Source: Naegleria gruberi
Taxonomy: Eukaryota
Length of the DNA: 64,000 nt
Assembly: GCA_000004985.1 (NCBI GenBank)
Contig: GG738871.1
Strand: one strand, 5' to 3'
Shown here: piece by piece, positions 1 through 64,000 of the stretch
Numbering within the stretch: position 1 is the first letter of the stretch
Layout: each line of letters opens with the position of its first letter
Position numbers and translations under genes: made by a program
The notes under the pieces: model-generated
What the model saw: the letters and a program-made list of their open reading frames with translations, nothing else
The model's database searches: none
What the model was told of the DNA's origin: nothing

Positions 1-44
1 GGTGAATAATTTTCAAACATCTAAAAATTACCACAACATCAAAA

Positions 45-2045
45 ATGAACCGCGTCCAACATCAAACCAAGAAGAAGAAAGTCTTTGTGGACAATAAAAA
101 CTCTGCCTTCTCTCAAAGAAACACTGACGATGCTGCATCCACTGAATCAAGTAATACTAGTGGTGCACCACCACCATCCGAACATCAACAACAAAAGCAA
201 CAAAAAAAGATGGCTTTTAAAAAGGTGAACAATAATAACAACAACAACACTGCTACATCAACAAGTGCTAGTGGCAGTGTAAGTAATAGTGCCATTAGCA
301 AATTTACTTGTTGTATTTGTTGTGAAGAATCAAGTGTTAGAACAATTTTCCAAACTTGTAACCATAGTGATGTCTGTCACAAATGTTCCTTGAGATTGCG
401 TGTTTTAAACAATGACAATCGTTGTTGCATTTGTAAGAACGCTTCAGAATGTGTCATTTTCTCACAGAGGCAAAACATCAAGTCATTCTCGGAATATACA
501 AAAGATGACTTGGTCTATGATGAAACATGGAAGGTTTATACAGATGATTATTTATTAATGAATGATATAACTTCTCTGAGAAGAATAGAATGTAGGCTGT
601 GTAAGGAAAGCGGTGTTACACTTGCTTTTGAAAATTCCAACCTTTTAAACAACCACATGAACGAGGTTCACAAACTCAACTATTGTGCATATTGTTTAGC
701 GAGTAGAAAAGTATTTTTGTGTGAACAGAAGCTTTATAATTGGAGCAATTTAATGAAGCATATTAGATTTGGTGAAGAGGATCCAAACTATGGTAAAATT
801 GAAGGACATCCTCTCTGTAAATTCTGTAATGTTAGATTCTATTCCGATGACGAAATCTTTGATCATATGTATAAGAGACACGAAAGATGTTTTATTTGTC
901 AAAAACATGGTGTTCAATTCGAATTCTATCATGATTATAAGCATTTGGAACGTCACTTTGATCAAAAGCACTTTTTATGTCCTCACAGTGAATGTAAAGA
1001 GGACGGGTTCAAAGTTTTTGAGAATGAATTGGAATTGATGGCCCACAAAAATAGATATCACTCTTCGACCACTAGTACCTCTAAGAAATCCAAGACTCAA
1101 AAATTGGATCTTTCAACACTTTCCACAACAACTCACCTTCCAACAGATGATGAAAGAAGGCAAGTAAGAACAGGTGAAATCAATTCATCTATCATTAGAT
1201 TTGTCGACACTGCTGGTGATGGTTATCACAATGACAATATTCATAAGAAACAACCAGGTGAATCATCTAACAATAAGAAGCAAAAACAAAAGAAGGAAAA
1301 GGAATCTAGCTCTGACTTTAAGGAGAAGAATAATCAACTTGTAAAAAAGATGAAAGAATTATTATCCGAGAATCAATTCCAGGATCTTAAGGTTCTGAGC
1401 AGTCAATTTTTGCGAGGTGACACACTTGCTAGCGAATACTACTCAAAGGTAATCTCAATGCTGGGTGAAGAAAAGACGAAGGATATTTTTGATTTGATGG
1501 TTGAAGCAATTCCACCACAAGACGAAAATAAGAAGAAAGCTCTTCTCTTAGCTAAGAATACCTATCATTCTGCTGAATTTAATCCAAATTTGGGTAAGGA
1601 GGATGCTAACACTACCTCTTCTCCTCAATCTTCATCTGATGCTACACCTCAAAATTGGCCAACCTTGAATAATGGCAATGGTAATGGCAATAATAACAAG
1701 TCCAAATCATCAGATCCAAATTGGAATCCTCAAAATCCTCAACCAACTCCAAATCAACAATCAAAAAAGAAGAATAAGGGACCAATTGCTCACAATATTA
1801 CAAGAAATCCTGATCTGTTATGGGGTGTTCAAACATCTACTGCTCCATCAGGATTGAATAAGGAAATGGAATTCCCAACATTACCAACAGCACCATCATC
1901 TTCTAAGAGTTCAAAGAAAGCAAATTCTAATTGGACCAAACCTCTCAAAGAAGAAAAGAAAAATAGTAACAGTCCATACTCTGAATTCGGAAACATCAAG
2001 GTTTATAAATTCAGTGAGAGTAAGAAGAAAAATAAGAATAAATAA
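45..2045 (+). CDS. ZNF598/Hel2-type RING + C2H2 zinc-finger E3 ubiquitin ligase (ribosome quality control)
   Basis: Single 666-aa ORF. The N-terminal RING (CCICCEE..CNHSDVCHKCSLRLRVL..CCICK) is followed by C2H2 fingers. The block HPLCKFCNVRFYSDDEIFDHMYKRHERCFICQ...KHFLCPHSEC matches the conserved ZNF598 core almost residue for residue. Confidence 0.8.
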   Translation: MNRVQHQTKKKKVFVDNKNSAFSQRNTDDAASTESSNTSGAPPPSEHQQQKQQKKMAFKKVNNNNNNNTATSTSASGSVSNSAISKFTCCICCEESSVRTIFQTCNHSDVCHKCSLRLRVLNNDNRCCICKNASECVIFSQRQNIKSFSEYTKDDLVYDETWKVYTDDYLLMNDITSLRRIECRLCKESGVTLAFENSNLLNNHMNEVHKLNYCAYCLASRKVFLCEQKLYNWSNLMKHIRFGEEDPNYGKIEGHPLCKFCNVRFYSDDEIFDHMYKRHERCFICQKHGVQFEFYHDYKHLERHFDQKHFLCPHSECKEDGFKVFENELELMAHKNRYHSSTTSTSKKSKTQKLDLSTLSTTTHLPTDDERRQVRTGEINSSIIRFVDTAGDGYHNDNIHKKQPGESSNNKKQKQKKEKESSSDFKEKNNQLVKKMKELLSENQFQDLKVLSSQFLRGDTLASEYYSKVISMLGEEKTKDIFDLMVEAIPPQDENKKKALLLAKNTYHSAEFNPNLGKEDANTTSSPQSSSDATPQNWPTLNNGNGNGNNNKSKSSDPNWNPQNPQPTPNQQSKKKNKGPIAHNITRNPDLLWGVQTSTAPSGLNKEMEFPTLPTAPSSSKSSKKANSNWTKPLKEEKKNSNSPYSEFGNIKVYKFSESKKKNKNK

Positions 2046-2155
2046 TCAATTTGTTTTTTAAAATCCAATCAATTTTTGCTTATTTCATCACCACTTAAAG
2101 CTGCCTTGTTCGGACATTTTACATCAATTTTTCACCAAAATCAGATTTAAAAAAA

Positions 2156-3792
2156 ATGTTCGAAAGAGTTGATGAGAATATTAATGCTTTTTCTTGGCGT
2201 CAACAGGCTGAGTATTTTAAAGTGTTTGTTCCTCTTCCGAATCCAAACCTTAAATCCAAGGATTTAATTGTAGATATTTCATCAAAACATATTAGAGCAA
2301 GCATAAGGGGAGGTGCTGTTTTTGTTGATGTACGTTAATTTAAAATGTTTTGAAAAAACTAAACCGAAACTATCGGAAATGTTATTTGTTATTATAGATT
2401 GATTTGGCAATAGAGATTGTACCAACTGATAATGATTGGACATTAAAAAGAGGACACATTGTTTTTAAATTAACAAAACAATCTCCTATCGATCTTAAAT
2501 TCTCCTTCTATTCACCAATACAATTTTCTAATGAAGAATGCACAGAATTTAAAGATCAACCTGCTCCACTTCAAAATGAAACAAAGAGTGATTATTTCAA
2601 TTTGGTCCGTAGTGATATTATTGATTGTCATGCAAAATATGTAACAATGTGTGAGGAGTTTGAAAAGTCAACATATCCACAGGACATGGATGAACAAACC
2701 AGAGAACAAAAAGCAGAGGAATTATTTAAAATTGCAACAAAGGAAGAGGAAGATACAGATAACCTTTTGGAAGTTTTTAATATGTATAGGGAAGCAGCAG
2801 ATTTAGGACATGGGCCTTCTAGAGAAAAATTTGCAAGACTTTGTCTTATTGATGAAAATAATGAATTCGGAATTGATTCATCTCCTGAATTAGCATTTAA
2901 TTATATGAAAAAGGCAGCTATTGAAAATGGTTCTCATACAGCCTTATTCCAACTCGGAAATTACTTTATGAAGGGAATAGGAACAGAAAAGAATTATGAA
3001 AATGCTTTAATTTGTTTTGTTGAGCATACAATTATTGACGGAAATCCAACATCAATGTTTAATATTGGAGTTCTTTATCATGAAGGAGGTTCGGGTGGAA
3101 ATGGACAATCATTCAAAAAGGATTATAAAAAAGCATACGTGTGGTGGAAAATTGCATTAAACCGTGGTCATGCATTATCAGCTTACAATATTGGAATTTT
3201 ATTAAAAAGTGGAGATGGAGTTGATAAGAGCTTAGTGAAAGCATTTCAATATTTTAAACTTGCCAATTTCATGAGTGAAAAAATTCAAATTCCAACTGAT
3301 GTTCTAATTGCAATTCAAGAACAACAATTTAATGTATTTAAAGGAGAAGAAGAAATAGAACATGATTCCCCAACAGATAGCAATCAAATAGACGAGAATG
3401 AAGAAACTAGAAATATGGATTTCATGGATGAAAAGCCATTTAAAGAATTGGAAAAGAACCTAGTTTCAGAAGAGGAAGAAGATGAGGAATACGTCGATGA
3501 AGAACTAGATATTACCTCTAAATCAAGTCAAAGAAGTAGATCACCATTCAATCCACAAAGCCAAGATGCAACTCTTGAACAAGATAATGAGGACATGGAA
3601 GAAATTCTAAGACAATTATCAGAAAGTAATGGAAAAGTTTCTCCAAAAACAACATCAAGGAATAATAATGAAACAACTACTTCAACCAATCCTGAACCAA
3701 GCATTGGGTGGAAGGTAGCAGAATATGCTCTGACAATAGGTGCTGTTATTGGAATGGGCTTTTTACTAAAGAAATCCACAGAATTTCACTAA
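2156..3792 (+). CDS. CS (p23/HSP20-like) domain + Sel1/TPR-like repeat protein with C-terminal transmembrane tail anchor; two exons 2156..2329 and 2398..3792
   Basis: Exon 1 ends at GAT|GTACGT. The 68-nt AT-rich intron ends in ttattatag, and the reading frame continues in phase 0 (VFVD|IDLAIEIVPTDNDW...). Sel1-like repeats span LGNYFMKG...NIGVLYHEGG...YNIGILLKSG. The C-terminal hydrophobic segment is IGAVIGMGFLL. Confidence 0.6.
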
Positions 3793-3913
3793 ACTAAAAA
3801 CTGAGGGACTTTGAAAGGACAACAACAAGGCACACATTTTTGAAAGAAGAGTATCTTCTGATTATCAGGCTATATTCTACACAATAAATTTTACCATTAA
3901 TATTATCCAGTCA

Positions 3914-5797
3914 TTGGACATAAGTCCTGGAAATTCATCAACATGCTTTCGTGTTATTTGTTTTTCGATCATTTACAAAAAAAATAGCAACACCAGAATG
4001 TCTTCTTCCCTTCTCTCATCAAATAAAAACACCATTTCCTTGTACGATTGTAATGATGATGGAGAGGATGTACTCTACAATATGATCAGACAAAACAAAC
4101 CAAAAGAATTTTACAAATTATTATTCTATCATGCAGTACAAACAAATTTTAAATATTCAGCTGCCATCAGTTATTTAAAACAATTAATTAAATTATTAAA
4201 TAATAATACTATATTTACTAAACCTACTACGCCTAGTAAAAGTGCACCATCGGAAAATGATGTTTTTGACCAAACAATGAATTTGGAGAAGATAATCTAT
4301 TTGAATAGGAATATTACTTTTGACTTTAAAGTTAAAAATTTGAATTTTCTAAATAGTATTGTGTATTTCCTATTTTTAAATTATTATAGTAAAACAGCAT
4401 TGATCTTGTTTTTGGAAGCAATTATGGAAAGTATTGAAAAACATAAACATACTAGTGTTGATTATTTAATTATTGGTCAAGGATTAAGAACAAATTATCA
4501 AAATAAGAAGGCAAAATATTATTTCAAGTTGTCACACCAATTAGACAAACTAAACTTTATATTGTACTTGTATTTATCAAATGTGAATAGATCTAAGGGT
4601 TATAGTATTTATCAGAATAGATATATTGAACTTGGATTATTCAAAATATCACAAGAGATTAGACTGATTGAACAATATAAAAATAGTGGAGACTATTTAC
4701 AAAATTATATAATTAATCAATACGAAAAACAATTGAATGAGATATACAATATTCTATACTTAAACAAGTGTGTAAATCTTAAAACTGAGCCCTTGTCAAA
4801 GGTTATGGAAATATCTCACAAGTTAGTTTTTCAATCCAATGACTCATATCTTGCATGGTTTTATATTGCATTCTTTTATGGATTTGAAATATGGGATTTG
4901 ATTAAACCAACTGATGGACATGATGATATCAAGGATGTACCACTTACTGATGGAAATGTTACTCTGAAGGGTATTTCTGATATTCAAAATATATCAGAAA
5001 TTTATGAAATTTCATTGTATTATTTTAGAAAGTCCTTCAAACATTTATATTATCCACATGCAGACATTTATTTACCACTTATCTTTGAAAATATTGGTAT
5101 GATTTATGAGAATGATGATAATTTCGAAAAAGCAGCCAAATATTACAACAGTGCATGTGTTATTGGAGAACAAACACAACATTATTGGGCTTTTTCTTCT
5201 CGTCTTTCATTCAACATTTATAGAATTAATAACTTTGCACATGCCTATTATGATGCAGTAGTTATATTGGAAAATTGTATATTAAACAGACCAATAGAAG
5301 ACATGTCATTTGCATCTCATCACTTACTTAAATTATTGGAGTGTTTCTTAACTATTGCAAATGTTGAGGATGTCAAGAAGGTTATAAAATCAACCAGAGA
5401 ACCACTCAATATTTTGGATATGGTTAATAATATACAAATAGAAGAGCATGAATTGGACGATGAAAATATCTTGATTAAGAAATATCCAAATTTAATGGTT
5501 TATTCACCTCCAAACATTACTGGTACTGCCAATATTTCTAGTGAGGAAGATATTTATAAGATATTGAGTAATATCAAGGCAAATGAATATTTTTTGAGAA
5601 TTCCATTGTATAGCACCAGAAGTAGATTAACTGAACAAGAAAAAGTTAAAATAATTCAAGATTGTAAATATATTGAATCAGAGGAATTGGAATGGTTTAT
5701 TTCAGAAGATGCCGACTTTAGAGATGTCAATGATAATATCAGGAAGGAATATAGTGAATGGCTTTACCATTCACAGAAAACGAACAGATCTAATTAA
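3914..5797 (+). CDS. hypothetical N/Y/I-rich protein with TPR-like C-terminal region; start codon uncertain (alternative ATG at 3998)
   Basis: Long uninterrupted ORF of 627 aa with AT-biased codon usage. I recognised no catalytic motif. Confidence 0.45.
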   Translation: MDISPGNSSTCFRVICFSIIYKKNSNTRMSSSLLSSNKNTISLYDCNDDGEDVLYNMIRQNKPKEFYKLLFYHAVQTNFKYSAAISYLKQLIKLLNNNTIFTKPTTPSKSAPSENDVFDQTMNLEKIIYLNRNITFDFKVKNLNFLNSIVYFLFLNYYSKTALILFLEAIMESIEKHKHTSVDYLIIGQGLRTNYQNKKAKYYFKLSHQLDKLNFILYLYLSNVNRSKGYSIYQNRYIELGLFKISQEIRLIEQYKNSGDYLQNYIINQYEKQLNEIYNILYLNKCVNLKTEPLSKVMEISHKLVFQSNDSYLAWFYIAFFYGFEIWDLIKPTDGHDDIKDVPLTDGNVTLKGISDIQNISEIYEISLYYFRKSFKHLYYPHADIYLPLIFENIGMIYENDDNFEKAAKYYNSACVIGEQTQHYWAFSSRLSFNIYRINNFAHAYYDAVVILENCILNRPIEDMSFASHHLLKLLECFLTIANVEDVKKVIKSTREPLNILDMVNNIQIEEHELDDENILIKKYPNLMVYSPPNITGTANISSEEDIYKILSNIKANEYFLRIPLYSTRSRLTEQEKVKIIQDCKYIESEELEWFISEDADFRDVNDNIRKEYSEWLYHSQKTNRSN

Positions 5798-5809
5798 AAA
5801 TTACACAAT

Positions 5810-7141
5810 TTACTTTTTTTTCTTGAAAACATAGTGAACAAACAACATTTGATCTTGAATTTCCTTCTCAAGAACTTCAAATAAAGAGCTAGGCAAATTG
5901 ATTTCATTCATATCTGATCTAACATTAAGAGTATTGTTAATTTCATCGAGTGTAGAGCAAATATAATTCTTTGCAGAGCTGTCAATCACACTACTTGTAG
6001 ATTCTTGCATATCACCAAGAATTTCGAATGCAATTTCAATCTTGGTTTTCTCCAATTTTTGAGTTTCGTCAATGACAGTTGAACCCTTCTTTGGAAGCTT
6101 TGCAATGAGTTCACAACATTCCCTGTAAAAGATACATTTCTCCAATACACTATACTGTTCACCCATATTATTCTTTTCACAATGTTCTCTGAAAAGTTGT
6201 CTCTTTGTTGGATCTTTCATTGTTTCTGCTAATAATTGTGAGTTGAGTGATTGAAGTGTATTCTTTGCTAATCCATCCTTTCTAACCATCATTATAAACA
6301 CAACTATAGTCACTGGAATAATGATAATCAATGAAATTGAAATAATTATCAAATTTGCAATACTTGATCTCACAACATAATCATCGAGAAATTGACCAAC
6401 TGAAGTAACCGATTGATGAAACTTTTCATACTGAGCATTCCAATCATTGAGTGCAGCTTGATACTCTGCCGAATAAAACAAACTCTGAGCTAGTTCAAAT
6501 TGATTGTTTTTCGTATAATTCATCAACATTTCATAATAGGGAAACATTGGAACATTCGAAGTCGAATCAGTTCCATTCAATATAGTCCACTTGAACCCAG
6601 TTGGCAAATTAGTTAAGATATTCTTGAAAGAGTTCTTGAAATTCTTGAGATTTGACGTAAATCTCGAATTGGTGGAATTATCTCTTCCAAGCACTGACCA
6701 CTTCATCGTATCCCATAAAACTGTATTGAAATACTTGGCATCACCACGAGCTATGAGAATTTCAATAGAAGTATTATTGGAAGTCAAATAGGTATTGATT
6801 GTGAGGCCAATCAAGGCAAAGAATGCAATAATATTGAAAAATAAACTTCCCAATGTAATAATTCTGAAATAGTTACATGATCTTTTCAATTTTTTAGTGT
6901 TTTGGGAAACTATCATGGGAAGCTGGTTGTTATTGGTGGAGGAAGATTGGATTTTAGACATGTCAGCTGTTGTGGTGTCCAAAGTTTTGGGAGATGTTGG
7001 ATCAAAGTTTGCTTCATCTTTTAATTCAATTGCTTCATAGTCCATTTCGTCTACTGCCACACAACTGGCATTGTCATCATTGTCTTGTTGAGTTGTGTCA
7101 TCTTGATTGTGTTGTGGAGATTCTTCCATTTCCTGAGACAT
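5810..7141 (-). CDS. two-pass membrane protein: TM1 - ~200 aa N-glycosylation-rich extracellular domain - TM2 - C-terminal RGS (regulator of G-protein signalling) domain
   Basis: Two hydrophobic helices are present: FFNIIAFFALIGLTINTYL and LIIISISLIIIIPVTIVVFIMMV. The C-terminal ~130 aa carry an RGS-like signature (QLFREHCEKNN..EQYSVLEKCIFY...IAFEIL...LFEVLEKEIQDQMLFVHYVF). It is a paralog of 7438..8580. Confidence 0.6.
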   Translation of the reverse strand: MSQEMEESPQHNQDDTTQQDNDDNASCVAVDEMDYEAIELKDEANFDPTSPKTLDTTTADMSKIQSSSTNNNQLPMIVSQNTKKLKRSCNYFRIITLGSLFFNIIAFFALIGLTINTYLTSNNTSIEILIARGDAKYFNTVLWDTMKWSVLGRDNSTNSRFTSNLKNFKNSFKNILTNLPTGFKWTILNGTDSTSNVPMFPYYEMLMNYTKNNQFELAQSLFYSAEYQAALNDWNAQYEKFHQSVTSVGQFLDDYVVRSSIANLIIISISLIIIIPVTIVVFIMMVRKDGLAKNTLQSLNSQLLAETMKDPTKRQLFREHCEKNNMGEQYSVLEKCIFYRECCELIAKLPKKGSTVIDETQKLEKTKIEIAFEILGDMQESTSSVIDSSAKNYICSTLDEINNTLNVRSDMNEINLPSSLFEVLEKEIQDQMLFVHYVFKKKK

Positions 7142-7437
7142 ATTTTTTTAAAGTTATTCGAAAGGGCTTTTATTAATATTAATGAATGACTTGTGGATGT
7201 AAACACCCAGAAATGTGCATGATTATTTCTGTCATCACTTGCCATTAAGAGAAAGCACCTTACTTTGATGTTTTTTATTACGCTCGATAGTTTCGTATGA
7301 AATCTTAATTTGTATCTGCACTGTCTTTAGTTTGCCCATTTTTCTGACACTTTGATAACATCAAGGGCTTTAGATTCTTCACATCTCCCACAATTGACCA
7401 TTTCATTGCATCTCAAAAAAAAAACAAATCAAAAAGA
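7142..7437. promoter_or_regulatory. ~300-bp shared divergent (bidirectional) promoter region between the two paralogous TM-RGS genes
   Basis: The start codons lie at 7141 (minus) and 7438 (plus). The intervening segment is non-coding and AT-rich. Confidence 0.4.
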
Positions 7438-8580
7438 ATGGCTCAAACTATTGGCGGGAAATCTGCAGCTGCTTTCACACAAACCTCCAGAACATCAAAA
7501 TTTAGTAAAGGAACAATTTCTTCATTGAGTTTTAAAATTCGATTGTGTTGTGGGGTTTTAGAACTTGACTGCATGCGATTACTGTCTCTAATTAGTTTAT
7601 TTATTAACATTTCAGCATTTATTATTGTTGCTGGTGTAACCATTGACATGTTTTCGATAACTAATCAATCCTATTCGAAAGTATTAATTGCGAGGGGAGA
7701 TGCTTTAAATTCAAATGAACTAATGATTGATATTGTAAGAGTTGGAGCATTATCCAGAAATAATTCAGAGATTGACAAGTGGTATTCGTATAGAGATCAG
7801 ACAATTGAGGCATTGAATCGATTTTTCAAATATGTTGATCCATCTGTCAATACTACAAATTTCAATTCTGGAAGTAGAAATGGACGAGACATGTATACGA
7901 TTCCATTGATGGAGGAAATTATTTCACACCTGAAAAATCAACAATACGAAAGTGCACTAACTTTGTATCAGGGATTTACTTATCAGAATTTAACTGCCAC
8001 CTGGTTTAAACAACAATCGGCTGTGTTTAATTTGGTAAAAACAGAAGGAAGAGGACAAGATGATTTAGTTTTGAATTCGTCTACTTCAAATTTGGTGGTG
8101 GTTAGTGTTTGTCTTGCAATTGTTATTCCAATTGTTGTTCTAATGACTTGTTTGAATATTCGAAGGGAATCAACCATATCCGAAACTCTTCATAATTCTA
8201 GAGCTATTCAATTATTGGATACAATGAATGATCCAATGTATTCTAAATTCTTCAAACAAGCATGTGTTTCAGAGAAAATGTTGGATTCGTACATGTTACT
8301 TTCTCAAATTCTGGAATTTAATCAAATTCAAGACGAAACTGAGCAGAGAAATAAGGCTCAGTATATTTATCAAACCTATCTTGCAACTACAAGAAGGGTT
8401 CCATTCAAGTTTGTAAGCAAAACACTAATTGCCAACATTTACAAGGATTTACAGGAATCATCATTGCCAGAAAAGGCAATTCGAGTCAGTGTGTTTAGAG
8501 AACTTGAGGCGTGCATTTGTGAGGAATTAATTCCGGTTCATAGGATGTTTATGAAGACAATTAAGGATACTGGTAAATAA
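7438..8580 (+). CDS. paralogous two-pass membrane sensor-RGS protein (TM1 - extracellular domain - TM2 - RGS domain)
   Basis: It has the same architecture as 5810..7141. Conserved blocks are LIARGDA, NQQYESALTLYQGFTYQNLTATW versus NNQFELAQSLFYSAEYQAALNDW, the TM2 helix, and (D/E)TM(N/K)DP immediately before the RGS domain (AQYIYQTYLATT..VPFKF...VSVFRELEACICEELIPVHRMFMKT). Confidence 0.6.
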   Translation: MAQTIGGKSAAAFTQTSRTSKFSKGTISSLSFKIRLCCGVLELDCMRLLSLISLFINISAFIIVAGVTIDMFSITNQSYSKVLIARGDALNSNELMIDIVRVGALSRNNSEIDKWYSYRDQTIEALNRFFKYVDPSVNTTNFNSGSRNGRDMYTIPLMEEIISHLKNQQYESALTLYQGFTYQNLTATWFKQQSAVFNLVKTEGRGQDDLVLNSSTSNLVVVSVCLAIVIPIVVLMTCLNIRRESTISETLHNSRAIQLLDTMNDPMYSKFFKQACVSEKMLDSYMLLSQILEFNQIQDETEQRNKAQYIYQTYLATTRRVPFKFVSKTLIANIYKDLQESSLPEKAIRVSVFRELEACICEELIPVHRMFMKTIKDTGK

Positions 8581-8657
8581 TCTTGTAAAAACTCCATTCA
8601 CTCGTTTTGGTTTTATTACTTTCTTTTATGGTATTATACTTTTTTGGTAACTAGTTA

Positions 8658-9814
8658 TCACTTGAAATTGAAAACCATATCAGTCAACCGCCTGTCTGTT
8701 TTCATTCGTGACATTTTTTGAGTTGAAAACTTTTTATGGATTGGCAATGGGAGAATAAACGTCTTGTCAACTGAAATGGTTTCTGAAATACTTTCACTAT
8801 CCGTATTAAATCCAACAATTAATCCTCGATTCAACAAACAAAAGTGAAGATTTCTTGATAAAGCTAAAAATTTCAAGAATTTTGCTCCTTTCAAGTTTTC
8901 AAACTTGTTCTCCAAGCTTTGAATTGAGATTTCTTGAATGCGTCGATCTTCATCTTGTGAGCAAGTGATTAGTTCAGATTCAGTCAATATAAGAACATGA
9001 TATCTCATTTCACTAAAGCCAATTGCTATTACTATTTCACATTGATCAATTAGAATGCATAAGAACAAACCTCCTTACCTTCTTCTTTTGGATTCTTATA
9101 TTCTATTGGCTTTGTGAAAAATGAAATATTTGTTAAAACCATTCCTTCATGTTGGTTTTCTTTAACAGTAAATGTAGTTAATCCAGCTGATGATATGGCA
9201 TGGAGTTTTGCATCCAAGGACCAACAATCCAAACATTTGACATCTGGCATGGTTTTAAAAATTGACATACCCTTCCCGGTCCATGCTATGCAGAAAAGAA
9301 GGGACATTCTTGGACAGGTCACAAATTTCACTTTGCCCACACGTTCTCGATACTCTTGAGGAAGGAGGTCTATAAGTGACAAGTCTCCTCTATGTGTTAT
9401 TGTAAATTGATCTCCAAGTCTTATTACTACAACTCTTCCACTCTCCATAATCACTAACAATGTGTGCTGGTAAGTATTCAGAAGAACTTTACAAATATTT
9501 CCACAATTCGAAACATGACTTGATAAATCTGCAAATATCTTCAAATCACTATTTGCAACGACTTTCAATTCATTTCTACTCCAAGAAATCACGAAATCTG
9601 AATTATATTCCAAAAAACCAAACACTTTATCGGAATGTATCTGTTCAATATAAAGATTATATTTTAAATTTTCTAATTGACCAGAAATATTGTGGCAAGC
9701 AATACACGATACTGAACCATCTTCATGTCCAATAAATAAATAACAATTTTTATCATCTGTTATTTTAGTGGCAAAGAATTGAGTGATTGGAGAGTGTGGT
9801 GGTGATTCGAACAT
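8658..9814 (-). CDS. hypothetical protein (no recognisable domain); two exons 9079..9814 and 8658..9030
   Basis: The donor AAGAAG|GTAAGG and acceptor gaaatag| define a 48-nt intron (9031..9078). The two frames join in phase to give ...NPKEEVIAIGFSEMRYHVL... Confidence 0.5.
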
Positions 9815-9857
9815 TTTTTAACAAATCATCTTCCAGTACAACCAATCATGAACAAGC

Positions 9858-10440
9858 TTATTGGTTATTATTGGCTACATTTCCTCCATTTTGAACTGCC
9901 AACATATTGATGTAGTTAATGTAATTGATTTTTCCTGTATTTTCTGGGTCAACATTAGCAAGCAATTCGGTTGCTTCCTGTAGAGTGATTGGGTTGTCTC
10001 CATAAGTTGTCAGAGCATGTTCCAAAGTTTTGGTTCTTACTACACCATAAGGGCAATCCTCGGTTTCAAAAGTTTTAAATGCATTAATATATTGATCAAC
10101 TGTGTATTGTGATTGAACACTTCTCGACATGACAGCAACAAATTCCTCAAAATCAATAGCTCCTGAATTATCAGCATCACTATCAACATAATAAATAAAA
10201 TAATAATAAGGAAACCTACGCTTCCTTCATCATTTCCTGAATTTCTTCCTCCGAAGGCTTCAATCCCAATGTTCTCATTAATGTACCTAATTCTTCCTGT
10301 TCGATTGATCCACCTCCATCTCTATCGACAAGTTGAAAAATTTCTCTATATCTTCTTACATCTTCGTCCGAAACTTGATGACCAAGCACCGTTGATTCAG
10401 CTTTTGAAGTTGGTGCAATGTAGCTTTGTTTTTTCTTCAT
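9858..10440 (-). CDS. EF-hand calcium-binding protein (calmodulin/centrin/myosin-light-chain-like); exons 10221..10440 and 9858..10179
   Basis: The loop DRDGGGSIEQEEL sits in exon 1. A 41-nt intron (GTAGGT...ttgatag) is followed by DADNSGAIDFEEF in exon 2. A further EF-hand follows (DPENTGKINYINY). Confidence 0.7.
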
Positions 10441-10469
10441 TTTTTTTCTAATTTTATTTCTGTAATTTG

Positions 10470-10483
10470 AATGGCGCCAAAAC
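10470..10483. promoter_or_regulatory. E2F-like half-palindrome ATGGCGCCAAAA ~30 bp upstream of the EF-hand gene start
   Basis: The GGCGCCAAA core is read directly. It belongs to the recurring motif family listed in the findings. Confidence 0.35.
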
Positions 10484-10566
10484 TCCCATATTCTTAATAT
10501 TTTCTTTAGCAATACTTGTATTTACAAAATTTTCGTTAGTGATTATTTATTAAATACTCGGTTAAT

Positions 10567-12234
10567 TTACTTGAAGAGCTTTTCGAAGGTTTCGAAACCA
10601 CCAGCAAGATTCTTAACATTTTCCAAACCATTTTCGTTCAAAATTCTTTGGGCCATATATCCTCTCATACCAATTTTACAATATGTTACAATAGTCTTAT
10701 CCTTTGGAAGTTCAGAAATCTTTTCTCTCAATTGTTCAATTGGGATATGGATAGCACCTTCAAAGTGACCAGATTGGAATTCTCTTGGAGTTCTAACGTC
10801 AACCAAAGCATATTGATCTCTGTTAGCCAAAACTTCTGGAATGTGAACCATTCTTTGTTCACCTCGCAAGAGACCACTAGCAATGAAGCCAATCATGTTG
10901 ACTGGATCCTTAGCAGAACCATATTGTGGTGAGTAGGCAAGTTCTGATTCTTCCAAATCAAAGACAGTCATACCACCTTGAATAGCCATGGCGATAGCAT
11001 TAATTCTATTGGCAATACCATTGTGTTCACCAACAATTTGAGCACCCAAAATCTTACCATAATTTTCCTTAGAAGTGTCGAAAATCAATTTGAGAATCAT
11101 TCTCTTAGCACCTGGATAATAACCAGCATGGTCATTGACAGGAGTGTAAACCTTTTCATAAGTTGTGTATCCAACTCTTTGGAGACTCTTTTCACTGGCA
11201 CCAGTACCAGCAATAGTATAGTTGAAACCACCCATAATACTTGTACCTTGGGCACCTCTGAATGAATCTGGAGTCTTACCAAACATATGGTTGACTGCAA
11301 TTCTTCCTTGTCTGTTAGCAATACCTGCCAATGGAATTTGAGTCCTATTCTTCAAAACGAAATCTTCAATTTCAGTGTTGTCACCACAAGCATAAATATC
11401 AGGATCAGAAGTTTGACAGTTTTCATTAATTACAATACCACCTCTTGGACCAACCTTCAAACCAGATTCGACAGCCAATTTGTTTTCTGGCTTAACACCA
11501 ACAGATAAAAGGACGAAATCAGCATTAACAACCTTTCCACTTTCAAGATGAACATTAACAGTTCCATTTTCACCTTCTCCGAATTTAACACACTTTTCTT
11601 TCAATAATAAATTAACACCACTAGCCTTATAATCTTCCATCAATGGTTGAACCATTTCCTTATCCATTGGTGGCATAATTTGATCCAATAATTCAATAAT
11701 GCTGACATTGACACCAGCATGAGTGATAGCTTCAGCAACTTCACATCCAATGAAACCACCTCCGATGATAACACCCTTCTTTCCTGGAACAATGTGTTGC
11801 TTAATCTTGTCCATATCTTCCAATGAACGTAAAATGTGAATAAGTGGATTATTAATACCTTCCCATGGTGGAATAATTGGTTCAGCACCAGTTGAAAGAA
11901 CTAGCTTATCATAATTTTCGGAATATTCAGATTCCTTAGCCTTGCAAATAACTTGCTTGTTGGCTCTATCGATTTTGATGACTTCAGTTTCAACTCTGAC
12001 ATCAATGTTGTATCTTTTTTTTAAAGTATCAACTCCGGTAACAATCAAACTGTCTCTGGAAGCAATTTGACCACCAAGAAAATATGGCATACCACAGTTA
12101 GCAAATGAAGGATTCTTTCCCTTTTCGAACAAGACAATAGAAACCTTTTCGCAAATTCTTCTAAGTCTAGTGGCAGCAGAAGCACCTCCAGCGACACCAC
12201 CAACAACTACAACTTTGTGAATCAATGATGACAT
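10567..12234 (-). CDS. bacterial-type CoA-disulfide reductase / NADH oxidase (pyridine nucleotide-disulfide oxidoreductase) fused to a C-terminal rhodanese domain; intronless
   Basis: An FAD-binding GxGxxG is present (VVVVGGVAGGASAA). The redox-active Cys motif is SFANCGMPY. A second Rossmann motif is present (GVIIGGGFIGCE). The C-terminal rhodanese module has an active-site CKIGMRG loop. The ORF is 555 aa and uninterrupted. Confidence 0.8.
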   Translation of the reverse strand: MSSLIHKVVVVGGVAGGASAATRLRRICEKVSIVLFEKGKNPSFANCGMPYFLGGQIASRDSLIVTGVDTLKKRYNIDVRVETEVIKIDRANKQVICKAKESEYSENYDKLVLSTGAEPIIPPWEGINNPLIHILRSLEDMDKIKQHIVPGKKGVIIGGGFIGCEVAEAITHAGVNVSIIELLDQIMPPMDKEMVQPLMEDYKASGVNLLLKEKCVKFGEGENGTVNVHLESGKVVNADFVLLSVGVKPENKLAVESGLKVGPRGGIVINENCQTSDPDIYACGDNTEIEDFVLKNRTQIPLAGIANRQGRIAVNHMFGKTPDSFRGAQGTSIMGGFNYTIAGTGASEKSLQRVGYTTYEKVYTPVNDHAGYYPGAKRMILKLIFDTSKENYGKILGAQIVGEHNGIANRINAIAMAIQGGMTVFDLEESELAYSPQYGSAKDPVNMIGFIASGLLRGEQRMVHIPEVLANRDQYALVDVRTPREFQSGHFEGAIHIPIEQLREKISELPKDKTIVTYCKIGMRGYMAQRILNENGLENVKNLAGGFETFEKLFK

Positions 12235-12795
12235 TTTGAGCTATTTTGTTTGTATAATTTTTGGGTAGAGTTGTATGATGCTTGTTGGCTATTTATTCAA
12301 ACCATGACGAGGCCACTTGGAGAACTAAAAAGGTGAAATTAGTGTCGGCGAAAAATATTGGGGCCGAAATGTTGAACGTAATGATGGGAGAGAAGGCACA
12401 ATTGCCTGGTTTCTCCATTACTCAAAAGACACCTCAAGACAAGGATGGAAATTACATGTATCTTGAGTTGTCTGGATAATAAAATGACAAACATTTTTTT
12501 AATTGAAAAAACCACAATAAATTAAGCATCACATGGAGGGAAAGAGCAAGACACTCTTACCTTGCATGAATAGTTAGATTTTTGTTACGTTAATCACTCC
12601 TGGGTACTACTCTCGAATATCATCTTTAATGATACAAGACACGGACTTGGGATAATAATTTGGAATGCTCCTACGGCTGTATGTGACCGAAATCGGATAC
12701 AGTGATTCATATGCGTCCCAAATCTTTCTGGTTTTTCTTTTGGTTCTGTTGTAAAAGATTTAACTGTTTGAGTTTTGGATTCTAAAGTTTTAATT

Positions 12796-13982
12796 TTATC
12801 CATTTAAATCATATTTACAACATGGACAAGTGTGGTTTTCCTCTAACCACTTGTCAATACAGTCTCTGTGAAAAATGTGTAAGCAAGGTAATCTCCTTAA
12901 CTGCTCTCCATTCTGATATTCTTCCATGCAAAATGTACAATTATTATCATCAAAATTATGTTGATTATTGTTAAATATTGTTATTGGAAGATTAGTCAAT
13001 AAATCCTTATTGACACCAATTTTGATATTAGCCTCATCCAATCTTAATAACTCCTCATAAGACTCCTCTCCTGTAAAGTTTTGAACACTTGAGCTAAGGG
13101 GATTAGCAGTACGAATATTTGATGCGAAGGAAGGAGCACTATAGTTTCCTCCAAGATTATTAGAAATTAATTCATCAAAGTTTGTAACTCTAGATTGATA
13201 GCTAGCAAATTCTTCTTGTTGCAATCTTCTGGCTAAGATTTCATCCTCAGAAAGGTTATGTTGTGTAGACGCTGATGCTCGAGAATTATTGGATGAGGAA
13301 GATGCTTCTGATGAGCTACTACTAGTCGTAGTAGTAGATCTTGGAAGAAGTAGTCTCGATTGTGCAGTCTTGGACTTTGAAGCTATTGAGGGTCTCAGTG
13401 AGGGATTTCTAACAGGCTTAATTTCAGAAACTCTCTGAGTGGTCGATGTTGTTGACCCAACCTCTATTGCTCTTTTTACTGCTGATGTTGATGATGTTGG
13501 GGTAGCAGATTTTGTTGATGATGACGAGGTGTTAGTTTTTGTTAATATAGAGGAAGAGTGTGGAATTCTTGTTGGAGTTAGAGTAGATGGTGGTTTGTAT
13601 AATGATGGTTGAACTGTGGCAATAGTTGGTGGTGAATCTTTGTTTTTTCCTATTATTGCAAGATCATCATTTCCAGAGTTTAAATGTACTGCTGATCCAC
13701 TTGGAGATTTGTCCTTTGCTCGTAATTGTCTTTTCAGAGCATCATTACTAGCCTCTAATTGTTTAATCAATTCTTTAGCTCGCCCTAATTCATCTTCCAA
13801 ATATTTGATCTTTTTATCCTTTTCTTGTGTTTCCCTGCAGAATTTTATAATAAATTATTACTAATAATTACTAGTACATACACCTCAAAACCACTGATTT
13901 TAATGGCTGCCTCCTCTAAAGCTAACTCCAAGGCATAAGAGTTGGTGTTCGGATTTCCAAAGTCGTGGAAGGTATTTTGCAT
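12796..13982 (-). CDS. RING-H2 (C3H2C3) E3 ubiquitin ligase with N-terminal CUE-like/coiled-coil region and S/T-rich linker; exons 13882..13982 and 12796..13834
   Basis: The C-terminal RING-H2 is CTFCMEEY...LPCLHIFHRDCIDKWL...CPCCK. A 47-nt intron (13835..13881; GTATGT...ctgcag) joins ...KISGFEV to ETQEKDKKIKYLEDELGRAK in phase 2. The start is placed at the second ATG to avoid overlapping the VPS45 3' end. Confidence 0.6.
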
Positions 13983-14097
13983 TTTTATTTTTGTTGGTTT
14001 GCAATTTTCGTTGTTGAGCGGTAAATTTTGGCGGCAAACAATAGTTTCCTCAATCAACACCACTTTCTTTGGTAATGAGGATGATCTTTTGGTGTTG

Positions 14098-16023
14098 TTA
14101 ATCTTTTTCATACATTCTTTTTAATTCTTTGAGGTAGGTAGTACTATTTACAATACAAGTTCCTCCAAGAATGACAGATTTGAAATTGTCATCAAGTTGA
14201 TTAAGTGAGCTAATAACACCTAACTGAAGTGATTTTTGTTCCTCTTCCTTTCTTCTTGATTTGTTATTGAATAACTCTACAGTAGACGCTTCCTCATAAG
14301 TGATACCTCCAACAATAAATACAATTACTTCTTGTGGAACTTCTCTTGATGTCAATCCCATAAATGGATAATCTGTGAGGGATAACTTTCCTTTAAATAA
14401 TTGATCCAATGTATCATAAAGACGAGGTTTGTGTTGAGTGAAAACATTTAAAACTTCCTGATCTTTGAATTCATTGGCCACCTTTTTAAATAACTCTTTG
14501 AAAGAAATAGAGGTTGGCTCCTCATCGAACAAACCTTTGGTACGTTTTGCCTTACCTCCGTGTTCAATAGCATTGTCAATCAAACCAATGTCCTCAACAC
14601 CATTTCTACGAAGAATAGTCTTTAAGGTTCTTATATTATCAATATTATCTTCATATCTCAAAGCATAAAGAATTACCAAACGAAGAGCATCCTTTTCAGA
14701 TGTTGTTTCTCTACTCAATATGTCTTTCAAAGCTTCAAAATTTTTGTTATGATTTTTTCCACAAACAATCTCCTGCTCAACCTCACTAACATCTAAGAGT
14801 TTACGCTTAGCCACAATAGATCTCAATTCTGTAACCATAGTGACATGCTTCTCTGTTTCTTGTTGTTGCTTCTTAAATGATGGGAAATTTTGCATAAAAT
14901 TGGCCAAATCCTCAATTGTCTGGATGCTTTCCTTCATGTTGTGATTTTCTTGGAAGACTTCTACAACCTGCTTTACATTTTTACACAAATCTCCCCAGTT
15001 TTCATACATATTGTTCGAGTAAAATTCGTCATATTGAGCTGAAAATACTTCCTCTCTCTTGGTTGATGGATATTTGATAACATTGTTTTTAAGGCCAATC
15101 AACTCATGAATCATAGCTTGATACGTCCATTGCATTAAAAGAGGTGTCACTGGATCATCTCTACGATCAATTATTAGTACAATTGGTTGAGGAGGGGCTT
15201 TAGTATGGTATCTTGTTTCGTAATCCATTTTGAAATCAAAAATGCCATTATCATGACTATTTGTTGAGATTTTTTCACCAAGCTCGGTAGCAATCTTTTT
15301 ACAAATATCTGATGATTGTTGAAATCTAATAATTGGTCTCTTTTTTAGTGAAATTAATGAACTTGACAAGCCATCAATAATTCTACGAAAGGCAATGTCA
15401 TCCCATGAATTATTCAGTATTGATGCTGTACTTGAAATATTGAGGGAAAATATTGATTTATCCACAGCTAAATAATCTGTAAAATATTCAAATACATTCT
15501 TAACTAGTTCATGTTTGTCACTTGAGGCAAGTTTTTCTAACAAGTGTTGACTAATTACATTTGAAAAATCTTTTTTGCATAATGTTTAAAATTTTCAACT
15601 TGAATAAAACTTACAAATATTATATGATTGATACTTTGGATTAACAAGTTCTGCCTTAAGTAATTCCACATTACCATTCGTTGGCCTGACAAATACTATT
15701 GCTCTCATATTCTTGAGTGATTGTCTTGCTTCATTTTGCAGCACATCAACGAGAAAGACATTCTTTTGCATGATGGAGCTGAATGGTGTGACCACAGAAA
15801 TTATATCTTTCTATCATCGGAACACATAGTTGATCAGAATTCTATTATTCTATTCTACTAGTACACTTACTGTAAATTCATCAAGAATTAATACTTTCAC
15901 TCCACTCACACTGTCAACCATATCTAAAATATATTCGTTAATTGACTTGGCAACATTCATTCTCCTTTGATCCTCTGCTGTTTGTACAGCATTATTTGAT
16001 GATGGATTATTGTTGTTGAGCAT
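14098..16023 (-). CDS. vps45: VPS45 (Sec1/Munc18 family vacuolar sorting protein); exons 15871..16023, 15615..15810, 14098..15569
   Basis: LIIDRRDDPVTPLLMQWTYQAMIHELIGL matches the VPS45 hallmark. Exon 2 (NMRAIVFVRPT...PKYQSYNI) and exon 3 (YFSNVISQHLL...) match the VPS45 N-terminus. The introns are 60 and 45 nt with GTAAGT donors. Confidence 0.85.
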
Positions 16024-16255
16024 TTTTATTTGATGTTGTTTTCAAATTGTTTTCTATTTGTATCACTTTCCATGTTTATGAAACAACGGATCGATAGAAG
16101 CCCTTTCAACGTTTATTGATGACAAATCAAACTCTTCCTGTTACAATAAATCTAGGAGTGAAAAGAATGATTGAATCCTATTTTAATCTTCTACAATTAA
16201 AAATTGATTAACTTTGAGGGTTGAGAAACAGCAGCAATCAAAATCTTAAAAAAAA

Positions 16256-17492
16256 ATGAGCGTAAAAACCAAGGCTTCTCTGCCTTCACAAGAATCATCG
16301 AATTCTTCCTCTCAAAAATTTCTCATCATCTCTGGTTTATTGTTGGGATTTTCGATTGTTTTTCGCTTTGTTAATAGACAATTGGATTCCGAAACGAATC
16401 AATCCTTCTTCGGAGATATTATTAATGTTTTCTCCTCCTTTTTATTTACAGTTTTATTGATTATGTTTTCTCTCTGTATATTAATGTGCTCTATATTATT
16501 CTTGTTACTTTTCCGTAAAGGAAAACCAACACATATTCAATCATCAAATGCTGGTATTGATATTTCTAGTAAAGTAATTGTTAGTGAGAAGGCAATTAAT
16601 GATATCAATGACGAAAGTGTATTTTTCGTTAGAGAACAAGAAAGTGATGACGGAGATTGCAAATGGTTGAACATTATTCTCAATAGAGTTTTACAACAAT
16701 ATTTCTATAAGAATGCTTCTAAAATCAAAAAACAAATTTTACAAAAAGTTTCAGAGGAAATGAAATTACCAGATTTTGTTGGAGATTTACAAATTAAAGA
16801 TTTGAATTTTGGATCAAAATCACCATATTTTAAGACCATTTCTGCAAAGGAAGATAGAAATGGATTGCAAGTTGATATTGCTGTAGTTTATGATGATCCA
16901 AAAACAAAGATTCACCTCGGAACTGAAATTTGGATTAATTATCCAGTTAAGAGATTTGCCTCATTCCCAATTCAATTTGCCATTGAAAATATTTTCCTTG
17001 ATGCTAAGGTATGTTAAATTTAGGAATATGATTCAGATCTTACCTTGTGCTAAATAGATGAGAGTAATTTTATCACCAGATTTCAAATTGCTCAAGTTCT
17101 GTTTCCTCAAACAACCAAACTTTGATTTGATCTTTTCTAATGAATTTGGACATCATTCTTCACTTCAAAACTTGCCAATCTTGACTGACATTATTAATAG
17201 ACAAATTTACCTCTTATTGAGTGAAACATTGGTAGCTCCTAACTTTATTGAAATACCAATCCCAGAACCAAGTGAAAAAAAGACTAAGAAGAGTGAACAA
17301 GAAGATGAAGCTGATGTTCAAGCTGATAATGGAGAATACTCTAGTGATGATTTAGAAAGTAATAATGACGATGAATTATCTTCAAGAGGAAGTGATGATG
17401 AAGATACAATTGAAGAGGATCAATCAAGACAAAGAATAACAAATAGAAAGACTAAACGTTCTACTACTAGGCCAACATCCAACAAGAAGTAA
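16256..17492 (+). CDS. N-terminal TM + SMP (synaptotagmin-like mitochondrial lipid-binding) domain lipid-transfer protein (Mmm1/TEX2-Nvj2-like) with acidic C-tail; exons 16256..17008 and 17058..17492
   Basis: Two TM helices are followed by ...DGDCKWLNIILNRVLQQYFY... , which is the typical start of an SMP domain. A 49-nt intron has donor AAG|GTATGT and acceptor ctaaatag|, in phase 0. Confidence 0.55.
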
Positions 17493-17609
17493 ATATCCAT
17501 TATTTAAAAAACAATAAATCAATAATATAATTTTAAATAATAATTGTTATTAATATATGTCGAATTTTACAATCTGTTAAATACTCCGCTATCCAAGAAA
17601 AGCTTTCAT

Positions 17610-17909
17610 CTATTGATCCTTTGTTGATTCAATAACATCTACAATTTGTTTCACTTTCTTGCTCAAACGGGCAAGATTTGTTGTTGATGTAGTGATTTGA
17701 GAACCTTGTTCGGATGATTGTTTTTCAAGGGCAGCAATTCTCTTTTCCAATTGTTCAGCTTCACTAACAGCTTGTTTAACAAAATTATGTGTATCCATTA
17801 TAGTACTTTCCAAAGCACGGGATGTGTTATAAACATCTCTACGAAGATAATAATAAGAAAATGTTGTGCCGGTAATAGCTCCCAAAGCGAATGGTAATAA
17901 TCTGCTCAT
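17610..17909 (-). CDS. small (~99 aa) N-terminally anchored coiled-coil protein, hypothetical
   Basis: The ORF begins with a hydrophobic segment (LLPFALGAITGTTFSYYYL) and then has a heptad-like region (EAEQLEKRIAALEKQ). Confidence 0.35.
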   Translation of the reverse strand: MSRLLPFALGAITGTTFSYYYLRRDVYNTSRALESTIMDTHNFVKQAVSEAEQLEKRIAALEKQSSEQGSQITTSTTNLARLSKKVKQIVDVIESTKDQ

Positions 17910-18445
17910 TTTTTGTTGTTGGTGTGCTTTTTGATTGTTGTTGTTTGATAAACAAAGTAATTTTAATAATATCAATATTTGGTCATGTTGAGGATTGGTA
18001 TTAACCTTCAACTGCTCTAATAACTTGTCGTGAAAATTAATAGTATTATTTGAAATTAAATTGTATAGAATTTTTCATCAGTTTTCTATTTATTTTCTCC
18101 TTCAAACTGCAAATTGAACTGTAAAACAGAACACGGTTTTCAGAAATTAATTGACAAGAATAAATTTTGTTTGGTGTAATCATGAGTATGTTAGCCATTA
18201 ATACAACCAACATTCTAATATCGATTGACGAATTAATTATCAGAATTGAGTCCAACATTTTGAGGTTGAAGGCTTTTCTCTCTTAAAAATGGCTGGTAAA
18301 ATTCTCATTGTAAACAGATATATGACTTGGTAAACCACTGAATGCCATAAATTTTGTTGAAAAAAAATCGCAAAAAGGTAACTATAGCTCGCATTTTTTA
18401 TTGCTCACTCTAAACTCTAACTTGTTTGACAAACAAAAAACAGAG

Positions 18446-18871
18446 ATGAACTCAAATAAGCAAGCTTTCAAGGTTTTCACCTACAGAGGTCACAATTTGG
18501 ACGCCCTCATGGCCATGGAAAATGACGAATTGAAGAATTTGTTCACTTCTGCTCTTAGAAGAAGAATTGGTAAGGGTATCTCCAAGAAGTACAAGACTTT
18601 GATCGAAAAGGCTCAAAAGAAGAGAGACACTGCTCCATACGGTGAAAAGCCAGACGCTGTCAAGACTCACTTGAGAGATATGATCATCTTGCCAAGCATG
18701 ATTGGTTGTGTTATTGGTGTTTACCAAGGAAAGGACTACGTCTCCGTTGAAATCAAGCCAGAAATGGTTGGTATGAAGTTGTCTGATTTCTCCCTCACTT
18801 ACAGACCAGTTAAGCACGGTAAGCCAGGTATCGGTGCTACTTCTTCATCTAAGTTCGTCCCATTGAAGTAA
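18446..18871 (+). CDS. rps15: 40S ribosomal protein S15 (uS19)
   Basis: FKVFTYRG..LD.L..M...EL..L...RRR..KG........L..K......AP.GEKP..VKTHLRDMIILP.M.G...GVY.GK....VEIKPEMVG..L..FS.TYRPVKHG.PGIGAT.SS.F.PLK matches eukaryotic RPS15 across its full length. Confidence 0.9.
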   Translation: MNSNKQAFKVFTYRGHNLDALMAMENDELKNLFTSALRRRIGKGISKKYKTLIEKAQKKRDTAPYGEKPDAVKTHLRDMIILPSMIGCVIGVYQGKDYVSVEIKPEMVGMKLSDFSLTYRPVKHGKPGIGATSSSKFVPLK

Positions 18872-18969
18872 ATCATTTATCATAATAAATTAAATATTAA
18901 AAAAAACAATTATAAAAATTGGGATTTTATTTTGTTATTAAAATTCATTTTGAAAGTTATTTTTGTAAA

Positions 18970-19614
18970 TTAAACAAGGGATTTTACTTTTTCAAAATAG
19001 GGAGAAATACTCCAAGATTGAGAATAGAAAGCCAGAGTGGTGTTGCTGAGAGAAGTACTTCCTTGTGAATCGTCTTTCTTCTTTGATTGATTTTCATTCA
19101 AAAATTCCTTTCGGTCTGTTGTTGTCATTCGTTTGCATTCTGAAAGTATGAGTTCTTTCATGGTGTAATCCTTTTGTAACAATTCTATTATTGATTGAAG
19201 ATACAGATTTTGTTTCTCAGTTGTGCAGGTTGACAGTAAAGTAATCAATTCCTGTAAATATCCATTCATTGTGACATGTATTAAATTATTCAATCTGGTA
19301 ACAAGATTAAGAATTTCCGAATATACTTTTCTGGTCACATTCTGTTTTAAAACATCTCCTATTACCATTGGACATTGTTGAAATACTCCCCAGTAAGGAC
19401 TCTCCATATAGTCTTCTTCAATTAATGATTTTTCCAGACCCGATAAAATATCATTTCCATCCAAAATCGTTTCTCCCCATTTTTGAATTATTAATTTAAC
19501 TTTTGGTAGTATCAACCCGAGTGGATTTAAACTTGATGTATTGTTATTCTTACTATTTACATATTGTTCCGATTGTTTGTGTTGTTGCTGATTATTGTTG
19601 GCTTTTAAACTCAT
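18970..19614 (-). CDS. hypothetical protein, poly-N/Q N-terminus, helical-repeat C-terminus
   Basis: ORF of 214 aa. Its ATG overlaps the stop of the upstream CWC25-like ORF in the sequence ATGA. I recognised no domain. Confidence 0.4.
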   Translation of the reverse strand: MSLKANNNQQQHKQSEQYVNSKNNNTSSLNPLGLILPKVKLIIQKWGETILDGNDILSGLEKSLIEEDYMESPYWGVFQQCPMVIGDVLKQNVTRKVYSEILNLVTRLNNLIHVTMNGYLQELITLLSTCTTEKQNLYLQSIIELLQKDYTMKELILSECKRMTTTDRKEFLNENQSKKKDDSQGSTSLSNTTLAFYSQSWSISPYFEKVKSLV

Positions 19615-20201
19615 TTTTTCTTTTCTTTCAAAAACTTTTTTGTCTTTTCATCTTCTCTTTTACTTCTTTCTAAATATTCTTTCATGAGATCTTCATCCAT
19701 GGATGATGATTTTGTGGAGTTGTTAGAGGATGATTTCTTCTTTTCTGATGATTTTTGAGTGGCTTGATCTACTACTTTGGATTGACTTGGTGTTATAGGA
19801 GTATTGGTAATAATATTATTTTGAGAATTTACCACTTTGTGAAATAATGATTTTGAGTCATAGTTCAATACATCTTTAAAGGTGGTAATTTTAGAGTTGT
19901 TAATCAATGATTCTTCAGTTTTCTTCTTTTCAATATTTAAATTTGAAGGTGAAGTAGTGGTAGGATCCTTCCGAGAGTGATCAATCACCTTAACTTGTTC
20001 AATTGTTGAATTTGATTTTACTTTTTTAAATTGTTCATAATTTTCTTCCGATTGTTCCTTCTTTCTCTTTCGTTCTTGTTCTTTTTGTTTTTCATTTTCA
20101 ATAGATTTAATCTTGTTTACTTTTTCTCTGTTTTTTTCTGAAGAGATGTGCCACGATTTTTTAGAGAGCAAATCAGACATTTTTTTATTATTTAAATTCA
20201 A
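19611..20201 (-). CDS. CWC25-like pre-mRNA splicing factor (Cir_N domain); likely start at second ATG (20180)
   Basis: The N-terminus MSDLLSKKSWHISSEKNREKVNKIK..E matches the CWC25 N-terminal signature (LKKSWHP...N.EKVWK.EQ). The remainder is K/E/R-rich. Confidence 0.55.
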   Translation of the reverse strand: MNLNNKKMSDLLSKKSWHISSEKNREKVNKIKSIENEKQKEQERKRKKEQSEENYEQFKKVKSNSTIEQVKVIDHSRKDPTTTSPSNLNIEKKKTEESLINNSKITTFKDVLNYDSKSLFHKVVNSQNNIITNTPITPSQSKVVDQATQKSSEKKKSSSNNSTKSSSMDEDLMKEYLERSKREDEKTKKFLKEKKK

Positions 20202-20232
20202 TAAATATTACAATTTCCTTAATTTACAATAC

Positions 20233-21173
20233 TTAATTCAATTTGATATTGTTACTTTCCTTTTCATAGACAGCATCTTCATCAGATCCTCTCAAAATTA
20301 AACGATCATCACTATCTGGAATGTCAACAATTAAAGAGTGGAATGTGAAACGATTTCTAATAATATTTAAAATTCCACTCTTTCTAGAAGCATCACAAGA
20401 AATCATGGCAGTCTTTTTGTTTGGATCTTGAAGTTGGAAAATGAGTTGAACTCTTTTTGGTTTCCAGAATTGAAGCTTTCTAATAAGTGGAACATCGTGA
20501 GCATTATTAAAATCTGGATAAGTGTATGAGTAAGCTCTGAATTTTCCAGGAGTGAGTGGAGTGAGCATATTATCTCTGACACTCTTATTGGCTAAAACCT
20601 TTTTAACAGCAGCTTTATAAACAGCTGATGGACTAATACTGAATGAAACAACTGCCAAATAACTAAGTCCACATGAAATTAAACCAGTGAAGAAACCAGT
20701 GTAAAATGAAACTGTAGCAACATTCTTAAATGTGATAGAACTCAACCAATCAGTAATTTCCCAAACTATTCAACTATTTAATATTAAAATCCAATATACA
20801 TACCAATCCACAAAACACCAAATATTGCTGTTGAAATGATGGCATATCTTACAAAGTACATTTTCCAAAATTTAACAAGAAGTGGAATGTTAATATCTGG
20901 TCTATCTTCATCCATAATACGTTCCTTATCGTTGAAAACTTCAACAGGGACAATTTCCTTTTCCAAATCCCTTTCTTCTTCATAAATAAATAATTTTTCA
21001 TCCTTCTTTTGTGGAGTTTTATTTTCTTGTTTTACTTGATTATTCTTTGAATGGAATGAAGCCACAATAAAAGATCTGTTATTAATATGTACAGATGTAA
21101 TTTTTGTTGTTGGTGATGAAAAGAGTGATGGCTTGGCTGTTTTATGGGCCAAGGAAATTACACGTTTGAACAT
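20233..21173 (-). CDS. hypothetical double-pass membrane protein with N-terminal presequence-like region (possible mitochondrial); exons 20804..21173 and 20233..20765
   Basis: MFKRVISLAHKTAKPSLF is basic and amphipathic, like a targeting sequence. Two TM helices flank a 38-nt intron (GTATGT...gaatag), in phase 1. Confidence 0.5.
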
Positions 21174-21281
21174 TTTTTTTGATTGAATAAAGTTCAATGA
21201 TCTTAAATTATTAAATTGATAATAATAATATTTGCATTGCAATGATATAAATTATTTAATTTCCTATTAGTTTAAACAAAA

Positions 21282-22275
21282 TTATTCAGTCTTCTTAGCT
21301 TTTTCAGCCTTCTTCTTAGCAATTGCTCTAGCATTTTGTTGTCTCAAATTAAAGAACAAAATAAAGAATGAAATAACAATGAAATCACCTGACAATGAAC
21401 CAATCAATGAACCAGTACAAGTGTTTCCCTTAGGTCTTTCCCAGAAGATTTCAACATATGAGTAAGCAGTGAAAGCAGCAGCATCAAAAATGAATTGAGT
21501 TAATTGAATATCAGTCAAATACATCTTCCACCAGACATCAAAACCTAAAGTGACCTTCATGTAGTAATAGTACATAACAATGTGAACAAAAGTATTCAAA
21601 ATAATTGGAATCCATTGTCCAGTACCTCCACTGTACAATCCATAATAACAAATTGACATTGTGGTGACATGGTGATAGGTGTGAATAAATCTGAGTCTAG
21701 ATCTTCTGATAACAAGGAGGAAAGTATCAAAAAGTTCTACATATTTAGACAAGTAATACTATTATTTAAAATTTAAAAATTCAATTTAAAAATTCAATCA
21801 TGTGAAAACATACCATGTAGGTCCAGAATGGAATATAACCAACGTTATACTTATGTTCAGGGTCACACAACAAACTGTAGAAACCATCCTTCAATCCAAT
21901 AGAAGTAACTTCAAACAACAATCCAAAGAAACAGACAAGGGAAATAACAGTCATATTCAAATTATGTAAAAAGGCTAAAACCTTCAAAATCTTTTGTACA
22001 AAGGTTGGATTCTTATGTTCTTGTTCCATTTCCTCTCTGGACTTGGTACCAAGAATAAAACTAAGAGTATAGGAAACAACAAGATATCCGACCAAAGTCA
22101 AACCAATAGATGGTAAACTGGAGAGAGGAGCAGCATCTTGGTCCCAGTTAAATTTGCCACCAACTTCGAGGTAGGTTTCATGAATAGAATTCAATGAAGT
22201 AATATCGAGCTTGTGATAAGCATCAACAAAAGTCTGCAATGTTGTGAGTGGTAACTCTGGATGTGTGGAAGACAT
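21282..22275 (-). CDS. ELO family fatty-acid elongase; exons 21814..22275 and 21282..21758
   Basis: The His box LRFIHTYHH, the MYYYY motif and multiple TM helices are present. A 55-nt intron (21759..21813) has donor ATG|GTATGT. Confidence 0.85.
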
Positions 22276-22761
22276 TTTTTTGTGCTGAGTTTTTTTGTAC
22301 GCTGTTAAAAAGTCGAAAAGCTAACGGTACTTGAAAGTTACGATTTTTAGGCGGCAAACTTCCTTTTACTGGTATTGTTACCAATAACACTCTTGGTGTT
22401 GTGGTAATCCTCCTCAATGATTGTTATGGAGTTTGAGACGTTGAGGTTTCTTCTTGCTGAATTGTGCTTGATGATTCTTTTAAAAAGAAAATGGAAGATT
22501 GGTATCCTATCGTTATCATTCTATGAGGATTCAAATTCAGTGTTGATGAAGTGATTGAGTTTTTTTTTGAGGGAAGATTTAAGATTTGTTTCTTGGCTGT
22601 AGATACAATAGTAGAGACAAACGGTCCTTGTAACAAGATAAATCGAGTCATTAGTGAATATCACACCTAAACTACTGCTGCAAGTGTTACAGCTAAACCA
22701 AATACTCTGTATGACTCAGGTCATGCGTTGGCAAAAACTATTTTTCATCATTAAATAAAAA

Positions 22762-25700
22762 ATGTCTAATCATTCAAAGGGTGCGTTGTCGATTTTATTT
22801 AGATTCTAAAAACTGTTTTTTAATTGTATCTGTGATTACCGATCCGTGGTTATTATATTGTACAAAACTTAAATCATCGGATGAATATATTGTGATGGTT
22901 GGAAAATAGAATTTTTCGAGCTTATCCGTGGAATTGGTGAAGCCAAATCTAAACAAGAGGAAGATAAACTCATCCTCAAGGAAATGGCTATTCTCAAAAC
23001 AGGAATGGAAAATCCAAAAGTTACTTTGGTACGTTTAATCTATTTTACTTTCCGTTCGAAAATTTTCATTTAGAAATTGATGAAGGAATATATGGTTAGA
23101 CTTTTATATTGTGAAATGCTCGGACATGATGCATCATTCGGATATGTTAATGCTATTAAACTCACATCAAGTAAGGAAATGTTGGAAAAGAGAATGGGTT
23201 ATTTGGCTGTTACTCTCTGTTTACCTCCAGACCATGAATTATTATTATTATTGATTTCAAATTTACAAAACGATATGAAATCTACTAATTTTGTATCTGC
23301 TTGTTGTGCTTTAACAGCAGCAGCTAAGATTGTAAATGAGGAAACAGTACCTGCTCTTCTTCCACAAGTACTTGAATTGAGAAAACACGCTAAACCAATA
23401 GTAAGAAAGAAGGTTATTTCAACCCTCCAAAGATTTTATCAAATCAGTCCTTCATCAGTGCCAGACATTGTTGAATACGCTAAGGAATCACTTTGCGATA
23501 GAGATCCATCTGTTATGGGTGCTTCACTTTGCTTAATTTATGATCTTTTAGTCTCACAAGAATATACAAGACAACTCAAGGATCTTGTACCAGGTCTTGT
23601 TGCTATCCTTAAACAAATTATTGAAAGAAGATTATCAAGAGATTTTGATTATCACAGACTTCCTGCTCCTTGGATTCAAATTCATGTATTGAAATGTTTG
23701 GCTTTACTTTGTGCTGATGATAGACAATCTTCTGAGTTGGTTTATGAAGTTTTACGTGATGGTATGCAAAGAGCTGATACTGGTCTTAACATTGGACATG
23801 CTGTGGTTTTTGAATTTGTGAAAACAATTACAACTATTTATCCAAATAACTTACTATTGGAAAGTGCTGCTAGTGCTATTAGTAGATTTATTACAAGCTC
23901 AAATCATAATCTCAAGTATTTGGGTATTCAATCCCTTACTCAAATTGTTAAAATCAATCCAAAGTACGCCATTCAACATCAAATGGTAGTTATTAATTGT
24001 TTGGAAGATACTGATGAAACTTTGAGAAGAAGAACATTGGAATTACTTTTCACCATGACAAATGCTAACAACGTTACTGTTATTGTGAAGAGACTTTTGG
24101 AATTTGCTAAAAAGTCTATTGATGCTCACATGAGAAAGGATCTTATTGAAAGAATTTCAATTCTTGCTAAGAATTTCTCACCAAGTATTCCTTGGTACCT
24201 TGACACTATGAATAGCCTTTTTGAGATTGATCCACAATATATTCCTCAAGAATCTCTCCAAAATATGATGAGTGTTATTGGTGAAGGAGTTGGTGTTGAA
24301 GAAGATGATGCTGAAATGAGAAGTCACTGTGTTGAAACTTTCTGTAATGTTGTAGATTCAAAGAATGTTATTCACGATCTTCACATGCAAGTTATTGCTT
24401 GGGTTTTGGGAGAATATAGTTATATGAATGAATCTTATGATTCTTCTGATATTTTGGCTAAGTTATGCGAATTAGTTGAAAGACAGTTGGAATTTGAGGA
24501 AACTAGATGTTGGATTATTACAGCTATGCTCAAGATTATCGCTCAATGTAAATATGCTTCTCCTGAAATTGTTGAATACTTTAGAAAGTACAAAGATTCC
24601 AAGAATGTTGATTTACAACAACGTTGTTATGAAGGTATTGCTCTTGTTGATGCATGTGAAAGATGTGGATGGGATGATATCATGGATGCAGTTCTTCCAC
24701 TTGATGGAGCTTATGAGGATATTGAAGTTGATTCCAAATTGAGCTTTGGTCAAGAGTATGTTAATGGTTTATTGAGAAAGGGAGCTAAAAAGTATTTGAG
24801 CACTGATGATCAACGTCAAGTTCTTTCTGATGTTGCCACAAAGCCTGCTAAACGCCAACTCAAGTTTGACAAATATGAAAATCCAACTTCTTCAGTACCA
24901 GTTAGCACTAATATTATTGAAAACGCTCCTATTGATCTTGCTTCTGCTAGAGCCAACACCAACACCATGAATAATTCGACAATTAGCACTTCTCTTCCAA
25001 AGAAGAAGGGAGGCAAATGGGGTTCAGAAGATACTATTCCTGAAGAGCCTGTCAAGGAACCTACACCTTCTGTTGTGACTCCAAGTGAACCAAAGCATAC
25101 TTCTCCATACTCTGATTCTCATTCACCTGTTACAAAACCATCAGCTGAGCCAAAGGTTGACACCAAGACTATGAAGAAGCTTAATCAATTTGGAGGTATG
25201 TTTTTGGGTATGGATGGTGGTTCTGGTGCTGCAGGCGGTTCTTCAACTGCTAAACCAAAGAAGCAACCAGCTAAACCTGCTCAAAGAAAATTATCAAAGG
25301 GACATACTCACAAGCCACAACCTTCTCTCTTTGAAGAAGAAATTGTTCCTTCCAATTCACAATCAACCAAAGTATCTACACCTGGTGATATTTTCAATGA
25401 TTTTGAAACAATGACTATTCACACACCTTCTCAACCACAACAAACACGTCAACAACCTGTTGTTCAAAAATCATCAAATCCATTGGATGATTTCTTTGAT
25501 TTGACATCAGCACCTGTTCTTACTCCATCTCAACCTGCTAAGAGTAATGACCTCTTAGATTTTGGACAAATTCTTGAACCAACAAAGGCGGTTAAGAATC
25601 AACCAAGACCAATGGATACTCTTCAACCACAAAATAAGTTGAAAAAGACTACCAATCTCATTCAACAAATTTCCTCAACTTATCCAAGTTCCTTCAAGGA

Positions 25701-26391
25701 TTTGACACAATTAGCAAGAGATGATCGTTTGGTTGTAGATTATAACAAATTTTGGAAGGATGATTCATTGATTATTGCATTGATGGTTTCGACTGATAGA
25801 GGTTTCACACTTTCTCAAATTTCTTTCCAATTTTCCCCACCTTCTAACTTTGCTATGAGCCTTCAAACTGATTGTGAATCCAGACCAAAGCAAAATGGTC
25901 TTACATTTGCTAGTTTGGATCAAACAAGACCAGCTTCAATTATTATTTCATTGTCTCCTCAAGATATTGTTTTGGGAACTCGTTTGGTTGGTCAAGTCAC
26001 TTACTCTAATGAAAATAATGCACCATCTTACTTTAGTTTGAATATTCCAATCGATACTGTTGATATTTTATCTGAATATCCAGATTTTGGTTCTACAAAA
26101 CAATTTGCTGATGGTTGGAAGAAATATACACAAGAAAAGAAGAACTCTATTAAGGTTTCTGGCATTTTTGATATTAATCGTTGTATTCAAATTTTGAAAG
26201 AAAAGGCTAAAGTTTCTGTGATTCAAATTATTGACCTTGAAGTTATTGGTGTATGTAAGGTGGTTGGAAGAAACGATGTTGTTTTAATCCACAGCAAGTT
26301 TAATCCATCTGGTACAGCAATGATTACTGTAAGAACTGCCAATCCAACTCTTACAGGAAACGTTTCTGTATTAATTAATTCAATTTTCTAA
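22762..26391 (+). CDS. ap4e1: AP-4 adaptor complex epsilon subunit; exons 22762..22780, 22910..23028, 23074..26391 (first exon tentative)
   Basis: KEYMVRLLYCEMLGHDASFGYVNAIKLTSSKEMLEKRMGYLAVTLCL is near-identical to the AP4E1 N-terminal trunk. Exon 2 (LIRGIGEAKSKQEEDKLILKEM) matches the segment preceding it. Exon 1 (ATG at 22762, 19 nt, donor G|GTGCGT) is a frame-consistent inference only. Confidence 0.75.
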
Positions 26392-26441
26392 ACTAAAATA
26401 AACATGTACTTGTAAACCAGCTTATACAATTATTGTTGATT

Positions 26442-27808
<1,367 letters not shown>

Positions 27809-27840
27809 TTTTTTTAATATTTTATTCAATTTTTAATTTA

Positions 27841-27855
27841 TTTTTGGCGCCAAAC
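27841..27855. promoter_or_regulatory. palindromic E2F-type site TTTTTGGCGCCAAAC centred in the 70-bp bidirectional RBBP4/CWC27 promoter
   Basis: The motif is read directly. It lies 24 bp upstream of the CWC27 ATG (27879) and 33 bp upstream of the RBBP4 ATG (27808, minus strand). Confidence 0.5.
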
Positions 27856-27878
27856 AATTTAATTTTTCCACTTAAAAA

Positions 27879-29054
27879 ATGAGTCAAGTTTATTCTTCCC
27901 TCCCAAAAACTCAAGGTAAGCAAATCATCATTTATTTTGATTCGGAATGAAAATAATATTAAATTGAAATTATTATAGGAAAGGTTATTGTAGTCACTGA
28001 TTGTGGTGATATTGAAATTGAATTATTTGCTAGAGAAACACCAAAGGCTTGTAAAAATTTTGTACAGTTATGTCTTGAGGATTTTTATAATGGATTACAT
28101 TTTCATAGAATTGTTTCGGAGCAATTTGTTCAAACTGGTGATCCAACTAATAATGGTGATGTTGGCGAATCTATTTATGAATTGGATGAATCAGGAAAAG
28201 GAAAAGCTTTTGAAGCAGAATATCATTCAAGATTGAAATTTTCTCAAAGAGGATTAGTAGCTTGTGCCTCTCAGAATAACATGTCTGATTCTAGGTTTTT
28301 TATAACACTTAATAGATTGGATGCTTTAAATTTTAAACATACAATATTTGGACAAATAGTAGGAAATACTATTTACAATGTTCTGAAAATTGCTGAATTG
28401 GAAGTTGACGATAATGACAGGCCTGTTTATCCTCCAAAAATAATAAGAACTGAGGTAATTGTAAATCCATTTCCTGATATTGTACCAAGGAAAAAAACAG
28501 TATCAGATTCGAATATCAAAAAGAGAAAAAAGAAAGAAAATAAGAATGTTCTCTCATTTTCTGATGAGATTGAGGAAAACAGTGAAGAAATTAAACCAAG
28601 AAAGAAGGATAAAAAAGAGCATACAGATTCACAACAACATAAAGACGAGAAAAATAAGGTCATTGAACCTGTTGAAATTCCAAAAGACAGCAATCCACCA
28701 AAAATAGAGTCCAAAGAAATTCCAATAGACAAAAATTCAAGAGAAACAAATAGGAAAGAAGAAACTGATCCTACCACCTCCACAGAAAATGAAAACACAT
28801 TTGATGATGTTGCAAGCAGATTTTCCTCTTTAAGAAAGCAAAAGGAAGAACAAATCAAAACTGATTCTGAAAATAAGACGAAACAAGATGCCAAACAATA
28901 TTTAAGTAATCAACTCCAAAAGTACAAAAAGAAGTCATCTAAAGAGGACAGAGAAGCCAAAGCTTTAGAAAAGTTTGAAAGTTTCTCTAAATTGTTAAAA
29001 TCCACTAACTCTGAATCATGGAAGAAACATGAGTTGAATTATAAAAAAGAATAG
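27879..29054 (+). CDS. cwc27: CWC27-type cyclophilin (spliceosome-associated PPIase-like) with K/E-rich tail; exons 27879..27915 and 27980..29054
   Basis: GKVIVVTDCGDIEIELFARETPKACKNFVQLCLEDFY...HRIV..F..Q.GDPT..G..GESIY aligns with the CWC27 N-terminal cyclophilin domain. Exon 1 encodes MSQVYSSLPKTQ. A 64-nt intron has GTAAGC...ttatag, in phase 1. Confidence 0.85.
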
Positions 29055-29062
29055 GATTGTCT

Positions 29063-30095
29063 TTATTTCAAAGTTTTTTTCCGATTTTTGGAAGTTGGAG
29101 ACCTATATCTATCCCTTTCGGTTGTTGGCCTGGAGTTTGATTCATTCCCCATTCTTTTAATGGATGAAATTAAGGAAGTATTGGATTTGATTAATGATGA
29201 ACGAGCCTTTGATTCGAATTGGCTATGATGTATCTGTGCTGTATTTTTAAGATTGCTATATCTTAGTGAGACTTGCTCAACCTCTCGATTTCTTTGTTGA
29301 ATTGTTTCACTTCTTTCTCTTCTTATTTTAATATCGAAACTATCAAGTTCTTGTTGTTGCTTTTTAAGTAAATGACTTTTCTTTTTTTCGAATGATGAGC
29401 TGTATTTAAGCATGAGCTTTCTCATCTCTTCTTCTTGCAGCTTTTCAGCCTTCTTTTTTACCTATTTATAATTATTTAAGGTTTTTTGCTCGGAATGATG
29501 ATGAACTACTTACAGATATTGCTTCGAAATAAAATTCTTGTCTTGCTAGAGTTTCCTCCATCATTTTCAAGGTAATTAAATCTCTCGTCTTTGGATTGTA
29601 TTTACGTTCTATTTCATCAAAGAATTTTTGTTCAAAATCCTCTAATTCTTTAGCATGCTTTTCAGCAAGTCTTTGTTTTGTATCGTCAAAGGATTGTTCC
29701 AGACCATTGATCTTTTCTTCCCATCGATCTTTTACTTCTCTTACTTCTTGTTCAAATGCTGAATCTATTTCTTCTCTTTCCTTTAATTGTATTCGCTTAA
29801 TATTATCTATATGTCTCTTCTCATTTTGAAATTTTAATAATAACATTGCTTTCTTTCCTATTTCGCATTGTTCATATTCACCTCTAGCAAAACACATCCT
29901 ATGATATTCTTTTAAAATTCTGATAGCCATCTCGTAAGTCATCTCTTGCGGTAGAGGTTCATGACTAAACGTTAGACTAATAATACCTTTTGCTTCCTCT
30001 TCCACCATCTCGAGTCCTTCATCAAATTTATCAATTGATGATGCAACCAAGCTCCCCGAGAGCTTATTACTACGAAGTGAACTCGAAAAAGACAT
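29063..30095 (-). CDS. coiled-coil protein, hypothetical; exons 29514..30095 and 29063..29461
   Basis: A 52-nt intron has donor TCT|GTAAGT and acceptor aaatag|. The frames join to give ...YFEAIS|VKKKAEKLQEEEMRKLM... The sequence is heptad-rich. Confidence 0.5.
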
Positions 30096-30133
30096 TCTCG
30101 TAATTTTTTATATTTTATTTCTGCTCAGAAAAC

Positions 30134-30147
30134 TTTTGGCGCCAAAA
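30134..30147. promoter_or_regulatory. palindromic E2F-type site TTTTGGCGCCAAAA ~40 bp upstream of the coiled-coil gene start (30095, minus)
   Basis: The sequence is a perfect 12-bp palindrome TTTGGCGCCAAA, read directly. Confidence 0.45.
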
Positions 30148-30404
30148 ATAATCAACATGTGTCAATTAAGGATGAAAATTTTAAGTTTTATGGAAGAGAC
30201 ATATTCAACAAACATCATTCTCTTGGTTTGACAAAAGTAAGAAAAATTATAATAACGGTCAAACTATAAGTTCTATTCAATGGTTCGTTCTATCCATCTC
30301 AATCAACACTAATATCACTCGCCTGGCAATTACATAAAAAAAAACGAATATTCAATCTCCTGTTATTATCAAGTTTAAACCATATTTACAGTAAATACTG
30401 TATC

Positions 30405-32510
30405 TTATTTTTGTAAATTCTTAATTTCAGCCTCAGTCAACTCTAATTTTTCAAGGAATTGTTGTTGTTGAGAATTTAAGAGTGTTTCAGTACCGAAAAT
30501 TTGCAAAGCTACTGATATAAACCATGATTGAACAGCCATTATAAACAATCTAAACTCAAAATAGAGTTGACTTCTCCAGAATTTGAATTTTTGAGACCAT
30601 GTGTTCAAATCTTGGTAATTTTCAACAGATACTCCTTTGGCAGCACATCTAGCCATAACAGAAAATCTATTCACCTTAGCGCCAAGCTCTCTATTTAAAG
30701 ATCTAAGAATGTTATCGGTTCTTGAGATGAGCAACATTTCTTTTGGCATATTTCTGTAAATGTCCATAAATTCAGCCCTTCTAGACTCAAAGAGCTTACT
30801 GAATTTTTCAAAATCTTCTTCAGTAATTTGCTGTTCAAATGCTGCACTCAAGTCTCCATTTTGATCCAGACCTTGCAACATAATCATTGAGGTATATAGT
30901 CTGTAATCTTTGATGCCAATGGATTTACAATAATCATCCATGCCCTTTTTATCGTTTAAAACTATGCTGACCCAGAATTTAGCATAGTTAATTCTGAAAT
31001 GGTCATCCAAATCTTTGTATAAACCATGGTCTAAGATGACGATTTGTGGTTCTGATGGATTATTTGGGTTTTGCTTTACCATAACATTACTTTGATGTGC
31101 ATCTGCATGCATGTGTCCGTGAATAAACAGTTGCTCTGCAAACGCAGAAATGATTCTAGCTGCGACATCACCTTCATCAAATCCCATAGCTCTAATTCTC
31201 TTTATGTCATTTGAGTTGCATGCATTATCAATGAATTCCATTGTTAAAACTCTTGAGCTAGTGTAATCATCATAGATTTTTGGTATATAGACATCTGGTC
31301 TTGAAGTACCAAATCTTTGAGCTGCCATCTTGGCATTTTCGGCTTCATGTAAGAAATCAAGCTCTGAATTAAGACTGCTCTTGATTTCATCACTAAATTG
31401 TTGATTAACTTCAAGTAATTCATCAATGCTCTTGGAATCTTCTTGCATGTAATATAATCTTATGCTTAATTTAGTTGCAGCATCTCTAGTGTACATATCA
31501 CCAGCAAAAAAGAATCTCACATAGTGATATTGAACCTTTACAGCTACAGACTGACCTTCTTTTGTTCTAGCTCTATGTACTTGAGCTATTGACCCACTGG
31601 CAATTGGTGTTGGATCAAAATATTCAAATAATTCCTCAACTGTTTTTCCAAAATCTTGATAAACAATCTTCTTTACTTCCTCAAAAGAAATTGTTGGAGC
31701 TCTATCTCTCATAACTGAAAGTGTTTCAATATATTCATCTGGAAGGAATCCTGAAAGTGAAGCAATATGTTGTCCAAGTTTAACATATATACCCTTGTTT
31801 TCCGAGCATAAACGTAGCAATCTCTTAGCTGACTTGACATGCAACTCCTTCTTTTTAGCAATAAATTCAGTTGATTTTTTGTCTGGTTTCTCTTGAAACC
31901 AATAATTTGGGTTAAAAGAACTAGTATTCAGAAGGACTAAGTATTCAACTCCAATAATTAAAATTGTTGACATTGTCTTTACATATCTGTCAATTCCTTC
32001 AAATAATTGAATAATTGGTGTTAGTGCATCTAAAAGAAATGGATTATAGAGTTTACTGTATGGATTTTCAATGTCGGATGCATGAAACAGCCATATAGAA
32101 AATTTCATTGCAGCATAAGAAAGTGCACTAATTGTTATTGCTCCAAGTTGAAATAAGCACAAGTATTTTAATATTTTGAGAATCCTTTTAAATAGAGAGG
32201 CTGTTTCCTCCTGTTCATTATTAGTATTTCCTTGTTGATTTGTAAATGTAGAATATTTGTTAAATTGATGATTTTCCTTTTGGTAATTTAACAAAATAGA
32301 GGATGATCCTACTTGTTTGTTAAAATCCAATTTACTTTTTTCCACCACTTGTCCAGTAAGATGATTCCTAATATTGCTAATATGAAATGATCGTCTATTT
32401 GATAAATTTAAATTATTCCGAGTGAGTATTGGTGTAGTAGTAGCAATACTACTAGTCATAACCAGAGGCTTGCCTCTTTTCAATGACTTTAAAAGAATAG
32501 TCATCATCAC
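30405..32510 (-). CDS. ABC1/UbiB-family atypical kinase (ADCK-like) with N-terminal membrane extension
   Basis: ASGSIAQVHRA...VAVKVQ matches the ABC1 domain. Also present are LDFLHEAENA, a DHG/HADAH catalytic region and N-terminal hydrophobic helices. The ORF is 701 aa and uninterrupted. Confidence 0.75.
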   Translation of the reverse strand: MMMTILLKSLKRGKPLVMTSSIATTTPILTRNNLNLSNRRSFHISNIRNHLTGQVVEKSKLDFNKQVGSSSILLNYQKENHQFNKYSTFTNQQGNTNNEQEETASLFKRILKILKYLCLFQLGAITISALSYAAMKFSIWLFHASDIENPYSKLYNPFLLDALTPIIQLFEGIDRYVKTMSTILIIGVEYLVLLNTSSFNPNYWFQEKPDKKSTEFIAKKKELHVKSAKRLLRLCSENKGIYVKLGQHIASLSGFLPDEYIETLSVMRDRAPTISFEEVKKIVYQDFGKTVEELFEYFDPTPIASGSIAQVHRARTKEGQSVAVKVQYHYVRFFFAGDMYTRDAATKLSIRLYYMQEDSKSIDELLEVNQQFSDEIKSSLNSELDFLHEAENAKMAAQRFGTSRPDVYIPKIYDDYTSSRVLTMEFIDNACNSNDIKRIRAMGFDEGDVAARIISAFAEQLFIHGHMHADAHQSNVMVKQNPNNPSEPQIVILDHGLYKDLDDHFRINYAKFWVSIVLNDKKGMDDYCKSIGIKDYRLYTSMIMLQGLDQNGDLSAAFEQQITEEDFEKFSKLFESRRAEFMDIYRNMPKEMLLISRTDNILRSLNRELGAKVNRFSVMARCAAKGVSVENYQDLNTWSQKFKFWRSQLYFEFRLFIMAVQSWFISVALQIFGTETLLNSQQQQFLEKLELTEAEIKNLQK

Positions 32511-32915
32511 AAGGAATAATAAAATTGGTTATTTTTTCTTGATTGAATCATCAACTGGAACATGTTTAACTTTGCAATTGGTATCATTGAAGTTTTTGAA
32601 TTGATCAATTCCACTGACAAAATAATGCAATAAATGATGAACAATACAATTCCGAGACTTTTGATTGTCAATTAATGAATTATTGATCATTAATTGACAG
32701 AAATGAGTTCAACTTCAATATTCTTAAGGAACTTATCTCACACTTAATATGAACGTGGTATGGTAGGTACCTAAGAAATATCCCATGAAAGTATTAAGGA
32801 ATTGAAAGAGATGAATGGGATGTAGGCACTAAGAAACAGCCATTGTTCCAAATACAACAAATCACAATGTGTCCGTGTTTCGTTATTAATTCACCACTTG
32901 TCTGAGAATAGTTGT

Positions 32916-32964
32916 AAAGGCGCCAAATCATCATTCACAACGAACAACTTCAAGGCGCCCAAAA
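32916..32964. promoter_or_regulatory. two E2F-like sites (AAAGGCGCCAAAT and AAGGCGCCCAAAA) 36 bp apart in the ADCK/Ser-rich-gene intergenic region
   Basis: Both are read directly, at 32916..32928 and 32952..32964. Confidence 0.35.
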
Positions 32965-33193
32965 TAATTTAATAATAGATAAAAAAATTGACCGAATTTG
33001 CTAGGAATTTACTTTGGTGTATCAGCCAATTTTGATAAAGATTAGGATTGCCGTTGTTATCACAAGAGGCTTCTTCATACGACTCACGAGTGTATTATTA
33101 ATAGAAGAGAGTAGACTACTTCACTTTCCAATCACTACTACAACTACCATTAGAAAAAAAAGAATACAATATTAACCCGAGTTAAATTACTCC

Positions 33194-34033
33194 ATGAAGA
33201 GATTGTTCATTACAACTTTCTTTCCTTCTTCAAATGTCCCATCATCAACAAGTTGTTCCAAAAGTTTACCATCATCATCTGCTGGTGGATTCGATTTCCT
33301 AGTACAAATTCTTAGAAACAAGGGAATTACTGATTCATTCTTACTGGAAATCAATGATGTTTCCACACTTCAAACATTAGCGCGAGACTATGGTTTACCA
33401 TTTGAACCATTACAAAAATACCATCAAAATCTGTTAAAAAACAAACCTTCCAACTTTGAACCAATTAGACATAATAGTAATCAAGCTAGCATTCTAACAT
33501 CTCCTTCCAGATCCTCATCATTACTTTCCTCTCTAATGAATGATAGTTATTTAGAAGAGGGTTTAGATGATGAGTCAACTTCCTATTCTTCTAGATCGGC
33601 CTCAATTTCTATTCCCTCCTCTCATTCTTCATCCGCCTCGATTGTTAAATCATTTGGTACAATCAGTTCCTCAATTGACGAACACTTCTTTGATGATGAT
33701 AAGGAAAAGATGAGAAAACCAATTACCACTAACGATAACCGCCCAACAACTCCTGTAAATTATGAAGCTGCCACCACATCTTGTTTATCACAAGAAGAAA
33801 AAGCGAAAAAAGAGTTGGAAAACATTCTAGATATTATTCACGACAATAATTATAACTTTCCAAAGTCTGCACTTGTTGCTGCATTCAGAAAGACAATTAA
33901 TGAAGGTCGTTTACCATCCAGTCCTGCTTTGAATCCAACCTCTCCTTCTTCCCCCAGTTATAAATCATTCATGTTCAATGATGTTGACTCTGATTCTGAA
34001 TATGATGATTCTCCAACCTCACCTGTATTATAA
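33194..34033 (+). CDS. Ser/Pro-rich hypothetical protein
   Basis: ORF of 279 aa, compositionally biased. I recognised no domain. Confidence 0.4.
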   Translation: MKRLFITTFFPSSNVPSSTSCSKSLPSSSAGGFDFLVQILRNKGITDSFLLEINDVSTLQTLARDYGLPFEPLQKYHQNLLKNKPSNFEPIRHNSNQASILTSPSRSSSLLSSLMNDSYLEEGLDDESTSYSSRSASISIPSSHSSSASIVKSFGTISSSIDEHFFDDDKEKMRKPITTNDNRPTTPVNYEAATTSCLSQEEKAKKELENILDIIHDNNYNFPKSALVAAFRKTINEGRLPSSPALNPTSPSSPSYKSFMFNDVDSDSEYDDSPTSPVL

Positions 34034-34263
34034 TAACAGATCACTTGTACAATATTCTTAACTATTCAATTTTGAAAAGAAAATGAATAAACCATTCGTT
34101 TTCAAATCCTAAACTCAATGACTCAATAAACCAACCTATTCGAAATAAACGAAAAAATTATTAACGATATGAATTTATTGTAAAAAAGAGTGCCTTAAAT
34201 GAGTGTTCTATTAGAGTTCAATGAAGTGAAAAGGAATTAGTGAACATTTCTCAACTTTAAAAA

Positions 34264-35319
34264 ATGTCAAAGTGGTCACTCTCTCAAACCATCACCAATG
34301 AACAAAAACTCTTTGCTTGCCCATCAAGTGTAGCCCTTTCCCATCGCTATAACAAACTTTTTGTTGCTACCTACGATGATATTGAATGTTGGATGAATAA
34401 TTGTTGCATTCAAGTATTTGATATTAAAAAGAATGGAGAAGAAACAACCTATTCCTATCAGGGAAGAATGCTCATTCCGGCCAATCCAAACAATTTACTT
34501 CTTGTCAGTGATGATAATGATGATTCTCTTCTTGTCAGTTGTAGTGCAAGAAATGCTTTGTTGAGATTTCAAGTTTCTGATTTATTGGAAAATGCTGTTG
34601 ATGATGATGACTATTCAACTCAACCTATTTGGAGAGTTGAAAGTAAATTTGGATATCCATGTGGAATGGCTGAGGCAACAGATGAAAATGGTGAGAAGAT
34701 TATTTTTGTTTGTGATGAAAGCAAGAATAGAATTGCAATTCTTTCATTTAAGGATGGAAAAATTATGAGATCACTATATGGACAACTCAATGAAATAGAA
34801 AGTTCAGAAGGTAAAGGTGATGATGAAACAGAAACTCCGCAGGAAGTTGAAAATTCGGAGCCAGTAGAAACTGCTGAAACTAGTTCAGAAGAAATTCCTC
34901 AAGCTGAAAACAAATCAGATGAAGAAGAGTTACCAACAAATAGATATTCATTCACAAAAATTGCATCTGTTTCAGTCAATCAGAATGGTAGCCAGTACAC
35001 TATTATTGTCTCAGGATATAGAACTAGTCACAAAATTATTTTGAATGGCTTAATGTCAACTGAGATTATTGAAACTGAATTGAAAAGTTGTGGAACTCAC
35101 TCAACTTTGGATAGCTTGAAAAATCAACAAATATTTGTTGGCTGTTCCAGTAATGAAGTTAGTATTCTTGATTTGGAAAGCGAACAAGTGGTATTTACTA
35201 CAAATGAATTTAATCTTGATCGTCCTGTTCACGTATTGTTAGATAATACTACCAGAACATTATTCATTGTAAATGATAATTGTCCAAGTATTACAATTTT
35301 AACAGAAAGAGTTGAATGA
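34264..35319 (+). CDS. hypothetical protein with NHL/beta-propeller-like repeats and acidic insert
   Basis: Repeated blocks resemble NHL blades (e.g. FGYPCGMAEATDENGEKIIFVCDESKNRIAILSF). The ORF is 351 aa. Confidence 0.45.
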   Translation: MSKWSLSQTITNEQKLFACPSSVALSHRYNKLFVATYDDIECWMNNCCIQVFDIKKNGEETTYSYQGRMLIPANPNNLLLVSDDNDDSLLVSCSARNALLRFQVSDLLENAVDDDDYSTQPIWRVESKFGYPCGMAEATDENGEKIIFVCDESKNRIAILSFKDGKIMRSLYGQLNEIESSEGKGDDETETPQEVENSEPVETAETSSEEIPQAENKSDEEELPTNRYSFTKIASVSVNQNGSQYTIIVSGYRTSHKIILNGLMSTEIIETELKSCGTHSTLDSLKNQQIFVGCSSNEVSILDLESEQVVFTTNEFNLDRPVHVLLDNTTRTLFIVNDNCPSITILTERVE

Positions 35320-35456
35320 GAAAACATAATAATATATTGTGGGGTGAATGTTACTATTTTTTGGTTCTATTCCACAGTAATAAATATATTCTACTTTTGT
35401 AATACACAGTGTGTAAATTTTATAATACTAGTAGTGAAATAACTTTACTATGTTGT

Positions 35457-36778
35457 TTACAACAATGAAGCAATGAAAGAAATCAAAGCAATCAAAAGTA
35501 CAGAGAATGAAGAAACAGAGCTAGAATTAATCTTACTTGATTTTGGTGAGGCCTTTGGTGAAATAGTTGGAGTGACAACATCAGCAGCTGGAGCAGGATC
35601 AACACAAGCATCATTTGGAGAGGACAATGAAATAGCTGAAGGATTTGGAATACCAATAGCAGCAACAGCAATTCTACCACCAGCATTACCAGTAGCAGAA
35701 GTTGAAGTACCATCATCTCTAGTGGTGTGAAGAACCAAACCACGTCCAATAATATTTCTAACACCAGTCAATTCAATCAAATCAACATTGAAATCAAAAG
35801 TAGCAATACCACTATCATCAGCAGTAACGTTACCTAAATCACCAACGTGTCTTTCAGTAGATCCTGGATAACCGTGTGTCTTATTGAATGGATTGAAATG
35901 GCCACCAGTTCTAGTACCATCTGTTAAATCAAGTTCACCATAAGTGTGAATATGCAAACCATGAGTTGATTGAGCAGTCAATCCACAAATTTTACCATAA
36001 ACTCTAGTCAATCCACTACCTGAATTATATGAGAAAATAACTCTACCAGTAACATTACCAGTTGCAGCAGCAGTCTTTTGGAAAACAGCAACACCAATAT
36101 TATCAGTATAAACATCATTATAAGTCATAGTATTAGCAGCATTATTTGCAATACCAATTACACAATGAGCTGCAGGATTACTGGCATTACCAGTTGGTTG
36201 AGCAATTTTACCCAAATCAGCTGCCATATGTAAACGAATAGCTCTACCAACAACACTAATACTTCCATTAAATTGTGGAAGAGTTGAAGTAATAACACCT
36301 GAATATCCCTTTGATAAATCAATATTACCCAAATCACCAATGTGAATATCACTTCCTGTATTATCAGATGGAAGTGCATGATTCTTACCATATGGATTAT
36401 AATGTCCACCAGTTGCAGTAGCATCAGCTAATTTATCATCATTATTATTATTATTATTATTATTAATATATTTGTTACAATATTAAATATATTTGTTACA
36501 ATTAATATTAAAAGTATTTAAAACATACCAATATAACCATATTGATGAATGTGGAATCCTAATGTTTTACCTTGCAAAGCAGTTGGTACAGTTGATTGAT
36601 CCAATGACCAAGCAACACTTGTAGTTCCATCACTTGATTGTGTGAAATAAACTGCTCCTTTTAATCCTTTAGCATAGGTTGTACCTCTCAAGAGACAATG
36701 AGCAATTTGACCATTAATTGATGAAATTAATGAAGCAATGAGAACAAGCAATGTAATTAATAGTAATTTAGAATTCAT
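35457..36778 (-). CDS. secreted, GPI-anchored tandem Cu/Zn superoxide dismutase (SodC-like); exons 36529..36778 and 35457..36427
   Basis: A signal peptide MNSKLLLITLLVLIASLISSINGQ is present. SOD module 1 spans the 101-nt intron (GFHIHQYGYIG|ADATATGGHYNP). Module 2 is GLHIHTYG...GGHFNPF..THG...ERHVGDLGN...GRGLVLH...GNAGGRIAVAAIGI, with all Cu/Zn ligands present. The C-terminus is S-rich followed by a hydrophobic tail (LLIALISFIASLL), consistent with a GPI signal. Confidence 0.8.
36428..36500. repeat. (ATT)n microsatellite plus direct duplication of atatatttgttacaat inside the SOD intron
   Basis: The sequence attattattattattattattatt and the duplicated 16-mer are read directly. Confidence 0.5.
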
Positions 36779-36941
36779 TTTGTTGTTTTTTTTATAAAGC
36801 TGATTGTTGCAACTTTCAACGTTCAACAACAACTAATTGGCATTGATTGACATTATGAATTGGTTCGATGTTGTTCATTCACACAAATATTCAATTCAAC
36901 TTGTTGAAAATTATCGAGCTGGTAAGTTGGATTCTCAAAGA

Positions 36942-36958
36942 GGCGCGAATTTTGGCGC
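36942..36958. promoter_or_regulatory. double E2F-like element GGCGCGAATTTTGGCGC ~165-180 bp upstream of the SOD gene start
   Basis: Read directly. The element contains TTCGCGCC in reverse and TTTGGCGC. Confidence 0.35.
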
Positions 36959-37680
36959 TCTCAATTTTTCACCAATTATTAGACCTGACATTTGGCAGAT
37001 TGATGCTTCCAAATCGGGTATGTGAGGTCAAGGAGGAAAATTGATACTGTTGTTTTGGATTTAATAGTGCATTAATAAGCCTACTAGTTTCTGGTAGTGA
37101 ACAGACAATCAAATATTTCACATTCAATAGTTAATATTTAACATTATTCGAAAGTGAAATGAGCTTTGAATTTCTAATAAAAATGATGGAATATGAATAA
37201 GAAACTCTAGTGATATGATTGTAATGATGTTGAAGAAACTAGAAGTGATGGTCTCATCAATTTTTTCTCAAATGGCAACAAAGAATTTCTAATAACATAT
37301 TCGAACGAAAGATTCTCATATTATTATTTATTTCCTATGTTGTATAAAAATTACAATCACACTAGATCTTTACAACACTTACAGTTTTTTTTTTACCATA
37401 CCTCCTCAATAGTTAGTCAACCAAATTCTAATAACTTACTTGAGGTCGTGCTATTTAATTTCCAATTAGAAAGTTGAGCAATAGAAAGGCGCACAATTAT
37501 ACATTTGATCCGACACCTCATTGCAGGGTGTAATTGTCCATTCTTTATTATCAACATGTTTTTGACATCCAACTTGAAAAAATTGTTGTCATATATTATC
37601 TATATTATTAGAAAGCAAAAAAGTCACTAAATTTGTTTTTGATATAGAGAATTGGTACCCTATAAAAGTGACATCTTTAA

Positions 37681-37800
37681 AATTATTCAAGAAAATACAT
37701 CATCATCATTATCAGCAGAATCATTAATTTATTATCATCATCATTGTCATCATCAATAATTTTATAATTGAAATTAATAATAATAATAATAATCGGTAGT
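37681..37800. repeat. (CAT)n/(AAT)n microsatellite cluster in the FtsX-gene upstream region
   Basis: Runs of catcatcatcat..., atcatcatcattgtcatcatca and aataataataataataat are read directly. Confidence 0.4.
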
Positions 37801-37821
37801 GATTGTCGGAGTTAATAATTC

Positions 37822-40800
37822 ATGTCTTTAAAAAAAAATATTCAGATATTGGTGGATCGTTTAGATTCAACACTCTCTGTGAATTCATCCTCCGATCATC
37901 ATCAAGATCTTAGTAATTATCCTCTTCATATTGAAGATCAATCAGAGGATAACAATAATATTGAACAAGAATTAATAACAGAGAGTCCAACATCTATTTC
38001 AAGACATCAACTCATGTTTAATAGTGGTGGTGCTAATAATAATCACAATCATAATCATAATGGTATGGATCATGATGATGAATTTGATGAAGATTCATTA
38101 TTATTATCCAACAATAATGGAAGTGTAAATAATTATCAAGATGACGACGTTGTGTTAAATTCCTATTTGAATGAAAGGACAATTGGTGATTTAACAAAGA
38201 AACCCTATATTCCATTAAAACAAGATAGAAAGAAAATGACTCGATTACAAAATATTTATTACATGTTTTTACAATACATGATGTTTACTTGGAAGGAAGT
38301 TTCAAAACGTAAAGTTTCATATTTGATTGGAACTGCGAGTTGTTTTGTTGTAGTTTGGATGATTATGGTTTCAGTTTCTGCACTTTCACAAGTTCCTTTG
38401 GTGTTTATTCGTTTGGCAGAGTTACAAGTTGGTGAATTTGATTTTAAATTGAAAACTGGCATTAATATGGCAGGTATTTCACTAAATTATACAAGAATTA
38501 ATTTACAAATTCAAAATGCTACAAGAGGTAATCCTGAAATGACTCAACAATTTTCATATCATTCACCTAGATTTACATTTAGTACAAGGGCATTTACAAA
38601 TTGTGAAAGTATAACACAAGATTTATCTATTTTTAAATATCAAGATTTTAAATGGATGTATAATTCAACAAGTAGTTCATGTGGTTTGAGAGAAAATCAA
38701 AAATCCATTCAATCATCCGATTATAATAATGGACAATATTGTGTTCCAATTGATTGTAAAAAAGTTGCTGAAAGATTATCACTTTATTTAATTGATACTG
38801 ATAAAGAACGTAGAATGCAATTCGGAAGAACTTATCCATATTCAAAATTGGAAAAGGGGAAGGCAATTATTGGTTCTGGTCTTGCTGAAACATTATCTGT
38901 TAAAAAAGGTGATACTATTCTATTGAATATTCAAACAATGAATAGCTTTACTGGACCATATCGTGATTCTCACATGATTGGTTATGTCTATCCAAAGGCA
39001 AAAGGATCATTGGAAAAATTAATACCAAAACAAATACAAGAGCTATTGGATAGTAATGAATTTCATGAATTTGAAAGAAAGAATATAAGATCACAAGCAA
39101 TTCTCAATGAAATACTTGAAGAGAAATATTCTGATTTATTCGATGAGGATCAAGCATTGAAAAATAGAAGACTTACATTCAATGGTGGTGCCACTTACAT
39201 TCCAGTAATTGTTGAAGATGTTGCCAATAATGCATATGGAAAATATCAATCAACGAATTTGGAAAATGCAATTATTATGGAATATGATTCATTACTTGCT
39301 CATGTTGCAGAGTTTTTGAATGAAGATCTCTTTTCCAAATCAGAAAAGTCAACTCTTTCACAATTAGATTTGTATGATTATGCCAGTGAAGTTTATGTTA
39401 ATTATCCACCAAATAGATTAACTGCCTATAATGAAAATGATTACAAAGTGATTAGAGAAAAGATTACAAAATTTGCTTCCACTTCAATGTATTTAATGGG
39501 TTTTAATCAACTTTCATCAAGTTTCCCAATATTGGAAATGATGGAAGTTACACAATTTTTTGCCCTCTTTGTTGGTTTAATTATTTCAATCATTTTAATT
39601 GTTTTGTGTTTACTTTCTGTTGTATTAATTTACAGTTTGTTAATGATTAATGTTGAAAATAGAAGATATGAAATGGGTTTATTGAGAATGATTGGTTTAA
39701 AGAGAAGAAATCTTGTTGAACTCATTCTAGTTCAAGCCATGTGGTATGGTATTCCAGCTTGGATTTTAGGGTTAATCATTGGTCAATTATCTTATTCTGT
39801 AGTTGCAATTTTGCTTAGTACTCAATTGGAAGCAAACGTTTCATATATTGTCTCTGGTGAAGCTTTTGCATTGGCAACATTCCTTGGCTTGACTGTTCCT
39901 GTTTTATCTGCCATTTTACCAATCAAGACAGCCCTCGGTCAAAATTTACACGATTCACTCGATACTCAAAGATCAGGAACAGCAGCTGTTAAATATTCAA
40001 TTGAAAGAGCTGAGGGAGAATCCATCTCATGGACATCTATTGTTATGGGTGTTGTTGGTATAATTTTTGGTTTTTCAGTTTATTATGTCATGCCACTCAG
40101 TATGCTTACATTTAATATTACAATTATGATGTACATGTTTATGGCTGTTATTTTGGCCATGTTATTGGGTTTAGTTTTATTGAGTTTGAATTTTGAAAAT
40201 ATTATTGAATTTATTGTAGTTTTATTTACCATTAGAATATTTGAAAAAGTATCAGTTATTGATCTAGTTGAAAAGAATCTAATTGCTCATCGTGAGAGAA
40301 ATAGAAAGACAACTCTAATGTTTTCATTGAGTTTGGGTTTTATTATATTTTCATCTGTTTTATTCAATACACAAATTACAGCATTCAAATATAATGTAAT
40401 GAGAGGTGCAGGAACAGAACTCATTGTTGGTACCAGTAGATTGAATGCATTTGCTCAGAATCCAAATATCATTGGAACTATACAGGAATTTGCTGATAAT
40501 AATCCTAATTGGTTTGTTGGATCCACTTATTGGACATTTGATTTAACAAGAGTTACATCACCAATTGATAATACTAAAATAAGAACTGATGGTGGTCTTG
40601 TTAATAATGATATTTATATTCGTGCCATTGCTCCAAACTTTTTTAATATTACAAATTCAAAGTTTTTAAGAATTGATGAAAGAATTCAACCTGAAAATAA
40701 GACAGTATTTACAAAATATAAGAGTAATTTAGATGAATATTTATATACTGTTGAAGGAAGTAGTCAATTAATATTAGGAACTTATTTTAAATCAAATTTA

Positions 40801-41592
40801 GGAGTTAATATCAAAGATACAGCTGTTCTTCAAATTACTGAATCAACTTCAAGAATGCCAAATTATAGATATGAATTATTCCAAGTTGGTGCTTTTTTGA
40901 GTGCATGTCCAGTAGCTCTCTATTCTGAATTTCCAAGATTTGGAACACAAAATTTACTTGTCAGTGTTCCAACCTATTTACGTCTCCTTGGAAAGAATTC
41001 AAATTATACAGCAACAAGTCTTCCAATTGATGCTGTCTTTTTAAAATTAACTGAAAATGCAAAGAATAATAAGGCTGAATTTAGAAAGTTGAGATCTACT
41101 CTCCAACGTGTCATTAGTCCATTCCCAGGACTATTCATTAGAGATATTAGTCAAGAATTAGATCCAGTTGAAATTGCAGTTTCAGTCATGAACTTTTTCT
41201 TCCTCTTCACAGCAGCAGTTGCCCTCGTCATTTGTTTCTTTAGTTTAATTTCTAGCATGTATAGTAATATTAATTCACAAGCAAAGGAAATTGGAATTTT
41301 AAGAGCTATTGGAATGAAGAAATTTGCAATTATTAGAGTTTACATTTATGAGGCATTTGTTTTGATATCAGCTGCTGCAGTTTCTGGTGTGGCCATTGGT
41401 TTGGCTATTGGACAAACTATGGCTATGCAAAATACCTTAATTACAGAATTACCAATTGATTTTGTATTTCCTTATCAAATTGTTGCACTTGTACTTGGAA
41501 GTGCAATTATTTTTAGTTTCTTTTCTTCCTTCTTCCCTATTTATTCACTTGTTAATATGCCAATTGTTAGCGTTTTGAAAAAACTTAATTAA
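37822..41592 (+). CDS. bacterial-type duplicated FtsX/MacB-like ABC-transporter permease (two [TM - large extracytoplasmic domain - 3-4 TM FtsX] units), with eukaryote-style low-complexity N-terminal extension; intronless
   Basis: FtsX-like modules end each half: ...LLRMIGLKRRNLVELILVQAMWYGIPAWILGLIIGQ... and ...GILRAIGMKKFAIIRVYIYEAFVLISAAAVSGVAIGLAIGQ... Each is preceded by a ~350-aa hydrophilic loop. The N-terminal 170 aa are N/H/D-rich. The ORF is 1256 aa. Confidence 0.7.
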   Translation: MSLKKNIQILVDRLDSTLSVNSSSDHHQDLSNYPLHIEDQSEDNNNIEQELITESPTSISRHQLMFNSGGANNNHNHNHNGMDHDDEFDEDSLLLSNNNGSVNNYQDDDVVLNSYLNERTIGDLTKKPYIPLKQDRKKMTRLQNIYYMFLQYMMFTWKEVSKRKVSYLIGTASCFVVVWMIMVSVSALSQVPLVFIRLAELQVGEFDFKLKTGINMAGISLNYTRINLQIQNATRGNPEMTQQFSYHSPRFTFSTRAFTNCESITQDLSIFKYQDFKWMYNSTSSSCGLRENQKSIQSSDYNNGQYCVPIDCKKVAERLSLYLIDTDKERRMQFGRTYPYSKLEKGKAIIGSGLAETLSVKKGDTILLNIQTMNSFTGPYRDSHMIGYVYPKAKGSLEKLIPKQIQELLDSNEFHEFERKNIRSQAILNEILEEKYSDLFDEDQALKNRRLTFNGGATYIPVIVEDVANNAYGKYQSTNLENAIIMEYDSLLAHVAEFLNEDLFSKSEKSTLSQLDLYDYASEVYVNYPPNRLTAYNENDYKVIREKITKFASTSMYLMGFNQLSSSFPILEMMEVTQFFALFVGLIISIILIVLCLLSVVLIYSLLMINVENRRYEMGLLRMIGLKRRNLVELILVQAMWYGIPAWILGLIIGQLSYSVVAILLSTQLEANVSYIVSGEAFALATFLGLTVPVLSAILPIKTALGQNLHDSLDTQRSGTAAVKYSIERAEGESISWTSIVMGVVGIIFGFSVYYVMPLSMLTFNITIMMYMFMAVILAMLLGLVLLSLNFENIIEFIVVLFTIRIFEKVSVIDLVEKNLIAHRERNRKTTLMFSLSLGFIIFSSVLFNTQITAFKYNVMRGAGTELIVGTSRLNAFAQNPNIIGTIQEFADNNPNWFVGSTYWTFDLTRVTSPIDNTKIRTDGGLVNNDIYIRAIAPNFFNITNSKFLRIDERIQPENKTVFTKYKSNLDEYLYTVEGSSQLILGTYFKSNLGVNIKDTAVLQITESTSRMPNYRYELFQVGAFLSACPVALYSEFPRFGTQNLLVSVPTYLRLLGKNSNYTATSLPIDAVFLKLTENAKNNKAEFRKLRSTLQRVISPFPGLFIRDISQELDPVEIAVSVMNFFFLFTAAVALVICFFSLISSMYSNINSQAKEIGILRAIGMKKFAIIRVYIYEAFVLISAAAVSGVAIGLAIGQTMAMQNTLITELPIDFVFPYQIVALVLGSAIIFSFFSSFFPIYSLVNMPIVSVLKKLN

Positions 41593-41923
41593 AATCTTTA
41601 ATTTTCATTCATAGATTCTTTTTGAAAGTATTTGAAAATGAAGTGGACAAACTATTTGTCCATTCAATGAAACTCTAAATTGATCAACCACCATGAAAGA
41701 AACTCAGTAACTCAGCCGCTAAGTTTCGAATATGGAGGAATTTGATAGGGTTGAAATCAGTTGAATGTTAGAATAGTACGCACGAGAAGTTTTTCCAATA
41801 TTTCCATCATGTCCACGTTCAAATTTCATAATTTAGAAAATGGAAACGCACATTAATTCAATATTTAAAATGTTTTAAGAAGATGGACAATTTCAACTGA
41901 ACAGTTCAAAACAGAGAAAGAAA

Positions 41924-42982
41924 ATGAGTCAACAACAACAAGAAGAATATAAAAGTGTTATTATTACTGGTTGTAACAGTGGAATTGGTTTGGAAGCAGT
42001 GAGACAATTGTTGAGAGAAGAATGGGATTCGAATAGAAAAACTAAACATATTGTAATGGCATGTAGAGGTGTTGAGTTATCAAATAGTGAAATGGAAACG
42101 TTTATTCAAGATTATTTGAAGGAACATCCTGAAAGAAACGAAACTGAACTAAAGAGTCAAATTACAGCTTTGAAACTTGATTTGGCATCGTTCAAATCAA
42201 TTCATCAATTTGTTTCAGAAATCAAATCCTTAATTGACAGTTCCAAAATTCCACCTCTTCATTCACTTGTTTGTAATGCAGGTTTACAATATGCAAACAA
42301 ATTAGTTTTGACAGAAGAAGGTTATGAGGCCACATTTGGAGTCAACCATCTTGGACATTTCTTATTAATTAATTTGTTGCTTCCATTATTTACAAAGTCA
42401 ACCAATTCAAAGAATAGAATTGTAATTGTATCAAGTGATACTCACGATAGAACAAAATTTACAGGAATGCCAGTTCCAGAATTTGAAACCGCTGAAAAGT
42501 TAGCAATCATTTCCACTGATTCTGATACAGAGCAAGATAATAGCAAATTGGGTAGAGTTAGATATACTACATCCAAGTTCTGTAATATTTTATGTGCCTA
42601 TGAATTGGTTACTAGATTGCAATCTCATCCAATTTATAGAGATCAATTTACAGTCAATTCTTTTAATCCAGGTTTTGTTCCTACTACAGGTTTATCAAGA
42701 GATTATAACAAGTTTTTGAGAGCTATTGCAAGAAATGTTTTACCTTTATTGAGATTTGTTCATAGTGGTGTTAGAACATTGGAAGTTTCTGGTTATGATT
42801 TGAAACAATTAATTATTGATAGAAATCTTGAAAACGTAACTGGAAAATATTTTGATGGAAGTAATATGATTGATTCATCACCTGATACATATAATACTAC
42901 AATTCAAAATGAATTGTGGGAAGATAGTATCAAATTAATCATTGCAAAATCTGATATCATCTCAAAAACAAACTTCTTGTAA
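41924..42982 (+). CDS. short-chain dehydrogenase/reductase (RDH/WWOX/POR-like SDR)
   Basis: The cofactor motif is VIITGCNSGIGLE. NAG is present in LVCNAGL. The catalytic YxxxK is YTTSKFCNILC. Confidence 0.8.
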   Translation: MSQQQQEEYKSVIITGCNSGIGLEAVRQLLREEWDSNRKTKHIVMACRGVELSNSEMETFIQDYLKEHPERNETELKSQITALKLDLASFKSIHQFVSEIKSLIDSSKIPPLHSLVCNAGLQYANKLVLTEEGYEATFGVNHLGHFLLINLLLPLFTKSTNSKNRIVIVSSDTHDRTKFTGMPVPEFETAEKLAIISTDSDTEQDNSKLGRVRYTTSKFCNILCAYELVTRLQSHPIYRDQFTVNSFNPGFVPTTGLSRDYNKFLRAIARNVLPLLRFVHSGVRTLEVSGYDLKQLIIDRNLENVTGKYFDGSNMIDSSPDTYNTTIQNELWEDSIKLIIAKSDIISKTNFL

Positions 42983-43033
42983 AGAGCTAATACCTTAATA
43001 TTTATATTTAATAAATTATTTATTTTACAAAAT

Positions 43034-45587
43034 TTAGAAGGTTGGTTCTTCTTCTTCAGCGTCAGCAGCTTTTTCATCATCAGTTGCATCAGCATCTTTT
43101 TCAGTCATTTTTACATCATTATCTTCATCCTTAGATTCTTCTGGTTTCTCAGCTTCTTCTTCCTCTCCCTCATCCTTCTTTTCTTCTTTCTTCTTACCCT
43201 CTTTCTTTTCTTCCTTCTTCTTAGTTTCTTTCTTCTTGGTATCTTTCTTTTCCTCCTTTTTAGTTTCCTTCTTTTCAGAAATTTTCTTTGTTTTCTTCTT
43301 TGTTGATTCAATTTTAGGAGATTCTTCAATTGGTTTAACTTCATAAGGAGTGAAATCTGAAGGTAATTGATAATTACTTATAGTATCAAGAAGCCATTTC
43401 TCATTTACCATATGACAAGATACAGATGATTTTGCACTTTCAGGTTCACTAACAATACAATATTGAGCTGCTCTTAAAGTATTTACACATTTTCCACCTA
43501 ATAATTCAATTAATCTCTTTAAATGTTTAGCAGGAGGTTTACAATTACTTGAAACATGAATAATTAAACCAGATAATAAAAGAAGTGAACCTTTCTTCTT
43601 TTCTTCTGTATCATCACTTGTTTGTTCTTCAGCTTCTTCACCATCTATTGAACTTGAAGATTTTCTTGATTTTCTCTTCTTTTTATCTTCTTCTGATTGA
43701 ATTAATGATCTTGATTTAGCTGAAATTTCTGAAAAATCAACTGAATATGGTTCTTCATCAACTTTTTTACCTTCTTTTTCACATGCATAAAACCAATCAA
43801 CTGTAACAATATAAGCACCAAAAGCAATTGCATAAAGTACTTTGAGTGTTCTTCTACATTTTTCATCTTTTGGAACAATTAAATGTGTAAAATATTGACC
43901 ATTATAATCTTCAAAATTGAAATTTCTATCATGTGGAGTTGCCCATGAAAAATCATTCATAATTCTTTTTGGTAATTTCTTCTTAATTATACCTGTTTCT
44001 TCATTCTTTGAAATTTCAGGTTCACTATCAATTCTTGATTGCATTGTATGAATCATTTTAAATTTATCTTCATCACCAACAGAAGACATTTCAATAATAT
44101 ATTTACCCTTAGTTGGTTTCTTAATTGCTTCAACAGGTGATTGAACATCAAAACCAGTAAAATCAAATTTTAAAATATTTCCTTCTTCATCAATTGAATC
44201 TGCTTCATCGTTATCAAAATAATCATCTTCATCATCTTCATCATCATCCCAAATTTCTGTTTCTTTCTTTGGTGTTGATTTTTTAGCTGCTTCTGGATGT
44301 AATTTTAAAAATTCTTCTTTTGCTTTTGTTGCTTTTTCATTATATGGTTTCTTTTCATCTTCTGATAAAGTTTTCCATAATTTACCTGCATCTGCAACTG
44401 ATAAATCCTTACTTTCTTTTTTTTTCTCTGCAACAAAAATATTATATGCACTTGGAGGTCTCTTTGGTTCTTTCTTTTCACTTGATGATTCTTTCTTTTC
44501 TTTCTTTTTCTTTTCATCATCTTTCTTTTCTTTCTTCTTTTTATCATCTTTAGTTTTATCATCAGTTGATTTCTTTGTGGTTGTAGTCTTTTTCTTTTCA
44601 TCATCATCTTTCTTTTTAGAATCTGAAGCCTTCTTTACAGTTGTTGTTTTACCAGTTGTTGTTGTCTTTGATTTATCATCAGTAGTTTTCTTCTTGTCAT
44701 CTTTATCCTTTGATGAACTAGCCTTTGTAGCAGTAGTAGATTTTGATCCTTTTGATTTATCATCCTTTGATTCACTTTCTTCTTTATCTTCTTTTTCTTC
44801 TTCATCATTCTTATCGGAAGATTTCTTAGTTGTTGTTTTACCAGTTGTTGTCTTTGATTTGTTATCTGTTGTAGACTTTGTTGTTGTTTTTAGTCTTTTT
44901 CTTTGCAGGTTCACTATCTTCTTCCTTCTTTTCTTCTTCATCACCTTCCTTTGATGATTCTTTTTCTTCTTCATCTTCTTTTTCTTCACCTTTCTTCTTC
45001 TTATCGGAAGCTTTTGTTGTTTTAGTACTAGTCTTTGATTTATCACTTGCAGCATCATCTCCTTTCTTTCTTTTACCTGATTCTGGTTCTTCTGGTTTAT
45101 GTTTAGATTCAATTGAAATTACTTTCTTTTGTTTTACACAATCATTAACCCATGCAGGATTTACAATTTTGATCTTATCACTTTCAGAAGCCTTCTTATA
45201 ATTTTGTGCTTTTCCTTTCAAGAATATTAAATGTGTAACCTTATCGGACCATCTTTTTAAAACTGATGCACCATCTTCTTCTAATTTTGATATAATTGCT
45301 TCACTTCCTTCATTACCAGTTGATGATGAAATATCTAAATAAAAAGTAAGACCTTTAAATAAACCATCTTTCTTTTTTGTTGTTGTTTTCTTTTTATCAT
45401 CTTTAGTTTCCTTTGATTTTGTTGTAGTTTTCTTTGAAGAAGCCTTTGATGATGATGATTTTTCTGTTGATTCTTCGTCATTTTCACTTGTAATAACAAC
45501 TTCTTCCATTTCATCAGTAGTTTCTGTTGCTGTCATTTCTTCGTCTTGTTCGTCCTTTTTGTTTTTTGTTTGTTTCTTTGGAGCCAT
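43034..45587 (-). CDS. nuclear BRCT-domain + HMG-box protein with very long K/E/T-rich low-complexity regions; reading frame switches within 44862..45112 (frameshift or unresolved intron)
   Basis: An N-terminal BRCT is present (GLTFYLDISS...THLIFLKG...IKIVNPAWVNDC). An HMG box is present (PKRPPSAYNIFVAEKK...LWKTLSEDEKKPYNEKA). C-terminal BRCT-like modules are present (YAIAFGAYIVTVDWFYAC; LLLLSGLIIHVSS...AQYCIVSEPE). Two overlapping ORFs in different frames both encode plausible K/E-rich sequence. Confidence 0.55.
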
Positions 45588-45675
45588 TTTCTAGATCAAT
45601 TTAACTCTATTTTTTTTCGTTTGTTTTGTGGAATCCAGAGTGTTTTGGAAAACTTGTTATGAACGTTACAACCAA

Positions 45676-45730
45676 TTTGGCGCAACTTTTAAAAATCGAG
45701 TAAAAACTAGCCTTGAAAAGGCGCAAATTT
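45676..45730. promoter_or_regulatory. two E2F-like sites (TTTGGCGCAA at 45676..45685; AAAGGCGCAAATTT at 45717..45730) 90-140 bp upstream of the BRCT/HMG gene start
   Basis: Read directly. Confidence 0.35.
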
Positions 45731-46151
45731 TCATGTAAGAAAAACATAAAGAAAACATGCATTTATGTTCTCGTGAAAAGCTCATCATCATTAAATTGAA
45801 CTTCTTTTGTTATTAGAGCGAGGAAACACACTAGGTATTGGCAAAAGAATTGAACTACAGATTACGGATGTTGTGATCATCACTCCAATCTAGTCTCACA
45901 AATCATGATTTTAATTAATTTTAATCTTCAAGTACACATTTGCAGCTCATTTTGATTGACCAAATAAATAGACACCATCAACAAACCAAATGGTTCCGAA
46001 AGTGCAATTACAATTTGAAGAGTCTGCAAAACTTACTATGCACTGAGGTGATAATCTCCTCAAGCTTGCTAATTAATATTGGACATTAATCTGAATAAAG
46101 CCTTTGCTTGGTGGTGATAATAATATTTTCAAAAATTGCGAAGAAAAAAAA

Positions 46152-48414
46152 ATGAATACAATCTTCTTCAACGTTGAAAATAAGCCTATCGCAGCTTTTG
46201 CTGTTGTTTACTTGAGTGAACAAAAAGTAAACTTTAAAGTTTCAAAGAATCCAGGTATCACTTTGGCTGAATCTGCCAGTGGGTAGGTGTCTTTCTTTAT
46301 TATTATTTTTATAATAATAATAATAATTAATTTTATTATTGTTGTTGATGATGATTAAAAAGTGTGAGAGGAAACTTTAATGTTGCTCAAGTTCTTTCAA
46401 AGAATACTAAACTCGCAGCTCAAAATACTGATGACGTTTTTGTTGCTTTTGAAACTGCTAGTGAAATTGCTAAATCAGGACTTATTGAAGAATTGGATGT
46501 TTGCATGCAAAGATTAGATGCTTTACTTACAACCAAGACATATTTCTCTGGTGAAGATTTGTCTGTTTGTGATTTGTGTATTTATGAAAGTCTTAAACAT
46601 CACAAATTAGTTATGGGATATTTGAAGAGATTTGAAAAATCAATTCCAAATGTTGTTCGTTATTTCTTCACTATTCATAGAAATCCAAAGATTCAACAAG
46701 TTGTTAAAATTTTGGATAATGCTGCTAAAGCTATGACTAGTACTGATGAAGTTTTAAATCCAACTCCTGCTGCAAGGATAACAAGTCAAATTGTGACAAG
46801 ACTGAAAAGAAGGAATCTCAACCTGAAATTAATTTGGAACTTCCACATGCTCAAATGGGTAAAGTTGTTACCAGATTCCCACCTGAAGCATCTGGTTTCC
46901 TTCATATTGGTCACGCTAAGGCTGCTTTGATGAATAATTATTTTGCTAAGAAATATAATGGTAAACTTATTATGAGATTTGATGATACTAATCCAGATAA
47001 GGAAAGAGAAGAATATGAACATGCTATTCTCTCAGATTTGGAAAGTTTAGGTGTTAAACCTGATATTCATGTTCGTTCATCTGATCACTTTGATAAGTGT
47101 ATTGAATTTGCTGAACAATTGATTAGAGAAGGAAAGGCTTATATGGATGATACTGCAGTTGAAGAATTGAGAAGAATGAAAATGGAAGGTATTGAATCTG
47201 CTAACAGAAATAATTCTGTTGATAAGAATATGGAAATGTGGAAGGAATTACTTGCTGGTACTGAAAATGGAAAGAAGTCAGTCCTCAGAGCTAAGATTGA
47301 TATGAAATCATTGAATAAGACTATGCGTGATCCTGTTCTTTTCAGAAGTAAGGATAAACCTCATCCAAAACTTGGTGATAAGTATAAGGCATATCCAACT
47401 TATGACTTTGTTTGTCCAGTTGTTGACAGTTTGGATGGTGTTACTCATGCTTTGAGAACTTCTGAATATAACGATAGAAATGAACAATACTATTGGATTA
47501 TTGATGCTTTGGGTATTAGAAAGCCATTCTTGTACGATTTCAGTAGATTGAACTTTGCTAATACTGTCATGTCTAAGCGTAAATTGCAAAAGATTGTTGA
47601 TATTGGAGTTGTTGAAGGATGGAATGATCCTCGTTTCCCAACTGTTCAAGGTCTCTTACGTAGAGGTTTGACTGTTGAAGCTTTGTACAATTTCATTTTG
47701 GAACAAGGTGCTTCTCGTAACGTTGTTACTATTCAATGGGAAAAGTTGTGGGCTGAAAATAAGAAGGTTATTGATCCAAAGGTTCCAAGATATTGTGCTA
47801 TTGAAAAGACTGATATTGTTAAATTCCATTTATCAAATGGTCCACAAACTATGGAATCAAAGGAAAATGCAAAGCACAAGAAGAATGATTCTCTTGGTAA
47901 GAAGACTACCTATTATACCAATACCATTTATTTGGATAGAGAAGATGCTGCTGCCATTGAACAAAATGAAGAAGTTACTTTGATGGATTGGGGTAATGCT
48001 ATTATTCAAGAAATTGTTAAGGATGACAGTGGTAAGGTTGTTGAATTGAAGGGTGTTTTGCACTTGGAAGGTGACTTTAAGAAGACTAAGAAGAAGTTGA
48101 CTTGGTTGCCAGTTAACCCAGAAGTTAATACTGAAAATGTTCAAATTGTTCATTTCGGTCATTTGATTAACAAGATTTCTTTATCTTCTGATGATAATAT
48201 TGAAGATGTTGTTAATCGTAATTCCAAGACTGTTACTACTTCAATTGGTGATCATAATTTAAAGTCATTGAAGAAGGGTGATATTATTCAATTGGAAAGA
48301 AGAGGTTATTTCATTTGTGATGTTCCATTTGATGGAAAGTCATTGACTTTATTCAATATTCCAGATAGTGTTTCAACAAAGACAACTGCTGCTGCTGCTT
48401 CTACTTCTAAATAA
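46152..48414 (+). CDS. cytoplasmic glutamyl-tRNA synthetase (class I) with N-terminal GST-like domain; intron 46283..46362, plus an apparent -1 frame change near 46750..46830
   Basis: HIGH is present (FLHIGHAKAA) and KMSKS is present (VMSKRKL). The GST-C-like region has the ...FSGEDLSVCDLCIY... core. Exon 1 MNTIFFNV...AESASG ends at GG|GTAGGT. The catalytic frame (frame 1) opens only after stops at ~46745, while the upstream GST frame (frame 2) runs on to 46930. Confidence 0.8.
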
Positions 48415-48418
48415 AAAA

Positions 48419-51400
48419 ATGATAAACTCTAAACCAAAGAGTTTACTTCAAATTGCTAAAGATCGGAAAAACAAATTATCATCACAATCTTCTCAATCAT
48501 CTCAATCATCACAAACATCAAATGATAATAATAACACTAATTCATCATCATCATTAACAATATTGAATCATTCTAGTAATACTAGTAGTAATAACAATGT
48601 TAATACTACTAATAATATTGGAAATAATAGTACTACTACTTCTACTAATAAGACGACATCAACATGTAAATTAATAATTAAACCCAAATCTTCCATTAGA
48701 CTCTATTCCGAAACTGTTGATTTATCATTTGAATATTCAAGTGATAAAGAAAGTGACAATGACGATATTCAAATCATTCATACTCCAGTTAATAAGAAAC
48801 TTTCAACTCCTTCATCATCACTAACATCACTATCATCAACTACTTCCACTCCATCATCACTTTTAAAATCACTATCATTACTACCAAATAATAATAATAA
48901 CATGACCACTTTAAAAACCACAACTAAGAATGAAATATCAAATAATAATAATAATTTATCATCATCATTATCAACATCTACAAATTTAATAGTAGAAACA
49001 TATAGTTCATTATTAGAAGATTTAACTCAACAAGATGATGATATAAATAGTAATTCATTAAATATAAATAGTAATTCATTAAATATTAAAGAACCATTAA
49101 TTAAAAAAAGAAAACAATTTAAAATTCCAAGTTTTTACATGACAGATGAAGAAATTAAACATGACATTTCTTTATCTAAAACAATAATTCCAATTTTAAA
49201 TATTCAAGATAAATTTTCAATTCATTTTACAAAACCATTTTGGACAATTTATAAAGATGGAAATGAAATTCTATTATTAGATTTTAGAAAACCAATATTT
49301 ACAAATTTATTATTTTTAAAATTAATTTATTATTTTAATTTTAATAAAACTAAAATAATTGAAAAATCTAAATTTATACATTCAATTAAAGATTTAATTA
49401 TTTTATTAAAACCATATAGTACTTTATTAGTAAATAATGAAAATTTAGAACAATTAAAAAAGGAAATTGAAATTATTTTAAATGAAGATTTAAAAAATAA
49501 TTTTATAGAAAATGAAAATGTAAAATATGTAAATAATTTTCAATATTTAATTTTAGAATATTTAAATACAAATATTCATAAATTTAAAAATACTAAAAAA
49601 TCTAGAAATTTAAGAAAATTAAGAATGTGTGAAGAATTACTAAAAAAGGAATTTAATTCTAAATTTATAAAAAGTTTTGAAAAATCTGAAAATTCATTTT
49701 ATTCAGATTTTAATTTTAATTTATATGATTTCATGTCAATTTATTTTAATAAGGAAAAATTTGAATATTTAAATCTAAATGAAATTGATTTTAATAATTC
49801 CATAAAAGAATTTCATAAAATTTTAAATGAACTCATCATTTCAACTATATACTATAATAAGGGTCAATATATAGGTGATATTATAGCAACAAATTTATTA
49901 AAAAAATCCATAAAAAATAATACTACTATATATGGCAGTGAATACCAAAATAGTAATAATGATGAAAAACAACACCAATATTATATTAATAGTGATAATA
50001 GTGATAATGATGATAGTGATGATAGTGATAGTGATGAAGAAGAAGAAGAAGAAGAAAATGAAATAATTCTAGATAGTCATATTCCACATGGATTTGGAAG
50101 TTGGAAATTTATAGAAGAAAATAATGAAATTTTCTATAAAGGGGAATGGAAAAAAGGGAAAAAGGAAGGATTTGGTATTTTACAAACATTTGAAATATTA
50201 TATGAAGGAGAATGGAAAGAGAATGAAATGAATGGATTTGGAATATTTAAAATATTAAATGGATATCATAAAGGTAGTATTTATTATGGTAATTTTAAAA
50301 AAGGAAAGAGAAATGGATTTGGAATTCAATTTTATAAATATGAAGGAAATAATGAAATATTAAAAGATGATTTGAATGAATTTAATGAATTTTATAGAGG
50401 TGAATGGTTAAATGATGTTAGAAATGGAAAAGGTGAATTTAAATCAAAATATGAATGGAAATTGGGAGAATGGAAAAAACATGAATTTAAAAATGGAATT
50501 TTACTAATTAAGGAATGTTTAGAAATTCAAGATTCAATCATTACAAATTGTATTCATTCACAAATAGAAATTGAAAAATATTCAAAAAAAACAAAAAAAT
50601 CTCAAATTCCTTCAACTATACTTCCATTTATATTTTCATTAGATAATTTAGATAAATTAACAGTTGTAGATGCAATTATTGCATATGGTAATCAATCTAA
50701 ATCACCTAAACGTACAATTTATAATGGTTATTGTTTTAGATCAAAATTGGAAAGTCGTTGGGCTAAATTCTTTGAATGTTGTGGAATTGAATATCAATAC
50801 GAATGTAAAACTTTTATTTTAAAAGATGGAACATCATATACTCCTGATTTTTATTTACCTTTTCTCAATTTTTGGATTGAAATTAAACCAAATTATCCAA
50901 GTGAAGAAGAAAGAGTTAAAGCTCAATTATTAAGTTTTGTTTTACAAAAACAGACTAGTAATAATAATCAACATAATGAATTGACAGAATTTGAAAAGAA
51001 ATATGAAAGATATTTACAATCAAATCCAAGAATTTTCATTTTATATGGAGATGTTAGTGCTCCATTTATTAAGAAATTTCAATCAGGAGGAATGGCAATT
51101 GAATTTTTCAAAACAGATCAACAAGAAAATTCTATTCAGAATAGAACAAATAAGAGAATTACACCTCCAAGGAGTGGCAATACTACTTCTACTACCAGTA
51201 ATCCAATTAGAGAATCTGTTCTATTTAATACTACTGAACCATTGGGCTGGTGTCAATGTCATCATTGTGGTAAAATTTCACTTGAATATAGATGTAAACC
51301 CAAGTGTTGTACTAACAAGACAGCAGATAATAGTACTGCTTCGACAAGTTTAGTTGATTCAGTGGTGACATCAGAGCTTGGTCCAACTTTGAGTAATGCT

Positions 51401-51523
51401 TATTATGCAGTTACCAAATTATCGTTTGATGAATGGAGAGTGAGAAATGAAAATACATTCTTTAACAGTATAACACAAGAGATTGAAATTACAACAGAAA
51501 AGAAACGAAGTAAATTCTTTTAA
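48419..51523 (+). CDS. MORN-repeat protein with C-terminal PD-(D/E)xK nuclease-like domain and Cys/His cluster; long N/S-rich N-terminus
   Basis: MORN repeats (YKGEWKKGKKEGFGI, YEGEWKENEMNGFGI, YYGNFKKGKRNGFGI, YRGEWLNDVRNGKGE) are present. The nuclease-like core is SKLESRWAKFFECCGIEYQYE...YTPDFYLP...WIEIKP, giving E ... PD ... E-x-K. A CHHC-like cluster follows (WCQCHHCGKISLEYRCKPKCC). Confidence 0.6.
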   Translation: MINSKPKSLLQIAKDRKNKLSSQSSQSSQSSQTSNDNNNTNSSSSLTILNHSSNTSSNNNVNTTNNIGNNSTTTSTNKTTSTCKLIIKPKSSIRLYSETVDLSFEYSSDKESDNDDIQIIHTPVNKKLSTPSSSLTSLSSTTSTPSSLLKSLSLLPNNNNNMTTLKTTTKNEISNNNNNLSSSLSTSTNLIVETYSSLLEDLTQQDDDINSNSLNINSNSLNIKEPLIKKRKQFKIPSFYMTDEEIKHDISLSKTIIPILNIQDKFSIHFTKPFWTIYKDGNEILLLDFRKPIFTNLLFLKLIYYFNFNKTKIIEKSKFIHSIKDLIILLKPYSTLLVNNENLEQLKKEIEIILNEDLKNNFIENENVKYVNNFQYLILEYLNTNIHKFKNTKKSRNLRKLRMCEELLKKEFNSKFIKSFEKSENSFYSDFNFNLYDFMSIYFNKEKFEYLNLNEIDFNNSIKEFHKILNELIISTIYYNKGQYIGDIIATNLLKKSIKNNTTIYGSEYQNSNNDEKQHQYYINSDNSDNDDSDDSDSDEEEEEEENEIILDSHIPHGFGSWKFIEENNEIFYKGEWKKGKKEGFGILQTFEILYEGEWKENEMNGFGIFKILNGYHKGSIYYGNFKKGKRNGFGIQFYKYEGNNEILKDDLNEFNEFYRGEWLNDVRNGKGEFKSKYEWKLGEWKKHEFKNGILLIKECLEIQDSIITNCIHSQIEIEKYSKKTKKSQIPSTILPFIFSLDNLDKLTVVDAIIAYGNQSKSPKRTIYNGYCFRSKLESRWAKFFECCGIEYQYECKTFILKDGTSYTPDFYLPFLNFWIEIKPNYPSEEERVKAQLLSFVLQKQTSNNNQHNELTEFEKKYERYLQSNPRIFILYGDVSAPFIKKFQSGGMAIEFFKTDQQENSIQNRTNKRITPPRSGNTTSTTSNPIRESVLFNTTEPLGWCQCHHCGKISLEYRCKPKCCTNKTADNSTASTSLVDSVVTSELGPTLSNAYYAVTKLSFDEWRVRNENTFFNSITQEIEITTEKKRSKFF

Positions 51524-51542
51524 ATTTGTGTTTTTATATTCT

Positions 51543-54265
51543 TTACACCATTACAGATGTTTCACTCAAATCCTCTTCATTGAAAAACGAGTCATCCTCA
51601 AGCAGTCTATTCAATACTTGAATGGTTCTATCCTTATCTGCTACAACTTCGAATAATTTAGCATTCTCTAACTTTAACTGTTTGAGTTGCTCGTCTATCG
51701 ACATGTTATCTCGTTTAAGGATATCCAATTTAGAGCTCACCTCTTCAGTTCCCTCTTTAATGCTTGCCAATCTGTCTTGATGATTTCTTTGAATTTCCTT
51801 TTCCTGATTACTTCTTTCTAATTCAAGCTTTACAAAAATGTTATCTAATAAATCAACAATTGAAATCATTTCATGATCTTGAGCAAATATTTCCTCAATT
51901 TCCTTTGAAGGTGTTAAAGAGAGGGAATAATAAATAGATTTAAGCTTATTGAATATTTCCTTTCTATCTTCTAACATTTTTGATTTTTCTTCAGAGTATA
52001 ATTGTTTTGAGGCATCATATTCATGTTTATGAAATTCTTCCTTTTCCTCAAGATTTCTAATCAAAGTTCTTGCTTCTATTAATTCTAATTCTTTTGAATC
52101 TAATCTATCTGTTTTACTTCTCAACTTGACTTTATATTTTGGAATTCTAGATGAAGCTTCTTGTAATTGTTTTCTCAACATTACAATTTCTCTTTCATAA
52201 GCTTCTTTCATTGCTTTGATAGAATCATTATCCTCATCCTCTTCAGATGATGATTCATATTCAATTTCTTCTTTATGTTCTTTATGATCCTCAAGTGATA
52301 ATTCATTCTTATCAATTATAATCTATAAAGTTAGCTATTGAAAGAATAATTTACATACATTTGATTTTAAGAAATCATAGTGATCATTTCCAATTATTTT
52401 AGCAAGATCCATAGAGACACCCCTAGTGAACTTTGGTTTTGCCTTTGGTTGTGGTACAACAGATTTTGATTCAGTAATTGGTGCAGTTTGAGGTGGTGTT
52501 TGTGGTGTTGGTATTTGAGATGTGATTGGTTTTTTAGGTGAATCTTCTCTCTTTGTTGGTGAAGTAGTACTATTAGTTAATAAGCTACCTATAGTATTTG
52601 GAATGTTGTTACTCGTTGGTGGTTGTTGATTAATTACAGATTGTTGTGAGTGTGTTGGTGTTGTAGTTGGTGTTGTTGAATTAGTTGTTGAGAAAGTCGT
52701 AGATATAGTTGGAGATACCTCAATGACAGGTGTTGTTGTTGATTGAACATGAGTAGTTGGTTCAACATCTGATTGTAAATTAGTTTTTGGTTCTGGACTT
52801 GCTAAAGGTTCACCTTCACATTCCCAAATTCTAACCTTATTATCTGAACAAAAAGCAAATATTCTTTGATTGGGTAATTCAATCATATCAACAACTGAAA
52901 CTGAATTTGCTTTAATCTTCTTGATGGCTTTCAAAGTACTCGACTCAAATATATGAATTACCTTATCATCACCACAACTCCACACTTGCTTATTTGTTGC
53001 TAGTATTTTGTTAATGGTACTTTCGTGAGCTTTGATTTCCTTAATACATTTCATCTTTTCACAATCCCAAATTCTTAATTTACCCTCACTATTGCATGTC
53101 CAAATATTTAAACCAGAATTAATAATCTGTTTTGAATTAATCATGGATGGCATATCTTTAACAATTTTACCATCTATGGAATCTCTAATTTTAATTTGGC
53201 CATCATCAGATAAAATCCAAACCTGATTAAATTTTTCCAAATAAACCATACCAACTATTGGAGATTGTTCTGATAAAATTTGAATTGGTTGAAATGTGTC
53301 AGCATCTAAAATTCGAATAGTTCTATCCATTGATGATGTCCAAATATATCTTTTAGATGTAATAGTATTTACAATGCATAATATTTGTGTAACAGTTGCT
53401 GAATGACAATCAAACTCGAATACCTTATTAATTGTAACTGCATCCCATATAATTATTTTACCATTACTGAAACCTGTCCAAACTGTACAATCAACTTGTT
53501 TAGAAAATGATTTTACAACTGTCATGGCTGTAAATGTTAACTTGGATATTTCATTTAAAGGTCCATTAGTTGATACTCTTCTAAAATCTAAATTATTTAA
53601 ATTACTTTTCACATCATAAATACAAAATTGTCCTTCAGATCCACCTGTCCAAATAGATCCTGTTTTTTCTACATAACAAACACAATTTACATCTCCTTGC
53701 TTGAATACATTCTTAAAGGTATTAATTAATTCTCCTGTTCTTCCTATATTTATATTCGAATCTATTGTTGGTGATGAACATCTTGGTGTTGAAGGTGCAG
53801 AATTTTTTGATCCCTTTTCAGCTAATAAGGGAATTCCCTTTTTTTGTTGTGGTGTTGGTATTGGTGATGCTGCAGAGATGAGATTTGATGAAGAATTATT
53901 ATTACTATTGGTCAATGCTGTAAATGGTTAATATTGAGAGAAATAATATAGATCCTTACTTTTCTTTGTTGTTGAAACCACTGGATTCGATTTGGTGACT
54001 TGAAAAGATCAATACTAAGAAATACTGAGAAAATTACCTACCTCCAGGAGTTGAGAAAGGCTTTAATTTTGATGAAGGTGTTTTCGGAGTAACTTTTATA
54101 ATGATAATAAGGCCATGACCATCATCTATAAAACATACCTAAATTTGTTGATGATGAAACTCCTCCACTCGTCATTCCTGTTGTTGATGTCGCTGCTGCT
54201 GATGTCGTTGATGAATTTGATACGCCACTTAAATTACTTGTATTAAGGAGATGACGTCGATTCAT
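51543..54265 (-). CDS. WD40 beta-propeller protein with C-terminal coiled-coil (NEDD1-like architecture; identity uncertain); five exons 54139..54265, 54042..54092, 53960..53998, 52359..53917, 51543..52322
   Basis: All exon phases are consistent (1,1,1,0). The introns are 46, 43, 42 and 36 nt. Internal exons of 51 and 39 nt encode VTPKTPSSKLKPFSTPG and VTKSNPVVSTTKK. WD repeats are of the type WTGGSEGQFCIYD, IWDAV, IRILDADT, LRIWDCE, VRIWECE. The last exon is heptad-rich. Confidence 0.65.
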
Positions 54266-54277
54266 TTTTTTTTAAAA

Positions 54278-54289
54278 TTGGCGCCAAAA
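54278..54289. promoter_or_regulatory. palindromic E2F-type site TTGGCGCCAAAA 13 bp upstream of the WD40 gene ATG (54265, minus)
   Basis: Read directly. Confidence 0.45.
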
Positions 54290-54403
54290 TTACATTGACT
54301 GAAGTAGACGTTAAGGGTTTTAAAATATCTCGTTGCAAAATTGGTCCTTTCGAGAATCTCTTTTTATTAATCATCATTAAATTATATAATACTCCAATGA
54401 TGA

Positions 54404-54935
54404 TTAAACTCTTTTTTGAGCAATATAATAATAACATGTACCTAATTGAAAAACTTCCTTCTTTACAACGTTTAAACCAGAATCTTGAACAATTTTTTCA
54501 ATATCTCTATTCCACCAACATCCCCATTTCTTAGCTCTATCAACACTCCATGCATCTAAATAGTTTGTTATCCATTGATATTTACTTGATTTCTATATTT
54601 ATAATTAAAAAATTAAATAAAAATTAAAATTAAAATTAAAACAAAATTAATAAAAAAATTAAATAAAAAAATTAAATTAAATTAAATTAAATTAGTAAAT
54701 ATTAAAAATTATAACATACACCATGTTCTAATAATAAAATTTTACCACCTGGTTTAGTAACTCTATTAATTTCTTGTAAAGCCTTAACAGGATCTTCAAA
54801 AGAACATAAACCATAACCATATTATCCCAATCACACAACAATTATAACATATATTTAAACTACTCTTATATAAATTGATAGAATAAAAACATACACTCCC
54901 ATACCAAAAACACCCAATCCAAGAAAACCAAGTGA
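54404..54935 (-). pseudogene. class I SAM-dependent methyltransferase (Methyltransf_11-like) gene remnant lacking motif I and an intact 5' exon structure
   Basis: The post-II/III region FEDPVKALQEINRVTKPGGKILLLEHG (54720..54821) splices cleanly to a C-terminal exon KSSKYQWITNYLDAWSV...VFQLGTCYYYIAQKRV* (54404..54592). Immediately upstream of the first segment there is an in-frame TAA and no usable acceptor. Nothing upstream encodes a GxGxG SAM-binding motif. Confidence 0.35.
54593..54719. repeat. AT-only microsatellite ((AAATT)n/(AATTAAA)n variants) occupying the intron of the methyltransferase remnant
   Basis: The run aattaaataaaaattaaaattaaaattaaaacaaaattaataaaaaaattaaataaaaaaattaaattaaattaaattaaatt is read directly. 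Confidence 0.7.
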
Positions 54936-54968
54936 AAACTTTTTAAACATTTTTATTTAACATTGAAA

Positions 54969-57119
54969 TTAATAAGTGTTGGGAGAAATTGGTGGCGAAA
55001 TTAAACTTGCTGATGTGGTTGGAGATGGAAAATCATTTACTCCACCACTGTGTGCTCTAGGTGATGATTGTTCATTCAATTCTTCTTCGGATAATTCTGT
55101 CGTTTTCCTTGTAAGTTTTTCTTTTAAGGATTTTAATTGTAATTCCTTATCATAATTTGACATTGTTGATGAATTTAATTCATTCAGATCATCTTCATCG
55201 CTTCTTCTATCATCTTCATCATCTTCATCTGGATTGGATACATCATCTTCATCATACTCAATATTTGAAGAAGGTTCAGGAAGATCAATTGGTTCATCAT
55301 CTTCGTCATCTTGATGTAAAAAATCATCGTCCAATTCGTATCCATCTCCCATTGAGTATGAATCTTCTAAGGAATGATCAATTTCAGCATCAAAAGATTG
55401 AATTGATTTTTCTTGTTGTGATCTTCTAAATTGTTCTCTCAATTCATCTTCAAAACTTAATGGATTATCCAAATAATTTGAAGTATTCTTTTTCTTTTGA
55501 GAATTTTCAATCTTGTCATAAATTTCTTGTAATCTTTGTTCTATTGATTCTTCTTGATTTTTTTCATTGTTATCTTTTTTCAATTGATTTTCAAATTGTT
55601 TGCTATGTGTTAAATTTTCTAACAAATCTTCAAGTGATAAATCTGTTAATTCTTGAGCTAAGCTTCCATTTGTATTGGTATTCTTATTTGGTTTTTTTGT
55701 TGAATCAGTTGAAAAATCACTCCTATTCATGAATGAATTATCTCCAACTGATAATAACGATGAGGAGGTATTGAGAAAACTTGACATTAAACCATTTTCA
55801 TCATTATAATTATCATCAAGTAAATGCCTAATCTGTCTTTCATTTCTTCTTTGTTTCTTTGAATCTAACATTTCTGATTCAGTAACTAAATCAAAATAAG
55901 TTGGATCTGTTCTTCTTGTAATACCAGGTGGTGCATTAACTTCATCTCTGAGTTTTTTATCTGCTGAAACTCTAAAATTACTTGTTTCTCTTAAAACTAT
56001 ATATGGATGAAGATCCTTATTTCTAACTCTATTATATGAAGGTACATCTTCTGCTAGTATTGTATAAAAATAGTATTGGTCATTTGAATTCTTTGATTCT
56101 CTAAACGCCTTATAATTAACAAGTATTAAAATTAAATATTCATATAATTCTACTTTAGGTTCTTCTGCAAATAGATATGTCTTTTTAACAAAATCATTAG
56201 GTTTCTTATTCTTCTTCTTATTTTCTTCACATTCTTTCGTCTTTTTTGATATTAATTTTAATAATTCTCTTTTACAATTTTCAATTAATTGTCTTGGTTG
56301 ATCTTTTAAAGATTTCTTAGTCAAGAAAGGAATTCTTGAAATTGGAACATAGTGAGGAACAACACCTAGTTTAACCTTCTTCTTTCTATTAACATATGGT
56401 ATCTTATTACCTTCAACACATTCATTAATAACTTGAGATCTACAATATAAAAAGAACATTAAATCCACTGCAGAATAATAAGGTGTTAAAAAAAGTCCAA
56501 ATAATTCTAATTGTTTGCTAACATCCCTATAATATTTTACACATTCTAAAAGTTCTGATGTTGTTTGTTTAACTAAACTTTCCAATCCTAATCTTTTGCT
56601 TAAATGATTAAACACAAATGATGAAAATGTTTCCAGAGAACCATCTGGTGATACAATTTCTGCTAAAAAACATTGATATCTACTGTTATAAATATCATCA
56701 AGTAAACGTAATGCCCAATCTAAGGTTCTTACTGGCTTCTTTTCAATATTAGCAATATTACTATTAGATATGTTTGATATTCTTGAAGTATTCATTGATG
56801 AAGAAGAAGGAGTTTGTGGTTGGTCTGCTTTGTAAACAACTCTAACTTTTCGTTCCCCATCTTTTGAGAATGATAAATGATCATCAGGAACGGAACTTAA
56901 TAAATTTAAAATTACCTCCTTTTCACTTTCACTTAATGCACTAAAACTCATTGAAAGAGAAGAGAGAGGCTGAGGTTGTTGTTGCTGTTGAGGTTTTTCA
57001 ATGGATGAAGGAGAACCATAGCCTTTTATATTGTCCAATTCATAACGGCTTGATGATCTTGGAGTTTCAGTTCTCTTGCTCATTGTCCGTGTGTTTTCTA
57101 CTAGAGTACAATTTTTCAA
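54969..57119 (-). CDS. hypothetical 716-aa protein, acidic C-terminus; no recognisable domain
   Basis: Uninterrupted ORF whose composition matches neighbouring genes. Confidence 0.45.
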   Translation of the reverse strand: MKNCTLVENTRTMSKRTETPRSSSRYELDNIKGYGSPSSIEKPQQQQQPQPLSSLSMSFSALSESEKEVILNLLSSVPDDHLSFSKDGERKVRVVYKADQPQTPSSSSMNTSRISNISNSNIANIEKKPVRTLDWALRLLDDIYNSRYQCFLAEIVSPDGSLETFSSFVFNHLSKRLGLESLVKQTTSELLECVKYYRDVSKQLELFGLFLTPYYSAVDLMFFLYCRSQVINECVEGNKIPYVNRKKKVKLGVVPHYVPISRIPFLTKKSLKDQPRQLIENCKRELLKLISKKTKECEENKKKNKKPNDFVKKTYLFAEEPKVELYEYLILILVNYKAFRESKNSNDQYYFYTILAEDVPSYNRVRNKDLHPYIVLRETSNFRVSADKKLRDEVNAPPGITRRTDPTYFDLVTESEMLDSKKQRRNERQIRHLLDDNYNDENGLMSSFLNTSSSLLSVGDNSFMNRSDFSTDSTKKPNKNTNTNGSLAQELTDLSLEDLLENLTHSKQFENQLKKDNNEKNQEESIEQRLQEIYDKIENSQKKKNTSNYLDNPLSFEDELREQFRRSQQEKSIQSFDAEIDHSLEDSYSMGDGYELDDDFLHQDDEDDEPIDLPEPSSNIEYDEDDVSNPDEDDEDDRRSDEDDLNELNSSTMSNYDKELQLKSLKEKLTRKTTELSEEELNEQSSPRAHSGGVNDFPSPTTSASLISPPISPNTY

Positions 57120-57599
57120 ATATGATGATGTAATATGCTGCTTATTGTTTTTAAAATGACAATATAGTTATGTGTGGTCCTAGAGTTGCAAACCTGTAAT
57201 CGGGCCGTAGTTAGCAGCAAAGATTCACAAGTTGCGATTGTTGGGATGGTTGTGTGTCTTTTTTTTAATAACATAACGCTGCAATATTAAGGAAATTCAA
57301 GAGATGGAAAAATAGAGGAACAATTAAAAGGCTCATTGGTATACAATAAAATGTTTTATGAGGTTGCATAATTCAATTTTGTAGTTGTAAAAAAGTCTAG
57401 CTTACTCCATTCAAGATTCTCATCAACATCATTACCACAACCACAATATCAAAGCCTTCAATTTTCATCACATAAAAAAAATCAACAACACTAACAATAC
57501 TACCCTTGCTATTAATAAATATCTAGTCTAGTGTGAGTGAACATCCCAGTCTACTAACTAATCAATAACTCTAATCAACTAATCATCGTCATCATCATC

Positions 57600-58292
57600 A
57601 TGTCATCAACACCAGGTACTAAAAAAATCTATAGAGAAAATGATGAAGTGACTCAACTTGTACACCAAACCATACGAAATCATCAAAATTTTCTAAATAC
57701 AAAATATGATACAGCTAACAAGGATCATGAAAATTTACTACGAAGTATATTTAAAATAATATTTGCAACTAATTTAGCAAATGATGAAGTATTAAATCAT
57801 GGACTTTGGACCAAAATAGGATTTCAAAATAAAGATCCAACATCAGATTTAAGATCACTTGGATTATTAGGATTATCAACAATGGAATATCAATGTAAAT
57901 ATCAAACAAGTATGGTAAAGAATGAATTTATGAATAGAGAATATCCATATGCTTGTTGTATATTTGCAATTGTTAATTTTATGGTAAAGGAAATGAATAT
58001 GAGAAATATAACATCAACTCCTATTGAAACTCCTATTATTTTATTAATGAAAAAGGAATTGTTTTTTAATTCAACAGTTATTAAACAAATGGATTTATTT
58101 GAAAGATTATTTTGTATATTATTCGAATATTTTGATAAATTATGGACAAAACACAAGGCTTCTTATATGGACTTTGCTATTATTTATGATTTATTTGTAA
58201 AGAATGTTACTAGTATTTTTAAAAAGGAACCTGGAAATTATAGGTATGTTTTTTAATAATTGATCAATTTTAGATGGAATTGGAATTTATAA
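57600..58292 (+). CDS. ELMO-domain protein (ELMOD-type Arf/Arl GAP); exons 57600..58243 and 58274..58292
   Basis: The ELMO signature is WTKIGFQNKDPTSDLRSLGLLGL. A 30-nt-class micro-intron (GTATGT...aattttag) adds RWNWNL*. The second exon is tentative. Confidence 0.7.
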
Positions 58293-58402
58293 TCTTTTTT
58301 ATTGATTGTATTCTTTTGATGGATTTGATAAATATATAATTATATATTATTGAAATATTTAATTGAAAAGTGTTTTTAAATTTTTATTACTGGAATGGTA
58401 AT

Positions 58403-61400
58403 TTAAAAATCAAATAAATCATTATGGAAATCACCCTTCTTTTTCTTTGTTGTTGCAGGTGATGACTTGTTTTCATCAGAGGCAGCAGATGCATCAAATA
58501 ATGATGATGATTTAGTAGTGGTGGTAGTCTTTTTCTTTGAAGAGGATGATGACATATCATCATCAAATAAACCACTACTTGTTGATTTACCATTTACAAT
58601 TTCATCAATAACATTACCCTTCTTTGTTGGTTTTGGTTGAGAAGTTGTCTTTTCCTTAATTGGACCTCCAAGAATATCATCAACAAATGAGTCAATATCA
58701 TTCTTTTGTTTCTTAACAACTTCTGGTTTTTTCTTTTTAGGTGGTGCACTTGTACCTGATAACATGGCATCAAGTGGATCATCTCCAAATAATGATGAAG
58801 ATGATTTCTTCTTTTCAGTTGTTGGAGTTGATTGAGTTGTTGGAGTGGAAGTAGGAGTTACATTGCTTGTAGTGGTAGTGGTGGTAGTGGAGGTGGTAGA
58901 AAGAGTTGGAGTATTATTATTAACAGGAGTGGTAGTAGTGAGTGGTGAAGCAATTTCTTTCTTTTCAGCTGCTACTGGAGTAGTAGTAGTAGAAGTTGGA
59001 GTTGATTGAGTGGATGATGATTTCTTAGTATTACCTGAGGTCAATAAAGGATCATCAATTTCACCACCAAATAATTTAGTTGATTCAATCTTCTTTTCTC
59101 TATCAGCCATACGTTTACTCTTCTTATCATCATTATTACTTGATTTAATGAAATTGAAATCATCGTCATCATCTCCAAATAATGAGCTAGTCTTTTTAGC
59201 TGGTTTTTTAACTTCTTTTGGTTGTTCAGCAGCAACAAGTGGTGTTACAATTGGTTCTTCCTTCTTAATTGGTTCTTCTTTAGTAATAATTGGTTCAACT
59301 ACTGGTTTTGGAGTTTCTTCAACAGCTGGTTTTGGAGTTTCCTTCTTTACAATTGGTTTAAAATCATCACTTTCATCATTACCAAACAATGAACTAGTCT
59401 TTTTAACTGGTTTAGGTTCTTCAACTTGTTTAGTTTCCTCAACTTTAGGAGTGGATGGTTTAACAATTGGTTTAAAATCATCACTTTCATCATTACCAAA
59501 TAATGAACTAGTCTTTTTAACTGTTTTTGGTTCTTCCTTCTTAATTGGTTCTTCAGCAACAACTGCTGGTTTTGGAGTTTCCTTCTTTACAATAGGTTTA
59601 AATGTAAAATCATCATCAAATAAAGTTGATTTCTTTGTTTCCTTTTCAATAACAGCACTAATAGGTTCTTCCTTCTTAACTTGTTTTGGTTGTTCAAGAA
59701 CTGGAGTAGTAGTAGAACTAGTTGAAGATGATTTAGTAGTAGTAGAACTAGTACTAGTATTACCATTAGAATTAGCACCACCTCTATTCTTTGATCTTTT
59801 TGGTCTACCAAGTGAAGCATGTTCTAATTTAACACCACTACTACCATCACGTGCATAATTAGCTTTAGTTGATTCAGTTGGAAGTGAAATTACTTCACTT
59901 GTTTCTTCCATTGTTGTTGATACTACTGCTGGTTTAGGTTGAATAATTGGAATAATTGATTTTGGTTCTTCCTTCTTAATTGGTTCTTCAACTGTTGTTG
60001 GTTTTGGAGTTTCCTTCTTTACAATTGGTTTAAATGTAAAATCATCATCTTCATCATCAAATAGAGATGATTTCTTTGTTACAATTGGTGATTGTTTAGG
60101 TGGAACAATAACTTCCTTCTTTGATGGTTTGAATGAGAATTCATCTTGTTCTCCATCATTTTCATCATCAAACAATGATGATTTCTTTGTTGTAGCAGAA
60201 GCAGAAGTGGTAGTAGTAGTATTTGCAGCTGGTTTTGGTTGAATTGGTTCTTGTCTTGTAAATGTTAAATCACTTGTTGATTCTTCTTCAGCTGGTTGTT
60301 GTTTAACTTCAGGTTCTGTATTTGTTAATTTTCTAGTTGAAACATAAGATCCACTTAAATTAGCTTGTAAACCTTTCATAATTGAAGATCCAAGTTTAGA
60401 TCTAATATCAGATGGTTTATCATCTGCATCTGCATCACTCTTAATTGGAATTGAATTTGTTGTTGTAGTTGGTTCAACAACTTTCTTTTCTTCAACAATT
60501 GGTTCAACAATTTTCTTAATTGGTTCTTCCTTCTTAACAATTGGTGATTCTTCCTTTTTAATAACTGGTTTGAATGCAAAATCTTCACCATCATCTTCAA
60601 ATAGAGATGATTTCATTGAAACACTAGCTCTATTACCAGCAGTAGTAGTAGGTGTAGTTGTAGTCTTTGGTTTGAATGAGAATTCTTCTTCTTCATCATC
60701 AAATAGAGATGATTTCATAGCAACACTAGCTCTATTACCAGCAGTAGATGAACTATTAGTGGTAGTAGTAGGAGTGTTGGTAGTGTTGGTAGTAGTGGAT
60801 GGTGTTGTAGATGGTTTAGCAAATAAACTTTCCTCTTCTTCATCACCAAATAATGTTGAATTCATTGAAATCTTTGGAGCATTTGATTTCTTTGTTGTAA
60901 CATTCTTACTTGTTGGTATAATACTAAAATCTTCATCATCATCAAATAATCCACTAGCAACTTTACTAGTTTCTTTTGGTTGTTGACTGCTAACAATAGT
61001 ATTAACAATTGATGGTTGATTAGTTGGTTGTTTAGTTGTAATATTACCACCACCAAATAAACCACCTTCTTCTTCCTCTTCTTCATCAAAGAATGATTTC
61101 TTTGTTGCTTTAGGAATATTACTTGTAGCAGTATTATTATTTGCAGTAGTATTACTATTAGTATTGGTATTAGTATTATTAGAAGATGTAGTTAAACCAA
61201 AACCACCAAAACCAATATCCAAATCCTTTTCTAATTGATTCAAATCAAATTCATCAGAATTTCTTCTCTTATTATTAGTATTAGTATTTGATGAAAATCC
61301 AAATAAACCACTTCCAAATAATCCATCATCTTCATTATTACCAAATATATTATCAAGTGATTGTGTATGATTATCATTACCACTAATATTAGCATTATTA

Positions 61401-62740
61401 GCACCAACACCATTATTATTATTATCATTTGTTGTTGTTGTGGCTGCTGCTGTTGGATTATTTCTCTTCATTAATGCATTAGCCAATTGTGCACGAATAT
61501 CACCACCACTACCATCATTATCATTTGATTGTTGTGATTGTTGTTGTGGTCTTTCAGTAGATCCAAAGAAATTATTAACATCTTGATCTTCATCGAATAA
61601 ATTAACTTGATTATTAAATGTTTCACCTCCTCCCAATGTAAATTCTTCATCATTAAATGATCCTAATTTAGGTTTTAATGAAGCATCAGGTGGTGGAGGT
61701 GGAATTGAAAATCCATTCATTCCATTCATTGATGGTGGTGGAGGTGGAATGGAACCATTCATCATTGGTGGAGGTGGTGGAATTGAACCATTCATCATTG
61801 AAGGTGGTGGAGGTGGAATTGATCCATTCATCATTGGTGGAGGTGGTACACCATTCATTGAATCAAATGTATTCATATTCATATTATTCATATTACTATT
61901 CAAATTACTATCAATGGTAGAACCAACAAGTGTTGCATTATGATTTTCATGATGTGTCATTAATTTTAATTGTTCTTCTTCTTCATTTGGTATAATACCA
62001 CATAAATCTGAATTATAAAATCTTGAAGAACCAATAATAAAAGGTAAAGTTCTCTTTTTCATAATCATTGGATCAATTTGTTGAACATAATCAACATTAG
62101 CAATTGTATTTTTCATAAATTCTTCTGCTTGTCTATTATGTTCTAATTCTTCTGCATCCATTGGTAATTCATCAATATCATCAATCATTTGAGAATCAAC
62201 AAGATTCATATTTGTAAAATCATCATTACCTTCTTCTAATGGTATTGTACATGAATCTAATACTGCATTTAATCCATATTTAATAGCTGTTGTAAAACGT
62301 TGTTGTTTTTCTTCAGGTGTTAATTCTTTAATTAAATCAATATTTGAATTATTATCATTTATATTATTAGAATTATTCATATTATTATTAGAATTCATAT
62401 TAGAATTCATATTAATATTATTTGAATTGTTATTTGGATCAATAGTATGATCAATAATAACTCTATTTTCAATAAATTGAGTATTAGATAACATTATAAA
62501 TTCATTAAATGAATTTCTAACTTGTACTTCACAAGATTGAGTATCATAAATTAAATCATCAACTGCATCTCTAACATTATTCATTTGTGTAAATAATCTT
62601 TGTGAATATCCTTTTAGATAATCTAATAATCCTTCATCACTATCAATGGTCCATCTTTCACATTTCTTTAAATTATTTATTTGTGAAAAATCTAATCTTT
62701 CAGATGATGTTATAACTGATTGATTATCATCCATCATCAT
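58403..62740 (-). CDS. washc2: FAM21/WASHC2 (WASH complex subunit) with N-terminal head domain, poly-proline segment and >15 LFa-type acidic Leu-Phe motifs
   Basis: FNEFIMLSNTQFIENRV matches the FAM21 head motif FNDFLMLSNTQFIENRV. The tail carries repeated SSLF(D/G)(D/E)n(F)xFKP units, which are LFa motifs. The ORF is 1445 aa. Confidence 0.85.
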   Translation of the reverse strand: MMMDDNQSVITSSERLDFSQINNLKKCERWTIDSDEGLLDYLKGYSQRLFTQMNNVRDAVDDLIYDTQSCEVQVRNSFNEFIMLSNTQFIENRVIIDHTIDPNNNSNNINMNSNMNSNNNMNNSNNINDNNSNIDLIKELTPEEKQQRFTTAIKYGLNAVLDSCTIPLEEGNDDFTNMNLVDSQMIDDIDELPMDAEELEHNRQAEEFMKNTIANVDYVQQIDPMIMKKRTLPFIIGSSRFYNSDLCGIIPNEEEEQLKLMTHHENHNATLVGSTIDSNLNSNMNNMNMNTFDSMNGVPPPPMMNGSIPPPPPSMMNGSIPPPPPMMNGSIPPPPPSMNGMNGFSIPPPPPDASLKPKLGSFNDEEFTLGGGETFNNQVNLFDEDQDVNNFFGSTERPQQQSQQSNDNDGSGGDIRAQLANALMKRNNPTAAATTTTNDNNNNGVGANNANISGNDNHTQSLDNIFGNNEDDGLFGSGLFGFSSNTNTNNKRRNSDEFDLNQLEKDLDIGFGGFGLTTSSNNTNTNTNSNTTANNNTATSNIPKATKKSFFDEEEEEEGGLFGGGNITTKQPTNQPSIVNTIVSSQQPKETSKVASGLFDDDEDFSIIPTSKNVTTKKSNAPKISMNSTLFGDEEEESLFAKPSTTPSTTTNTTNTPTTTTNSSSTAGNRASVAMKSSLFDDEEEEFSFKPKTTTTPTTTAGNRASVSMKSSLFEDDGEDFAFKPVIKKEESPIVKKEEPIKKIVEPIVEEKKVVEPTTTTNSIPIKSDADADDKPSDIRSKLGSSIMKGLQANLSGSYVSTRKLTNTEPEVKQQPAEEESTSDLTFTRQEPIQPKPAANTTTTTSASATTKKSSLFDDENDGEQDEFSFKPSKKEVIVPPKQSPIVTKKSSLFDDEDDDFTFKPIVKKETPKPTTVEEPIKKEEPKSIIPIIQPKPAVVSTTMEETSEVISLPTESTKANYARDGSSGVKLEHASLGRPKRSKNRGGANSNGNTSTSSTTTKSSSTSSTTTPVLEQPKQVKKEEPISAVIEKETKKSTLFDDDFTFKPIVKKETPKPAVVAEEPIKKEEPKTVKKTSSLFGNDESDDFKPIVKPSTPKVEETKQVEEPKPVKKTSSLFGNDESDDFKPIVKKETPKPAVEETPKPVVEPIITKEEPIKKEEPIVTPLVAAEQPKEVKKPAKKTSSLFGDDDDDFNFIKSSNNDDKKSKRMADREKKIESTKLFGGEIDDPLLTSGNTKKSSSTQSTPTSTTTTPVAAEKKEIASPLTTTTPVNNNTPTLSTTSTTTTTTTSNVTPTSTPTTQSTPTTEKKKSSSSLFGDDPLDAMLSGTSAPPKKKKPEVVKKQKNDIDSFVDDILGGPIKEKTTSQPKPTKKGNVIDEIVNGKSTSSGLFDDDMSSSSSKKKTTTTTKSSSLFDASAASDENKSSPATTKKKKGDFHNDLFDF
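59160..60060. repeat. near-identical ~120-bp intragenic tandem repeats within the FAM21 tail-coding region
   Basis: The unit ctggttttggagtttccttctttacaattggtttaaa(a/t)...tcatcattaccaaa(c/t)aatgaactagtctttttaactg recurs at ~59325, ~59463, ~59563 and ~59995. The antisense ORF at 59010..59858 shows the corresponding repeated peptide SSLSSLPNNELVFLTG three times. Confidence 0.6.
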
Positions 62741-63201
62741 TTTGTTGTTGTTATTATTATGTTGTTATGTTGTTGTTATGTTATTGTTATTATATTATTG
62801 ATAAAGAATCACACAACGATGAAAAATAATGATGTGATGGCGATGATGTATTTTTTTTATTAATGAAAATATCTTGTAAAACACTCCGTTGCAACCTCGA
62901 GGTAATAGAAAGGAGTTAGTTCATCATAAGTTACATGTTCTTGTTAGTCTTGATGATGATGTAAGAAAATTATTGATGAATAGATTTGCATATTGATCAA
63001 ATTGTTATTATTATTAAATAGTATTAAAAGAACATGAACAAGTGCACTGCTGCTAAAAGGTAATATTTAGTGAATATTTAGGAAATATTTAGCCTTCAGT
63101 AGTTGGCGGATCTTGTGTTTTGTACCATATCTCTCAAGACATTGTTACTAACTCTAATTTACATTTCAAAATTGAAAAATAAATATTAAATTAATTATTT
63201 A

Positions 63202-64000
63202 TTATTGTGAATTATTTGATGTATTTGAAAATAACTTGTTCAAAGTATTTAAAGTTGTATTAACATTTAAAGTAATATTCTTTACAACATGTTCATTATT
63301 ACTTTCAATTTCAAATGTTAATTTTGTTAAACCCTTTTCTTGTGCATCTAATAAATTATCAATTTCTAAAATAATACTTCCAATTATATTCTTATTTAAT
63401 TTCATTTCTACATTAAATATACCTGGTTCATTCATTGAAATATAAAAATTAATATTTCCATATAAATTCTTATTATTTCCATTATTATTATTAGAATTAT
63501 TAGAATTATTAGAATTATTTCCATTATTATTATTATTATTATTACTATTTATATCCAAAATAATTTTATTTTTATCAAATAATTGTTTAAAAGTAAATTT
63601 AAAAATTTTCTTCTTCTTTTCAAATTGTTTTTTTCTACAATCATTAATAAAATCATTTAAAGATTTAATTTTATCTTGTAAAAATTTGTAATGTTCTTTT
63701 AATTGTTCTAAAGAATCATTTAATCTTTGAATTTCCTTTTTTAATTTTTCTCTATTATGTTTTTTATTTTGTAATTCTTTAATTAAATCTAATATTAATT
63801 TTCTATATTTAGAAGTATTATTAATTGATATTAAATATTTAATTTCTATTAATTTTTGTAAATCATTTTTTAATTCATTAATTTTATCAATAATTTTTTT
63901 AAACTTTTCAAAATTTGAATTTAAATTATTTTTATAATAAATTTCACATGAATTTAAAATTTCAATAAAATTTTCATTAAATTCAAAATCATTTGGTAAA
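63202..64000 (-). CDS. partial gene (5' end beyond window): coiled-coil protein with poly-N tract and C-terminal beta-rich domain
   Basis: The open frame runs to the window edge, with a K/E/L heptad region at 63560..64000. The stop is at 63202. Confidence 0.4.
   Translation of the reverse strand, partial: LPNDFEFNENFIEILNSCEIYYKNNLNSNFEKFKKIIDKINELKNDLQKLIEIKYLISINNTSKYRKLILDLIKELQNKKHNREKLKKEIQRLNDSLEQLKEHYKFLQDKIKSLNDFINDCRKKQFEKKKKIFKFTFKQLFDKNKIILDINSNNNNNNNGNNSNNSNNSNNNNGNNKNLYGNINFYISMNEPGIFNVEMKLNKNIIGSIILEIDNLLDAQEKGLTKLTFEIESNNEHVVKNITLNVNTTLNTLNKLFSNTSNNSQ

Follow-up and report, generated by a model that had tools for sequence, protein, structure and literature searches.

A divergent Naegleria gruberi gene pair from a large family of two-pass proteins combining a bacterial-type sensor with an RGS fold

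Genes A and B, which lie in the window (the whole stretch of 64,000 nucleotides of Naegleria gruberi DNA that was analysed; Table 1), are probably best explained as an anciently diverged pair in a large heterolobosean two-pass family that combines a bacterial-type sensor with an RGS fold, and the two copies themselves are most likely not classical GAPs, because five of the six scored G-alpha contact residues are replaced in each of them at once. Both ORFs are intact and intronless, with the head-to-head arrangement and the gap of about 300 bp described in an earlier sequence-only reading, which had also taken them for paralogues; BLASTP bears this out with 26% identity across ~360 aa (E 5e-34). 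Their host belongs to the Heterolobosea and not to the Amoebozoa, the group that had been named for a phylogenetic profile. Both genes are already in public databases, where they are uncharacterised and carry the label 'RGS domain-containing protein'. The family to which they belong comprises at least 95 sequence clusters at 50% identity, with members in N. gruberi (NAEGRDRAFT_57301 being a further paralogue), N. lovaniensis, Willaertia magna and Heterolobosea sp. BB2, and all named members sampled are Heterolobosea.

Table 1. Positions of genes A and B, of the spacer and of the protein parts within the window
Feature	Coordinates	Strand	Remarks
Gene A (NAEGRDRAFT_79971)	5810..7141	-	443 aa + stop, single exon; 100% identity to N. 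gruberi protein
A cytoplasmic helical linker 286-299 and RGS-fold domain ~300-443, without canonical G-alpha contact residues	5813..6286	-	
A TM2, residues 259-285, holding Pro276 (near-invariant in family)	6287..6367	-	Kyte-Doolittle maximum 3.17
A extracellular four-helix-bundle sensor, residues 116-258, bacterial type, Cys-free, 5 sequons	6368..6796	-	
A TM1, residues 93-115	6797..6865	-	Kyte-Doolittle maximum 2.26
A N-terminus, residues 1-87, cytoplasmic, disordered, acidic, Ser/Thr/Gln-rich	6881..7141	-	AlphaFold pLDDT <50 at 1-32, 36-87
Spacer separating the divergent start codons, 296 bp	7142..7437	.	Presumed shared promoter region
Gene B (NAEGRDRAFT_49545, UniProt D2VH58)	7438..8580	+	380 aa + stop, single exon; exact protein match
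B cytoplasmic N-terminus, residues 1-46, ending in juxtamembrane LCCGVLELDC	7438..7575	+	pLDDT <50 at 1-43
B TM1, residues 47-69	7576..7644	+	Kyte-Doolittle maximum 2.42
B extracellular four-helix-bundle sensor, residues 70-216, Cys-free, 5 sequons	7645..8085	+	
B TM2, residues 217-239, holding Pro231	8086..8154	+	Kyte-Doolittle maximum 3.02
B cytoplasmic helical linker 240-254 and RGS-fold domain ~255-380, without canonical G-alpha contact residues	8155..8577	+	

The chemoreceptor-like two-pass layout that had been proposed for both copies was confirmed by two strong hydrophobic segments in each protein, and hydropathy together with the AlphaFold models places an all-helical domain of ~150 aa between TM1 and TM2 and shows helix 4 running on into TM2; a check for a 7TM arrangement found only two hydrophobic segments per protein and two TM helices in the models. 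The extracellular part is shorter than the ~190 aa first assumed, as the loop between the TMs measures 143-147 aa and the figure rises to ~199 aa only if both TMs are counted. This loop had been described as dense in N-x-S/T sites, and five sequons are indeed present in each copy, against 2.5 (B) and 3.5 (A) expected by shuffling, an excess that is weak taken alone; across 72 family members, sequons are enriched 1.84-fold in the loop and 1.01-fold in the remainder of the protein. Mean K+R counts are 4.25 after TM2 vs. 1.25 before it, TM1 of A is preceded by four K/R within 15 aa and followed by none, and family members carry a Cys-Cys motif on the N-terminal side of TM1 and a loop depleted in Cys. 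Based on the positive-inside rule, the enrichment of sequons in the loop only and this distribution of Cys, the RGS end is predicted to be most likely cytoplasmic, in agreement with the orientation originally drawn rather than with an RGS domain outside the cell. In B, the CCG motif matches the family consensus TCCGxxEL, and the juxtamembrane LCCGVLELDC is a possible palmitoylation site. Among the conserved blocks listed beforehand, LIARGDA occurs in both copies (A 129-135, B 83-89), as does, with small deviations, N(Q/N)Q(Y/F)E.A..L(Y/F)....YQ; the (D/E)TM(N/K)DP block is likewise present (ETMKDP at A 306-311, DTMNDP at B 261-266), but it lies within helix alpha1 of the RGS domain and not before the domain.

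The extracellular domain, whose fold the sequence-only reading had left unnamed, is a four-helix bundle like solved ligand-binding domains, and it is homologous to the periplasmic four-helix-bundle sensor of bacterial MCPs and histidine kinases, so that the analogy with chemoreceptors is a literal one. An exhaustive profile search among 1.8 billion proteins matched an MCP, a histidine kinase and a STAS protein (E 1e-4 to 6e-4), the matches spanning the loop region only; 27 further bacterial relatives were found, and a sensor-only search returned bacterial proteins only. When a eukaryote-only and a bacteria-only sensor profile were compared with the TM segments removed, HHalign gave 98.8% (E 5.7e-17) over 125 collinear columns, and the TM1-bundle-TM2 module measures 191-205 aa in eukaryotic and bacterial members alike. 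No Pfam match to named sensor models (4HB_MCP_1, TarH, HBM, CHASE3, NIT, PilJ, others) was obtained in the loop, either in the window proteins or in the bacterial homologues, and an NCBIfam search matched output modules only, leaving the sensor family without a model in Pfam or NCBIfam. A ~145-aa helical bundle flanked by TM1 and TM2, its helix 4 passing unbroken into TM2, is shared with Tar/Tsr, MCP2201, Vc1313, HK9, Adeh_2942 and the family P0095-P0125, and one bacterial sensor family (the one reaching 98.8% in HHalign) also shares the motifs 'L..RG(D/S)' in helix 1 and 'G...EA...S.EY....Y'. The bacterial chemoreceptors and histidine kinases differ in their outputs (HAMP, MCP signalling, HisKA/HATPase, PAS, STAS), whereas the A/B family has the eukaryotic RGS fold, has no HAMP domain, carries N-glycosylation sequons in the loop and possesses a proline in TM2 that only the eukaryotic family shows. 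Bacteria are the most likely source of the sensor module. That the loop would instead be an adhesion or matrix-binding domain acting via RGD, rather than a small-ligand sensor, is scarcely credible and was rejected: the tripeptide, although found in both copies and several relatives, opens helix 1 as part of a motif inherited from the bacterial homologues (L.LSGDI / L.ALRGSI), which read SGD, SGK or RGS, in many family members the position reads RGN, RAD, FGD or otherwise, and both AlphaFold models place it in a helix near the membrane rather than in an exposed loop.

Between sensor and RGS domain, the AlphaFold models show one continuous helix that takes in sensor helix 4, TM2 and RGS alpha1 (B 180-264, A 225-309). 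The proline in TM2 is kept in 85 of 87 family members, its distance from the alpha1 Thr is 31 aa in 83 of 87 (B among them), and 49 aa separate the helix-4 Tyr from the proline in 70 of 80; the interior of the sensor ranges from 87 to 161 aa across the family. The helix joining sensor, TM2 and RGS domain thus has a fixed length in nearly all members, which suggests rigid coupling.

The nine-helix RGS fold was found in both A and B. With the Pfam RGS model PF00615, B scores 24.1 bits (gathering cutoff 23.9) and A 11.1 bits (E 0.54), below threshold, while four of five close paralogues are matched (best E 4.5e-7); an HMM made of canonical members and RGS4 only, from which the window pair was excluded, gives 58 bits for A and 40 bits for B. 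Homology of both copies to the canonical-RGS members of the family is thus clear. At the positions of the RGS4 contacts S85/E87/N88/N128/D163/R167 (numbering validated on 1agr_E), A has M/E/Q/gap/F/V and B has M/D/S/F/P/M, several of the replacements being hydrophobic residues or Pro. In the second half of the B domain, the contacts were read from an E-INS-i alignment and a gapless by-eye alignment anchored on LF..LE....H.xF; near RGS4 N128 the alignment of B is less certain than elsewhere, and no Asn occurs within 8 residues. The family is bimodal, with at least five of the six contacts in 37 of 84 members and one at most in 41 of 84, and this distribution, not being graded, suggests a functional switch. 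The notion of a sensor wired to a GAP for G-alpha consequently suits the family, but not A and B, which to judge from their residues are probably not classical GAPs. Exchanges at individual contact positions are tolerated in some RGS proteins, and absence of the canonical set is therefore not proof that GAP activity has been lost, and the divergent Naegleria G-alpha subunits could use other contacts.

The view that both proteins are active one-component receptor-GAPs, an extracellular cue tuning RGS-driven GTP hydrolysis on G-alpha despite the non-canonical contacts, is in our judgement unlikely. It is at odds with the simultaneous replacement of five contacts, with the sharp bimodality of the family and with the presence, among the top structural matches, of the RGS-homology domains of Axin, GRK2 and SNX13/25, which have such substitutions. 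Some RGS proteins with Ser for Asn128 are nonetheless established to be active, both copies have the fold and anchor it at the membrane, the site of G-alpha, both genes are under purifying selection, and the canonical members very probably work in this way. The 7TM-RGS proteins of Naegleria, moreover, are GAPs for self-activating G-alpha (PMC9283941). If A and B were decaying, non-functional relics of former receptor-GAPs, the disappearance of the canonical contacts and the sub-threshold Pfam score of A would be accounted for; this is nevertheless very improbable and, being largely refuted, was rejected, as both frames are intact and full-length, the same contact substitutions are retained in paralogues only 53-66% identical, the motifs of sensor and coupling helix and their spacing are all kept, the AlphaFold models of A and B are confident, and both genes together differ from the environmental allele L001 by 9 synonymous and 2 nonsynonymous changes (8 and 1 for A against the environmental allele). 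By our arithmetic, the chance of at least 9 synonymous among 11 is ~1e-4, assuming that random changes are synonymous in ~25% of cases.

A recent inverted duplication was considered as the origin of the pair and rejected, A and B not forming sister clades. The head-to-head pairing itself has nearly an even chance of being without functional meaning, the two genes adjoining because the family expands by local duplication. The distance between them, 0.79, is like that separating them from most of the family, and other members are clustered too: NAEGRDRAFT_66405 and 66407 share a scaffold, and the contigs of P0064 and P0067 have the same length, 8,874 bp. A repeat search of the spacer, in addition, revealed nothing notable and no distinctive shared element. 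However, the A-like NAEGRDRAFT_78142 and the B-like 78141 carry neighbouring locus-tag numbers on a single scaffold of 712,659 bp and are each 53% identical to their window counterpart, which fits a pair duplicated and retained as a unit; the duplication, with 78141/78142 as the presumed second pair, is deduced from locus tags, shared scaffold length and equal divergence. The arrangement is found also in the environmental allele, where the spacer differs by one substitution and one 1-bp indel, yet at 99.4% identity this adds little weight.

Naegleria possesses G-alpha subunits that activate themselves and are regulated by receptor-RGS proteins, and in the lineage shared with the 7TM-RGS proteins, where G-alpha can self-activate, GAPs are the main control point (PMC9283941). 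In the two-pass family as we interpret it, ligand would bind the glycosylated outer bundle and displace or rotate the TM2 helix in the style of bacterial chemoreceptors, and this shift would alter the encounter of the RGS domain, tethered at the membrane, with its partner. The roughly half of the family in which RGS4-type contacts are kept would plausibly be ligand-controlled GAPs for Naegleria G-alpha; A and B would more probably be non-catalytic RGS-homology receptors, which could use a different surface to bind G-alpha or another partner, or could form dimers, with catalytic paralogues or with one another, and so modulate the catalytic ones. A wider scenario, which we put forward tentatively and hold to be somewhat less than evenly probable, is that a heterolobosean ancestor captured a bacterial sensor module and fused it, with a rigid helix as connector, to an RGS domain, giving rise to a second large receptor-RGS class ('2TM-RGS') beside 7TM-RGS, in which extracellular chemicals, sensed by bacterial-style piston or rotation signalling, would act on heterotrimeric G proteins and about half of the members, including the window pair, would have become GAP-dead and could serve as ligand-gated G-alpha binders or as regulatory partners of catalytic members.

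Like this family, the 7TM-RGS proteins (Arabidopsis AtRGS1, Naegleria fowleri 7TM RGS1-4, Trichomonas 7TM-RGS) have a receptor-like membrane part followed immediately by a cytoplasmic RGS domain at the C-terminus, and the canonical members of the 2TM family probably work alike. They differ by their 7TM bundle, in place of which the window family has two TMs and a bacterial-type four-helix-bundle ectodomain joined by a rigid helix of fixed length, and their characterised domains use G-alpha contacts that A and B lack. Two N-terminal TM helices and an RGS-homology domain are also found in the RGS-PX sorting nexins SNX13/14/25, whose TM helices form a short hairpin anchor and are not known to have a sensor domain between them; unlike in these proteins, PXA, PX and PXC domains had no Pfam match in A/B even at E up to 10. 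Axin, GRK2 and the rgRGS of p115/PDZ-RhoGEF have RGS-homology domains lacking canonical GAP contacts, but they are soluble, with other partner domains, and none is known to be fused to an extracellular sensor. No description of a two-pass sensor-RGS architecture was found in the literature searched, outside which lies the paper likeliest to list TM-RGS architectures (Anantharaman et al. 2011), and an earlier description may exist.

In plants and many protists, self-activating G proteins are believed to be controlled mainly by receptor-RGS fusions, of which, to our knowledge, only the seven-transmembrane type has been studied. If a large family does rest on a two-pass sensor of bacterial type, this kind of control would have arisen on at least two occasions, and a transmembrane signalling mechanism of prokaryotes would be able to operate an output that is purely eukaryotic. 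The sharp division of the family into members that have the G-alpha contacts and members that lack them offers a natural experiment on the conversion of RGS domains into non-catalytic scaffolds. The family occurs in relatives of N. fowleri, a fatal pathogen (itself outside the sampled members), and the sensor offers a practical route to the ligands of Naegleria, as it is small, has no Cys and belongs to a type for which expression and ligand screening in bacteria are routine.

The two-domain architecture of the divergent paralogues A and B, in which a sensor between two transmembrane (TM) helices is followed by an RGS domain, is well supported. Both genes lie head-to-head exactly where the sequence-only reading had placed them, separated by a 296-bp spacer on one common scaffold of 417,575 bp; the amoebozoan host implied there does not hold, N. 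gruberi being a heterolobosean. The proteins share 26% identity across ~360 residues (BLASTP, E 5e-34) and both carry the UniRef label 'RGS domain-containing protein', without further annotation. The window is gene-dense, with a GC content of ~31%, and the neighbors of the pair are ordinary eukaryotic genes (ZNF598-like, Sec1, AP-4 epsilon, ABC1 kinase and the fatty-acid elongase ELO). The locus is 99.4% identical, with unchanged gene arrangement, to an environmental contig carrying an allele of it, from which A differs by eight synonymous and one nonsynonymous changes and B by one of each; decay of either gene was rejected, since the differences are mostly synonymous.

Genes and open reading frames of the window considered here
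Feature	Position	Strand	Description
Gene A	5810-7141	-	Uninterrupted ORF, 443 aa; NAEGRDRAFT_79971, 100% identity to N. gruberi protein
Gene B	7438-8580	+	Uninterrupted ORF, 380 aa; NAEGRDRAFT_49545, UniProt D2VH58
Oxidoreductase-rhodanese ORF	10567-12234	-	555 aa; pyridine nucleotide-disulphide oxidoreductase and C-terminal rhodanese domain
ELO fatty-acid elongase	21282-22275	-	Two adjoining ORFs matching ELO profile positions 8-95 and 95-234
FtsX-like permease ORF	37822-41592	+	1,256 aa; two matches to PF02687 (bacterial-type C-terminal domain), E 2.8e-28
MORN-repeat ORF	48368-51523	+	1,051 aa; weak, sub-threshold Phage_endo_I match (E 2.7e-4, 21 bits vs. 29.1 cutoff)

Strong hydrophobic segments number two in both A (residues 93-115 and 259-285) and B (47-69 and 217-239), and the loop between them measures 143-147 aa, shorter than the ~190 aa first estimated, with no cysteine and five N-x-S/T sequons in either copy. 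For both proteins AlphaFold gave a confident model starting at TM1 (pLDDT 82-95 in the loop of B, and 80-96 over residues 90-443 of A, with a 41-sequence alignment), whereas the N-termini are disordered. Over 72 complete members of the family to which A and B belong, 15-residue flanks held on average 1.25 lysines plus arginines ahead of TM2 and 4.25 behind it, and for TM1 1.72 ahead and 0.86 behind; sequons were 1.84 times as frequent in the loop as expected from shuffling, compared with 1.01 times in the remainder of the protein, and cysteine was depleted in the loop (0.37 vs. 1.56 per 100 aa). A TCCGxxEL motif is conserved directly N-terminal of TM1 in most members (LCCGVLELDC in B, residues 35-46, window 7540-7575; a single Cys at this position in A), and may serve for palmitoylation next to the membrane, as would be consistent with an N-terminus in the cytoplasm. 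Taken together, these independent signals agree in pointing to a loop outside the cell and a cytoplasmic RGS end. The sequons cluster at two hot-spots at the membrane-distal tip of the modeled bundle (alignment columns equivalent to B residues 107-109 and 169): the helix 1-2 turn, with a sequon in 35/72 members when three adjacent columns are summed, and the helix 3-4 turn, where a 'GN(F/Y)(S/T)' motif provides one in 24/72. The bacterial equivalents of these hot-spots read TGD..W and QGK..EA.

The exhaustive profile search returned 95 cluster representatives, and its three weakest significant matches (E 1e-4 to 6e-4, against 1.8 billion proteins), aligning via the loop alone, were by Pfam a bacterial methyl-accepting chemotaxis protein, a histidine kinase and a STAS protein. 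Their TM1-sensor-TM2 modules are of the same length (191-195 aa vs. ~199 aa), align collinearly with those of the family and have in common with them the 'G...EA...S.EY....Y' block, and the 'LIARGD' block singled out in the sequence-only reading has a bacterial counterpart, L.LSGDI / L.ALRGSI. With the TM segments removed, HHalign of a eukaryote-only against a bacteria-only profile gave a probability of 98.8% (E 5.7e-17, 125 columns), and a sensor-only search added 27 bacterial relatives from Omnitrophica, Sulfuricella, Sulfuritalea and Sideroxyarcus, a few of them bearing kinase or PAS modules. The loop is a bacterial-type sensor, and this homology is well supported; neither Pfam nor NCBIfam holds a model for it. 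Many bacterial homologues (P0099-P0106) are short (284-349 aa) and end, instead of in a recognised output domain, in a coiled coil with a conserved 'MN..M..REERILELK.EV', a stretch with weak NCBIfam alignments to a NosR-family response regulator and to the linker in NahK, an NO-responsive kinase.

A single unbroken helix, spanning residues 180-264 in B and 225-309 in A, is modeled for both proteins; it comprises sensor helix 4, TM2 and the linker and leads into the C-terminal helical domain. A TM2 proline occurs in 85/87 family members, exactly 31 residues from the conserved Thr of RGS helix alpha1 in 83/87 and exactly 49 from the conserved Tyr opening sensor helix 4 in 70/80, while the sensor interior varies from 87 to 161 residues. 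Such a fixed-length path, predicted as a single helix and without HAMP, would suit the demands of a rigid coupling by piston or rotation, in which the signal may pass from sensor helix 4 via TM2 to the RGS domain. Named members belong to N. gruberi (at least 16 of those sampled), N. lovaniensis, Willaertia magna and Heterolobosea sp. BB2, several being annotated just as 'predicted protein'. In the W. magna protein KAL9656166.1 (P0026; 1,302 aa) the complete sensor-TM2-RGS module is N-terminal, and behind it come another hydrophobic segment, an extensive Asn-rich stretch and a long C-terminal part that Pfam does not match; in P0052 (1,144 aa) the module is C-terminal, after ~640 low-complexity residues.

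Concerning the origin of the arrangement, A and B do not form sister clades, and their distance (0.79) is that of any two family members, therefore a recent inverted duplication was ruled out. The A-like NAEGRDRAFT_78142 and the B-like NAEGRDRAFT_78141 carry consecutive tags, share a scaffold and show 53% identity to A and to B, respectively, which suggests a block duplication of the pair. Close genomic clusters recur: NAEGRDRAFT_66405/66407 of N. gruberi (P0088, P0093) lie two locus tags apart on a 502-kb scaffold, and the environmental P0064 and P0067 come from ENA contigs of equal length (8,874 bp), possibly one contig. The family seems to expand usually by local duplication. Elsewhere in the window, the FtsX-like permease is of the MacB/FtsX type, unusual for a eukaryotic nuclear genome, and may be another bacterial acquisition; the oxidoreductase-rhodanese combination is one that typifies CoA-disulfide or persulfide reductases of bacteria. 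The two ELO ORFs are one gene with a short intron near 21753-21780, thus at least part of the same-strand ORF run from 18970 to 22275 consists of exons rather than of a tandem array. The MORN-repeat ORF falls within the most AT-rich stretch (GC 0.247, 48-52 kb).

The C-terminal domain of A and B is an RGS fold. The Pfam RGS model scored B barely above its 23.9-bit cutoff (24.1 bits) and A below it (11.1 bits), and matched four of five close paralogues (best E 4.5e-7); an HMM built from canonical-motif family members and RGS4 alone gave 58 bits for A and 40 for B. We aligned 84 C-terminal regions with RGS4, whose numbering was validated on chain 1agr_E, and scored six positions (S85, E87, N88, N128, D163 and R167) known from the RGS4-Gi-alpha1 structure. 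The family is bimodal, with at least five of these contact residues in 37 members and at most one in 41, and core Phe168 is kept in 75. A reads M/E/Q/gap/F/V and B M/D/S/F/P/M, their three N. gruberi paralogues are equally altered, and an RGS10 alignment and the canonical-only HMM yield the same residues where covered.

Among the closest known systems, 7TM-RGS proteins follow the same logic on another receptor scaffold, bacterial four-helix-bundle chemoreceptors and kinases have a homologous input and a different output, and SNX13/14/25 likewise have two TM helices, with a non-GAP RGS domain and, unlike A and B, without a sensor; Axin- and GRK2-type RGS-homology domains also belong here. A two-pass class is not described in the N. 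fowleri G-protein paper, which arrives at 28 7TM-RGS proteins and 79 further RGS proteins, and De Mendoza et al. (2014) report that RGS is often fused with at least one TM helix, nothing more specific; the two-pass sensor-RGS architecture was not found in the literature searched, whose incomplete coverage leaves room for an earlier description. The initial proposal of a sensor wired directly to a GAP for G-alpha gains appeal from the self-activating G-alpha subunits of Naegleria, which are under the control of receptor-RGS proteins (PMC9283941), and it fits the canonical half of the family, where the contact residues are kept. In A and B, however, five of the six scored residues are replaced, and we infer that the two are best read as selected, non-canonical RGS-homology receptors, not classical GAPs, with a functional partnership between them, e.g., as a putative heterodimer, being possible.

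Follow-up and report, generated by a model that had tools for sequence, protein, structure and literature searches.

A bacterial-type CoADR-RHD fusion gene, probably of horizontal origin, among the eukaryotic genes of Naegleria: a candidate persulfide/polysulfide reductase

The window analyzed here, a whole stretch of 64,000 nucleotides of Naegleria gruberi DNA, carries an uninterrupted ORF of 555 amino acids on its minus strand. This ORF, hereafter the query, is flanked on both sides by genes of eukaryotic type, and the locus comprises the following features.

9858..10440, minus strand: downstream EF-hand (centrin/calmodulin-like) gene with two exons, from a Pfam EF-hand match and a spliced translation of 180 aa.
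10567..12234, minus strand: coding sequence of the CoADR-RHD / Npsr-type flavoenzyme, complete in a single exon, 555 aa plus stop, from the ORF list.
12796..18873, minus strand: upstream syntenic block with RING finger, Sec1/Vps45-like, MMM1, small ORF and ribosomal protein S19 genes, from tblastx and Pfam.

An N. gruberi 'predicted protein' found in the protein search is 100% identical to the query protein, and a TAG stands in frame 9 nt upstream of the query ATG. The neighboring genes are eukaryotic by Pfam (RGS, EF-hand, RING, Sec1, and MMM1). A 40-nt GT..AG intron at 10180-10219 was verified by the spliced translation of the EF-hand gene, and introns are implied for the Sec1 gene by an in-frame stop between conserved coding segments. 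Just upstream of the query, a 65-aa ORF at 12282-12479 has no Pfam match and is not conserved at related loci, so it is probably spurious. Scans of the whole window for tRNAs, Rfam families, and tandem repeats gave nothing relevant.

Gene order around the query was compared with that in relatives. By tblastx, the window from 18873 down to 9858 is collinear with contig L001 from 1155 to 12544. The block RPS19-MMM1-Sec1-RING-CoADR-RHD-EF-hand is common to N. fowleri (723-kb contig) and N. lovaniensis (749-kb contig), where a TPR gene separates the RING and CoADR-RHD genes; this TPR gene is absent from the whole N. gruberi window. The EF-hand and CoADR-RHD genes are also adjacent on an environmental Naegleria-like contig (L083), as they are in the N. 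fowleri and N. lovaniensis genomes. The Willaertia copy is flanked by formin, Beclin/APG6, Arf, G-alpha, and NDUFA12 genes.

A phase-0 GT..AG intron interrupts the N. fowleri ortholog (105 nt) and the N. lovaniensis ortholog (114 nt) at one and the same site, between MPPM and DKEM; the gene is free of introns in N. gruberi, in Willaertia, and in two environmental relatives. A spliceosomal intron at a site shared by the two species strengthens the case for a long-resident nuclear gene. With a dN/dS of 0.037 between N. fowleri and N. lovaniensis, the gene is under strong purifying selection. The query has a GC content of 0.375 and a GC3 of 0.27, the latter to be compared with a mean of about 0.73 in the nearest Planctomycetota clade. 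Its codon usage correlates at 0.84 with that of the other 23 long ORFs in the window, for which the values are 0.74-0.98, and the GC profile of the window has no break around the gene. It is very nearly certain, in our judgment, that this is a real nuclear gene acquired by transfer.

The original prediction, which gave no strand, had described an intronless gene of host-like codon usage and AT content embedded between intron-containing eukaryotic genes. Host-like composition is borne out by the above numbers, and intron-bearing neighbors are borne out for two genes, by the verified EF-hand intron and by the implied Sec1 introns. Lack of introns holds for N. gruberi, Willaertia, and the two environmental relatives, but not for the N. 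fowleri and N. lovaniensis orthologs. The flanking genes, which it had proposed to check in independent assemblies, form the same block in N. fowleri and N. lovaniensis.

The protein is built from an oxidoreductase module, a dimerisation domain, and a rhodanese domain, which are encoded as follows.

11305..12216, minus strand: FAD/NAD(P)H-binding pyridine-nucleotide-disulfide oxidoreductase module, aa 7-310, Pfam PF07992 (Pyr_redox_2), 5e-65.
12082..12108, minus strand: SFANCGMPY motif, aa 43-51, with the Cys47 codon at 12094-12096, from alignment to 3nta and a translation check.
10924..11223, minus strand: dimerisation domain Pyr_redox_dim, aa 338-437, Pfam PF02852, 7.2e-14.
10582..10824, minus strand: C-terminal rhodanese (sulfurtransferase) domain, aa 471-551, Pfam PF00581, 1e-19.

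Pyr_redox (PF00070) additionally spans aa 154-231 by Pfam. The two Rossmann motifs read KVVVVGGVAGGA and IIGGGFIGCE...IIELLDQ; the FAD motif GGVAGG lies at 12-17, and the NADH motif GGGFIG at 156-163 is followed by E181. G158, G160, G163, and E181 are all invariant in alignment A1. In the same alignment Cys47 is invariant in 20/20 sequences, and it aligns with Cys43 of Shewanella Npsr. Cys47 is of the single redox-active type (SFxNCG), with no second Cys nearby for a CxxxxC disulfide. The rhodanese active-site loop has six residues, C519-K-I-G-M-R, within YCKIGMRG (Cys519 codon at 10678-10680). Its C519, G522, and R524 are likewise invariant, and C519 aligns with Cys531 of Npsr. Y372, Y373, and Y434 of the dimerisation domain are invariant too. 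Tyr372/Tyr373 and Tyr434 probably complete the active site of the partner subunit, and by numbering offsets and listed mutant entries they would be the equivalents of Tyr361 and Tyr419 of S. aureus CoADR.

Conservation extends over the whole chain. Of the columns on which at least 93% of 85 bacterial homologs agree, 115 are retained by 5/5 eukaryotic sequences, and only 5 are uniformly changed in these five. Clade-specific replacements of the heterolobosean proteins at bacterially conserved positions are A257S, P305I, A314V, D412N, and V413A, and these proteins also have short insertions of their own around residues 390-392, at 404, and elsewhere.

The full-length family architecture, from oxidoreductase through dimerisation domain to C-terminal rhodanese, is present on one chain. 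When the PDB was searched by phmmer, query residues 6-551 matched Npsr (3nta, 1.8e-146), the Bacillus anthracis enzyme (3icr, 3.7e-143), and CoAPR (8a56, 3.1e-131). An AF2 model of the ligand-free monomer (pLDDT 84.9) superposes at full length on 3ict, 3nta, 8a56, and 6pfz with TM 0.88-0.92. We are highly confident that the query belongs, as a flavoenzyme of two modules and bacterial type, to the CoADR-RHD / Npsr / CoAPR family (group-3 PNDOR plus rhodanese). On the other hand, the canonical CoADR equivalog cut-offs of NCBIfam, whose models span residues 6-452 only and lack the rhodanese module, are all missed (422.8 vs 578.8 for TIGR03385; 337.5 vs 458 and 305.9 vs 394 for the NF007123/NF010037 models), so the query is not classed as a canonical CoADR.

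Three solved relatives were compared with the query. Of the solved structures, Npsr of Shewanella loihica PV-4 (3NTA) matches the query sequence best; the two share the two-module layout and an NADH-type Glu following the second Rossmann strand, and the model fits Npsr with a TM of 0.91. However, its identity to the query is only about 42-45%, and it has an insertion of about 14 residues near query residues 212-225 that is missing in Naegleria. Its host is a sulfur-respiring gammaproteobacterium, whereas the Naegleria protein is predicted to be cytosolic in a eukaryote with no known sulfur respiration, and Shewanella is far from the Naegleria clade in the tree.

The top structural match is CoADR-RHD of B. 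anthracis (3ICR/3ICS/3ICT; TM 0.92, rmsd 2.7 Å, 555 columns, 43-44% identity), with domain order and both catalytic cysteines alike. This enzyme is reported to reduce CoA disulfide, and CoA is a major thiol in B. anthracis. A CoA disulfide role of this type is unlikely in Naegleria, and Bacillota sequences are not the nearest relatives of the Naegleria clade in the tree. CoAPR of Enterococcus faecalis (8A56) is a full-length match as well (TM 0.89-0.93), and it provides the best physiological analogy, namely protection of the CoA pool from persulfidation. Its gene belongs to a CstR-regulated cst-like operon with other sulfurtransferases, whereas the Naegleria gene is solitary between unrelated eukaryotic genes. 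Because the query is about equally similar to B. anthracis CoADR-RHD, Npsr, and CoAPR, which differ in substrate, the substrate is not readable from sequence.

Relatives of the query were collected from 5.8 billion proteins, including EukProt, UniRef, and nr. Among the best 120 of at least 8000 matches, identity to the query is 72% for Willaertia and at most 54% for all further matches. The only eukaryotes named among these 120 are N. gruberi, N. fowleri, and Willaertia, as N. lovaniensis falls within the N. fowleri cluster; no other eukaryote is named there, and every named match outside the heterolobosean clade is bacterial. Named bacterial matches among the 120 are Planctomycetota in 4/4 cases, and so are the top 15 of 80 species-representative matches, while Bacteroidota do not occur among these best 80. 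Thus among the matches listed, the closest non-eukaryotic sequences are full-length Planctomycetota homologs with 52-54% identity, for example from Gemmataceae, Anatilimnocola floriformis, Roseiconus nitratireducens, and Rubripirellula obstinata, which are annotated as 'FAD-dependent oxidoreductase / CoA-disulfide reductase' and uncharacterised.

Trees were built by NJ, not ML, from a sample biased toward high similarity (the 80 closest species representatives), and were unrooted or midpoint-rooted with no outgroup. Split support was obtained by direct bipartition counts over the replicates. Naegleria, Willaertia, and environmental relatives are monophyletic (100% NJ bootstrap), and this heterolobosean clade groups with a 25-sequence, almost entirely Planctomycetota clade in 57-82% of NJ replicates (57% with p-distances, 75% with Kimura distances, 82% with gamma, and 82% with slow sites). 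A single-residue deletion near residue 151 is common to the heterolobosean proteins and the Planctomycetota clade. The mean eukaryote-to-Planctomycetota identity is 50.8%, which is no higher than between bacterial phyla; the eukaryotic stem is long, and no other group in the alignment is as divergent as the eukaryotic clade.

A Planctomycetota-like donor is somewhat more probable than not. It is possible, at clearly less than even odds, that a real transfer took place from a Firmicute, a Bacteroidete, or a member of another non-Planctomycetota lineage. In a rhodanese-only tree, the sister is either Bacillota or Planctomycetota, the two being paired with about equally often. Furthermore, the best Planctomycetota outscore Bacillota such as Caloramator by no more than about 30 bits, the mean eukaryote-to-Bacillota identity is relatively high at 47.1%, and the Planctomycetota grouping reaches only 57% with p-distances. 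On the other hand, the split rises to 75% and 82% under the other treatments, the 15 top representatives and all four named bacterial proteins are Planctomycetota, and the absence of Bacteroidota from the best 80 argues against that phylum.

The original prediction had read a CoADR core with the single redox Cys motif SFANCGMPY and dual Rossmann motifs, fused to a C-terminal rhodanese, and the reading agrees with Pfam, the motif translation, and the full-length alignments. It had further proposed a bacterial-type gene acquired horizontally long ago and since ameliorated, in line with the bacterial matches among the best 120, the synteny in three Naegleria genomes, and the host-like composition. 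Its expectation that the protein would nest inside Firmicutes/Bacteroidetes clades failed, since the best matches and the NJ sister (57-82%) are Planctomycetota.

Other bacterial and mobile sources were surveyed. No relative of the query was found in IMG/VR as a sign of a viral vector. Matches covering at least 80% of the query occur in 352 plasmid records; family members on plasmids are 44-48% identical to the query, and none is close to Naegleria. In 133 flanking ORFs at 80 bacterial loci, picked crudely as the longest ORF within 1.5 kb, there is no conserved operon, and weakly recurring neighbors are rhodanese (6/133, the most frequent) and a YgaP-like TM domain (5/133).

A mechanism can be proposed by analogy with the solved bacterial and archaeal enzymes (PMC7969121, PMC9405070). 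In E. faecalis, CoAPR is specific for CoA persulfide and needs its rhodanese Cys for persulfide turnover; this residue, Cys508, carries a persulfide in cells, and the sulfur travels on a swinging pantetheine arm (PMC9405070). The Naegleria enzyme would be a homodimer in which NADH reduces FAD, NADH being predicted over NADPH from Glu181, with which the second Rossmann strand ends. FAD would then reduce a mixed disulfide of Cys47 with tightly bound CoA. The pantetheine arm of this CoA would reach Cys519 in the rhodanese of the partner subunit, loaded with sulfane sulfur from a persulfide or polysulfide, and the sulfur would return as CoA-SSH. Attack by Cys47 would let H2S leave, and the cycle could restart. 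Bound CoA may thereby swing back and forth between the two cysteines of the homodimer, as we infer from the bacterial case.

By the same analogy, persulfide/polysulfide reduction is the function we favor, with somewhat better than even confidence. That the enzyme is instead a genuine CoA-disulfide reductase, or else an NADH oxidase/peroxidase, is improbable. The best NCBIfam models are indeed those for CoA-disulfide reductase (TIGR03385, 422.8 bits), and B. anthracis CoADR-RHD is a close structural match. However, the score is under the cut-offs of TIGR03385 and two other CoADR models, and the main redox buffer of eukaryotes consists of glutathione-type thiols rather than CoA. The rhodanese Cys519 loop is moreover retained and under selection, and CoAPR requires its counterpart for turning over persulfide. 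As for the enzymes already assayed, Npsr of Shewanella and of Archaeoglobus has no CoA-disulfide activity, which speaks against the CoA-disulfide alternative, whereas the A. fulgidus enzyme is also active as an NADH oxidase (PMC7969121).

Vertical descent of an ancestral eukaryotic gene, with loss from almost every other eukaryote, is very improbable. A long stem and the strongest divergence in the alignment would suit such an origin, the trees are unrooted or midpoint-rooted only, and more distant eukaryotic homologs could lie below the best 120 of at least 8000 matches. Yet the named eukaryotic matches within the best 120 come from one family-level lineage only, Naegleria plus Willaertia, and in 57-82% of replicates their clade, rather than falling outside all bacteria, sits beside a single bacterial phylum. 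In addition, the fusion is widespread and mobile in bacteria, as the 352 plasmid records with at least 80% query coverage attest, and very many independent losses would be required.

Bacterial contamination or a chimeric assembly, in which bacterial DNA was misjoined to Naegleria, is effectively refuted; although the protein is bacterial in type and the gene intronless in N. gruberi, the same gene order recurs on contigs >700 kb in independent N. fowleri and N. lovaniensis assemblies, the context in Willaertia is eukaryotic, a spliceosomal intron interrupts the orthologs of N. fowleri and N. lovaniensis, GC3 (0.27) and codon usage are host-like with no GC step, and no bacterial sequence among the best 120 of at least 8000 matches is >54% identical.

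Taken as a whole, the proposal of a nuclear gene for a CoADR-RHD-type flavoenzyme, acquired from a bacterium that was most likely Planctomycetota-like and most likely encoding an NADH-dependent persulfide/polysulfide reductase, has a probability of roughly 0.8 in our estimate. The whole fusion would have been taken up from a bacterium in one horizontal transfer before Naegleria and Willaertia split. After the transfer, the gene would have adopted the host base composition and remained under strong purifying selection; in the N. fowleri/N. lovaniensis lineage it carries a spliceosomal intron.

Neither an N-terminal presequence nor a C-terminal SKL-type signal was found in the query, so the protein is probably cytosolic as far as its sequence tells; its orthologs have just 3-10 extra residues ahead of the first Rossmann strand. 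There it may dispose of sulfane sulfur in reactive form (polysulfide, CoA persulfide, and further persulfides of low molecular weight) that comes from sulfidic sediments or bacterial prey, and it could double as an NADH sink under hypoxia. A search of a literature library returned no mention of this gene in Naegleria, nor of a eukaryotic CoADR-RHD. We tentatively suggest that the Npsr/CoAPR group would gain its first described eukaryotic member here, a cytosolic NADH-linked sulfane-sulfur reductase that detoxifies persulfides and polysulfides in Naegleria and Willaertia. It might even pass electrons from NADH to sulfane sulfur as a sink where sediments are hypoxic and sulfidic, which would give a eukaryote a sulfur-reducing ability of bacterial style, and it might serve as a parasite-specific redox target.

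Prokaryote-derived metabolic genes are well known in Naegleria and the enzyme chemistry is established, and this solid, fairly ordinary case of gene transfer does not overturn current views. It is nevertheless an unusually clean, internally dated case of a bacterial fusion gene turned bona fide eukaryotic gene, with synteny conserved in three Naegleria genomes, composition fully ameliorated, strong purifying selection, and an intron in one sub-lineage only. It extends to a eukaryote a sulfur-trafficking family that has so far been characterised only in bacteria and archaea, and it suggests an unstudied route of reactive-sulfur handling in free-living amoebae. Since the enzyme is present in N. 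fowleri, the brain-eating pathogen, and the family is missing from humans and other mammals, it is a conceivable selective drug target.

The CoA-disulfide reductase/rhodanese fusion gene (CoADR-RHD) occupies 10567-12234 on the minus strand, where the ORF listing of the window gives 555 aa with no break, and its ATG is preceded by an in-frame TAG 9 nt upstream. The SFANCGMPY motif, the dual dinucleotide-binding motifs, and the fused C-terminal rhodanese of the original prediction were all found by Pfam and translation, together with the rhodanese loop YCKIGMRG.

Features of the CoADR-RHD protein.
aa 7-310, Pyr_redox_2 domain (Pfam, 5e-65)
aa 43-51, window 12082-12108, minus strand, SFANCGMPY motif (translation check)
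aa 154-231, Pyr_redox domain (Pfam)
aa 338-437, Pyr_redox_dim domain (Pfam)
aa 471-551, Rhodanese domain (Pfam, 1e-19)

The protein aligns end to end with four solved enzymes, namely Shewanella loihica NADH-dependent persulfide reductase (Npsr; 3nta, 1.8e-146 over query 6-551), B. anthracis CoADR-RHD (3icr, 3.7e-143), E. faecalis CoA-persulfide reductase (8a56, 3.1e-131), and A. fulgidus Npsr (6pfz, 1.1e-98). Its AF2 model (pLDDT 84.9, pTM 0.82) superposes on them with TM of 0.88-0.92 over ~550 columns, rhodanese placement included. In the alignment, Npsr Cys43 and Cys531 correspond to Naegleria Cys47 and Cys519, both of which are invariant among 20 aligned sequences, as are the GxGxxG glycines, Glu181, Tyr372/373, and Tyr434. 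Where at least 93% of 85 bacterial homologs agree in an alignment column, all five eukaryotic sequences keep the residue in 115 columns and uniformly replace it in only five (A257S, P305I, A314V, D412N, and V413A). The protein scores under every curated cut-off of the three NCBIfam CoA-disulfide reductase equivalogs, and is therefore not filed as a canonical CoADR.

In the characterised family, a surface rhodanese cysteine takes up sulfane sulfur, and the pantetheine arm of tightly bound CoA swings to pick the sulfur up as CoA-SSH. Attack by the flavin-proximal cysteine releases H2S and leaves a Cys-S-S-CoA mixed disulfide, which is reduced by NAD(P)H-loaded FADH2 (PMC7969121, PMC9405070). The Naegleria enzyme would follow the same cycle. 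It is predicted to be NADH-linked from Glu181, and probably cytosolic, as it has no presequence and its orthologs extend the N-terminus by only 3-10 residues.

Bacterial contamination or a chimeric contig is excluded for practical purposes by synteny, by eukaryotic flanks in Willaertia, and by introns in orthologs. The GC of the window (~32%) makes no step at the gene, and the neighbours (RGS, EF-hand, RING finger, Sec1/Vps45-like, and MMM1 in Pfam) are plainly eukaryotic. Introns, as first described, are found or implied in two of them; one of 40 nt (GT..AG, 10180-10219) is verified in the EF-hand gene downstream, and the Sec1 gene is implied to have introns because its conserved coding segments are separated by a stop in frame. 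A protein search returned an N. gruberi "predicted protein" 100% identical to the product, and orthologs in N. fowleri (85%), Willaertia magna (72%), and several environmental contigs (74-87%), the N. lovaniensis ortholog falling in N. fowleri's 90% cluster. The same flanking genes recur in independent assemblies. Window 18873 down to 9858 is collinear with the 723-kb N. fowleri contig VFQX01000033 (L001) in the order ribosomal protein S19, small ORF, MMM1, Sec1, RING, CoADR-RHD, and EF-hand, and a 749-kb N. lovaniensis contig (L086) keeps the order of the N. fowleri block. On an environmental Naegleria-like contig, the EF-hand gene again lies directly downstream. The Willaertia flanks differ, yet are eukaryotic (formin, APG6/Beclin, Arf, G-alpha, HMG-box, and NDUFA12).

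Incidentally, a TPR-repeat gene (~630 aa) lies between RING and CoADR-RHD in N. fowleri (L001 7712-9655) and N. lovaniensis (L086 7812-9746); no trace of it was found in the whole 64-kb N. gruberi window, where the RING-to-CoADR-RHD gap is 560 bp (12235-12795). Comparison of window 19051-22254 with L001 17659-21745 shows that synteny with N. fowleri breaks just beyond the EF-hand gene. The N. fowleri genes past it, an ELO-family gene among them, have their N. gruberi matches on the other side of the block, a sign that the two species differ by a local rearrangement or inversion.

The gene had been described as intronless, which stands for N. gruberi but not for two orthologs. The N. fowleri ortholog carries a 105-nt phase-0 intron (GTAAGT...TTAG, L001 10568-10672) with in-frame stops, and the N. 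lovaniensis ortholog carries a 114-nt phase-0 GT..AG intron (L086 10583-10696) of diverged sequence. Both lie at the identical MPPM|DKEM codon boundary (homologous site at about window 11665-11670), where N. gruberi, Willaertia, and two environmental relatives have none. The intron is either a gain in the transferred gene or a loss elsewhere.

Composition is host-like, as anticipated. The gene has a GC of 0.375 and a GC3 of 0.27, inside the 0.10-0.33 GC3 span of the window's 23 other long ORFs, and its codon usage correlates with their pool at 0.84 (0.74-0.98 for those ORFs themselves). The mean GC3 of the nearest bacterial homologs is 0.73. Comparison of N. fowleri with N. lovaniensis gives a dN/dS of 0.037, and the ratio stays well below 1 for all other ortholog pairs, in which synonymous sites are saturated. 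Neighbor-joining (NJ) trees of 90 sequences and 544 columns recover a monophyletic heterolobosean clade (100% support) in which Willaertia branches first, then P0004 (a relative on Logan SRR29605875 contig L084), then Naegleria, an order that fits one acquisition predating the Naegleria-Willaertia split.

As to the donor, the original prediction of nesting within Firmicutes or Bacteroidetes is not supported. Among the best 120 matches listed from 5.8 billion proteins (including nr, UniRef, and EukProt), identity drops from 72% in Willaertia to at most 54% for all others; every named one of the latter is bacterial, and the four named bacteria are all Planctomycetota. When one genome per GTDB species was scanned, the top 15 of the 80 loci returned were Planctomycetota (Gemmataceae, Planctomycetaceae, Rubripirellula, Stieleria, and Bythopirellula), followed by Acidobacteriota, Bacillota, Verrucomicrobiota, and others, with no Bacteroidota among the 80. 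The NJ sister of the heterolobosean sequences is a 25-sequence clade of 23 Planctomycetota, one MAG labelled Bdellovibrionota, and one unnamed sequence. This split appears in 75% (Kimura), 57% (p-distances), and 82% (gamma) of replicates, in 82% with the slowest 70% of sites, and in 78.5% with the oxidoreductase part alone. The rhodanese part alone (100 residues) yields no resolved sister, so the module-wise trees give nothing pointing to separate module origins, and the rhodanese part adds no independent confirmation. The heterolobosean sequences and the Planctomycetota clade have a one-residue deletion near residue 151 in common. A planctomycetotal donor is thus probable on these comparisons, at only about 0.6, because the eukaryotic stem is long and the Planctomycetota clade averages 50.8% identity to the eukaryotic sequences, which is not above the level between bacterial phyla. 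A search of IMG/VR found no viral relative.

Bacterial plasmids commonly carry the fusion (352 records with a match covering at least 80% of the query), which is therefore mobile among bacteria. In the 4426-6596 stretch of a Klebsiella IncHI1B plasmid (NZ_CP056484.1), a full-length homolog of 44% identity is paired divergently with a regulator of the ArsR/SmtB family and has IS elements on its flanks; homologs of this type are carried by conjugative enterobacterial plasmids. A rhodanese gene lies near the homolog on a cyanobacterial plasmid. Rhodanese or YgaP-like genes neighbour bacterial homologs in a few loci, and such context gives weak hints of function.

Elsewhere in the window, other features were observed.
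35457-36227, minus strand, 256-aa ORF with a Cu/Zn superoxide dismutase domain (aa 59-191) between a ~58-residue N-terminal extension and a tail at the C-terminus, which may represent a signal for targeting or secretion
37822-41592, plus strand, 1256-aa uninterrupted ORF with two FtsX-like permease domains (PF02687, 2.8e-28), weak similarity to the bacterial permease models ADOP, LolCE, and MacB, and host-like GC3 (0.18), a candidate second prokaryote-type gene
48419-51523, plus strand, very AT-rich (GC 0.15-0.24, as is 63001-64000), within an ORF of 1034 aa that has MORN repeats, short tandem repeats, and a GC3 as low as 0.10

Positions 1-30 of L084 resemble conserved small-subunit rRNA (GTATGGTCGCAAGGCTGAAACTTAAA) fused to the CoADR-RHD coding sequence, which suggests a chimeric RNA-seq assembly and, weakly, transcription of the gene in the source organism of P0004.

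Public annotations of the gene and its orthologs read only "predicted", "hypothetical", or "Rhodanese domain-containing" protein, and a full-text literature search of incomplete coverage returned no paper on Naegleria CoADR-RHD or on any eukaryotic CoADR-RHD/Npsr. Both the enzyme family and bacterial genes in Naegleria are already well known. Quite speculatively, the enzyme may be a eukaryotic sulfane-sulfur reductase serving detoxification or acting as an NADH sink, and in N. fowleri it may also offer a parasite-specific target.

What the first reader, a model, noticed from the sequence alone, without database searches (positions are those of the whole stretch)
27809..27878. Recurrent palindromic E2F-type motif TTTGGCGCCAAA immediately upstream of multiple start codons, including a 70-bp bidirectional RBBP4/CWC27 promoter
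The GC-rich palindrome stands out against about 70-75% AT intergenic DNA. It recurs at 27841..27855 (between RBBP4 and CWC27), 30134..30147 (coiled-coil gene), 54278..54289 (WD40 coiled-coil gene), 10470..10483 (EF-hand gene), 32916..32964 (two copies), 36942..36958 (double copy, SOD) and 45676..45730 (two copies, BRCT/HMG gene). All copies lie 10-180 bp upstream of an ATG. TTTSSCGC is the canonical E2F/DP site, and RBBP4 (RbAp48) is a classic E2F/Rb-pathway gene. A BRCT/HMG chromatin protein, a NEDD1-like WD40 protein and a centrin-like EF-hand protein are plausible cell-cycle targets. This suggests a TSS-proximal E2F regulon that can be read from the sequence alone.
Basis: partly seen in the sequence, partly recalled or inferred. 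Interest (0 to 1): 0.55.

Follow-up and report, generated by a model that had tools for sequence, protein, structure and literature searches.

The report
E2F binding sites in Naegleria promoters
The recurring GC-rich palindrome is real: it is the textbook binding site of the cell-cycle transcription factor E2F, it sits just upstream of about a quarter of the genes in this Naegleria gruberi segment, and it is conserved in related amoebae, which makes it a well-supported but expected example of a very old regulatory code.

Summary
The window is Naegleria gruberi NEG-M, shown by exact protein matches. The E2F consensus TTTSSCGC occurs 12 times at 10 loci, against 0.57 expected. Eight of the 10 loci lie in the 8.4% of the window that is intergenic and within 200 bp upstream of a predicted ATG. 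Only one hit lies in 52.6 kb of coding DNA. The exact 12-mer TTTGGCGCCAAA, which is the human E2F1 SELEX/JASPAR consensus, occurs twice. One copy sits in the middle of the 70-bp RBBP4/CWC27 divergent spacer.

N. gruberi encodes E2F, DP, a two-domain DEL (E2F7/8-type) protein and RB. Its E2F recognition helix is identical to human E2F4 in the E2F4-DP2-DNA crystal structure. The sites are conserved upstream of RBBP4 and of a coiled-coil gene in N. lovaniensis and N. fowleri. The DEL gene carries an invariant TTTGGCGC plus a distal CCCGC-core site (TTCCCGCC/TTTCCCGCC in two of them) in four heteroloboseans.

Verdict: these are very probably genuine E2F-family sites. Binding and cell-cycle regulation were not tested. 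The labels "centrin-like" and "NEDD1-like" are not supported. This is a new member of a known kind, of moderate interest.

The parts
27843..27854 (.). Perfect palindromic E2F site TTTGGCGCCAAA at the centre of the RBBP4/CWC27 divergent spacer. Its centre lies 40 bp from the RBBP4 ATG and 31 bp from the CWC27 ATG.
   Evidence: An orthologous site lies 11 bp upstream of RBBP4 in N. lovaniensis (TTGCGCCAAA). TTTGGCGG-type sites occur in N. fowleri and Willaertia.
27809..27878 (.). 70-bp bidirectional spacer between the start codons of RBBP4 (minus strand) and CWC27 (plus strand).
   Evidence: Gene models. RBBP4 model is identical to XP_002676671.1. CWC27 matches human CWC27 at E=3.9e-62.
26442..27808 (-). 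RBBP4/RbAp48 gene (NAEGRDRAFT_68293), 3 exons, 420 aa.
27879..29054 (+). CWC27-type spliceosomal cyclophilin gene, 2 exons, 370 aa.
30135..30146 (.). Second perfect TTTGGCGCCAAA, 45 bp upstream of the ATG (30095) of a 326-aa coiled-coil gene.
   Evidence: Conserved as GCGCCAAAA 22-28 bp upstream of the ortholog's ATG in N. lovaniensis and as ATGGCGCCAAAAA 27 bp upstream in N. fowleri.
29063..30095 (-). Coiled-coil protein gene of unknown function, downstream of the 30135 site.
54277..54288 (.). ATTGGCGCCAAA, 17 bp upstream of the ATG (54265) of an 838-aa gene with an N-terminal WD40 region and a C-terminal coiled coil.
   Evidence: WD40 matches are generic only.
10470..10481 (.). AATGGCGCCAAA, 36 bp upstream of the ATG (10440) of a calmodulin-like EF-hand gene (NAEGRDRAFT_68285).
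14027..14038 (.).
22347..22358 (.). It lies 77 bp upstream of the ATG (22275) of an ELO fatty-acid elongase gene, in the ELO/AP4E divergent spacer.
   Evidence: A GGCGG[GC] core is kept in this spacer in N. lovaniensis, N. fowleri and Willaertia.
32916..32962 (.). AAAGGCGCCAAA plus a degenerate AAGGCGCCCAAAA, 35 bp apart, in the 690-bp spacer between an ABC1-kinase gene (minus strand) and a gene of unknown function (plus strand). They lie 237-453 bp from the predicted starts.
36942..36958 (.). GGCGCGAATTTTGGCGC, two adjacent half-sites, 172 bp upstream of the ATG (36778) of a secreted tandem Cu/Zn-SOD gene, in the 1-kb SOD/FtsX-like divergent spacer.
   Evidence: A pair of GCGC sites is kept in the orthologous spacer of N. 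lovaniensis and N. fowleri.
45676..45730 (.). TTTGGCGC (45676-45683) plus a degenerate AAAGGCGCAAATTTT (45718-45730), 94 and 137 bp upstream of the ATG (45587) of an 812-aa BRCT-HMG-BRCT gene with microcephalin-like BRCT domains.
7454..7461 (-). TTTCCCGC inside the coding region of an RGS-domain gene, 19 nt after its ATG (7438). Function is doubtful and it may be chance.

Best explanation
These are cis-regulatory binding sites for the E2F family of winged-helix transcription factors of Naegleria gruberi. The candidate binders are the E2F-DP heterodimer and/or the two-domain DEL (E2F7/8-type) protein.

Proposed mechanism:
- The RRXYD recognition helices of the two DNA-binding domains contact the GCGC core, and the T/A runs flank it.
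- A fully palindromic TTTGGCGCCAAA is two overlapping inverted half-sites, so it can be read in either orientation. That suits a 70-bp spacer that must drive two divergent genes.
- The sites sit 17-170 bp upstream of start codons in a genome with very short 5' leaders, so they are probably at or next to transcription start sites.
- By analogy with animals, plants and Dictyostelium, RB-bound E2F/DP would repress these promoters in non-proliferating cells, and CDK phosphorylation of RB would release them.
- DEL, whose own promoter carries two conserved sites, would provide negative feedback.

Shown here: sequence identity to the E2F optimum, strong enrichment, confinement to the promoter zone, conservation across species, the cognate factors in the same genome with an unchanged recognition helix, and sites at an E2F7/8-type gene.

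Inferred: actual binding, the direction of regulation, RB dependence, and cell-cycle or proliferation-linked expression.
For: Sequence and enrichment:
- The 12-mer equals the human E2F1 SELEX/JASPAR consensus. The half-sites fit TTTSSCGC/GCGSSAAA.
- 12 hits against 0.57 expected in the window. 11 against 0.2 expected within intergenic DNA.
- 8 of 10 loci lie in the 8.4% of the window within 200 bp upstream of a start codon, and only 1 hit lies in 52.6 kb of coding DNA.
- GCGCCAAA is the top non-poly-A upstream k-mer.
- 9 of 36 gene models carry a site within 200 bp upstream.

Trans factors:
- The window is N. gruberi.
- The species has E2F, DP, DEL and RB, with the expected Pfam domains.
- Its E2F helix [24 protein letters not shown] is identical to E2F4 in PDB 1CF7.
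- RRXYD contacts the GCGC core (Medina 2016 citing Zheng 1999).

Conservation:
- The only two TTTSSCGC hits in 21 kb of syntenic N. lovaniensis DNA lie upstream of the RBBP4 and coiled-coil orthologs.
- All three GCGC tetramers in 21 kb of N. fowleri DNA fall in spacers orthologous to motif-bearing ones.

Canonical target:
- DEL promoters of an N. gruberi-like strain, N. lovaniensis, N. fowleri and a fourth heterolobosean all carry an invariant TTTGGCGC 45-90 bp upstream of the ATG, plus a distal CCCGC-core site (TTCCCGCC in the N. gruberi-like strain, TTTCCCGCC in N. lovaniensis).
- In human cells, E2F7 binds TTCCCGCC and occupies its own promoter and that of E2F8 (PMC3333892).
Against: - There are no binding or expression data for Naegleria. 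I could not reach the published differentiation data sets.
- I could not inspect canonical replication genes (MCM, PCNA, RNR), because the N. gruberi assembly is not indexed in the tools.
- Several motif-bearing genes (ELO, secreted SOD, calmodulin-like, RING) are not obvious cell-cycle genes. A quarter of promoters is a large share for a strict S-phase regulon.
- The sites at 32916-32962 are far from any predicted start. In N. fowleri the SOD/FtsX pair is also far from any predicted start.
- CpG is depleted in coding DNA (observed/expected 0.31, against 0.71 in intergenic DNA). This explains part of the raw GCGC bias toward intergenic DNA. It does not explain the 55-fold excess within intergenic DNA or the T/A flanks.
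Confidence: 0.85

Rival explanations
1. The element is a promoter motif read by a different, unidentified Naegleria DNA-binding protein, or it is a general core-promoter or initiator-like element. Its resemblance to the E2F site would then be coincidental.
For: - Nothing here demonstrates which protein binds.
- The motif sits very close to start codons, as a core element would.
- It occurs at genes with no evident cell-cycle role, such as ELO, SOD and a calmodulin-like gene.
Against: - It is a twelve-base identity to the E2F1 optimum, in a genome whose E2F recognition helix is unchanged.
- Only about 25% of promoters carry it, which is too few for a general core element.
- Both archetypal E2F variants (TTTGGCGC and TTCCCGCC) are conserved at the E2F7/8-type gene.
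Confidence: 0.08
2. The sites are non-functional. They would be residual CpG-containing sequence that survives in unmethylated intergenic DNA while gene bodies lose CpG, so GC-rich words pile up near promoters by default.
For: - CpG observed/expected is 0.31 in coding DNA and 0.71 in intergenic DNA.
- GCGC occurs only 13 times in 64 kb, 11 of them intergenic.
Against: - Within intergenic DNA the consensus is still about 55-fold over a dinucleotide-aware null (11 against 0.2).
- Only 13 of 136 intergenic CpGs lie in the sites, so intergenic CpG is not generally in this context.
- The T-run and A-run flanks and the palindrome are not explained.
- The sites are kept at orthologous positions while surrounding spacer sequence diverges.
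Confidence: 0.03
3. The sites are E2F-family sites, but the regulon is not a cell-cycle (G1/S) programme. It would be a broader growth-versus-quiescence or differentiation switch (amoeba versus flagellate or cyst), possibly run mainly by the atypical DEL repressor.
For: - About a quarter of promoters carry a site, including metabolic and signalling genes.
- The N. gruberi E2F is E2F4/5-like: its best solved matches are E2F4 and E2F5.
- The perfect palindromes suit a two-domain DEL protein.
Against: - There are no expression data either way.
- RBBP4, a microcephalin-like BRCT protein and DEL itself fit a proliferation or S-phase set.
- This rival is a variant of the main explanation rather than an alternative to it.
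Confidence: 0.25

Closest known systems
Animal E2F sites (consensus TTTSSCGC; the human E2F1 HT-SELEX/JASPAR motif TTTGGCGCCAAA; overlapping inverted sites such as the DHFR-type TTTCGCGCCAAA, the last recalled from my own knowledge)
   Same: - Identical sequence, down to the full 12-mer.
- GCGC core with T/A runs.
- Located close to the start of the gene.
- Used in TATA-less and bidirectional promoters.
- Cognate E2F, DP and RB are present, with the same RRXYD recognition helix.
   Different: - The organism is a heterolobosean amoeboflagellate (Discoba), very distant from animals.
- The spacers are far shorter (70 bp between two ATGs).
- There is one E2F, one DP, one DEL and one RB rather than families.
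- Binding and regulation are untested.
E2F7/E2F8 (animals) and DEL (plants) negative-feedback loop
   Same: - The Naegleria DEL gene has two E2F_TDP domains.
- Its promoter carries a proximal TTTGGCGC and a distal TTCCCGCC-type site.
- Human E2F7 binds TTCCCGCC and occupies its own promoter and that of E2F8 (PMC3333892).
   Different: Only promoter sequence is known for Naegleria. Whether DEL represses, and whether it is induced by E2F/DP, is inferred.
Dictyostelium RblA/E2F regulon
   Same: It is a protist with an RB ortholog that represses S-phase and mitotic genes, and consensus E2F elements are noted in a target (PMC3386910).
   Different: - Dictyostelium has genetic and expression evidence (an rblA null). 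Naegleria has none.
- The two belong to different supergroups (Amoebozoa and Discoba).
Fungal SBF/MBF sites (SCB CGCGAAA, MCB ACGCGT)
   Same: These are G1/S promoter elements whose sequence overlaps the E2F site (Medina 2016).
   Different: - They are bound by KilA-N-derived factors that are absent outside fungi.
- The Naegleria sites have G at the position E2F requires (GGCGC).
- The genome has true E2F/DP.

Membership tests
E2F/DP-family binding site | Sequence fits the consensus TTTSSCGC (GCGSSAAA); the best sites fit the palindromic optimum TTTGGCGCCAAA. | tested here: met
There are 12 consensus hits at 10 loci, two of them the exact 12-mer. The consensus is quoted from PMC3333892, PMC4862756 and PMC5449588.
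E2F/DP-family binding site | More frequent than chance, and concentrated close to gene starts rather than in coding or distal DNA. | tested here: met
   12 against 0.57 expected. 11 against 0.2 within intergenic DNA. 8 of 10 loci lie in the 8.4% of the window within 200 bp upstream of an ATG. Transcription start sites themselves are unknown.
E2F/DP-family binding site | Cognate factors (E2F, DP, and optionally E2F7/8-type and RB) are encoded in the same genome, with the RRXYD DNA-recognition motif intact. | tested here: met
   The window is N. gruberi. Pfam finds E2F_TDP, CC-MB and DP domains. The recognition helix is identical to E2F4 in 1CF7.
E2F/DP-family binding site | Conserved at orthologous promoters in related species (phylogenetic footprint). 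| tested here: met
   RBBP4 was checked in N. gruberi, N. lovaniensis, N. fowleri and Willaertia. The coiled-coil gene was checked in three Naegleria species. The DEL promoter was checked in four heteroloboseans, with TTTGGCGC invariant.
E2F/DP-family binding site | Present at genes that are E2F targets in other eukaryotes. | tested here: inconclusive
   Met for the E2F7/8-type DEL gene. Plausible for RBBP4 and a microcephalin-like gene. Replication genes (MCM, PCNA, RNR, CDC6) could not be fetched. Other motif genes (ELO, SOD, calmodulin-like) are not known targets.
E2F/DP-family binding site | Physically bound by E2F/DP or E2F7/8-type proteins. | not testable with these tools
   This needs EMSA, DAP-seq or ChIP with the Naegleria proteins.
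E2F/DP-family binding site | Confers RB-dependent, cell-cycle- or proliferation-linked transcription. | not tested
   The published Naegleria differentiation expression data are not held in the library. No paper linking E2F to Naegleria promoters was found.

The most novel reading that the evidence does not exclude
The complete RB-E2F/DP-DEL circuit was already in place in the last common ancestor of Discoba and the other eukaryotes. That includes its cis code (identical to the human E2F1 optimum) and the two-site architecture of the DEL promoter (a distal TTCCCGCC-type site plus a proximal TTTGGCGC). In Naegleria the circuit controls an unusually broad set of genes, about a quarter of promoters, and acts as the master switch between proliferating amoebae and non-dividing flagellates or cysts. 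It might also feed the burst of de novo basal-body assembly, as E2F4/5 do in animal multiciliated cells.
Probability: 0.25. Interest if true: 0.6.

Novelty: new member of a known kind. Interest (0 to 1): 0.38.

Why it matters
E2F, DP and RB proteins have been catalogued across eukaryotes, but outside animals, plants and a few protists their DNA targets are rarely documented. I found no paper that describes E2F sites in Naegleria or any other heterolobosean.

Three findings argue that the cis-regulatory code of the G1/S network, and not only its proteins, goes back to the last eukaryotic common ancestor:
- The site in this deep-branching lineage is base-for-base the human optimum.
- It is promoter-proximal and conserved across species.
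- It is present at the E2F7/8-type gene.

Practically, it gives Naegleria workers, including those studying the pathogen N. fowleri, a sequence-readable handle on proliferation-linked genes. It also provides a ready-made compact bidirectional promoter (70 bp) for transgene design.

Tried and rejected
- **Chimeric query failed.** I concatenated E2F, DP, DEL and RB into one query to fetch all four gene families with one capped search. The tool seems to keep only hits of about 0.55-1.7 times the query length. No Naegleria protein came back and one search was lost.
- **N. gruberi assembly not reachable.** Looking up N. gruberi genes directly showed that the NCBI N. gruberi assembly is not indexed for contig retrieval. 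I therefore could not run a genome-wide scan or inspect MCM, PCNA or RNR promoters. I used an ENA metagenome contig of an N. gruberi-like strain and the N. lovaniensis and N. fowleri assemblies instead.
- **Expression data not held.** Fritz-Laylin & Cande 2010 and Kennard 2025 are not in the library.
- **Gene-finder versions.** My first two versions fused neighbouring genes across short spacers. A version with an intergenic state and the AAAAAATG start context gave usable models. Eight models were confirmed exactly against NCBI proteins, and others through ortholog alignments.
- **Hidden RNA gene rejected.** I checked whether the sites at 36942 or elsewhere mark an unannotated RNA gene. There are no Rfam or tRNA hits in the window.
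- **Repeat or transposon rejected.** The flanks of the copies share nothing beyond A/T richness.
- **Gene labels rejected.** 'Centrin-like' and 'NEDD1-like' are not supported.
- **Redundant locus.** L005 turned out to be N. fowleri again (99.96% identical to L004) and added nothing.
Full report
**Organism and gene content**

The window is eukaryotic, about 31% G+C, gene-dense and has short introns. Six intronless ORFs and two spliced models that I predicted are identical, residue for residue, to NCBI proteins of Naegleria gruberi NEG-M on one 417,575-bp scaffold. Examples are XP_002676667.1, XP_002676671.1 (RBBP4, NAEGRDRAFT_68293) and XP_002676666.1 (the EF-hand protein, NAEGRDRAFT_68285).

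I wrote a small Viterbi gene-finder with a codon-usage score, GT-AG introns, an intergenic state and the A-rich start context AAAAAATG. It gives 37 models, which I count as 36 genes after merging two pieces of a Sec1 gene. The window then splits into 52.6 kb coding, 1.7 kb intron and 9.7 kb intergenic DNA. Of the intergenic DNA, 5356 bp (8.4% of the window) lie within 200 bp upstream of a predicted start codon.

**The observation**

The sites are:

| Coordinates | Sequence | Note |
|---|---|---|
| 27843-27854 | TTTGGCGCCAAA | exact 12-mer |
| 30135-30146 | TTTGGCGCCAAA | exact 12-mer |
| 54277-54288 | ATTGGCGCCAAA | 1 mismatch |
| 10470-10481 | AATGGCGCCAAA | 2 mismatches |
| 32916-32927 | AAAGGCGCCAAA | one good half-site |
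| 36942-36958 | GGCGCGAATTTTGGCGC | one good half-site plus GCGCGAAT |
| 45676-45683 | TTTGGCGC | half-site |
| 32952-32962 | AAGGCGCCCAAAA | degenerate; does not fit the consensus |
| 45718-45730 | AAAGGCGCAAATTTT | degenerate; does not fit the consensus |
| 7454-7461 | TTTCCCGC (minus strand) | missed; 19 nt inside a coding region |

The exact 12-mer is expected 0.00 times in shuffles of the window.

Distances from site centre to predicted start codons:

| Gene | Distance (bp) |
|---|---|
| WD40/coiled-coil | 17 |
| CWC27 / RBBP4 | 31 / 40 |
| Calmodulin-like | 36 |
| Coiled-coil | 45 |
| RING | 50 |
| ELO | 77 |
| BRCT/HMG | 94 and 137 |
| SOD | 172 |

The pair at 32916-32962 is 237-453 bp from either neighbouring start.

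**Is it more than chance?**

- TTTSSCGC occurs 12 times, against 0.57 expected from dinucleotide-preserving shuffles of the window.
- CpG is strongly depleted in coding DNA (observed/expected 0.31) and less so between genes (0.71). I therefore also used a null restricted to intergenic DNA. A first-order Markov model of the 9.66 kb of intergenic sequence gives 0.2 hits on average and never more than 3 in 3000 simulations. The observed count is 11.
- Ten of the 12 hits, or 8 of 10 loci, fall in the 8.4% of the window that is upstream-proximal, and only one falls in coding DNA. My arithmetic from those counts gives a binomial P of about 1e-7.
- In an unbiased k-mer comparison of the upstream zones against the whole window, the only strong signal besides poly-A (the start context) is GCGCCAAA/CGCCAAA, with P about 2e-8.
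- Nine of 36 genes carry a consensus site within 200 bp upstream.

**What the motif is**

TTTGGCGCCAAA is the consensus of human E2F1 in HT-SELEX and JASPAR (PMC5449588 and PMC11580471). The half-sites fit the classical TTTSSCGC/GCGSSAAA consensus (PMC3333892 and PMC4862756).

N. gruberi, the very organism of the window, encodes the cognate proteins. They are listed in the supplement of Medina et al. 2016 and present in NCBI.

- **E2F:** E2F_TDP plus CC-MB domains (Pfam).
- **DP:** E2F_TDP plus DP domains (Pfam).
- **DEL/E2F7-8-type:** two E2F_TDP domains (Pfam).
- **RB:** listed in the same supplement.

The E2F DNA-binding domain aligns with human E2F4 in the E2F4-DP2-DNA crystal structure 1CF7. 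The stretch [24 protein letters not shown], which holds the RRXYD motif that contacts the GCGC core, is identical. The expected specificity of the Naegleria factor is thus the very sequence found.

**Conservation**

*Syntenic loci.* The syntenic loci of N. lovaniensis (L001) and N. fowleri (L004) share the gene order FtsX-like, SOD, coiled-coil, CWC27, RBBP4, AP4E, ELO.
- In 21 kb of N. lovaniensis DNA there are only two TTTSSCGC hits. One lies 11 bp upstream of the RBBP4 ATG, inside a 38-bp CWC27/RBBP4 spacer. The other lies 22-28 bp upstream of the true ATG of the coiled-coil ortholog, whose annotation there is 5'-truncated.
- In 21 kb of N. fowleri DNA there are only three GCGC tetramers. 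One is ATGGCGCCAAAAA, 27 bp upstream of the coiled-coil ortholog. The other two lie in the FtsX/SOD spacer, matching the pair at 36942-36958.

*RBBP4, ELO/AP4E and Acrasis.*
- Upstream of RBBP4, N. fowleri has AAACCGCCAAAAAAAATG (TTTGGCGG) and Willaertia magna has TTTCCGCCAAAA.
- The ELO/AP4E spacer keeps a GGCGG[GC] core in all four species. This is weaker evidence.
- Acrasis kona has only a one-mismatch TCTCCCGC about 50 bp upstream of RBBP4.

**A canonical target**

E2F7/E2F8 genes are direct E2F targets and bind their own promoters in human cells. E2F7 prefers TTCCCGCC (PMC3333892).

I retrieved the DEL locus from an N. gruberi-like metagenome contig (97% identical protein), from N. lovaniensis, from N. 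fowleri and from a fourth, more distant heterolobosean contig.
- All four have TTTGGCGC 45-90 bp upstream of the ATG.
- All four also have a distal CCCGC-core site: TTCCCGCC, TTTCCCGCC, CTCCCGCC and CTCCCGC.
- In the four-way alignment, TTTGGCGC is the longest invariant block.
- In the two 22.5-kb loci these are two of three hits (N. lovaniensis) and one of two hits (N. fowleri) to the relaxed consensus TTTSSCGS. In the 2.9-kb contig the two GCGC sites are the only ones.

This is what the E2F hypothesis predicts. It is not what an unrelated factor would be expected to give.

**How it most likely works**

The E2F-DP heterodimer, or the single-chain two-domain DEL protein, binds the GCGC core through two RRXYD helices, with the T and A runs on either side. 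The perfect palindrome is two overlapping inverted half-sites and can be occupied in either orientation. That suits the 70-bp spacer that serves RBBP4 and CWC27.

Given the tiny spacers, the sites must lie at or within a few tens of bases of the transcription start sites. RB would hold these promoters off in non-dividing cells, and DEL would close a negative-feedback loop. Binding, the sign of regulation and cell-cycle timing are inferences from other eukaryotes. I could not test them.

**The target genes**

- RBBP4 is confirmed.
- CWC27 is confirmed (E=3.9e-62 to human CWC27).
- The BRCT/HMG protein resembles microcephalin in both its N-terminal and C-terminal BRCT regions.
- The EF-hand protein is calmodulin-like, so 'centrin-like' is not supported.
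- The WD40 protein gives only generic matches, so 'NEDD1-like' is not supported.
- The remaining motif genes are an ELO elongase, a secreted tandem Cu/Zn SOD, a RING-H2 protein and a coiled-coil protein of unknown function.

The set is therefore only partly "cell-cycle". With about 25% of promoters carrying a site, the regulon may be a broader proliferation programme.

**Rivals**

- *A different factor or a general core element.* This cannot be excluded without binding data. It is disfavoured by the 12-bp identity to the E2F optimum, the unchanged recognition helix, the 25% incidence and the DEL promoter.
- *Passive survival of CpG-rich words in intergenic DNA.* This explains part of the GCGC bias. 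It does not explain the 55-fold excess within intergenic DNA, the flanks or the conservation.

**Known or new**

E2F sites are textbook. I found no paper that connects E2F with Naegleria promoters or describes promoter motifs in this genus. A 2025 review states that the transcription factors for Naegleria's differentiation programme are unknown. The finding is a new member of a known kind. It extends the documented E2F cis code to Discoba and supports an ancestral RB-E2F-DEL circuit. It is not surprising to a specialist.

**Limits**

Capped tools prevented a genome-wide scan, and the N. gruberi assembly could not be retrieved. One protein search was wasted on a chimeric query. Expression data sets were not available.

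Noticed in passing
whole window: CpG is strongly depleted in predicted coding DNA (observed/expected 0.31) but much less so in intergenic DNA (0.71). GCGC occurs only 13 times in 64 kb. This suggests gene-body cytosine methylation and deamination in N. gruberi.
   Followed up: partly
window, all predicted start codons; also L001, L002, L004: Nearly all start codons sit in an A-run context (AAAAAATG). The signal is strong enough to separate neighbouring genes in a simple gene-finder.
   Followed up: partly
L003:3618-3650, L006:9780-9800, L007:9800-9820, L008:470-490 (alignment A2): In the DEL (E2F7/8-type) promoters of four heteroloboseans, an invariant CGTTACA block lies just 3' of the distal CCCGC-type E2F site. 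It may be a second factor's site (the reverse complement TGTAACG is Myb-like). Not tested.
   Followed up: no
window 36860-37060; L001:5600-5800; L004:4830-5040: The SOD/FtsX-like divergent spacer keeps a pair of GCGC sites in three Naegleria species, with AGAATCCAA next to them in two. In N. fowleri the pair is 460-810 bp from either ATG, which hints at an unannotated transcript or a distal element. There is no Rfam or tRNA hit.
   Followed up: partly
L001:7481-8614 (N. lovaniensis PYSW02000009.1): The public annotation of the coiled-coil gene (8058-8614, 170 aa) is 5'-truncated, and the true ATG is near 7481. The FtsX-like gene start in the same record also appears too far downstream.
   Followed up: partly
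window 10567-12234 (-): An intronless 555-aa gene has pyridine-nucleotide-disulphide oxidoreductase plus rhodanese domains (bacterial CoA-disulfide-reductase-like architecture). It is a possible horizontal acquisition.
   Followed up: no
window 37822-41592 (+) and 48419-51523 (+): One gene encodes a 1256-aa FtsX-like permease-domain protein in a eukaryote. Another encodes a 1034-aa MORN-repeat protein with a weak Phage_endo_I match (E=2.7e-4).
   Followed up: no
L007:21635-21650 (N. fowleri VFQX01000052.1): An E2F consensus overlaps an ATG in perfect start context (AAAAAAATGGCGCCAAAACGC), about 175 bp upstream of the annotated start of the next gene. It is either an unannotated first exon or a site within the 5' end of a gene. 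The site at window 7454 is a similar case.
   Followed up: partly
L002:9831-9920 (Willaertia magna): ARAGORN calls a 90-nt tRNA gene (tRNA-Pro, anticodon AGG) about 80 bp upstream of the RBBP4 start. It replaces the CWC27 neighbour seen in Naegleria.
   Followed up: partly
window 30405-35319 versus L001/L004: Three genes lie between the coiled-coil gene and SOD in N. gruberi: an ABC1 kinase, and the genes at 33194-34033 and 34264-35319. They are absent from that position in N. lovaniensis and N. fowleri, so this is a local rearrangement within otherwise conserved synteny.
   Followed up: no

What the first reader, a model, noticed from the sequence alone, without database searches (positions are those of the whole stretch)
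37822..41592. Orphan duplicated FtsX/MacB-type permease with eukaryotic low-complexity N-terminal extension and no ATPase partner nearby
The 1256-aa ORF contains two tandem MacB-like units (TM - large extracytoplasmic domain - FtsX 3-4 TM bundle), as in bacterial YbbP/BceB/LolCE-type permeases. Such permeases normally work with a separate ABC ATPase, which is encoded adjacently in bacteria. No ABC ATPase gene is present within 20 kb on either side. The gene is intronless but carries a 170-aa N/H/D-rich N-terminal extension typical of host proteins. Mechanotransmission-type permeases in a eukaryote could act as a sensor or extracytoplasmic remodelling device. It may pair with a generic host ABC ATPase.
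Basis: partly seen in the sequence, partly recalled or inferred. Interest (0 to 1): 0.65.

Follow-up and report, generated by a model that had tools for sequence, protein, structure and literature searches.

The report
Eukaryotic YbbP-like ABC3 permease gene
This Naegleria gruberi gene encodes a ten-helix, internally duplicated FtsX/MacB-type membrane protein from a large family found across eukaryotes that is already catalogued but has no known function; having no ATPase gene next door is normal for a eukaryote.

Summary
ORF 37822-41592 (+) encodes 1256 aa with two Pfam FtsX domains and a 4+2+4 helix topology with two large extracytoplasmic domains. Its predicted structure (pLDDT 84) matches E. 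coli YbbP best. No ABC ATPase is encoded anywhere in the 64 kb window.

It is not an oddity. The window is Naegleria gruberi nuclear DNA and the gene is already deposited as a "predicted protein". It belongs to a family of several hundred sequence clusters in Heterolobosea, euglenozoans including trypanosomatids, Trimastix, amoebozoans including dictyostelids, and chytrid fungi. TCDB lists this family as E-ABC3 (3.A.1.207). Gene adjacency is not expected in a eukaryote, so "orphan" carries little weight.

The two cytoplasmic coupling helices are the most conserved parts of the family. I infer, but could not test, that an ATPase dimer encoded elsewhere drives it; the small ATPase-only "ABCH" proteins of protists are candidates.

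Two by-products:
- The public 1017-aa gene model is wrong: its start is too far downstream and it has two false introns.
- A divergently transcribed tandem Cu/Zn superoxide dismutase gene sits upstream in all four heterolobosean loci that could be checked. This recalls the adjacent YbbAP-TesA pair, but it is only a lead.

The parts
37822..41592 (+). Complete intronless CDS (1256 aa plus stop) of the E-ABC3 / YbbP-like duplicated FtsX permease
   Evidence: ORF list; Pfam FtsX x2; 100% identical to N. gruberi 'predicted protein' P0001 wherever that model is aligned
37822..38241 (+). Cytoplasmic N-terminal extension (aa 1-140). It is low-complexity (N/D/S/H-rich, NNNHNHNHN at 38035-38061) and contains the ortholog-conserved stretches 'DEDSLLL' (38086-38106) and 'YLNERTIGDLTKKPY'
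   Evidence: Composition; ortholog alignment A1 shows conservation upstream of the public model's start at M154
38242..38430 (+). Amphipathic pre-TM1 helix (aa 141-162), then TM1 with its stalk extension (aa 164-203)
   Evidence: AF2 helices (model residue +135); hydropathy
38431..39525 (+). Extracytoplasmic domain 1 (aa ~204-568). C261, C287, C307 and C312 are invariant among the 6 heterolobosean sequences; across the 92-sequence family three of them (C261, C287, C312) are among the most conserved columns. There are three N-x-S/T sequons and a lineage-variable helical insert at aa 388-446
   Evidence: Alignment A1 invariants; family-wide conservation; AF2 mixed alpha/beta domain; Foldseek matches to LolC/LolE periplasmic domains
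38608..38691 (+). Segment removed as 'intron 1' in the public gene model. It is coding
   Evidence: It contains W278, M279, Y280, C287 and G288, invariant in all 6 heterolobosean sequences including the 28%-identical P0006
38983..39159 (+). Segment removed as 'intron 2' in the public gene model. It is most likely coding (a variable insert)
   Evidence: 177 nt, in frame, no stop. In the equivalent segment, N. lovaniensis and a related Naegleria contig differ at 19 nt, 13 of them at third codon positions, giving 12 synonymous and 4 non-synonymous codon changes
39526..39939 (+). First FtsX bundle: TM2 (aa 569-613), coupling helix 1 'RYEMGLLRMI' (aa 615-624, nt 39664-39693), TM3 (628-669), TM4 (679-706)
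   Evidence: Pfam FtsX best stretch 590-708; AF2; the coupling loop is among the most conserved regions (2.85 bits)
39940..40287 (+). Inter-repeat linker: disordered cytoplasmic loop (aa 707-736), linking helices TM5 (737-756) and TM6 (766-804), second pre-TM helix (810-822) leading into the near-invariant H823/R826/N827 motif
   Evidence: AF2; hydropathy; the pre-TM7 segment is the most conserved region of the family (3.09 bits); collinear with prokaryotic 10-TM duplicated permeases (hhalign)
40291..41145 (+). TM7 with stalk (aa 824-863) and extracytoplasmic domain 2 (aa 864-1108)
   Evidence: AF2; Foldseek
41146..41589 (+). Second FtsX bundle: TM8 (aa 1109-1152), coupling helix 2 'AKEIGILRAI' (aa 1154-1163, nt 41281-41310), TM9 (1167-1208), TM10 (1218-1244), short C-terminal helix
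   Evidence: Pfam FtsX second stretch; the family profile aligns 'eqskEIgilraiG' to MacB 'ERTREIGIRMAVGA' and YtrF 'ERTQEIGIMKAIGA'; conservation 2.88 bits
35457..36778 (-). Divergently transcribed neighbour: a two-exon gene (101-nt intron, 36428-36528) for a 406-aa tandem Cu/Zn superoxide dismutase with a signal peptide, a Ser/Pro/Lys-rich stalk and a hydrophobic C-terminal tail. It is a possible extracytoplasmic partner (lead only)
   Evidence: Splice and translation; Pfam Sod_Cu x2, E=1.6e-57; the same head-to-head pair occurs in N. lovaniensis, Willaertia magna and an unnamed heterolobosean contig
36779..37821 (.). 1043-bp intergenic region shared by the two divergent genes (a presumed bidirectional promoter region)
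   Evidence: Coordinates; no function was tested

Best explanation
The gene encodes a Naegleria gruberi member of the eukaryote-wide 'E-ABC3' family. This is a single-chain type VII (MacB-fold) ABC permease with the same architecture as E. coli YbbP: two FtsX four-helix units joined by two linking helices, each unit carrying a large extracytoplasmic domain on a helical stalk. The N-terminal tail and both coupling helices face the cytoplasm. The two large domains, which carry conserved cysteines and glycosylation sequons, face outside the cell or the lumen of an organelle. The most likely mechanism is mechanotransmission, as in YbbAP, LolCDE, MacB and FtsEX. Two copies of a separately encoded ABC ATPase would dock on the two coupling helices. 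ATP binding and hydrolysis would open and close the stalks and move the outer domains, which act on something on the far side of the membrane: extracting a hydrophobic or lipid-anchored molecule, or controlling a partner protein. Fold, topology, homology, family distribution and the absence of an ATPase domain or neighbour are shown. The existence and identity of the ATPase, the membrane it sits in, and the substrate are inferred.
For: - Domains and topology: Pfam FtsX x2; 10-helix 4+2+4 topology.
- Structure: the AF2 model has pLDDT 84.2 and pTM 0.78. Its best PDB matches are E. coli YbbP 9ge7_A/9ge6_A over the full length (E~1e-16), then BceB, LolE/C, MacB, HrtB and YtrF.
- Homology: the eukaryotic family profile is collinear with prokaryotic ~850-aa duplicated permeases over 829 columns (hhalign probability 99.95%, E=6e-38). 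The duplication and TM5-6 linker were therefore inherited, not reinvented.
- Prokaryotic context: one of the closest prokaryotic relatives (the second-best prokaryotic hit) has its ATPase gene overlapping its start codon.
- Conservation: across 92 eukaryotic homologues, the two coupling loops (2.85 and 2.88 bits) and the pre-TM7 cytoplasmic motif (3.09 bits) are more conserved than the membrane helices (2.0-2.7) and far more than the outer domains (1.4-1.5). The coupling motif aligns with that of MacB and YtrF.
- Precedent: in YbbAP the coupling helices between TM2-3 and TM8-9 each bind one YbbA ATPase (PMC12646458). Fused permeases of this superfamily always have a separate ATPase (PMC5985334).
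- Candidate partners: small ATPase-only 'ABCH' proteins with no known membrane partner exist in Dictyostelium, Tetrahymena and trypanosomes (PMC3743828; PMC2984421; PMC9505544). The permease family is present in dictyostelids and trypanosomatids.
Against: - No partner ATPase was identified. None lies in the window or beside 9 homologues in other eukaryotes.
- None is fused in seven long homologues checked, six of them 1343-1709 aa.
- The N. gruberi genome could not be searched as a whole with these tools.
- Conservation of the coupling motif is also what defines the FtsX Pfam domain, so it does not prove that an ATPase binds.
- Bacterial 'orphan' duplicated permeases exist (the ADOP family; my recollection of the TIGR03434 description).
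- No expression, localisation or substrate data exist.
- MacB_PCD (PF12704) is not detectable by sequence in the outer domains.
Confidence: 0.6

Rival explanations
1. The eukaryotic family has lost its ATPase. It acts as an ATP-independent membrane scaffold, receptor or facilitator, with the conserved cytoplasmic loops serving folding or a non-ABC partner.
For: No ATPase gene lies next to the gene in the window or in 9 other eukaryotic loci, and none is fused in seven long homologues checked. The weak best NCBIfam hit is the 'ADOP duplicated permease' family. From my recollection, that family was named for lacking adjacent ATPases.
Against: Non-adjacency means nothing in eukaryotes. The coupling loops and the pre-TM7 motif are the most conserved parts of the protein across very distant eukaryotes and keep the MacB/YtrF coupling-helix consensus. 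Every structurally studied relative uses an ATPase dimer. ATPase-only ABC proteins without known membrane partners exist in lineages that have this family.
Confidence: 0.2
2. The permease works with the tandem Cu/Zn superoxide dismutase encoded head-to-head with it. It would hold, activate, metallate or release this surface enzyme, as YbbAP does with TesA, FtsEX with EnvC, or LolCDE with lipid-anchored proteins. This is compatible with the best explanation and adds a specific partner.
For: The divergent SOD-permease pair is present in all 4 heterolobosean loci where upstream DNA is available: N. gruberi, N. lovaniensis, Willaertia magna and an unnamed contig. In Willaertia no other neighbour tested is shared with N. 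gruberi. The SOD has a signal peptide and a hydrophobic C-terminal tail, so it would sit on the same side of the membrane as the permease's large domains. TesA is likewise encoded next to ybbAP (PMC12646458). A distant paralog-like gene (P0006) has a different secreted-type enzyme, Glyco_hydro_cc, as its divergent neighbour.
Against: Only four related species were checked, and Naegleria and Willaertia are sister genera. Head-to-head pairs can persist simply because they share a promoter. The pair is absent at the N. lovaniensis paralog and in the Lotmaria, Diplonema and other eukaryote loci. No physical or co-expression evidence exists. GPI anchoring is only inferred from the tail.
Confidence: 0.12
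3. The gene is a recent bacterial transfer into Naegleria, or bacterial contamination of the assembly.
For: FtsX permeases are overwhelmingly bacterial, and the gene has no introns.
Against: The gene's G+C content (~30%) matches the rest of the window and its flanks are typical eukaryotic genes. Orthologues occur in N. lovaniensis and Willaertia, in synteny in N. lovaniensis. Homologues are spread across Discoba, Metamonada, Amoebozoa and chytrid fungi. In the word-filtered search (8000 candidates scored) eukaryotic members score at least 470 bits against the family profile and the best prokaryotic hit scores 123 bits.
Confidence: 0.02

Closest known systems
TCDB Eukaryotic ABC3 (E-ABC3) family, TC 3.A.1.207 (UniProt label 'ABC3 transporter permease C-terminal domain-containing protein')
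   Same: It is a eukaryotic, FtsX/ABC3-type integral membrane protein without an ATPase domain. Its homologues carry this UniProt label in N. lovaniensis, Planoprotostelium and Polysphondylium, and 'FtsX-like permease family' in the trypanosomatid Lotmaria. The TC family and its number are cited in PMC7997004.
   Different: Nothing is shown to differ. I could not compare directly with TCDB reference sequences. I found no functional study of any family member in the searchable literature.
E. coli YbbP of the YbbAP-TesA complex (PDB 9GE6/9GE7/9GE8)
   Same: It is the best structural match, over the full length. The topology is identical: 10 TM helices, large outer domains between TM1-2 and TM7-8, coupling helices between TM2-3 and TM8-9, and a TM5-6 linker. 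An extracytoplasmic enzyme is encoded next door in both cases (TesA there, tandem SOD here).
   Different: Sequence identity is only 11-12%. The NCBIfam YbbP equivalog scores 18 bits against a cut-off of 999. The protein is about 450 aa longer, with a eukaryotic N-terminal tail, bigger outer domains, conserved cysteines and a variable insert. No adjacent YbbA-like ATPase is present. The neighbouring enzyme is a SOD, not a thioesterase.
BceB (BceAB-S antimicrobial peptide sensing/detoxification)
   Same: Both are single-chain 10-TM type VII permeases with separate ATPases. BceB gives the second-best set of structural matches.
   Different: BceB has one large outer domain, between TM7 and TM8. 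This protein has two. There is no two-component system context here.
LolCDE / MacB / FtsEX (dimeric type VII systems)
   Same: They share the four-helix unit, the stalk, the fold of the outer domain (Foldseek matches to LolC/LolE periplasmic domains) and the coupling-helix motif.
   Different: Those are two separate chains (homo- or heterodimers), and MacB has a fused ATPase. This protein is one fused chain without an ATPase. Scores against the NCBIfam LolC, LolE and MacB models are far below their cut-offs.
ADOP (Acidobacterial duplicated orphan permease, TIGR03434)
   Same: Both are duplicated FtsX permeases whose genes lack an adjacent ATPase. ADOP is the best, though weak, NCBIfam hit.
   Different: The score is 44 bits against a cut-off of 622, so this protein is not a member. 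ADOP is a bacterial lineage-specific expansion.

Membership tests
Pfam FtsX (PF02687) | Score above the Pfam gathering threshold | tested here: met
   98.8 bits against a cut-off of 25.5, E=2.8e-28, two stretches
Type VII (MacB-fold) ABC permease | Four-helix unit with a large extracytoplasmic domain between TM1 and TM2, raised on helical stalks | tested here: met
   Hydropathy; AF2 model with pLDDT 84; Foldseek probability 1.00 to YbbP, BceB, LolC/E, MacB, HrtB and YtrF
Type VII (MacB-fold) ABC permease | Cytoplasmic coupling helix between TM2 and TM3 with the E-(I/L/M)-G-x-(L/M)-(R/K)-x-x-G consensus | tested here: met
   'RYEMGLLRMIG' (aa 615-625) and 'AKEIGILRAIG' (aa 1154-1164) are helices in the model. 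They align to the MacB and YtrF coupling region and are among the most conserved regions of the family
Type VII (MacB-fold) ABC permease | Functions with a dimer of ABC ATPase domains | not testable with these tools
   No ATPase in the ORF, the window or 9 homologous eukaryotic loci. A genome-wide search of N. gruberi was not possible
YbbP-type fused architecture | Single chain with 10 TM helices, two outer domains (TM1-2 and TM7-8) and a TM5-6 linker | tested here: met
   top Foldseek hit YbbP over ~1140 alignment columns; hhalign collinear with prokaryotic duplicated permeases over 829 columns
YbbP orthologue (NCBIfam NF041854 equivalog) | Score above the curated cut-off | tested here: not met
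   18.4 bits against a cut-off of 999
ADOP (TIGR03434) | Score above the curated cut-off | tested here: not met
   44 bits against a cut-off of 622.3
MacB_PCD (PF12704) periplasmic core domain | Sequence match to the Pfam model | tested here: not met
   No hit at E<=1. None of the eukaryotic homologues carries PF12704, whereas most of the prokaryotic relatives listed do
MacB_PCD (PF12704) periplasmic core domain | Fold of the outer domain resembles the periplasmic domains of LolC/LolE/MacB | tested here: met
   Foldseek matches to the isolated LolE (5udf) and LolC (5naa, 6f3z) periplasmic domains, probability 1.00, TM-score 0.45-0.66 relative to the target. A weak collinear sequence match links the two outer domains around the 'GD(T)' motif
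MacB proper | N-terminal fused ATPase domain | tested here: not met
   No Walker A in the ORF; Pfam finds FtsX only
BceB | A single large outer domain, located between TM7 and TM8 | tested here: not met
   There are two large outer domains, of ~365-400 and ~245-270 aa
TCDB E-ABC3 (3.A.1.207) | Eukaryotic homologue of ABC3-type porters, clustering with the TCDB reference members | tested here: inconclusive
   Eukaryotic origin and ABC3 homology are shown. The family's name and number come from PMC7997004

The most novel reading that the evidence does not exclude
Eukaryotes have a widespread, unstudied type VII ABC 'mechanotransmission' machine. In this reading the E-ABC3 permease is powered by the enigmatic ATPase-only 'ABCH' proteins of protists. 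In heteroloboseans it operates on a co-encoded, membrane-tethered extracellular tandem Cu/Zn superoxide dismutase, making it a eukaryotic counterpart of YbbAP-TesA or LolCDE. The standard structural classification of ABC transporters lists type VII only in its prokaryotic table; its eukaryotic table has only types IV and V (PMC8386196).
Probability: 0.12. Interest if true: 0.7.

Novelty: already known. Interest (0 to 1): 0.35.

Why it matters
Type VII ABC systems (MacB, LolCDE, FtsEX, BceAB, YbbAP) are treated in the structural literature as machines of the bacterial cell envelope. The consensus classification of ABC transporters lists only types IV and V for eukaryotes (PMC8386196).

This gene is a reminder that a YbbP-like family of several hundred sequence clusters exists across protists and chytrid fungi. 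It includes trypanosomatid parasites and Naegleria. No function, location or ATPase partner is known for it.

The gene and family are already in databases, so this is not a discovery. It does point to concrete, testable questions:
- Do the orphan ATPase-only 'ABCH' proteins of protists power these permeases?
- Does the conserved neighbouring surface superoxide dismutase work with this one?

The corrected gene model is needed for any experiment. It restores 153 N-terminal residues and two wrongly spliced-out segments.

Tried and rejected
1. The first AlphaFold run used only 6 sequences and gave an unusable model (pLDDT 47). A rerun with 52 sequences gave pLDDT 84.
2. The Foldseek afdb50 library was not available.
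3. I looked for a 'Rosetta stone' fusion. Seven long homologues (six of 1343-1709 aa, one of 1056 aa) contain only FtsX and no ATPase domain.
4. I looked for an adjacent ATPase in eukaryotic homologue loci: Lotmaria, two N. lovaniensis loci, Diplonema, Willaertia and four metagenomic contigs. None has one.
5. I could not obtain any eukaryotic 'ABCH' sequence. Anjard & Loomis 2002 is not held, and the Tetrahymena supplement lists only gene ids. The last large protein search was not spent on a bacterial ATPase query, because its 8000-candidate word filter would return only bacterial ATPases.
6. Literature searches for a characterised eukaryotic FtsX/ABC3 protein found nothing relevant.
7. I tested whether an acidic dileucine sorting motif in the N-terminal tail is a family-wide feature. 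Enrichment is weak (17 of 78 tails against 10.8 expected by shuffling). It is conserved only among the close heterolobosean orthologues.
8. Bacterial transfer or contamination is rejected (see rival explanations).
9. The 'ABC1' gene at 30405-32510 is an ADCK-type atypical kinase, not an ABC ATPase.
10. The Asgard link was considered. A Promethearchaeota permease (P0008) scores 98 bits, no better than bacterial relatives at up to 123 bits. Its contig ends at the gene, so its downstream context is unknown.

Full report
**1. The observation**

The window has 20-37% G+C throughout, and about 30% around the gene. ORF 37822-41592 (+) encodes 1256 aa. Its ATG is preceded by an in-frame stop two codons upstream.

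Pfam finds FtsX (PF02687) at E=2.8e-28 in two stretches and nothing else. NCBIfam gives only weak matches, all far below the curated cut-offs, to ADOP, LolC/E, MacB and YbbP. The two halves of the protein match each other at E=1e-6 across TM2, the coupling loop and TM3.

Hydropathy gives this layout:
- TM1, a 398-aa loop, then three helices
- two further helices
- TM7, a 272-aa loop, then three helices

About 167 residues precede TM1. They are rich in N, D, S and H.

**2. No ATPase in the window**

- No Walker A motif occurs in any of the six frames of the whole 64 kb.
- tblastn with two genuine partner ATPases of a prokaryotic relative finds nothing at E<=10.
- Pfam on 20 ORFs within about 20 kb on either side shows ordinary eukaryotic genes: AP-4 epsilon adaptin, WD40 proteins, cyclophilin, an ADCK/ABC1 atypical kinase, Cu/Zn SOD, an SDR, HMG-BRCT, Glu/Gln-tRNA synthetase and a MORN protein. 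None has ABC_tran.

**3. Source and gene model**

The best database hit is 'predicted protein [Naegleria gruberi]' (P0001, 1017 aa). It is 100% identical wherever the two align. However, it starts at M154 and lacks aa 263-290 and 388-446. The window is therefore N. gruberi nuclear DNA and the gene is already public.

The public model is wrong in three places:
- **Start.** Orthologues share 'E(D/E)xSLLL' and 'YLNExTIYDLxKKPY' upstream of M154.
- **'Intron 1'.** It contains W278, M279, Y280, C287 and G288, which are invariant in all six heterolobosean sequences.
- **'Intron 2'.** It is 177 nt, in frame and free of stops. In the equivalent segment, two other Naegleria sequences differ at 19 nt, 13 of them at third codon positions, giving 12 synonymous and 4 non-synonymous codon changes. 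That is a coding signature.

**4. Family**

An exhaustive profile search of 1.84 billion representative proteins found 778 clusters at E<=1e-30. The best 150 all score 445-1885 bits, and most of them are about 1000-1300 aa long.

Named members come from many eukaryotic lineages:
- Heterolobosea: Naegleria (including a paralog) and Willaertia
- Euglenozoa: Diplonema papillatum and D. japonicum, Euglena gracilis, Ploeotia, and the trypanosomatid Lotmaria passim ('FtsX-like permease family')
- Metamonada: Trimastix marina
- Amoebozoa: Protostelium, Planoprotostelium, Rhizamoeba and the dictyostelid Polysphondylium
- Chytrid fungi: Borealophlyctis and Fimicolochytrium
- An MMETSP marine transcriptome

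In the word-filtered search (8000 candidates scored), eukaryotic members score at least 470 bits against the family profile. The best prokaryotic proteins score at most 123 bits. These are ~850-aa duplicated permeases, most of them carrying MacB_PCD plus FtsX.

Even so, profile-profile comparison shows full-length collinearity with those prokaryotic proteins: 829 columns, probability 99.95%, E=6e-38. The fused 10-helix architecture was therefore inherited. A Promethearchaeota protein is no closer than the bacterial ones.

TCDB already lists a 'Eukaryotic ABC3 (E-ABC3) family, TC 3.A.1.207' (PMC7997004). I found no paper that characterises a member.

**5. Structure**

With a 52-sequence alignment, AlphaFold gives pLDDT 84.2 and pTM 0.78. 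A 6-sequence alignment had failed.

Foldseek against the PDB puts E. coli YbbP (9ge7_A, 9ge6_A) first, over the whole length at E~1e-16. BceB, LolE/C, MacB, HrtB and YtrF follow, along with the isolated LolC/LolE periplasmic domains.

YbbP has 10 TM helices, outer domains between TM1-2 and TM7-8, coupling helices between TM2-3 and TM8-9, and a TM5-6 linker. It binds two YbbA ATPases and one periplasmic enzyme, TesA, which is encoded next to it (PMC12646458). In the model here, the corresponding coupling helices are aa 615-624 (RYEMGLLRMI) and aa 1154-1163 (AKEIGILRAI).

**6. Mechanism**

Across 92 eukaryotic homologues, conservation differs by region:

| Region | Conservation (bits) |
|---|---|
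| Pre-TM7 cytoplasmic motif | 3.09 |
| Coupling loops | 2.85 and 2.88 |
| Membrane helices | 2.0-2.7 |
| Outer domains | 1.4-1.5 |

The family profile aligns its coupling motif to 'ERTREIGIRMAVGA' of MacB and 'ERTQEIGIMKAIGA' of YtrF. One of the closest prokaryotic relatives (the second-best prokaryotic hit) has its ATPase gene overlapping its own start codon. In this superfamily, fused permeases always have a separate ATPase (PMC5985334).

I therefore infer an ATP-driven mechanotransmission device whose ATPase is encoded elsewhere in the genome. Plausible candidates are the small ATPase-only 'ABCH' proteins:
- Dictyostelium: no predicted membrane domain (PMC3743828)
- Tetrahymena: 355 and 408 aa (PMC2984421)
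- T. cruzi: 303 and 318 aa (PMC9505544)

Dictyostelids and trypanosomatids also have the permease family. This link is untested. I could not obtain an ABCH sequence or search the N. gruberi genome.

No ATPase is fused in the long homologues or adjacent in nine eukaryotic loci. That is expected in eukaryotes, so it neither supports nor refutes the inference.

**7. A lead from the neighbourhood**

Directly upstream on the other strand (35457-36778, with one 101-nt intron) lies a 406-aa protein with these features:
- a signal peptide
- two Cu/Zn-SOD domains (Pfam E=1.6e-57, two stretches)
- a Ser/Pro/Lys-rich stalk
- a hydrophobic C-terminal tail

The same head-to-head pair is present in N. lovaniensis, Willaertia magna and an unnamed heterolobosean contig. 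That is all four loci with upstream DNA. In Willaertia, none of the other N. gruberi neighbours tested is retained.

The pair is absent from the paralog locus and from the other eukaryotes examined. A distant relative, P0006, instead has a glycosyl hydrolase as its divergent neighbour.

By analogy with YbbAP-TesA this could mark an extracytoplasmic partner. It could equally be a conserved bidirectional promoter. I rate the partner reading at about 0.12.

**8. Verdict**

However, the gene and its family are already known to databases, and the 'orphan' argument does not apply to a eukaryote. What remains open is the family's function and its ATPase partner. Interest is moderate to low (0.35).

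Noticed in passing
window 35457-36778 (-), with L008:7586-8860, L009:8134-9462 and L011:536-1933: A tandem Cu/Zn-SOD gene (signal peptide, two Sod_Cu domains, Ser/Pro-rich stalk, hydrophobic C-terminal tail) is transcribed divergently from the permease gene in N. gruberi, N. lovaniensis, Willaertia magna and an unnamed heterolobosean contig. In Willaertia it is the only shared neighbour among those tested.
   Followed up: partly
window 37822-38280, 38608-38691, 38983-39159: The public N. gruberi gene model (P0001, 1017 aa) starts 153 codons too far downstream. It also splices out two in-frame segments that are coding, judged by ortholog conservation and synonymous-substitution bias.
   Followed up: yes
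window 38086-38106 (aa 89-95, DEDSLLL): An acidic dileucine-like [DE]xxxL[LI] motif in the cytoplasmic N-terminal tail is conserved in the four heterolobosean orthologues that have N-termini. This hints at adaptor-dependent sorting. Across the wider family the enrichment is weak (17 of 78 tails against 10.8 expected).
   Followed up: partly
L012:286-912 (-) next to L012:1401-4967 (+): The 28%-identical relative P0006 has a Glyco_hydro_cc glycosyl hydrolase gene as its divergent upstream neighbour. This is another enzyme of a kind that is typically secreted, sitting head-to-head with a permease of this family.
   Followed up: no
L002:10001-13558 and L002:14439-17840: In the trypanosomatid Lotmaria passim, two paralogs of this permease family lie in tandem on the same strand.
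   Followed up: no
L010:575-2653 and L010:2914-4704: In a Logan-assembled Naegleria contig the orthologue is called as two genes (692 and 596 aa, both FtsX). This probably reflects a frameshift, an intron or an assembly break, not a real split.
   Followed up: no
window 30405-32510 (-): This ORF matches the 'ABC1 atypical kinase-like domain' (ADCK/UbiB type). The name could mislead: it is not an ABC ATPase.
   Followed up: yes
window 18970-22275 (-): A run of seven short, consecutive minus-strand ORFs (150-215 aa each). One has a partial ELO (GNS1/SUR4) match and one a weak HTH_60 match. This may be a multi-exon gene or a repeated or degraded region.
   Followed up: no
window 48368-51523 (+): A 1051-aa ORF with MORN repeats and a weak sub-threshold match to Phage_endo_I (E=2.7e-4, 21 bits against a cut-off of 29).
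   Followed up: no

Follow-up and report, generated by a model that had tools for sequence, protein, structure and literature searches.

Bacteriophage T7 endonuclease I (gp3; PF05367; PDB 1m0d, 2pfj) is the sole solved family that could be detected by sequence for the nuclease analyzed here, and PF05367 has been catalogued for 'Prokaryota & phages' only (PMC3424549). On the eukaryotic side, FAN1 is a repair nuclease having a MIP box and, as in the protein under study, a PD-(D/E)xK module of phage type; the FAN1 module is otherwise stand-alone in phages and bacteria and resembles junction resolvases (PMC4103454), and FAN1 docks on MLH1 through the MIP box, Sx(Y/F)F (PMC8324060). In EXO1, as in our protein, the motif sits close to an NLS within a tail that is disordered; the EXO1 nuclease fold is unrelated (Rad2/XPG). 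The archaeal enzymes Hjc and Hje displayed no detectable sequence similarity to our protein, and 11-19% identity in structural alignment.

The gene that we compare with these systems lies in a window of 64,000 nucleotides from contig GG738871.1 of Naegleria gruberi (GCA_000004985.1); its features are collected in Table 1. Its product is probably a nuclease of nuclear DNA repair or recombination that has not been described before, rather than an enzyme of membranes. Full-text literature searches that combined MORN with terms for nucleases and resolvases, Phage_endo_I and endonuclease I among them, found no relevant paper on such an architecture.

Table 1. Features of the MORN-nuclease gene, with positions in the window.
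Feature	Residues (aa)	Position	Strand	Basis
MORN-nuclease gene, complete single-exon ORF (ATG at 48419, stop 51521-51523)	1034 plus stop codon	48419..51523	+	
N-terminal low-complexity region, probably disordered, with Ser/Asn/Thr runs	1-226	48419..49096	+	sequence
SUMO-interaction-like motif, ESDNDD-IQII-H (acidic run and hydrophobic core)	111-121	48749..48781	+	pattern scan
Basic KKRK motif, NLS-like, directly before the N-domain	229-232	49103..49114	+	orthologue alignment
Conserved N-domain, F.I.FT.PFW...LD..PIF....FLK	~256-361	49184..49501	+	alignment, AlphaFold model
Helical linker modelled at low confidence, with the first half-MORN (KGQYIGD, aa ~481-487) and a poly-acidic insertion (aa ~494-551)		49502..50077	+	
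MORN repeat beta-sheet, six repeats including the split first one	554-728	50078..50602	+	
PD-(D/E)xK nuclease core, T7-endonuclease-I-like	765-876	50711..51046	+	
Catalytic span: E778 (50750-52), D810 (50846-48), E821 (50879-81), K823 (50885-87)		50750..50887	+	alignment to T7 endonuclease I
Cys cluster W-C-Q-C-H-H-C...C-K-P-K-C-C	944-964	51248..51310	+	alignment, model
C-terminal module helix LSNAYYAVTKLSFDEW	991-1006	51389..51436	+	aligns with the AYxAARxARFE end of phage/bacterial proteins
C-terminal R-S-K-F-F, MIP-box-like, preceded by basic KK	1030-1034	51506..51520	+	consensus match

The locus in Heterolobosea

The MORN-nuclease ORF is uninterrupted in the window and is flanked by housekeeping genes. 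A glutamyl-tRNA synthetase gene precedes it in four heterolobosean assemblies (the window, N. lovaniensis, Willaertia magna and a Naegleria-like metagenomic contig); the window's order of glutamyl-tRNA synthetase, MORN-nuclease and a convergent coiled-coil/WD40 gene is repeated in N. lovaniensis (L001) and in metagenome contig L086, and in W. magna the MORN-nuclease gene model is fused to the synthetase. Since the position after the glutamyl-tRNA synthetase gene is kept in the four genomes, we regard the MORN-nuclease as a resident cellular gene.

This context bears directly on the reading of the gene as a selfish or viral element, that is, a homing-type endonuclease or a recent giant-virus or phage insertion and not a host gene, a reading which would fit with a module typical of phages and patchily distributed among eukaryotes. 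We find it scarcely credible in view of the shared locus and its housekeeping neighbours, and the eukaryotic module copies are moreover monophyletic in a neighbor-joining tree, forming one clade with eukaryote-specific additions. In IMG/VR, at least 286 contigs gave core-only matches, and among the kept loci there was no full-length match of the eukaryote type, the matches being phage-type and spanning only module residues ~5-105; a giant-virus or other viral origin of the eukaryote-type protein was rejected on this basis.

The nuclease core and its phage and bacterial relatives

The first-pass annotation had read in the C-terminal region an acidic helix followed by PD and E-x-K, and this arrangement proved to be real, the matches going far beyond chance. 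E778 (KLES), D810 (TPDF), E821 and K823 (WIEIKP) align with E20/D55/E65/K67 of T7 endonuclease I, which has helix-E, PD and ExK in the same order and with the same spacing, and the conservation check proposed with the annotation found all four residues invariant (alignments A1, A2 and A4, of 22, 84 and 10 sequences). When the PDB was searched with a family profile, T7 endonuclease I was matched with an E of 8.6e-7 (E 0.004 for the single sequence in phmmer), no other PDB family appearing at E < 0.1 by sequence or profile search; in PHROG, the core matched phrog_21138 (E 9.4e-21), with a further match to phrog_9019, 'Holliday junction resolvase' (E 4e-10). The Pfam model Phage_endo_I (PF05367) scored 21.1 bits (E 2.6e-4; orthologues 15-21 bits), under its 29.1-bit gathering threshold, and the NCBIfam search gave no relevant match. 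Foldseek comparison against the PDB yielded nothing at E <= 0.001, the hit list being nevertheless made up of PD-(D/E)xK nucleases, and the core displays the alpha-beta-beta-beta-alpha-beta fold of the superfamily with its conserved helix acid, D and (D/E)xK. That the region is a PD-(D/E)xK nuclease whose E/D/ExK site is intact is well supported.

The arrangement had also been likened to that of TnsA, Hjc and VRR-NUC; of this comparison the PD-(D/E)xK assignment stands, while membership of those families was rejected, no family HMM matching and the similarity being at the fold level only. Matches in PADLOC were weak and limited to the core (HEAT_CxxC_PD-DEXK, E 0.0036), and a relation to anti-phage defence was dropped, these matches being uninformative.

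The cluster that follows the core was initially described as CHHC-type. Of its residues, only the putative ligands C947, C950 and C963, and then C or H at 964, are conserved; in module numbering C196, C199 and C212 are invariant or near-invariant in the alignments. H948/H949 are replaced by SA, PT, MC, KC and others, orthologues reading CQCSAC, CQCPTC, TQCNMC and CECDKC, and because these His residues are not conserved a CHHC zinc finger of the U11-48K/TRM13 type was rejected. The pattern that is kept, CxxC...C(C/H), is modelled as two beta hairpins with a pLDDT of about 90 and may form a metal-binding knuckle, common to the phage and bacterial homologues. The terminal helix of the module (model residues 240-248) was predicted with a pLDDT of about 92. 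T7 endonuclease I, a domain-swapped homodimer that has composite active sites and cleaves four-way junctions, is without the Cys knuckle, the AYxxA..F terminal helix, the MORN repeats and the linear motifs.

An uncharacterised family of phages and bacteria (phrog_21138, with phrog_9019 and phrog_945) has the core, the CxxC...C knuckle and the AYxxA..F(E/D) terminal helix in the same linear arrangement; its identity to the eukaryotic protein is 33-39% when the whole module is compared and 50-60% within the core. The module family comprises 12,494 representatives, mostly stand-alone proteins of 170-260 aa, and the phage and bacterial proteins end at ARFEhGE. Prokaryotic members match the phrog_21138 profile end to end, and phages of Gordonia, Mycobacterium and Bacillus carry homologues next to their replication genes. 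In Gordonia and Mycobacterium phages these are labelled 'Holliday junction resolvase', by similarity alone; gp93 of Gordonia phage CheeseTouch is one phage homologue.

The C-terminal ~270 aa of the N. gruberi protein correspond to a full copy of the stand-alone phage/bacterial protein, fused after the N-domain and the six MORN repeats. Compared with the phage family, only the eukaryotic form has the N-domain, the MORN repeats, the signatures YTPDFYLP, PF[IV]KK and AIEF, and the basic tail with the MIP-like motif. Where the first-pass annotation had offered a domesticated mobile-element or phage-type nuclease, it is the phage type that is borne out, the module in its entirety, Cys cluster and C-terminal helix included, recurring thousands of times as a stand-alone protein in phages and bacteria. 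'Domesticated phage-type nuclease' is accordingly a fair description, and a single transfer out of a phage or bacterium is the most likely origin of the eukaryotic clade. Nucleases of the T7-endonuclease-I type, which had been listed for prokaryotes and phages only (PMC3424549), are represented here by a conserved syntenic eukaryotic gene. This would be the second case, after FAN1, of a eukaryotic repair enzyme made from a stand-alone phage PD-(D/E)xK module. The gene also draws attention to an uncharacterised phage and bacterial family, which has more than 12,000 sequence clusters and is without a Pfam model.

The N-terminal half and the MORN repeats

The low-complexity stretch, in which the GC content falls to 0.22, is hard to align across orthologues, short motifs excepted. 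SIM-like motifs were scanned with a regular expression (core [VIL]x[VIL][VIL] plus acidic flanks) in nine sequences, among them the cluster mates P0261 and P0262; eight of the nine matched, including these two. Counted by distinct full-length orthologues, and at the level of pattern only, 6 of 7 have the motif in their N-terminal region, its flanks holding 4 or more acidic residues. Examples are VIDLVSDDEDE, IHILDD, IIIIDSDED and VIDLTQEEEE; the N. lovaniensis protein (P0002) gave no match to the expression, and only FIDLT could be seen by eye. At the position of KKRK, aligned orthologues have KRKK (two) or KKLKK, and the motif is a candidate nuclear import signal.

The N-domain that follows is modelled as four strands plus helices with a pLDDT of about 80, and it had no match in Pfam or PHROG; the linker region fell below a pLDDT of 50 (model residues 268-325). 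The MORN repeats (PF02493) exceed the Pfam threshold and build the elongated beta-sheet typical of MORN proteins, so that the repeats noticed at the outset are confirmed and their number is corrected from about four to six, the first one being split.

MORN repeats had been taken for membrane and lipid binders, and a membrane-tethered enzyme, whose repeats bind phospholipids and which processes DNA or RNA at a membrane, had been proposed accordingly. This now looks very improbable: TbMORN1 showed no membrane or vesicle binding, MORN repeats acting as protein-protein and dimerisation modules (PMC7725318), the top structural matches of the MORN region are mostly axonemal or other protein-complex MORN proteins, and the linear motifs (KKRK, the SIM-like motif and the MIP box) are of nuclear and repair type. 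The tether is left without support.

The C-terminal tail and the proposed function

The C-terminal tail is predicted to be disordered (pLDDT <50), and in it the eukaryotic proteins share the consensus [RK]-S-[KR]-[FY]-F, which in the window reads RSKFF-COOH. Across tails that are otherwise unalignable, 12 of the 16 eukaryotic members have this MIP-like motif at their C-terminus or close to it, as against none of 220 prokaryote-type members, the chance per tail being 0.2-1.3%; it is absent from the eukaryotic subclade of P0115 and P0120 and from P0249. Human EXO1 carries RSRFF, and the yeast EXO1 motif is RSKFF, so that both are practically the peptide of the window. The MIP consensus has been given as (R/K)SK(Y/F)F (PMC13473659), which RSKFF fits just as it fits Sx(Y/F)F (PMC8324060), and Naegleria genomes encode MLH1, MLH3, PMS and EXO1 (PMC9928731). 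We infer that the RSKFF tail may be an MLH1-docking MIP box. What is new here is this conserved disordered MIP-like tail in eukaryotic proteins, together with the NLS-like and SUMO-interaction-like motifs.

The tail could also serve a protein that acts without MLH1, either a nuclease whose SK[FY]F binds another partner (e.g. an 'FF'-motif reader) or mainly a DNA-binding scaffold. ELM treats MIP, PIP, APIM and RIR as motifs that are related to one another (PMC7145657). RSKFF occupies the extreme C-terminus, a position atypical of a MIP box, the known ones lying inside their proteins, and some members of the clade lack the motif. We nevertheless consider this unlikely, as all five residues agree with (R/K)SK(Y/F)F and a PCNA PIP box was rejected for the terminal FF motif, the Q and the hydrophobic residue of PIP positions 1 and 4 being missing. 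The RIR motif needs residues after FF, and it was rejected too, nothing following FF in the window. The invariance of the catalytic residues argues against a pure scaffold.

We return to the MLH1-recruited enzyme, and give somewhat better than an even chance to a nuclear structure-selective DNA endonuclease built on a domesticated phage module, which would cut branched or distorted DNA. By analogy to T7 endonuclease I and Hjc it would act as a dimer on junctions, forks, flaps or loops through two-metal chemistry, the MORN sheet serving as a dimerisation or partner-binding platform and not as a membrane anchor. KKRK would direct nuclear import, and the acidic/hydrophobic N-terminal motifs may allow SUMO-dependent recruitment; the RSKFF peptide would dock on the C-terminal domain of MLH1, in its S2 site, just like EXO1 and FAN1, and MutL complexes would then direct the nuclease to intermediates of mismatch repair or of recombination.

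A different destination was weighed, the mitochondrion, where a phage T7-type resolvase might have been recruited as an organellar Holliday-junction resolvase acting on mtDNA recombination intermediates. The T7 junction resolvase is the closest solved relative, the N-terminus is basic (MINSKPKSLLQIAKDRKNK), and there is precedent for phage-derived mitochondrial replication enzymes, as mitochondria use the T-odd-phage-derived RNA polymerase, Twinkle and Pol gamma. This alternative is improbable, however, given that the N-terminal 220 aa are low-complexity and not conserved as a presequence, and that the conserved motifs are of nuclear/repair type (KKRK, SIM-like, MIP box), the partner MLH1 being nuclear.

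If RSKFF of the nuclear enzyme does dock on MLH1, a new nuclease class would be added to the few MIP-box clients (EXO1, FAN1, BLM/Sgs1, Ntg2, Rad5/SHPRH), and the protein would offer a simple system for the recruitment of structure-selective nucleases by MutL. It would also bear on the meiotic and recombination machinery of Naegleria, where sex has never been directly observed. More tentatively, and with a chance that we put a little short of even, some protists (Heterolobosea and other lineages) may have an unrecognised MLH1-partner nuclease for junctions or branches, of the phage T7-endonuclease-I type, captured once and supplied with MORN repeats, SIMs and a MIP box, which works with MutL in mismatch repair or crossover resolution as a eukaryotic counterpart, acquired horizontally, of MutH or FAN1. 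In this comparison MutH is a PD-(D/E)xK nuclease that is activated by MutL.

The C-terminal nuclease module

The C-terminal region of the protein matched the PHROG phage families phrog_21138 (E 9.4e-21) and phrog_9019, annotated 'Holliday junction resolvase' (4e-10), as well as Pfam Phage_endo_I (2.6e-4). T7 endonuclease I was the sole family found by phmmer against PDB sequences, and a profile of the module family (nuclease, Cys knuckle and terminal helix) recovered it at E 8.6e-7, with no other PDB family at E <0.1. Residues E778, D810, E821 and K823 align with E20, D55, E65 and K67 of the T7 enzyme and are among the invariant columns of an 84-sequence alignment, which also include R774, S775, Y794, E795, Y807, P809 and F811.

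Using this alignment as input, an AlphaFold2 model of aa 752-1034 was generated (pTM 0.77, core pLDDT >90); it displayed the canonical alpha-beta-beta-beta-alpha-beta order, with E778 on the first helix, D810 at a strand start and E821/K823 on the next strand. Thus neither a non-nuclease fold nor variable D/E/K residues were found, and the PD-(D/E)xK nuclease proposed by the first-pass annotation is upheld; the protein is not, by family, a TnsA, VRR-NUC or Hjc nuclease. It can be placed in the PD-(D/E)xK superfamily and also among the uncharacterised phage/bacterial proteins represented by phrog_21138; a relationship to Phage_endo_I exists, but with a score below the family threshold. The Cys residues are carried on two well-predicted hairpins. 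A CHHC-type finger, initially read there, was ruled out, as none of the orthologues examined retains either His and the conserved set is C947, C950, C963 and then Cys or His. Our results show a fusion of MORN repeats with an intact PD-(D/E)xK nuclease of the T7 endonuclease I lineage, which includes a conserved Cys knuckle.

Phage relatives, eukaryotic clade and gene neighbourhood

When 1.84 billion cluster representatives were scanned exhaustively with HMMER, the search yielded 12,494 proteins at E <= 1e-3 (3,601 at E <= 1e-10), nearly all of them stand-alone proteins of 170-260 aa. These are collinear with window aa ~760-1010, starting with YNGYxFRSRLEARWAvFFD...YEYE...YxPDF(Y/W)LP...W(I/V)E(I/V)K, followed by a helix, a strand, a W-C-x-C-x-x-C...C-x-C knuckle and a terminal AYxAARxARFE helix; almost none has a Pfam or NCBIfam assignment. 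Annotated records place the family in phages of Gordonia, Mycobacterium, Bacillus, Pseudomonas and others, where it is listed as 'hypothetical' or under the similarity-based name 'Holliday junction resolvase'; it is also present on actinobacterial plasmids and on at least 286 IMG/VR contigs. In Gordonia phage CheeseTouch the homologue adjoins a RepA-like initiator and a DnaB-like helicase. Many Streptomyces plasmids (hits H27-H38, Streptomyces clavuligerus and others) carry it ~1-7 kb from the record end, which may hint at a link with linear replicon ends. Among prokaryote-type proteins, P0010 has the module fused to a nucleoside 2-deoxyribosyltransferase-like domain, and P0012, P0197 and P0234 have 100-150-residue insertions between nuclease core and Cys knuckle.

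About 16 eukaryote-type members were recovered: the window, N. lovaniensis, Willaertia magna and a Naegleria-like metagenome contig, and the protist proteins P0003, P0004 (EukProt), P0114-P0118, P0120, P0122, P0156, P0206 and P0249, most of those outside Heterolobosea coming from metagenomic or transcriptomic sources. In a Neighbor-Joining tree of the 90-residue core with ~230 prokaryote-type sequences, built without support values, they form one clade; their specific signatures are YTPDFYLP, IKPxYPTEEER, PF(I/V)KK and AIEF. Most share one architecture, namely a disordered N-terminus, a conserved N-domain, six MORN repeats and the module. P0249 (973 aa, poly-Asn-rich, eukaryote-like) represents a second, different one: the C-terminal nuclease and Cys module follow a large unrelated N-terminal region with neither MORN repeats nor a Pfam match, the PD motif is TIDF, and there is no MIP-like end.

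The window gene is a single unbroken ORF in eukaryotic surroundings. The glutamyl-tRNA synthetase (GluRS) gene lies upstream on the same strand, its stop codon 4 nt (AAAA) before the ATG, and 19 nt separate the stop from a convergent coiled-coil/WD40 gene downstream. The low-GC stretch corresponds to the parts of the gene that encode low-complexity sequence rich in Asn/Ser/Thr and Asp/Glu. Gene order is kept in N. lovaniensis and on the metagenomic contig; upstream of GluRS, N. lovaniensis has a BRCA2 homologue instead of the HMG-box/BRCT ORF.

Coordinates of the features discussed (window positions unless another record is named)
Feature	Position	Strand	Remarks
HMG-box + BRCT ORF	43034-45112	-	692 aa; two genes upstream of the MORN-nuclease gene
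Low-GC stretch	48001-50000		GC 0.22; lowest in the window except 62001-64000
GluRS/MORN-nuclease junction	48412-48421		
MORN-nuclease ORF	48419-51523	+	1034 codons; ATG 48419, TAA 51521-51523
Motif before the module	50540-50600		aa ~708-728, KSQIPSTILP
N. lovaniensis frame break (P0002)	PYSW02000009.1, L001 8320-8335		T5 run
Metagenome orthologue frame break (P0001)	L086 ~3355-3375		G run
P0249	L003 4001-6922		JGI metagenome 3300037466

The W. magna model KAL9645842.1 (P0113, 1443 aa) joins GluRS and MORN-nuclease in one annotated protein; an annotation artefact, co-transcription or a true fusion could each explain this. Taken with the gene order in N. lovaniensis and on the metagenomic contig, it places the window in a heterolobosean amoeba. 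The N. lovaniensis model (776 aa) stops early, and one added T restores an in-frame 175-aa continuation bearing the Cys cluster and a KSKFF end; the metagenome orthologue has a similar 1-nt shift. Both breaks are probably homopolymer assembly errors rather than pseudogenes.

The synteny, the monophyly and the housekeeping neighbours favour a resident cellular gene, with a single ancient capture from a phage or bacterium as its source, over a mobile element or recent viral insertion; a selfish element is contradicted by the same synteny and monophyly, and the viral contigs scanned gave no full-length match of the eukaryote type. Of the origins suggested earlier, a domesticated phage-type nuclease is a fair description.

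MORN repeats and the predicted dimer

The MORN repeats are real (Pfam 41.3 bits, cut-off 22.5; pLDDT >90 in the predicted model), but they number six in the orthologue alignment rather than about four, a poly-acidic insertion splitting the first. Tethering of the nuclease to membranes by these repeats has no specific support: published work describes MORN repeats as modules for dimerisation and protein binding, and TbMORN1 acts without membrane binding (PMC7725318), on which analogy we assign them a putative dimerisation or partner-binding role. Between the last repeat and the module, the window and its orthologues share a short conserved motif, (K/R)xx(I/V)P(S/Q)x(L/F)L.

Both T7 endonuclease I and Hjc are junction nucleases that act as dimers, use two metals and select DNA by structure. 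The spacing from E-helix to PD-strand in the window module is nearly equal to that of T7 endonuclease I, thus a dimer cutting branched DNA would be the default expectation. In the T7 enzyme, the subunits exchange their first helix and strand (PMC3424549).

As first suspected, a MORN-nuclease is not a textbook architecture: full-text searches for MORN with nuclease, resolvase or endonuclease I returned nothing relevant, and a 2012 superfamily census lists the T7 endonuclease I family under 'Prokaryota & phages' with MORN unmentioned (PMC3424549). The catalytic fold itself is known; what is undescribed is the eukaryotic architecture that contains it.

Linear motifs and a candidate link to MLH1

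The eukaryotic proteins share a short conserved C-terminal peptide, preceded by 30-60 unalignable residues; it is present in 12/16 eukaryotic members versus 0/220 prokaryote-type ones.

C-terminal peptides of eukaryotic members
Protein	Peptide
Window	KKRSKFF
N. lovaniensis	RKSKFF
W. magna	KKSKFFQ
L086 (alternative frame)	KKKSKYF
P0004 and P0118	KSKYF
P0003	SSKYF
P0114	SSQYF
P0116	SSRYFSL
P0117 (C-terminal region)	RSKYW...
P0206 (C-terminal region)	RSRFF...
P0156 (C-terminal region)	KSKYF...

When each tail was shuffled, the motif fell within the last 12 residues in 0.2-1.3% of trials; in the module model, pLDDT falls below 50 over the last eight residues. At the sequence level the motif equals the MIP-box consensus (R/K)SK(Y/F)F, which binds the S2 site of the MLH1 C-terminal domain (PMC13473659); the minimal form Sx(Y/F)F is common to EXO1, BLM and FAN1 (PMC8324060), and the human EXO1 box is R-S-R-F-F (PMC12049449). 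Naegleria genomes encode MLH1, MLH3, PMS1/2, EXO1 and MUS81 (PMC9928731). The terminal RSKFF would therefore be predicted to dock on MLH1, although it may bind another partner, its extreme C-terminal position being atypical and the subclade of P0115 and P0120 lacking it.

A conserved, NLS-like KKRK-type basic motif directly precedes the N-domain, and SIM-like motifs (a hydrophobic core plus acidic residues, such as ESDNDD-IQII, VIDLVSDDEDE, IIIIDSDED and VIDLTQEEEE) matched a regular expression in the disordered N-terminal regions of 6 of 7 distinct full-length orthologues; P0002 gave no match, FIDLT being seen by eye only. These pattern-level assignments suggest nuclear import and, possibly, SUMO-dependent recruitment. 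The phage ancestry of the module makes a mitochondrial resolvase conceivable, but the conserved motifs are of nuclear type and the N-terminus is not conserved.

For the proposed nuclear, MLH1-docked nuclease the closest functional analogy is FAN1, which binds MLH1 via its MIP box (PMC8324060) and whose PD-(D/E)xK module is otherwise found as a stand-alone phage or bacterial protein similar to junction resolvases (PMC4103454). The C-terminal motif provides a specific, testable, predicted link of the MORN-nuclease to MLH1. Bacterial MutH, a PD-(D/E)xK nuclease activated by MutL, offers a looser analogy.
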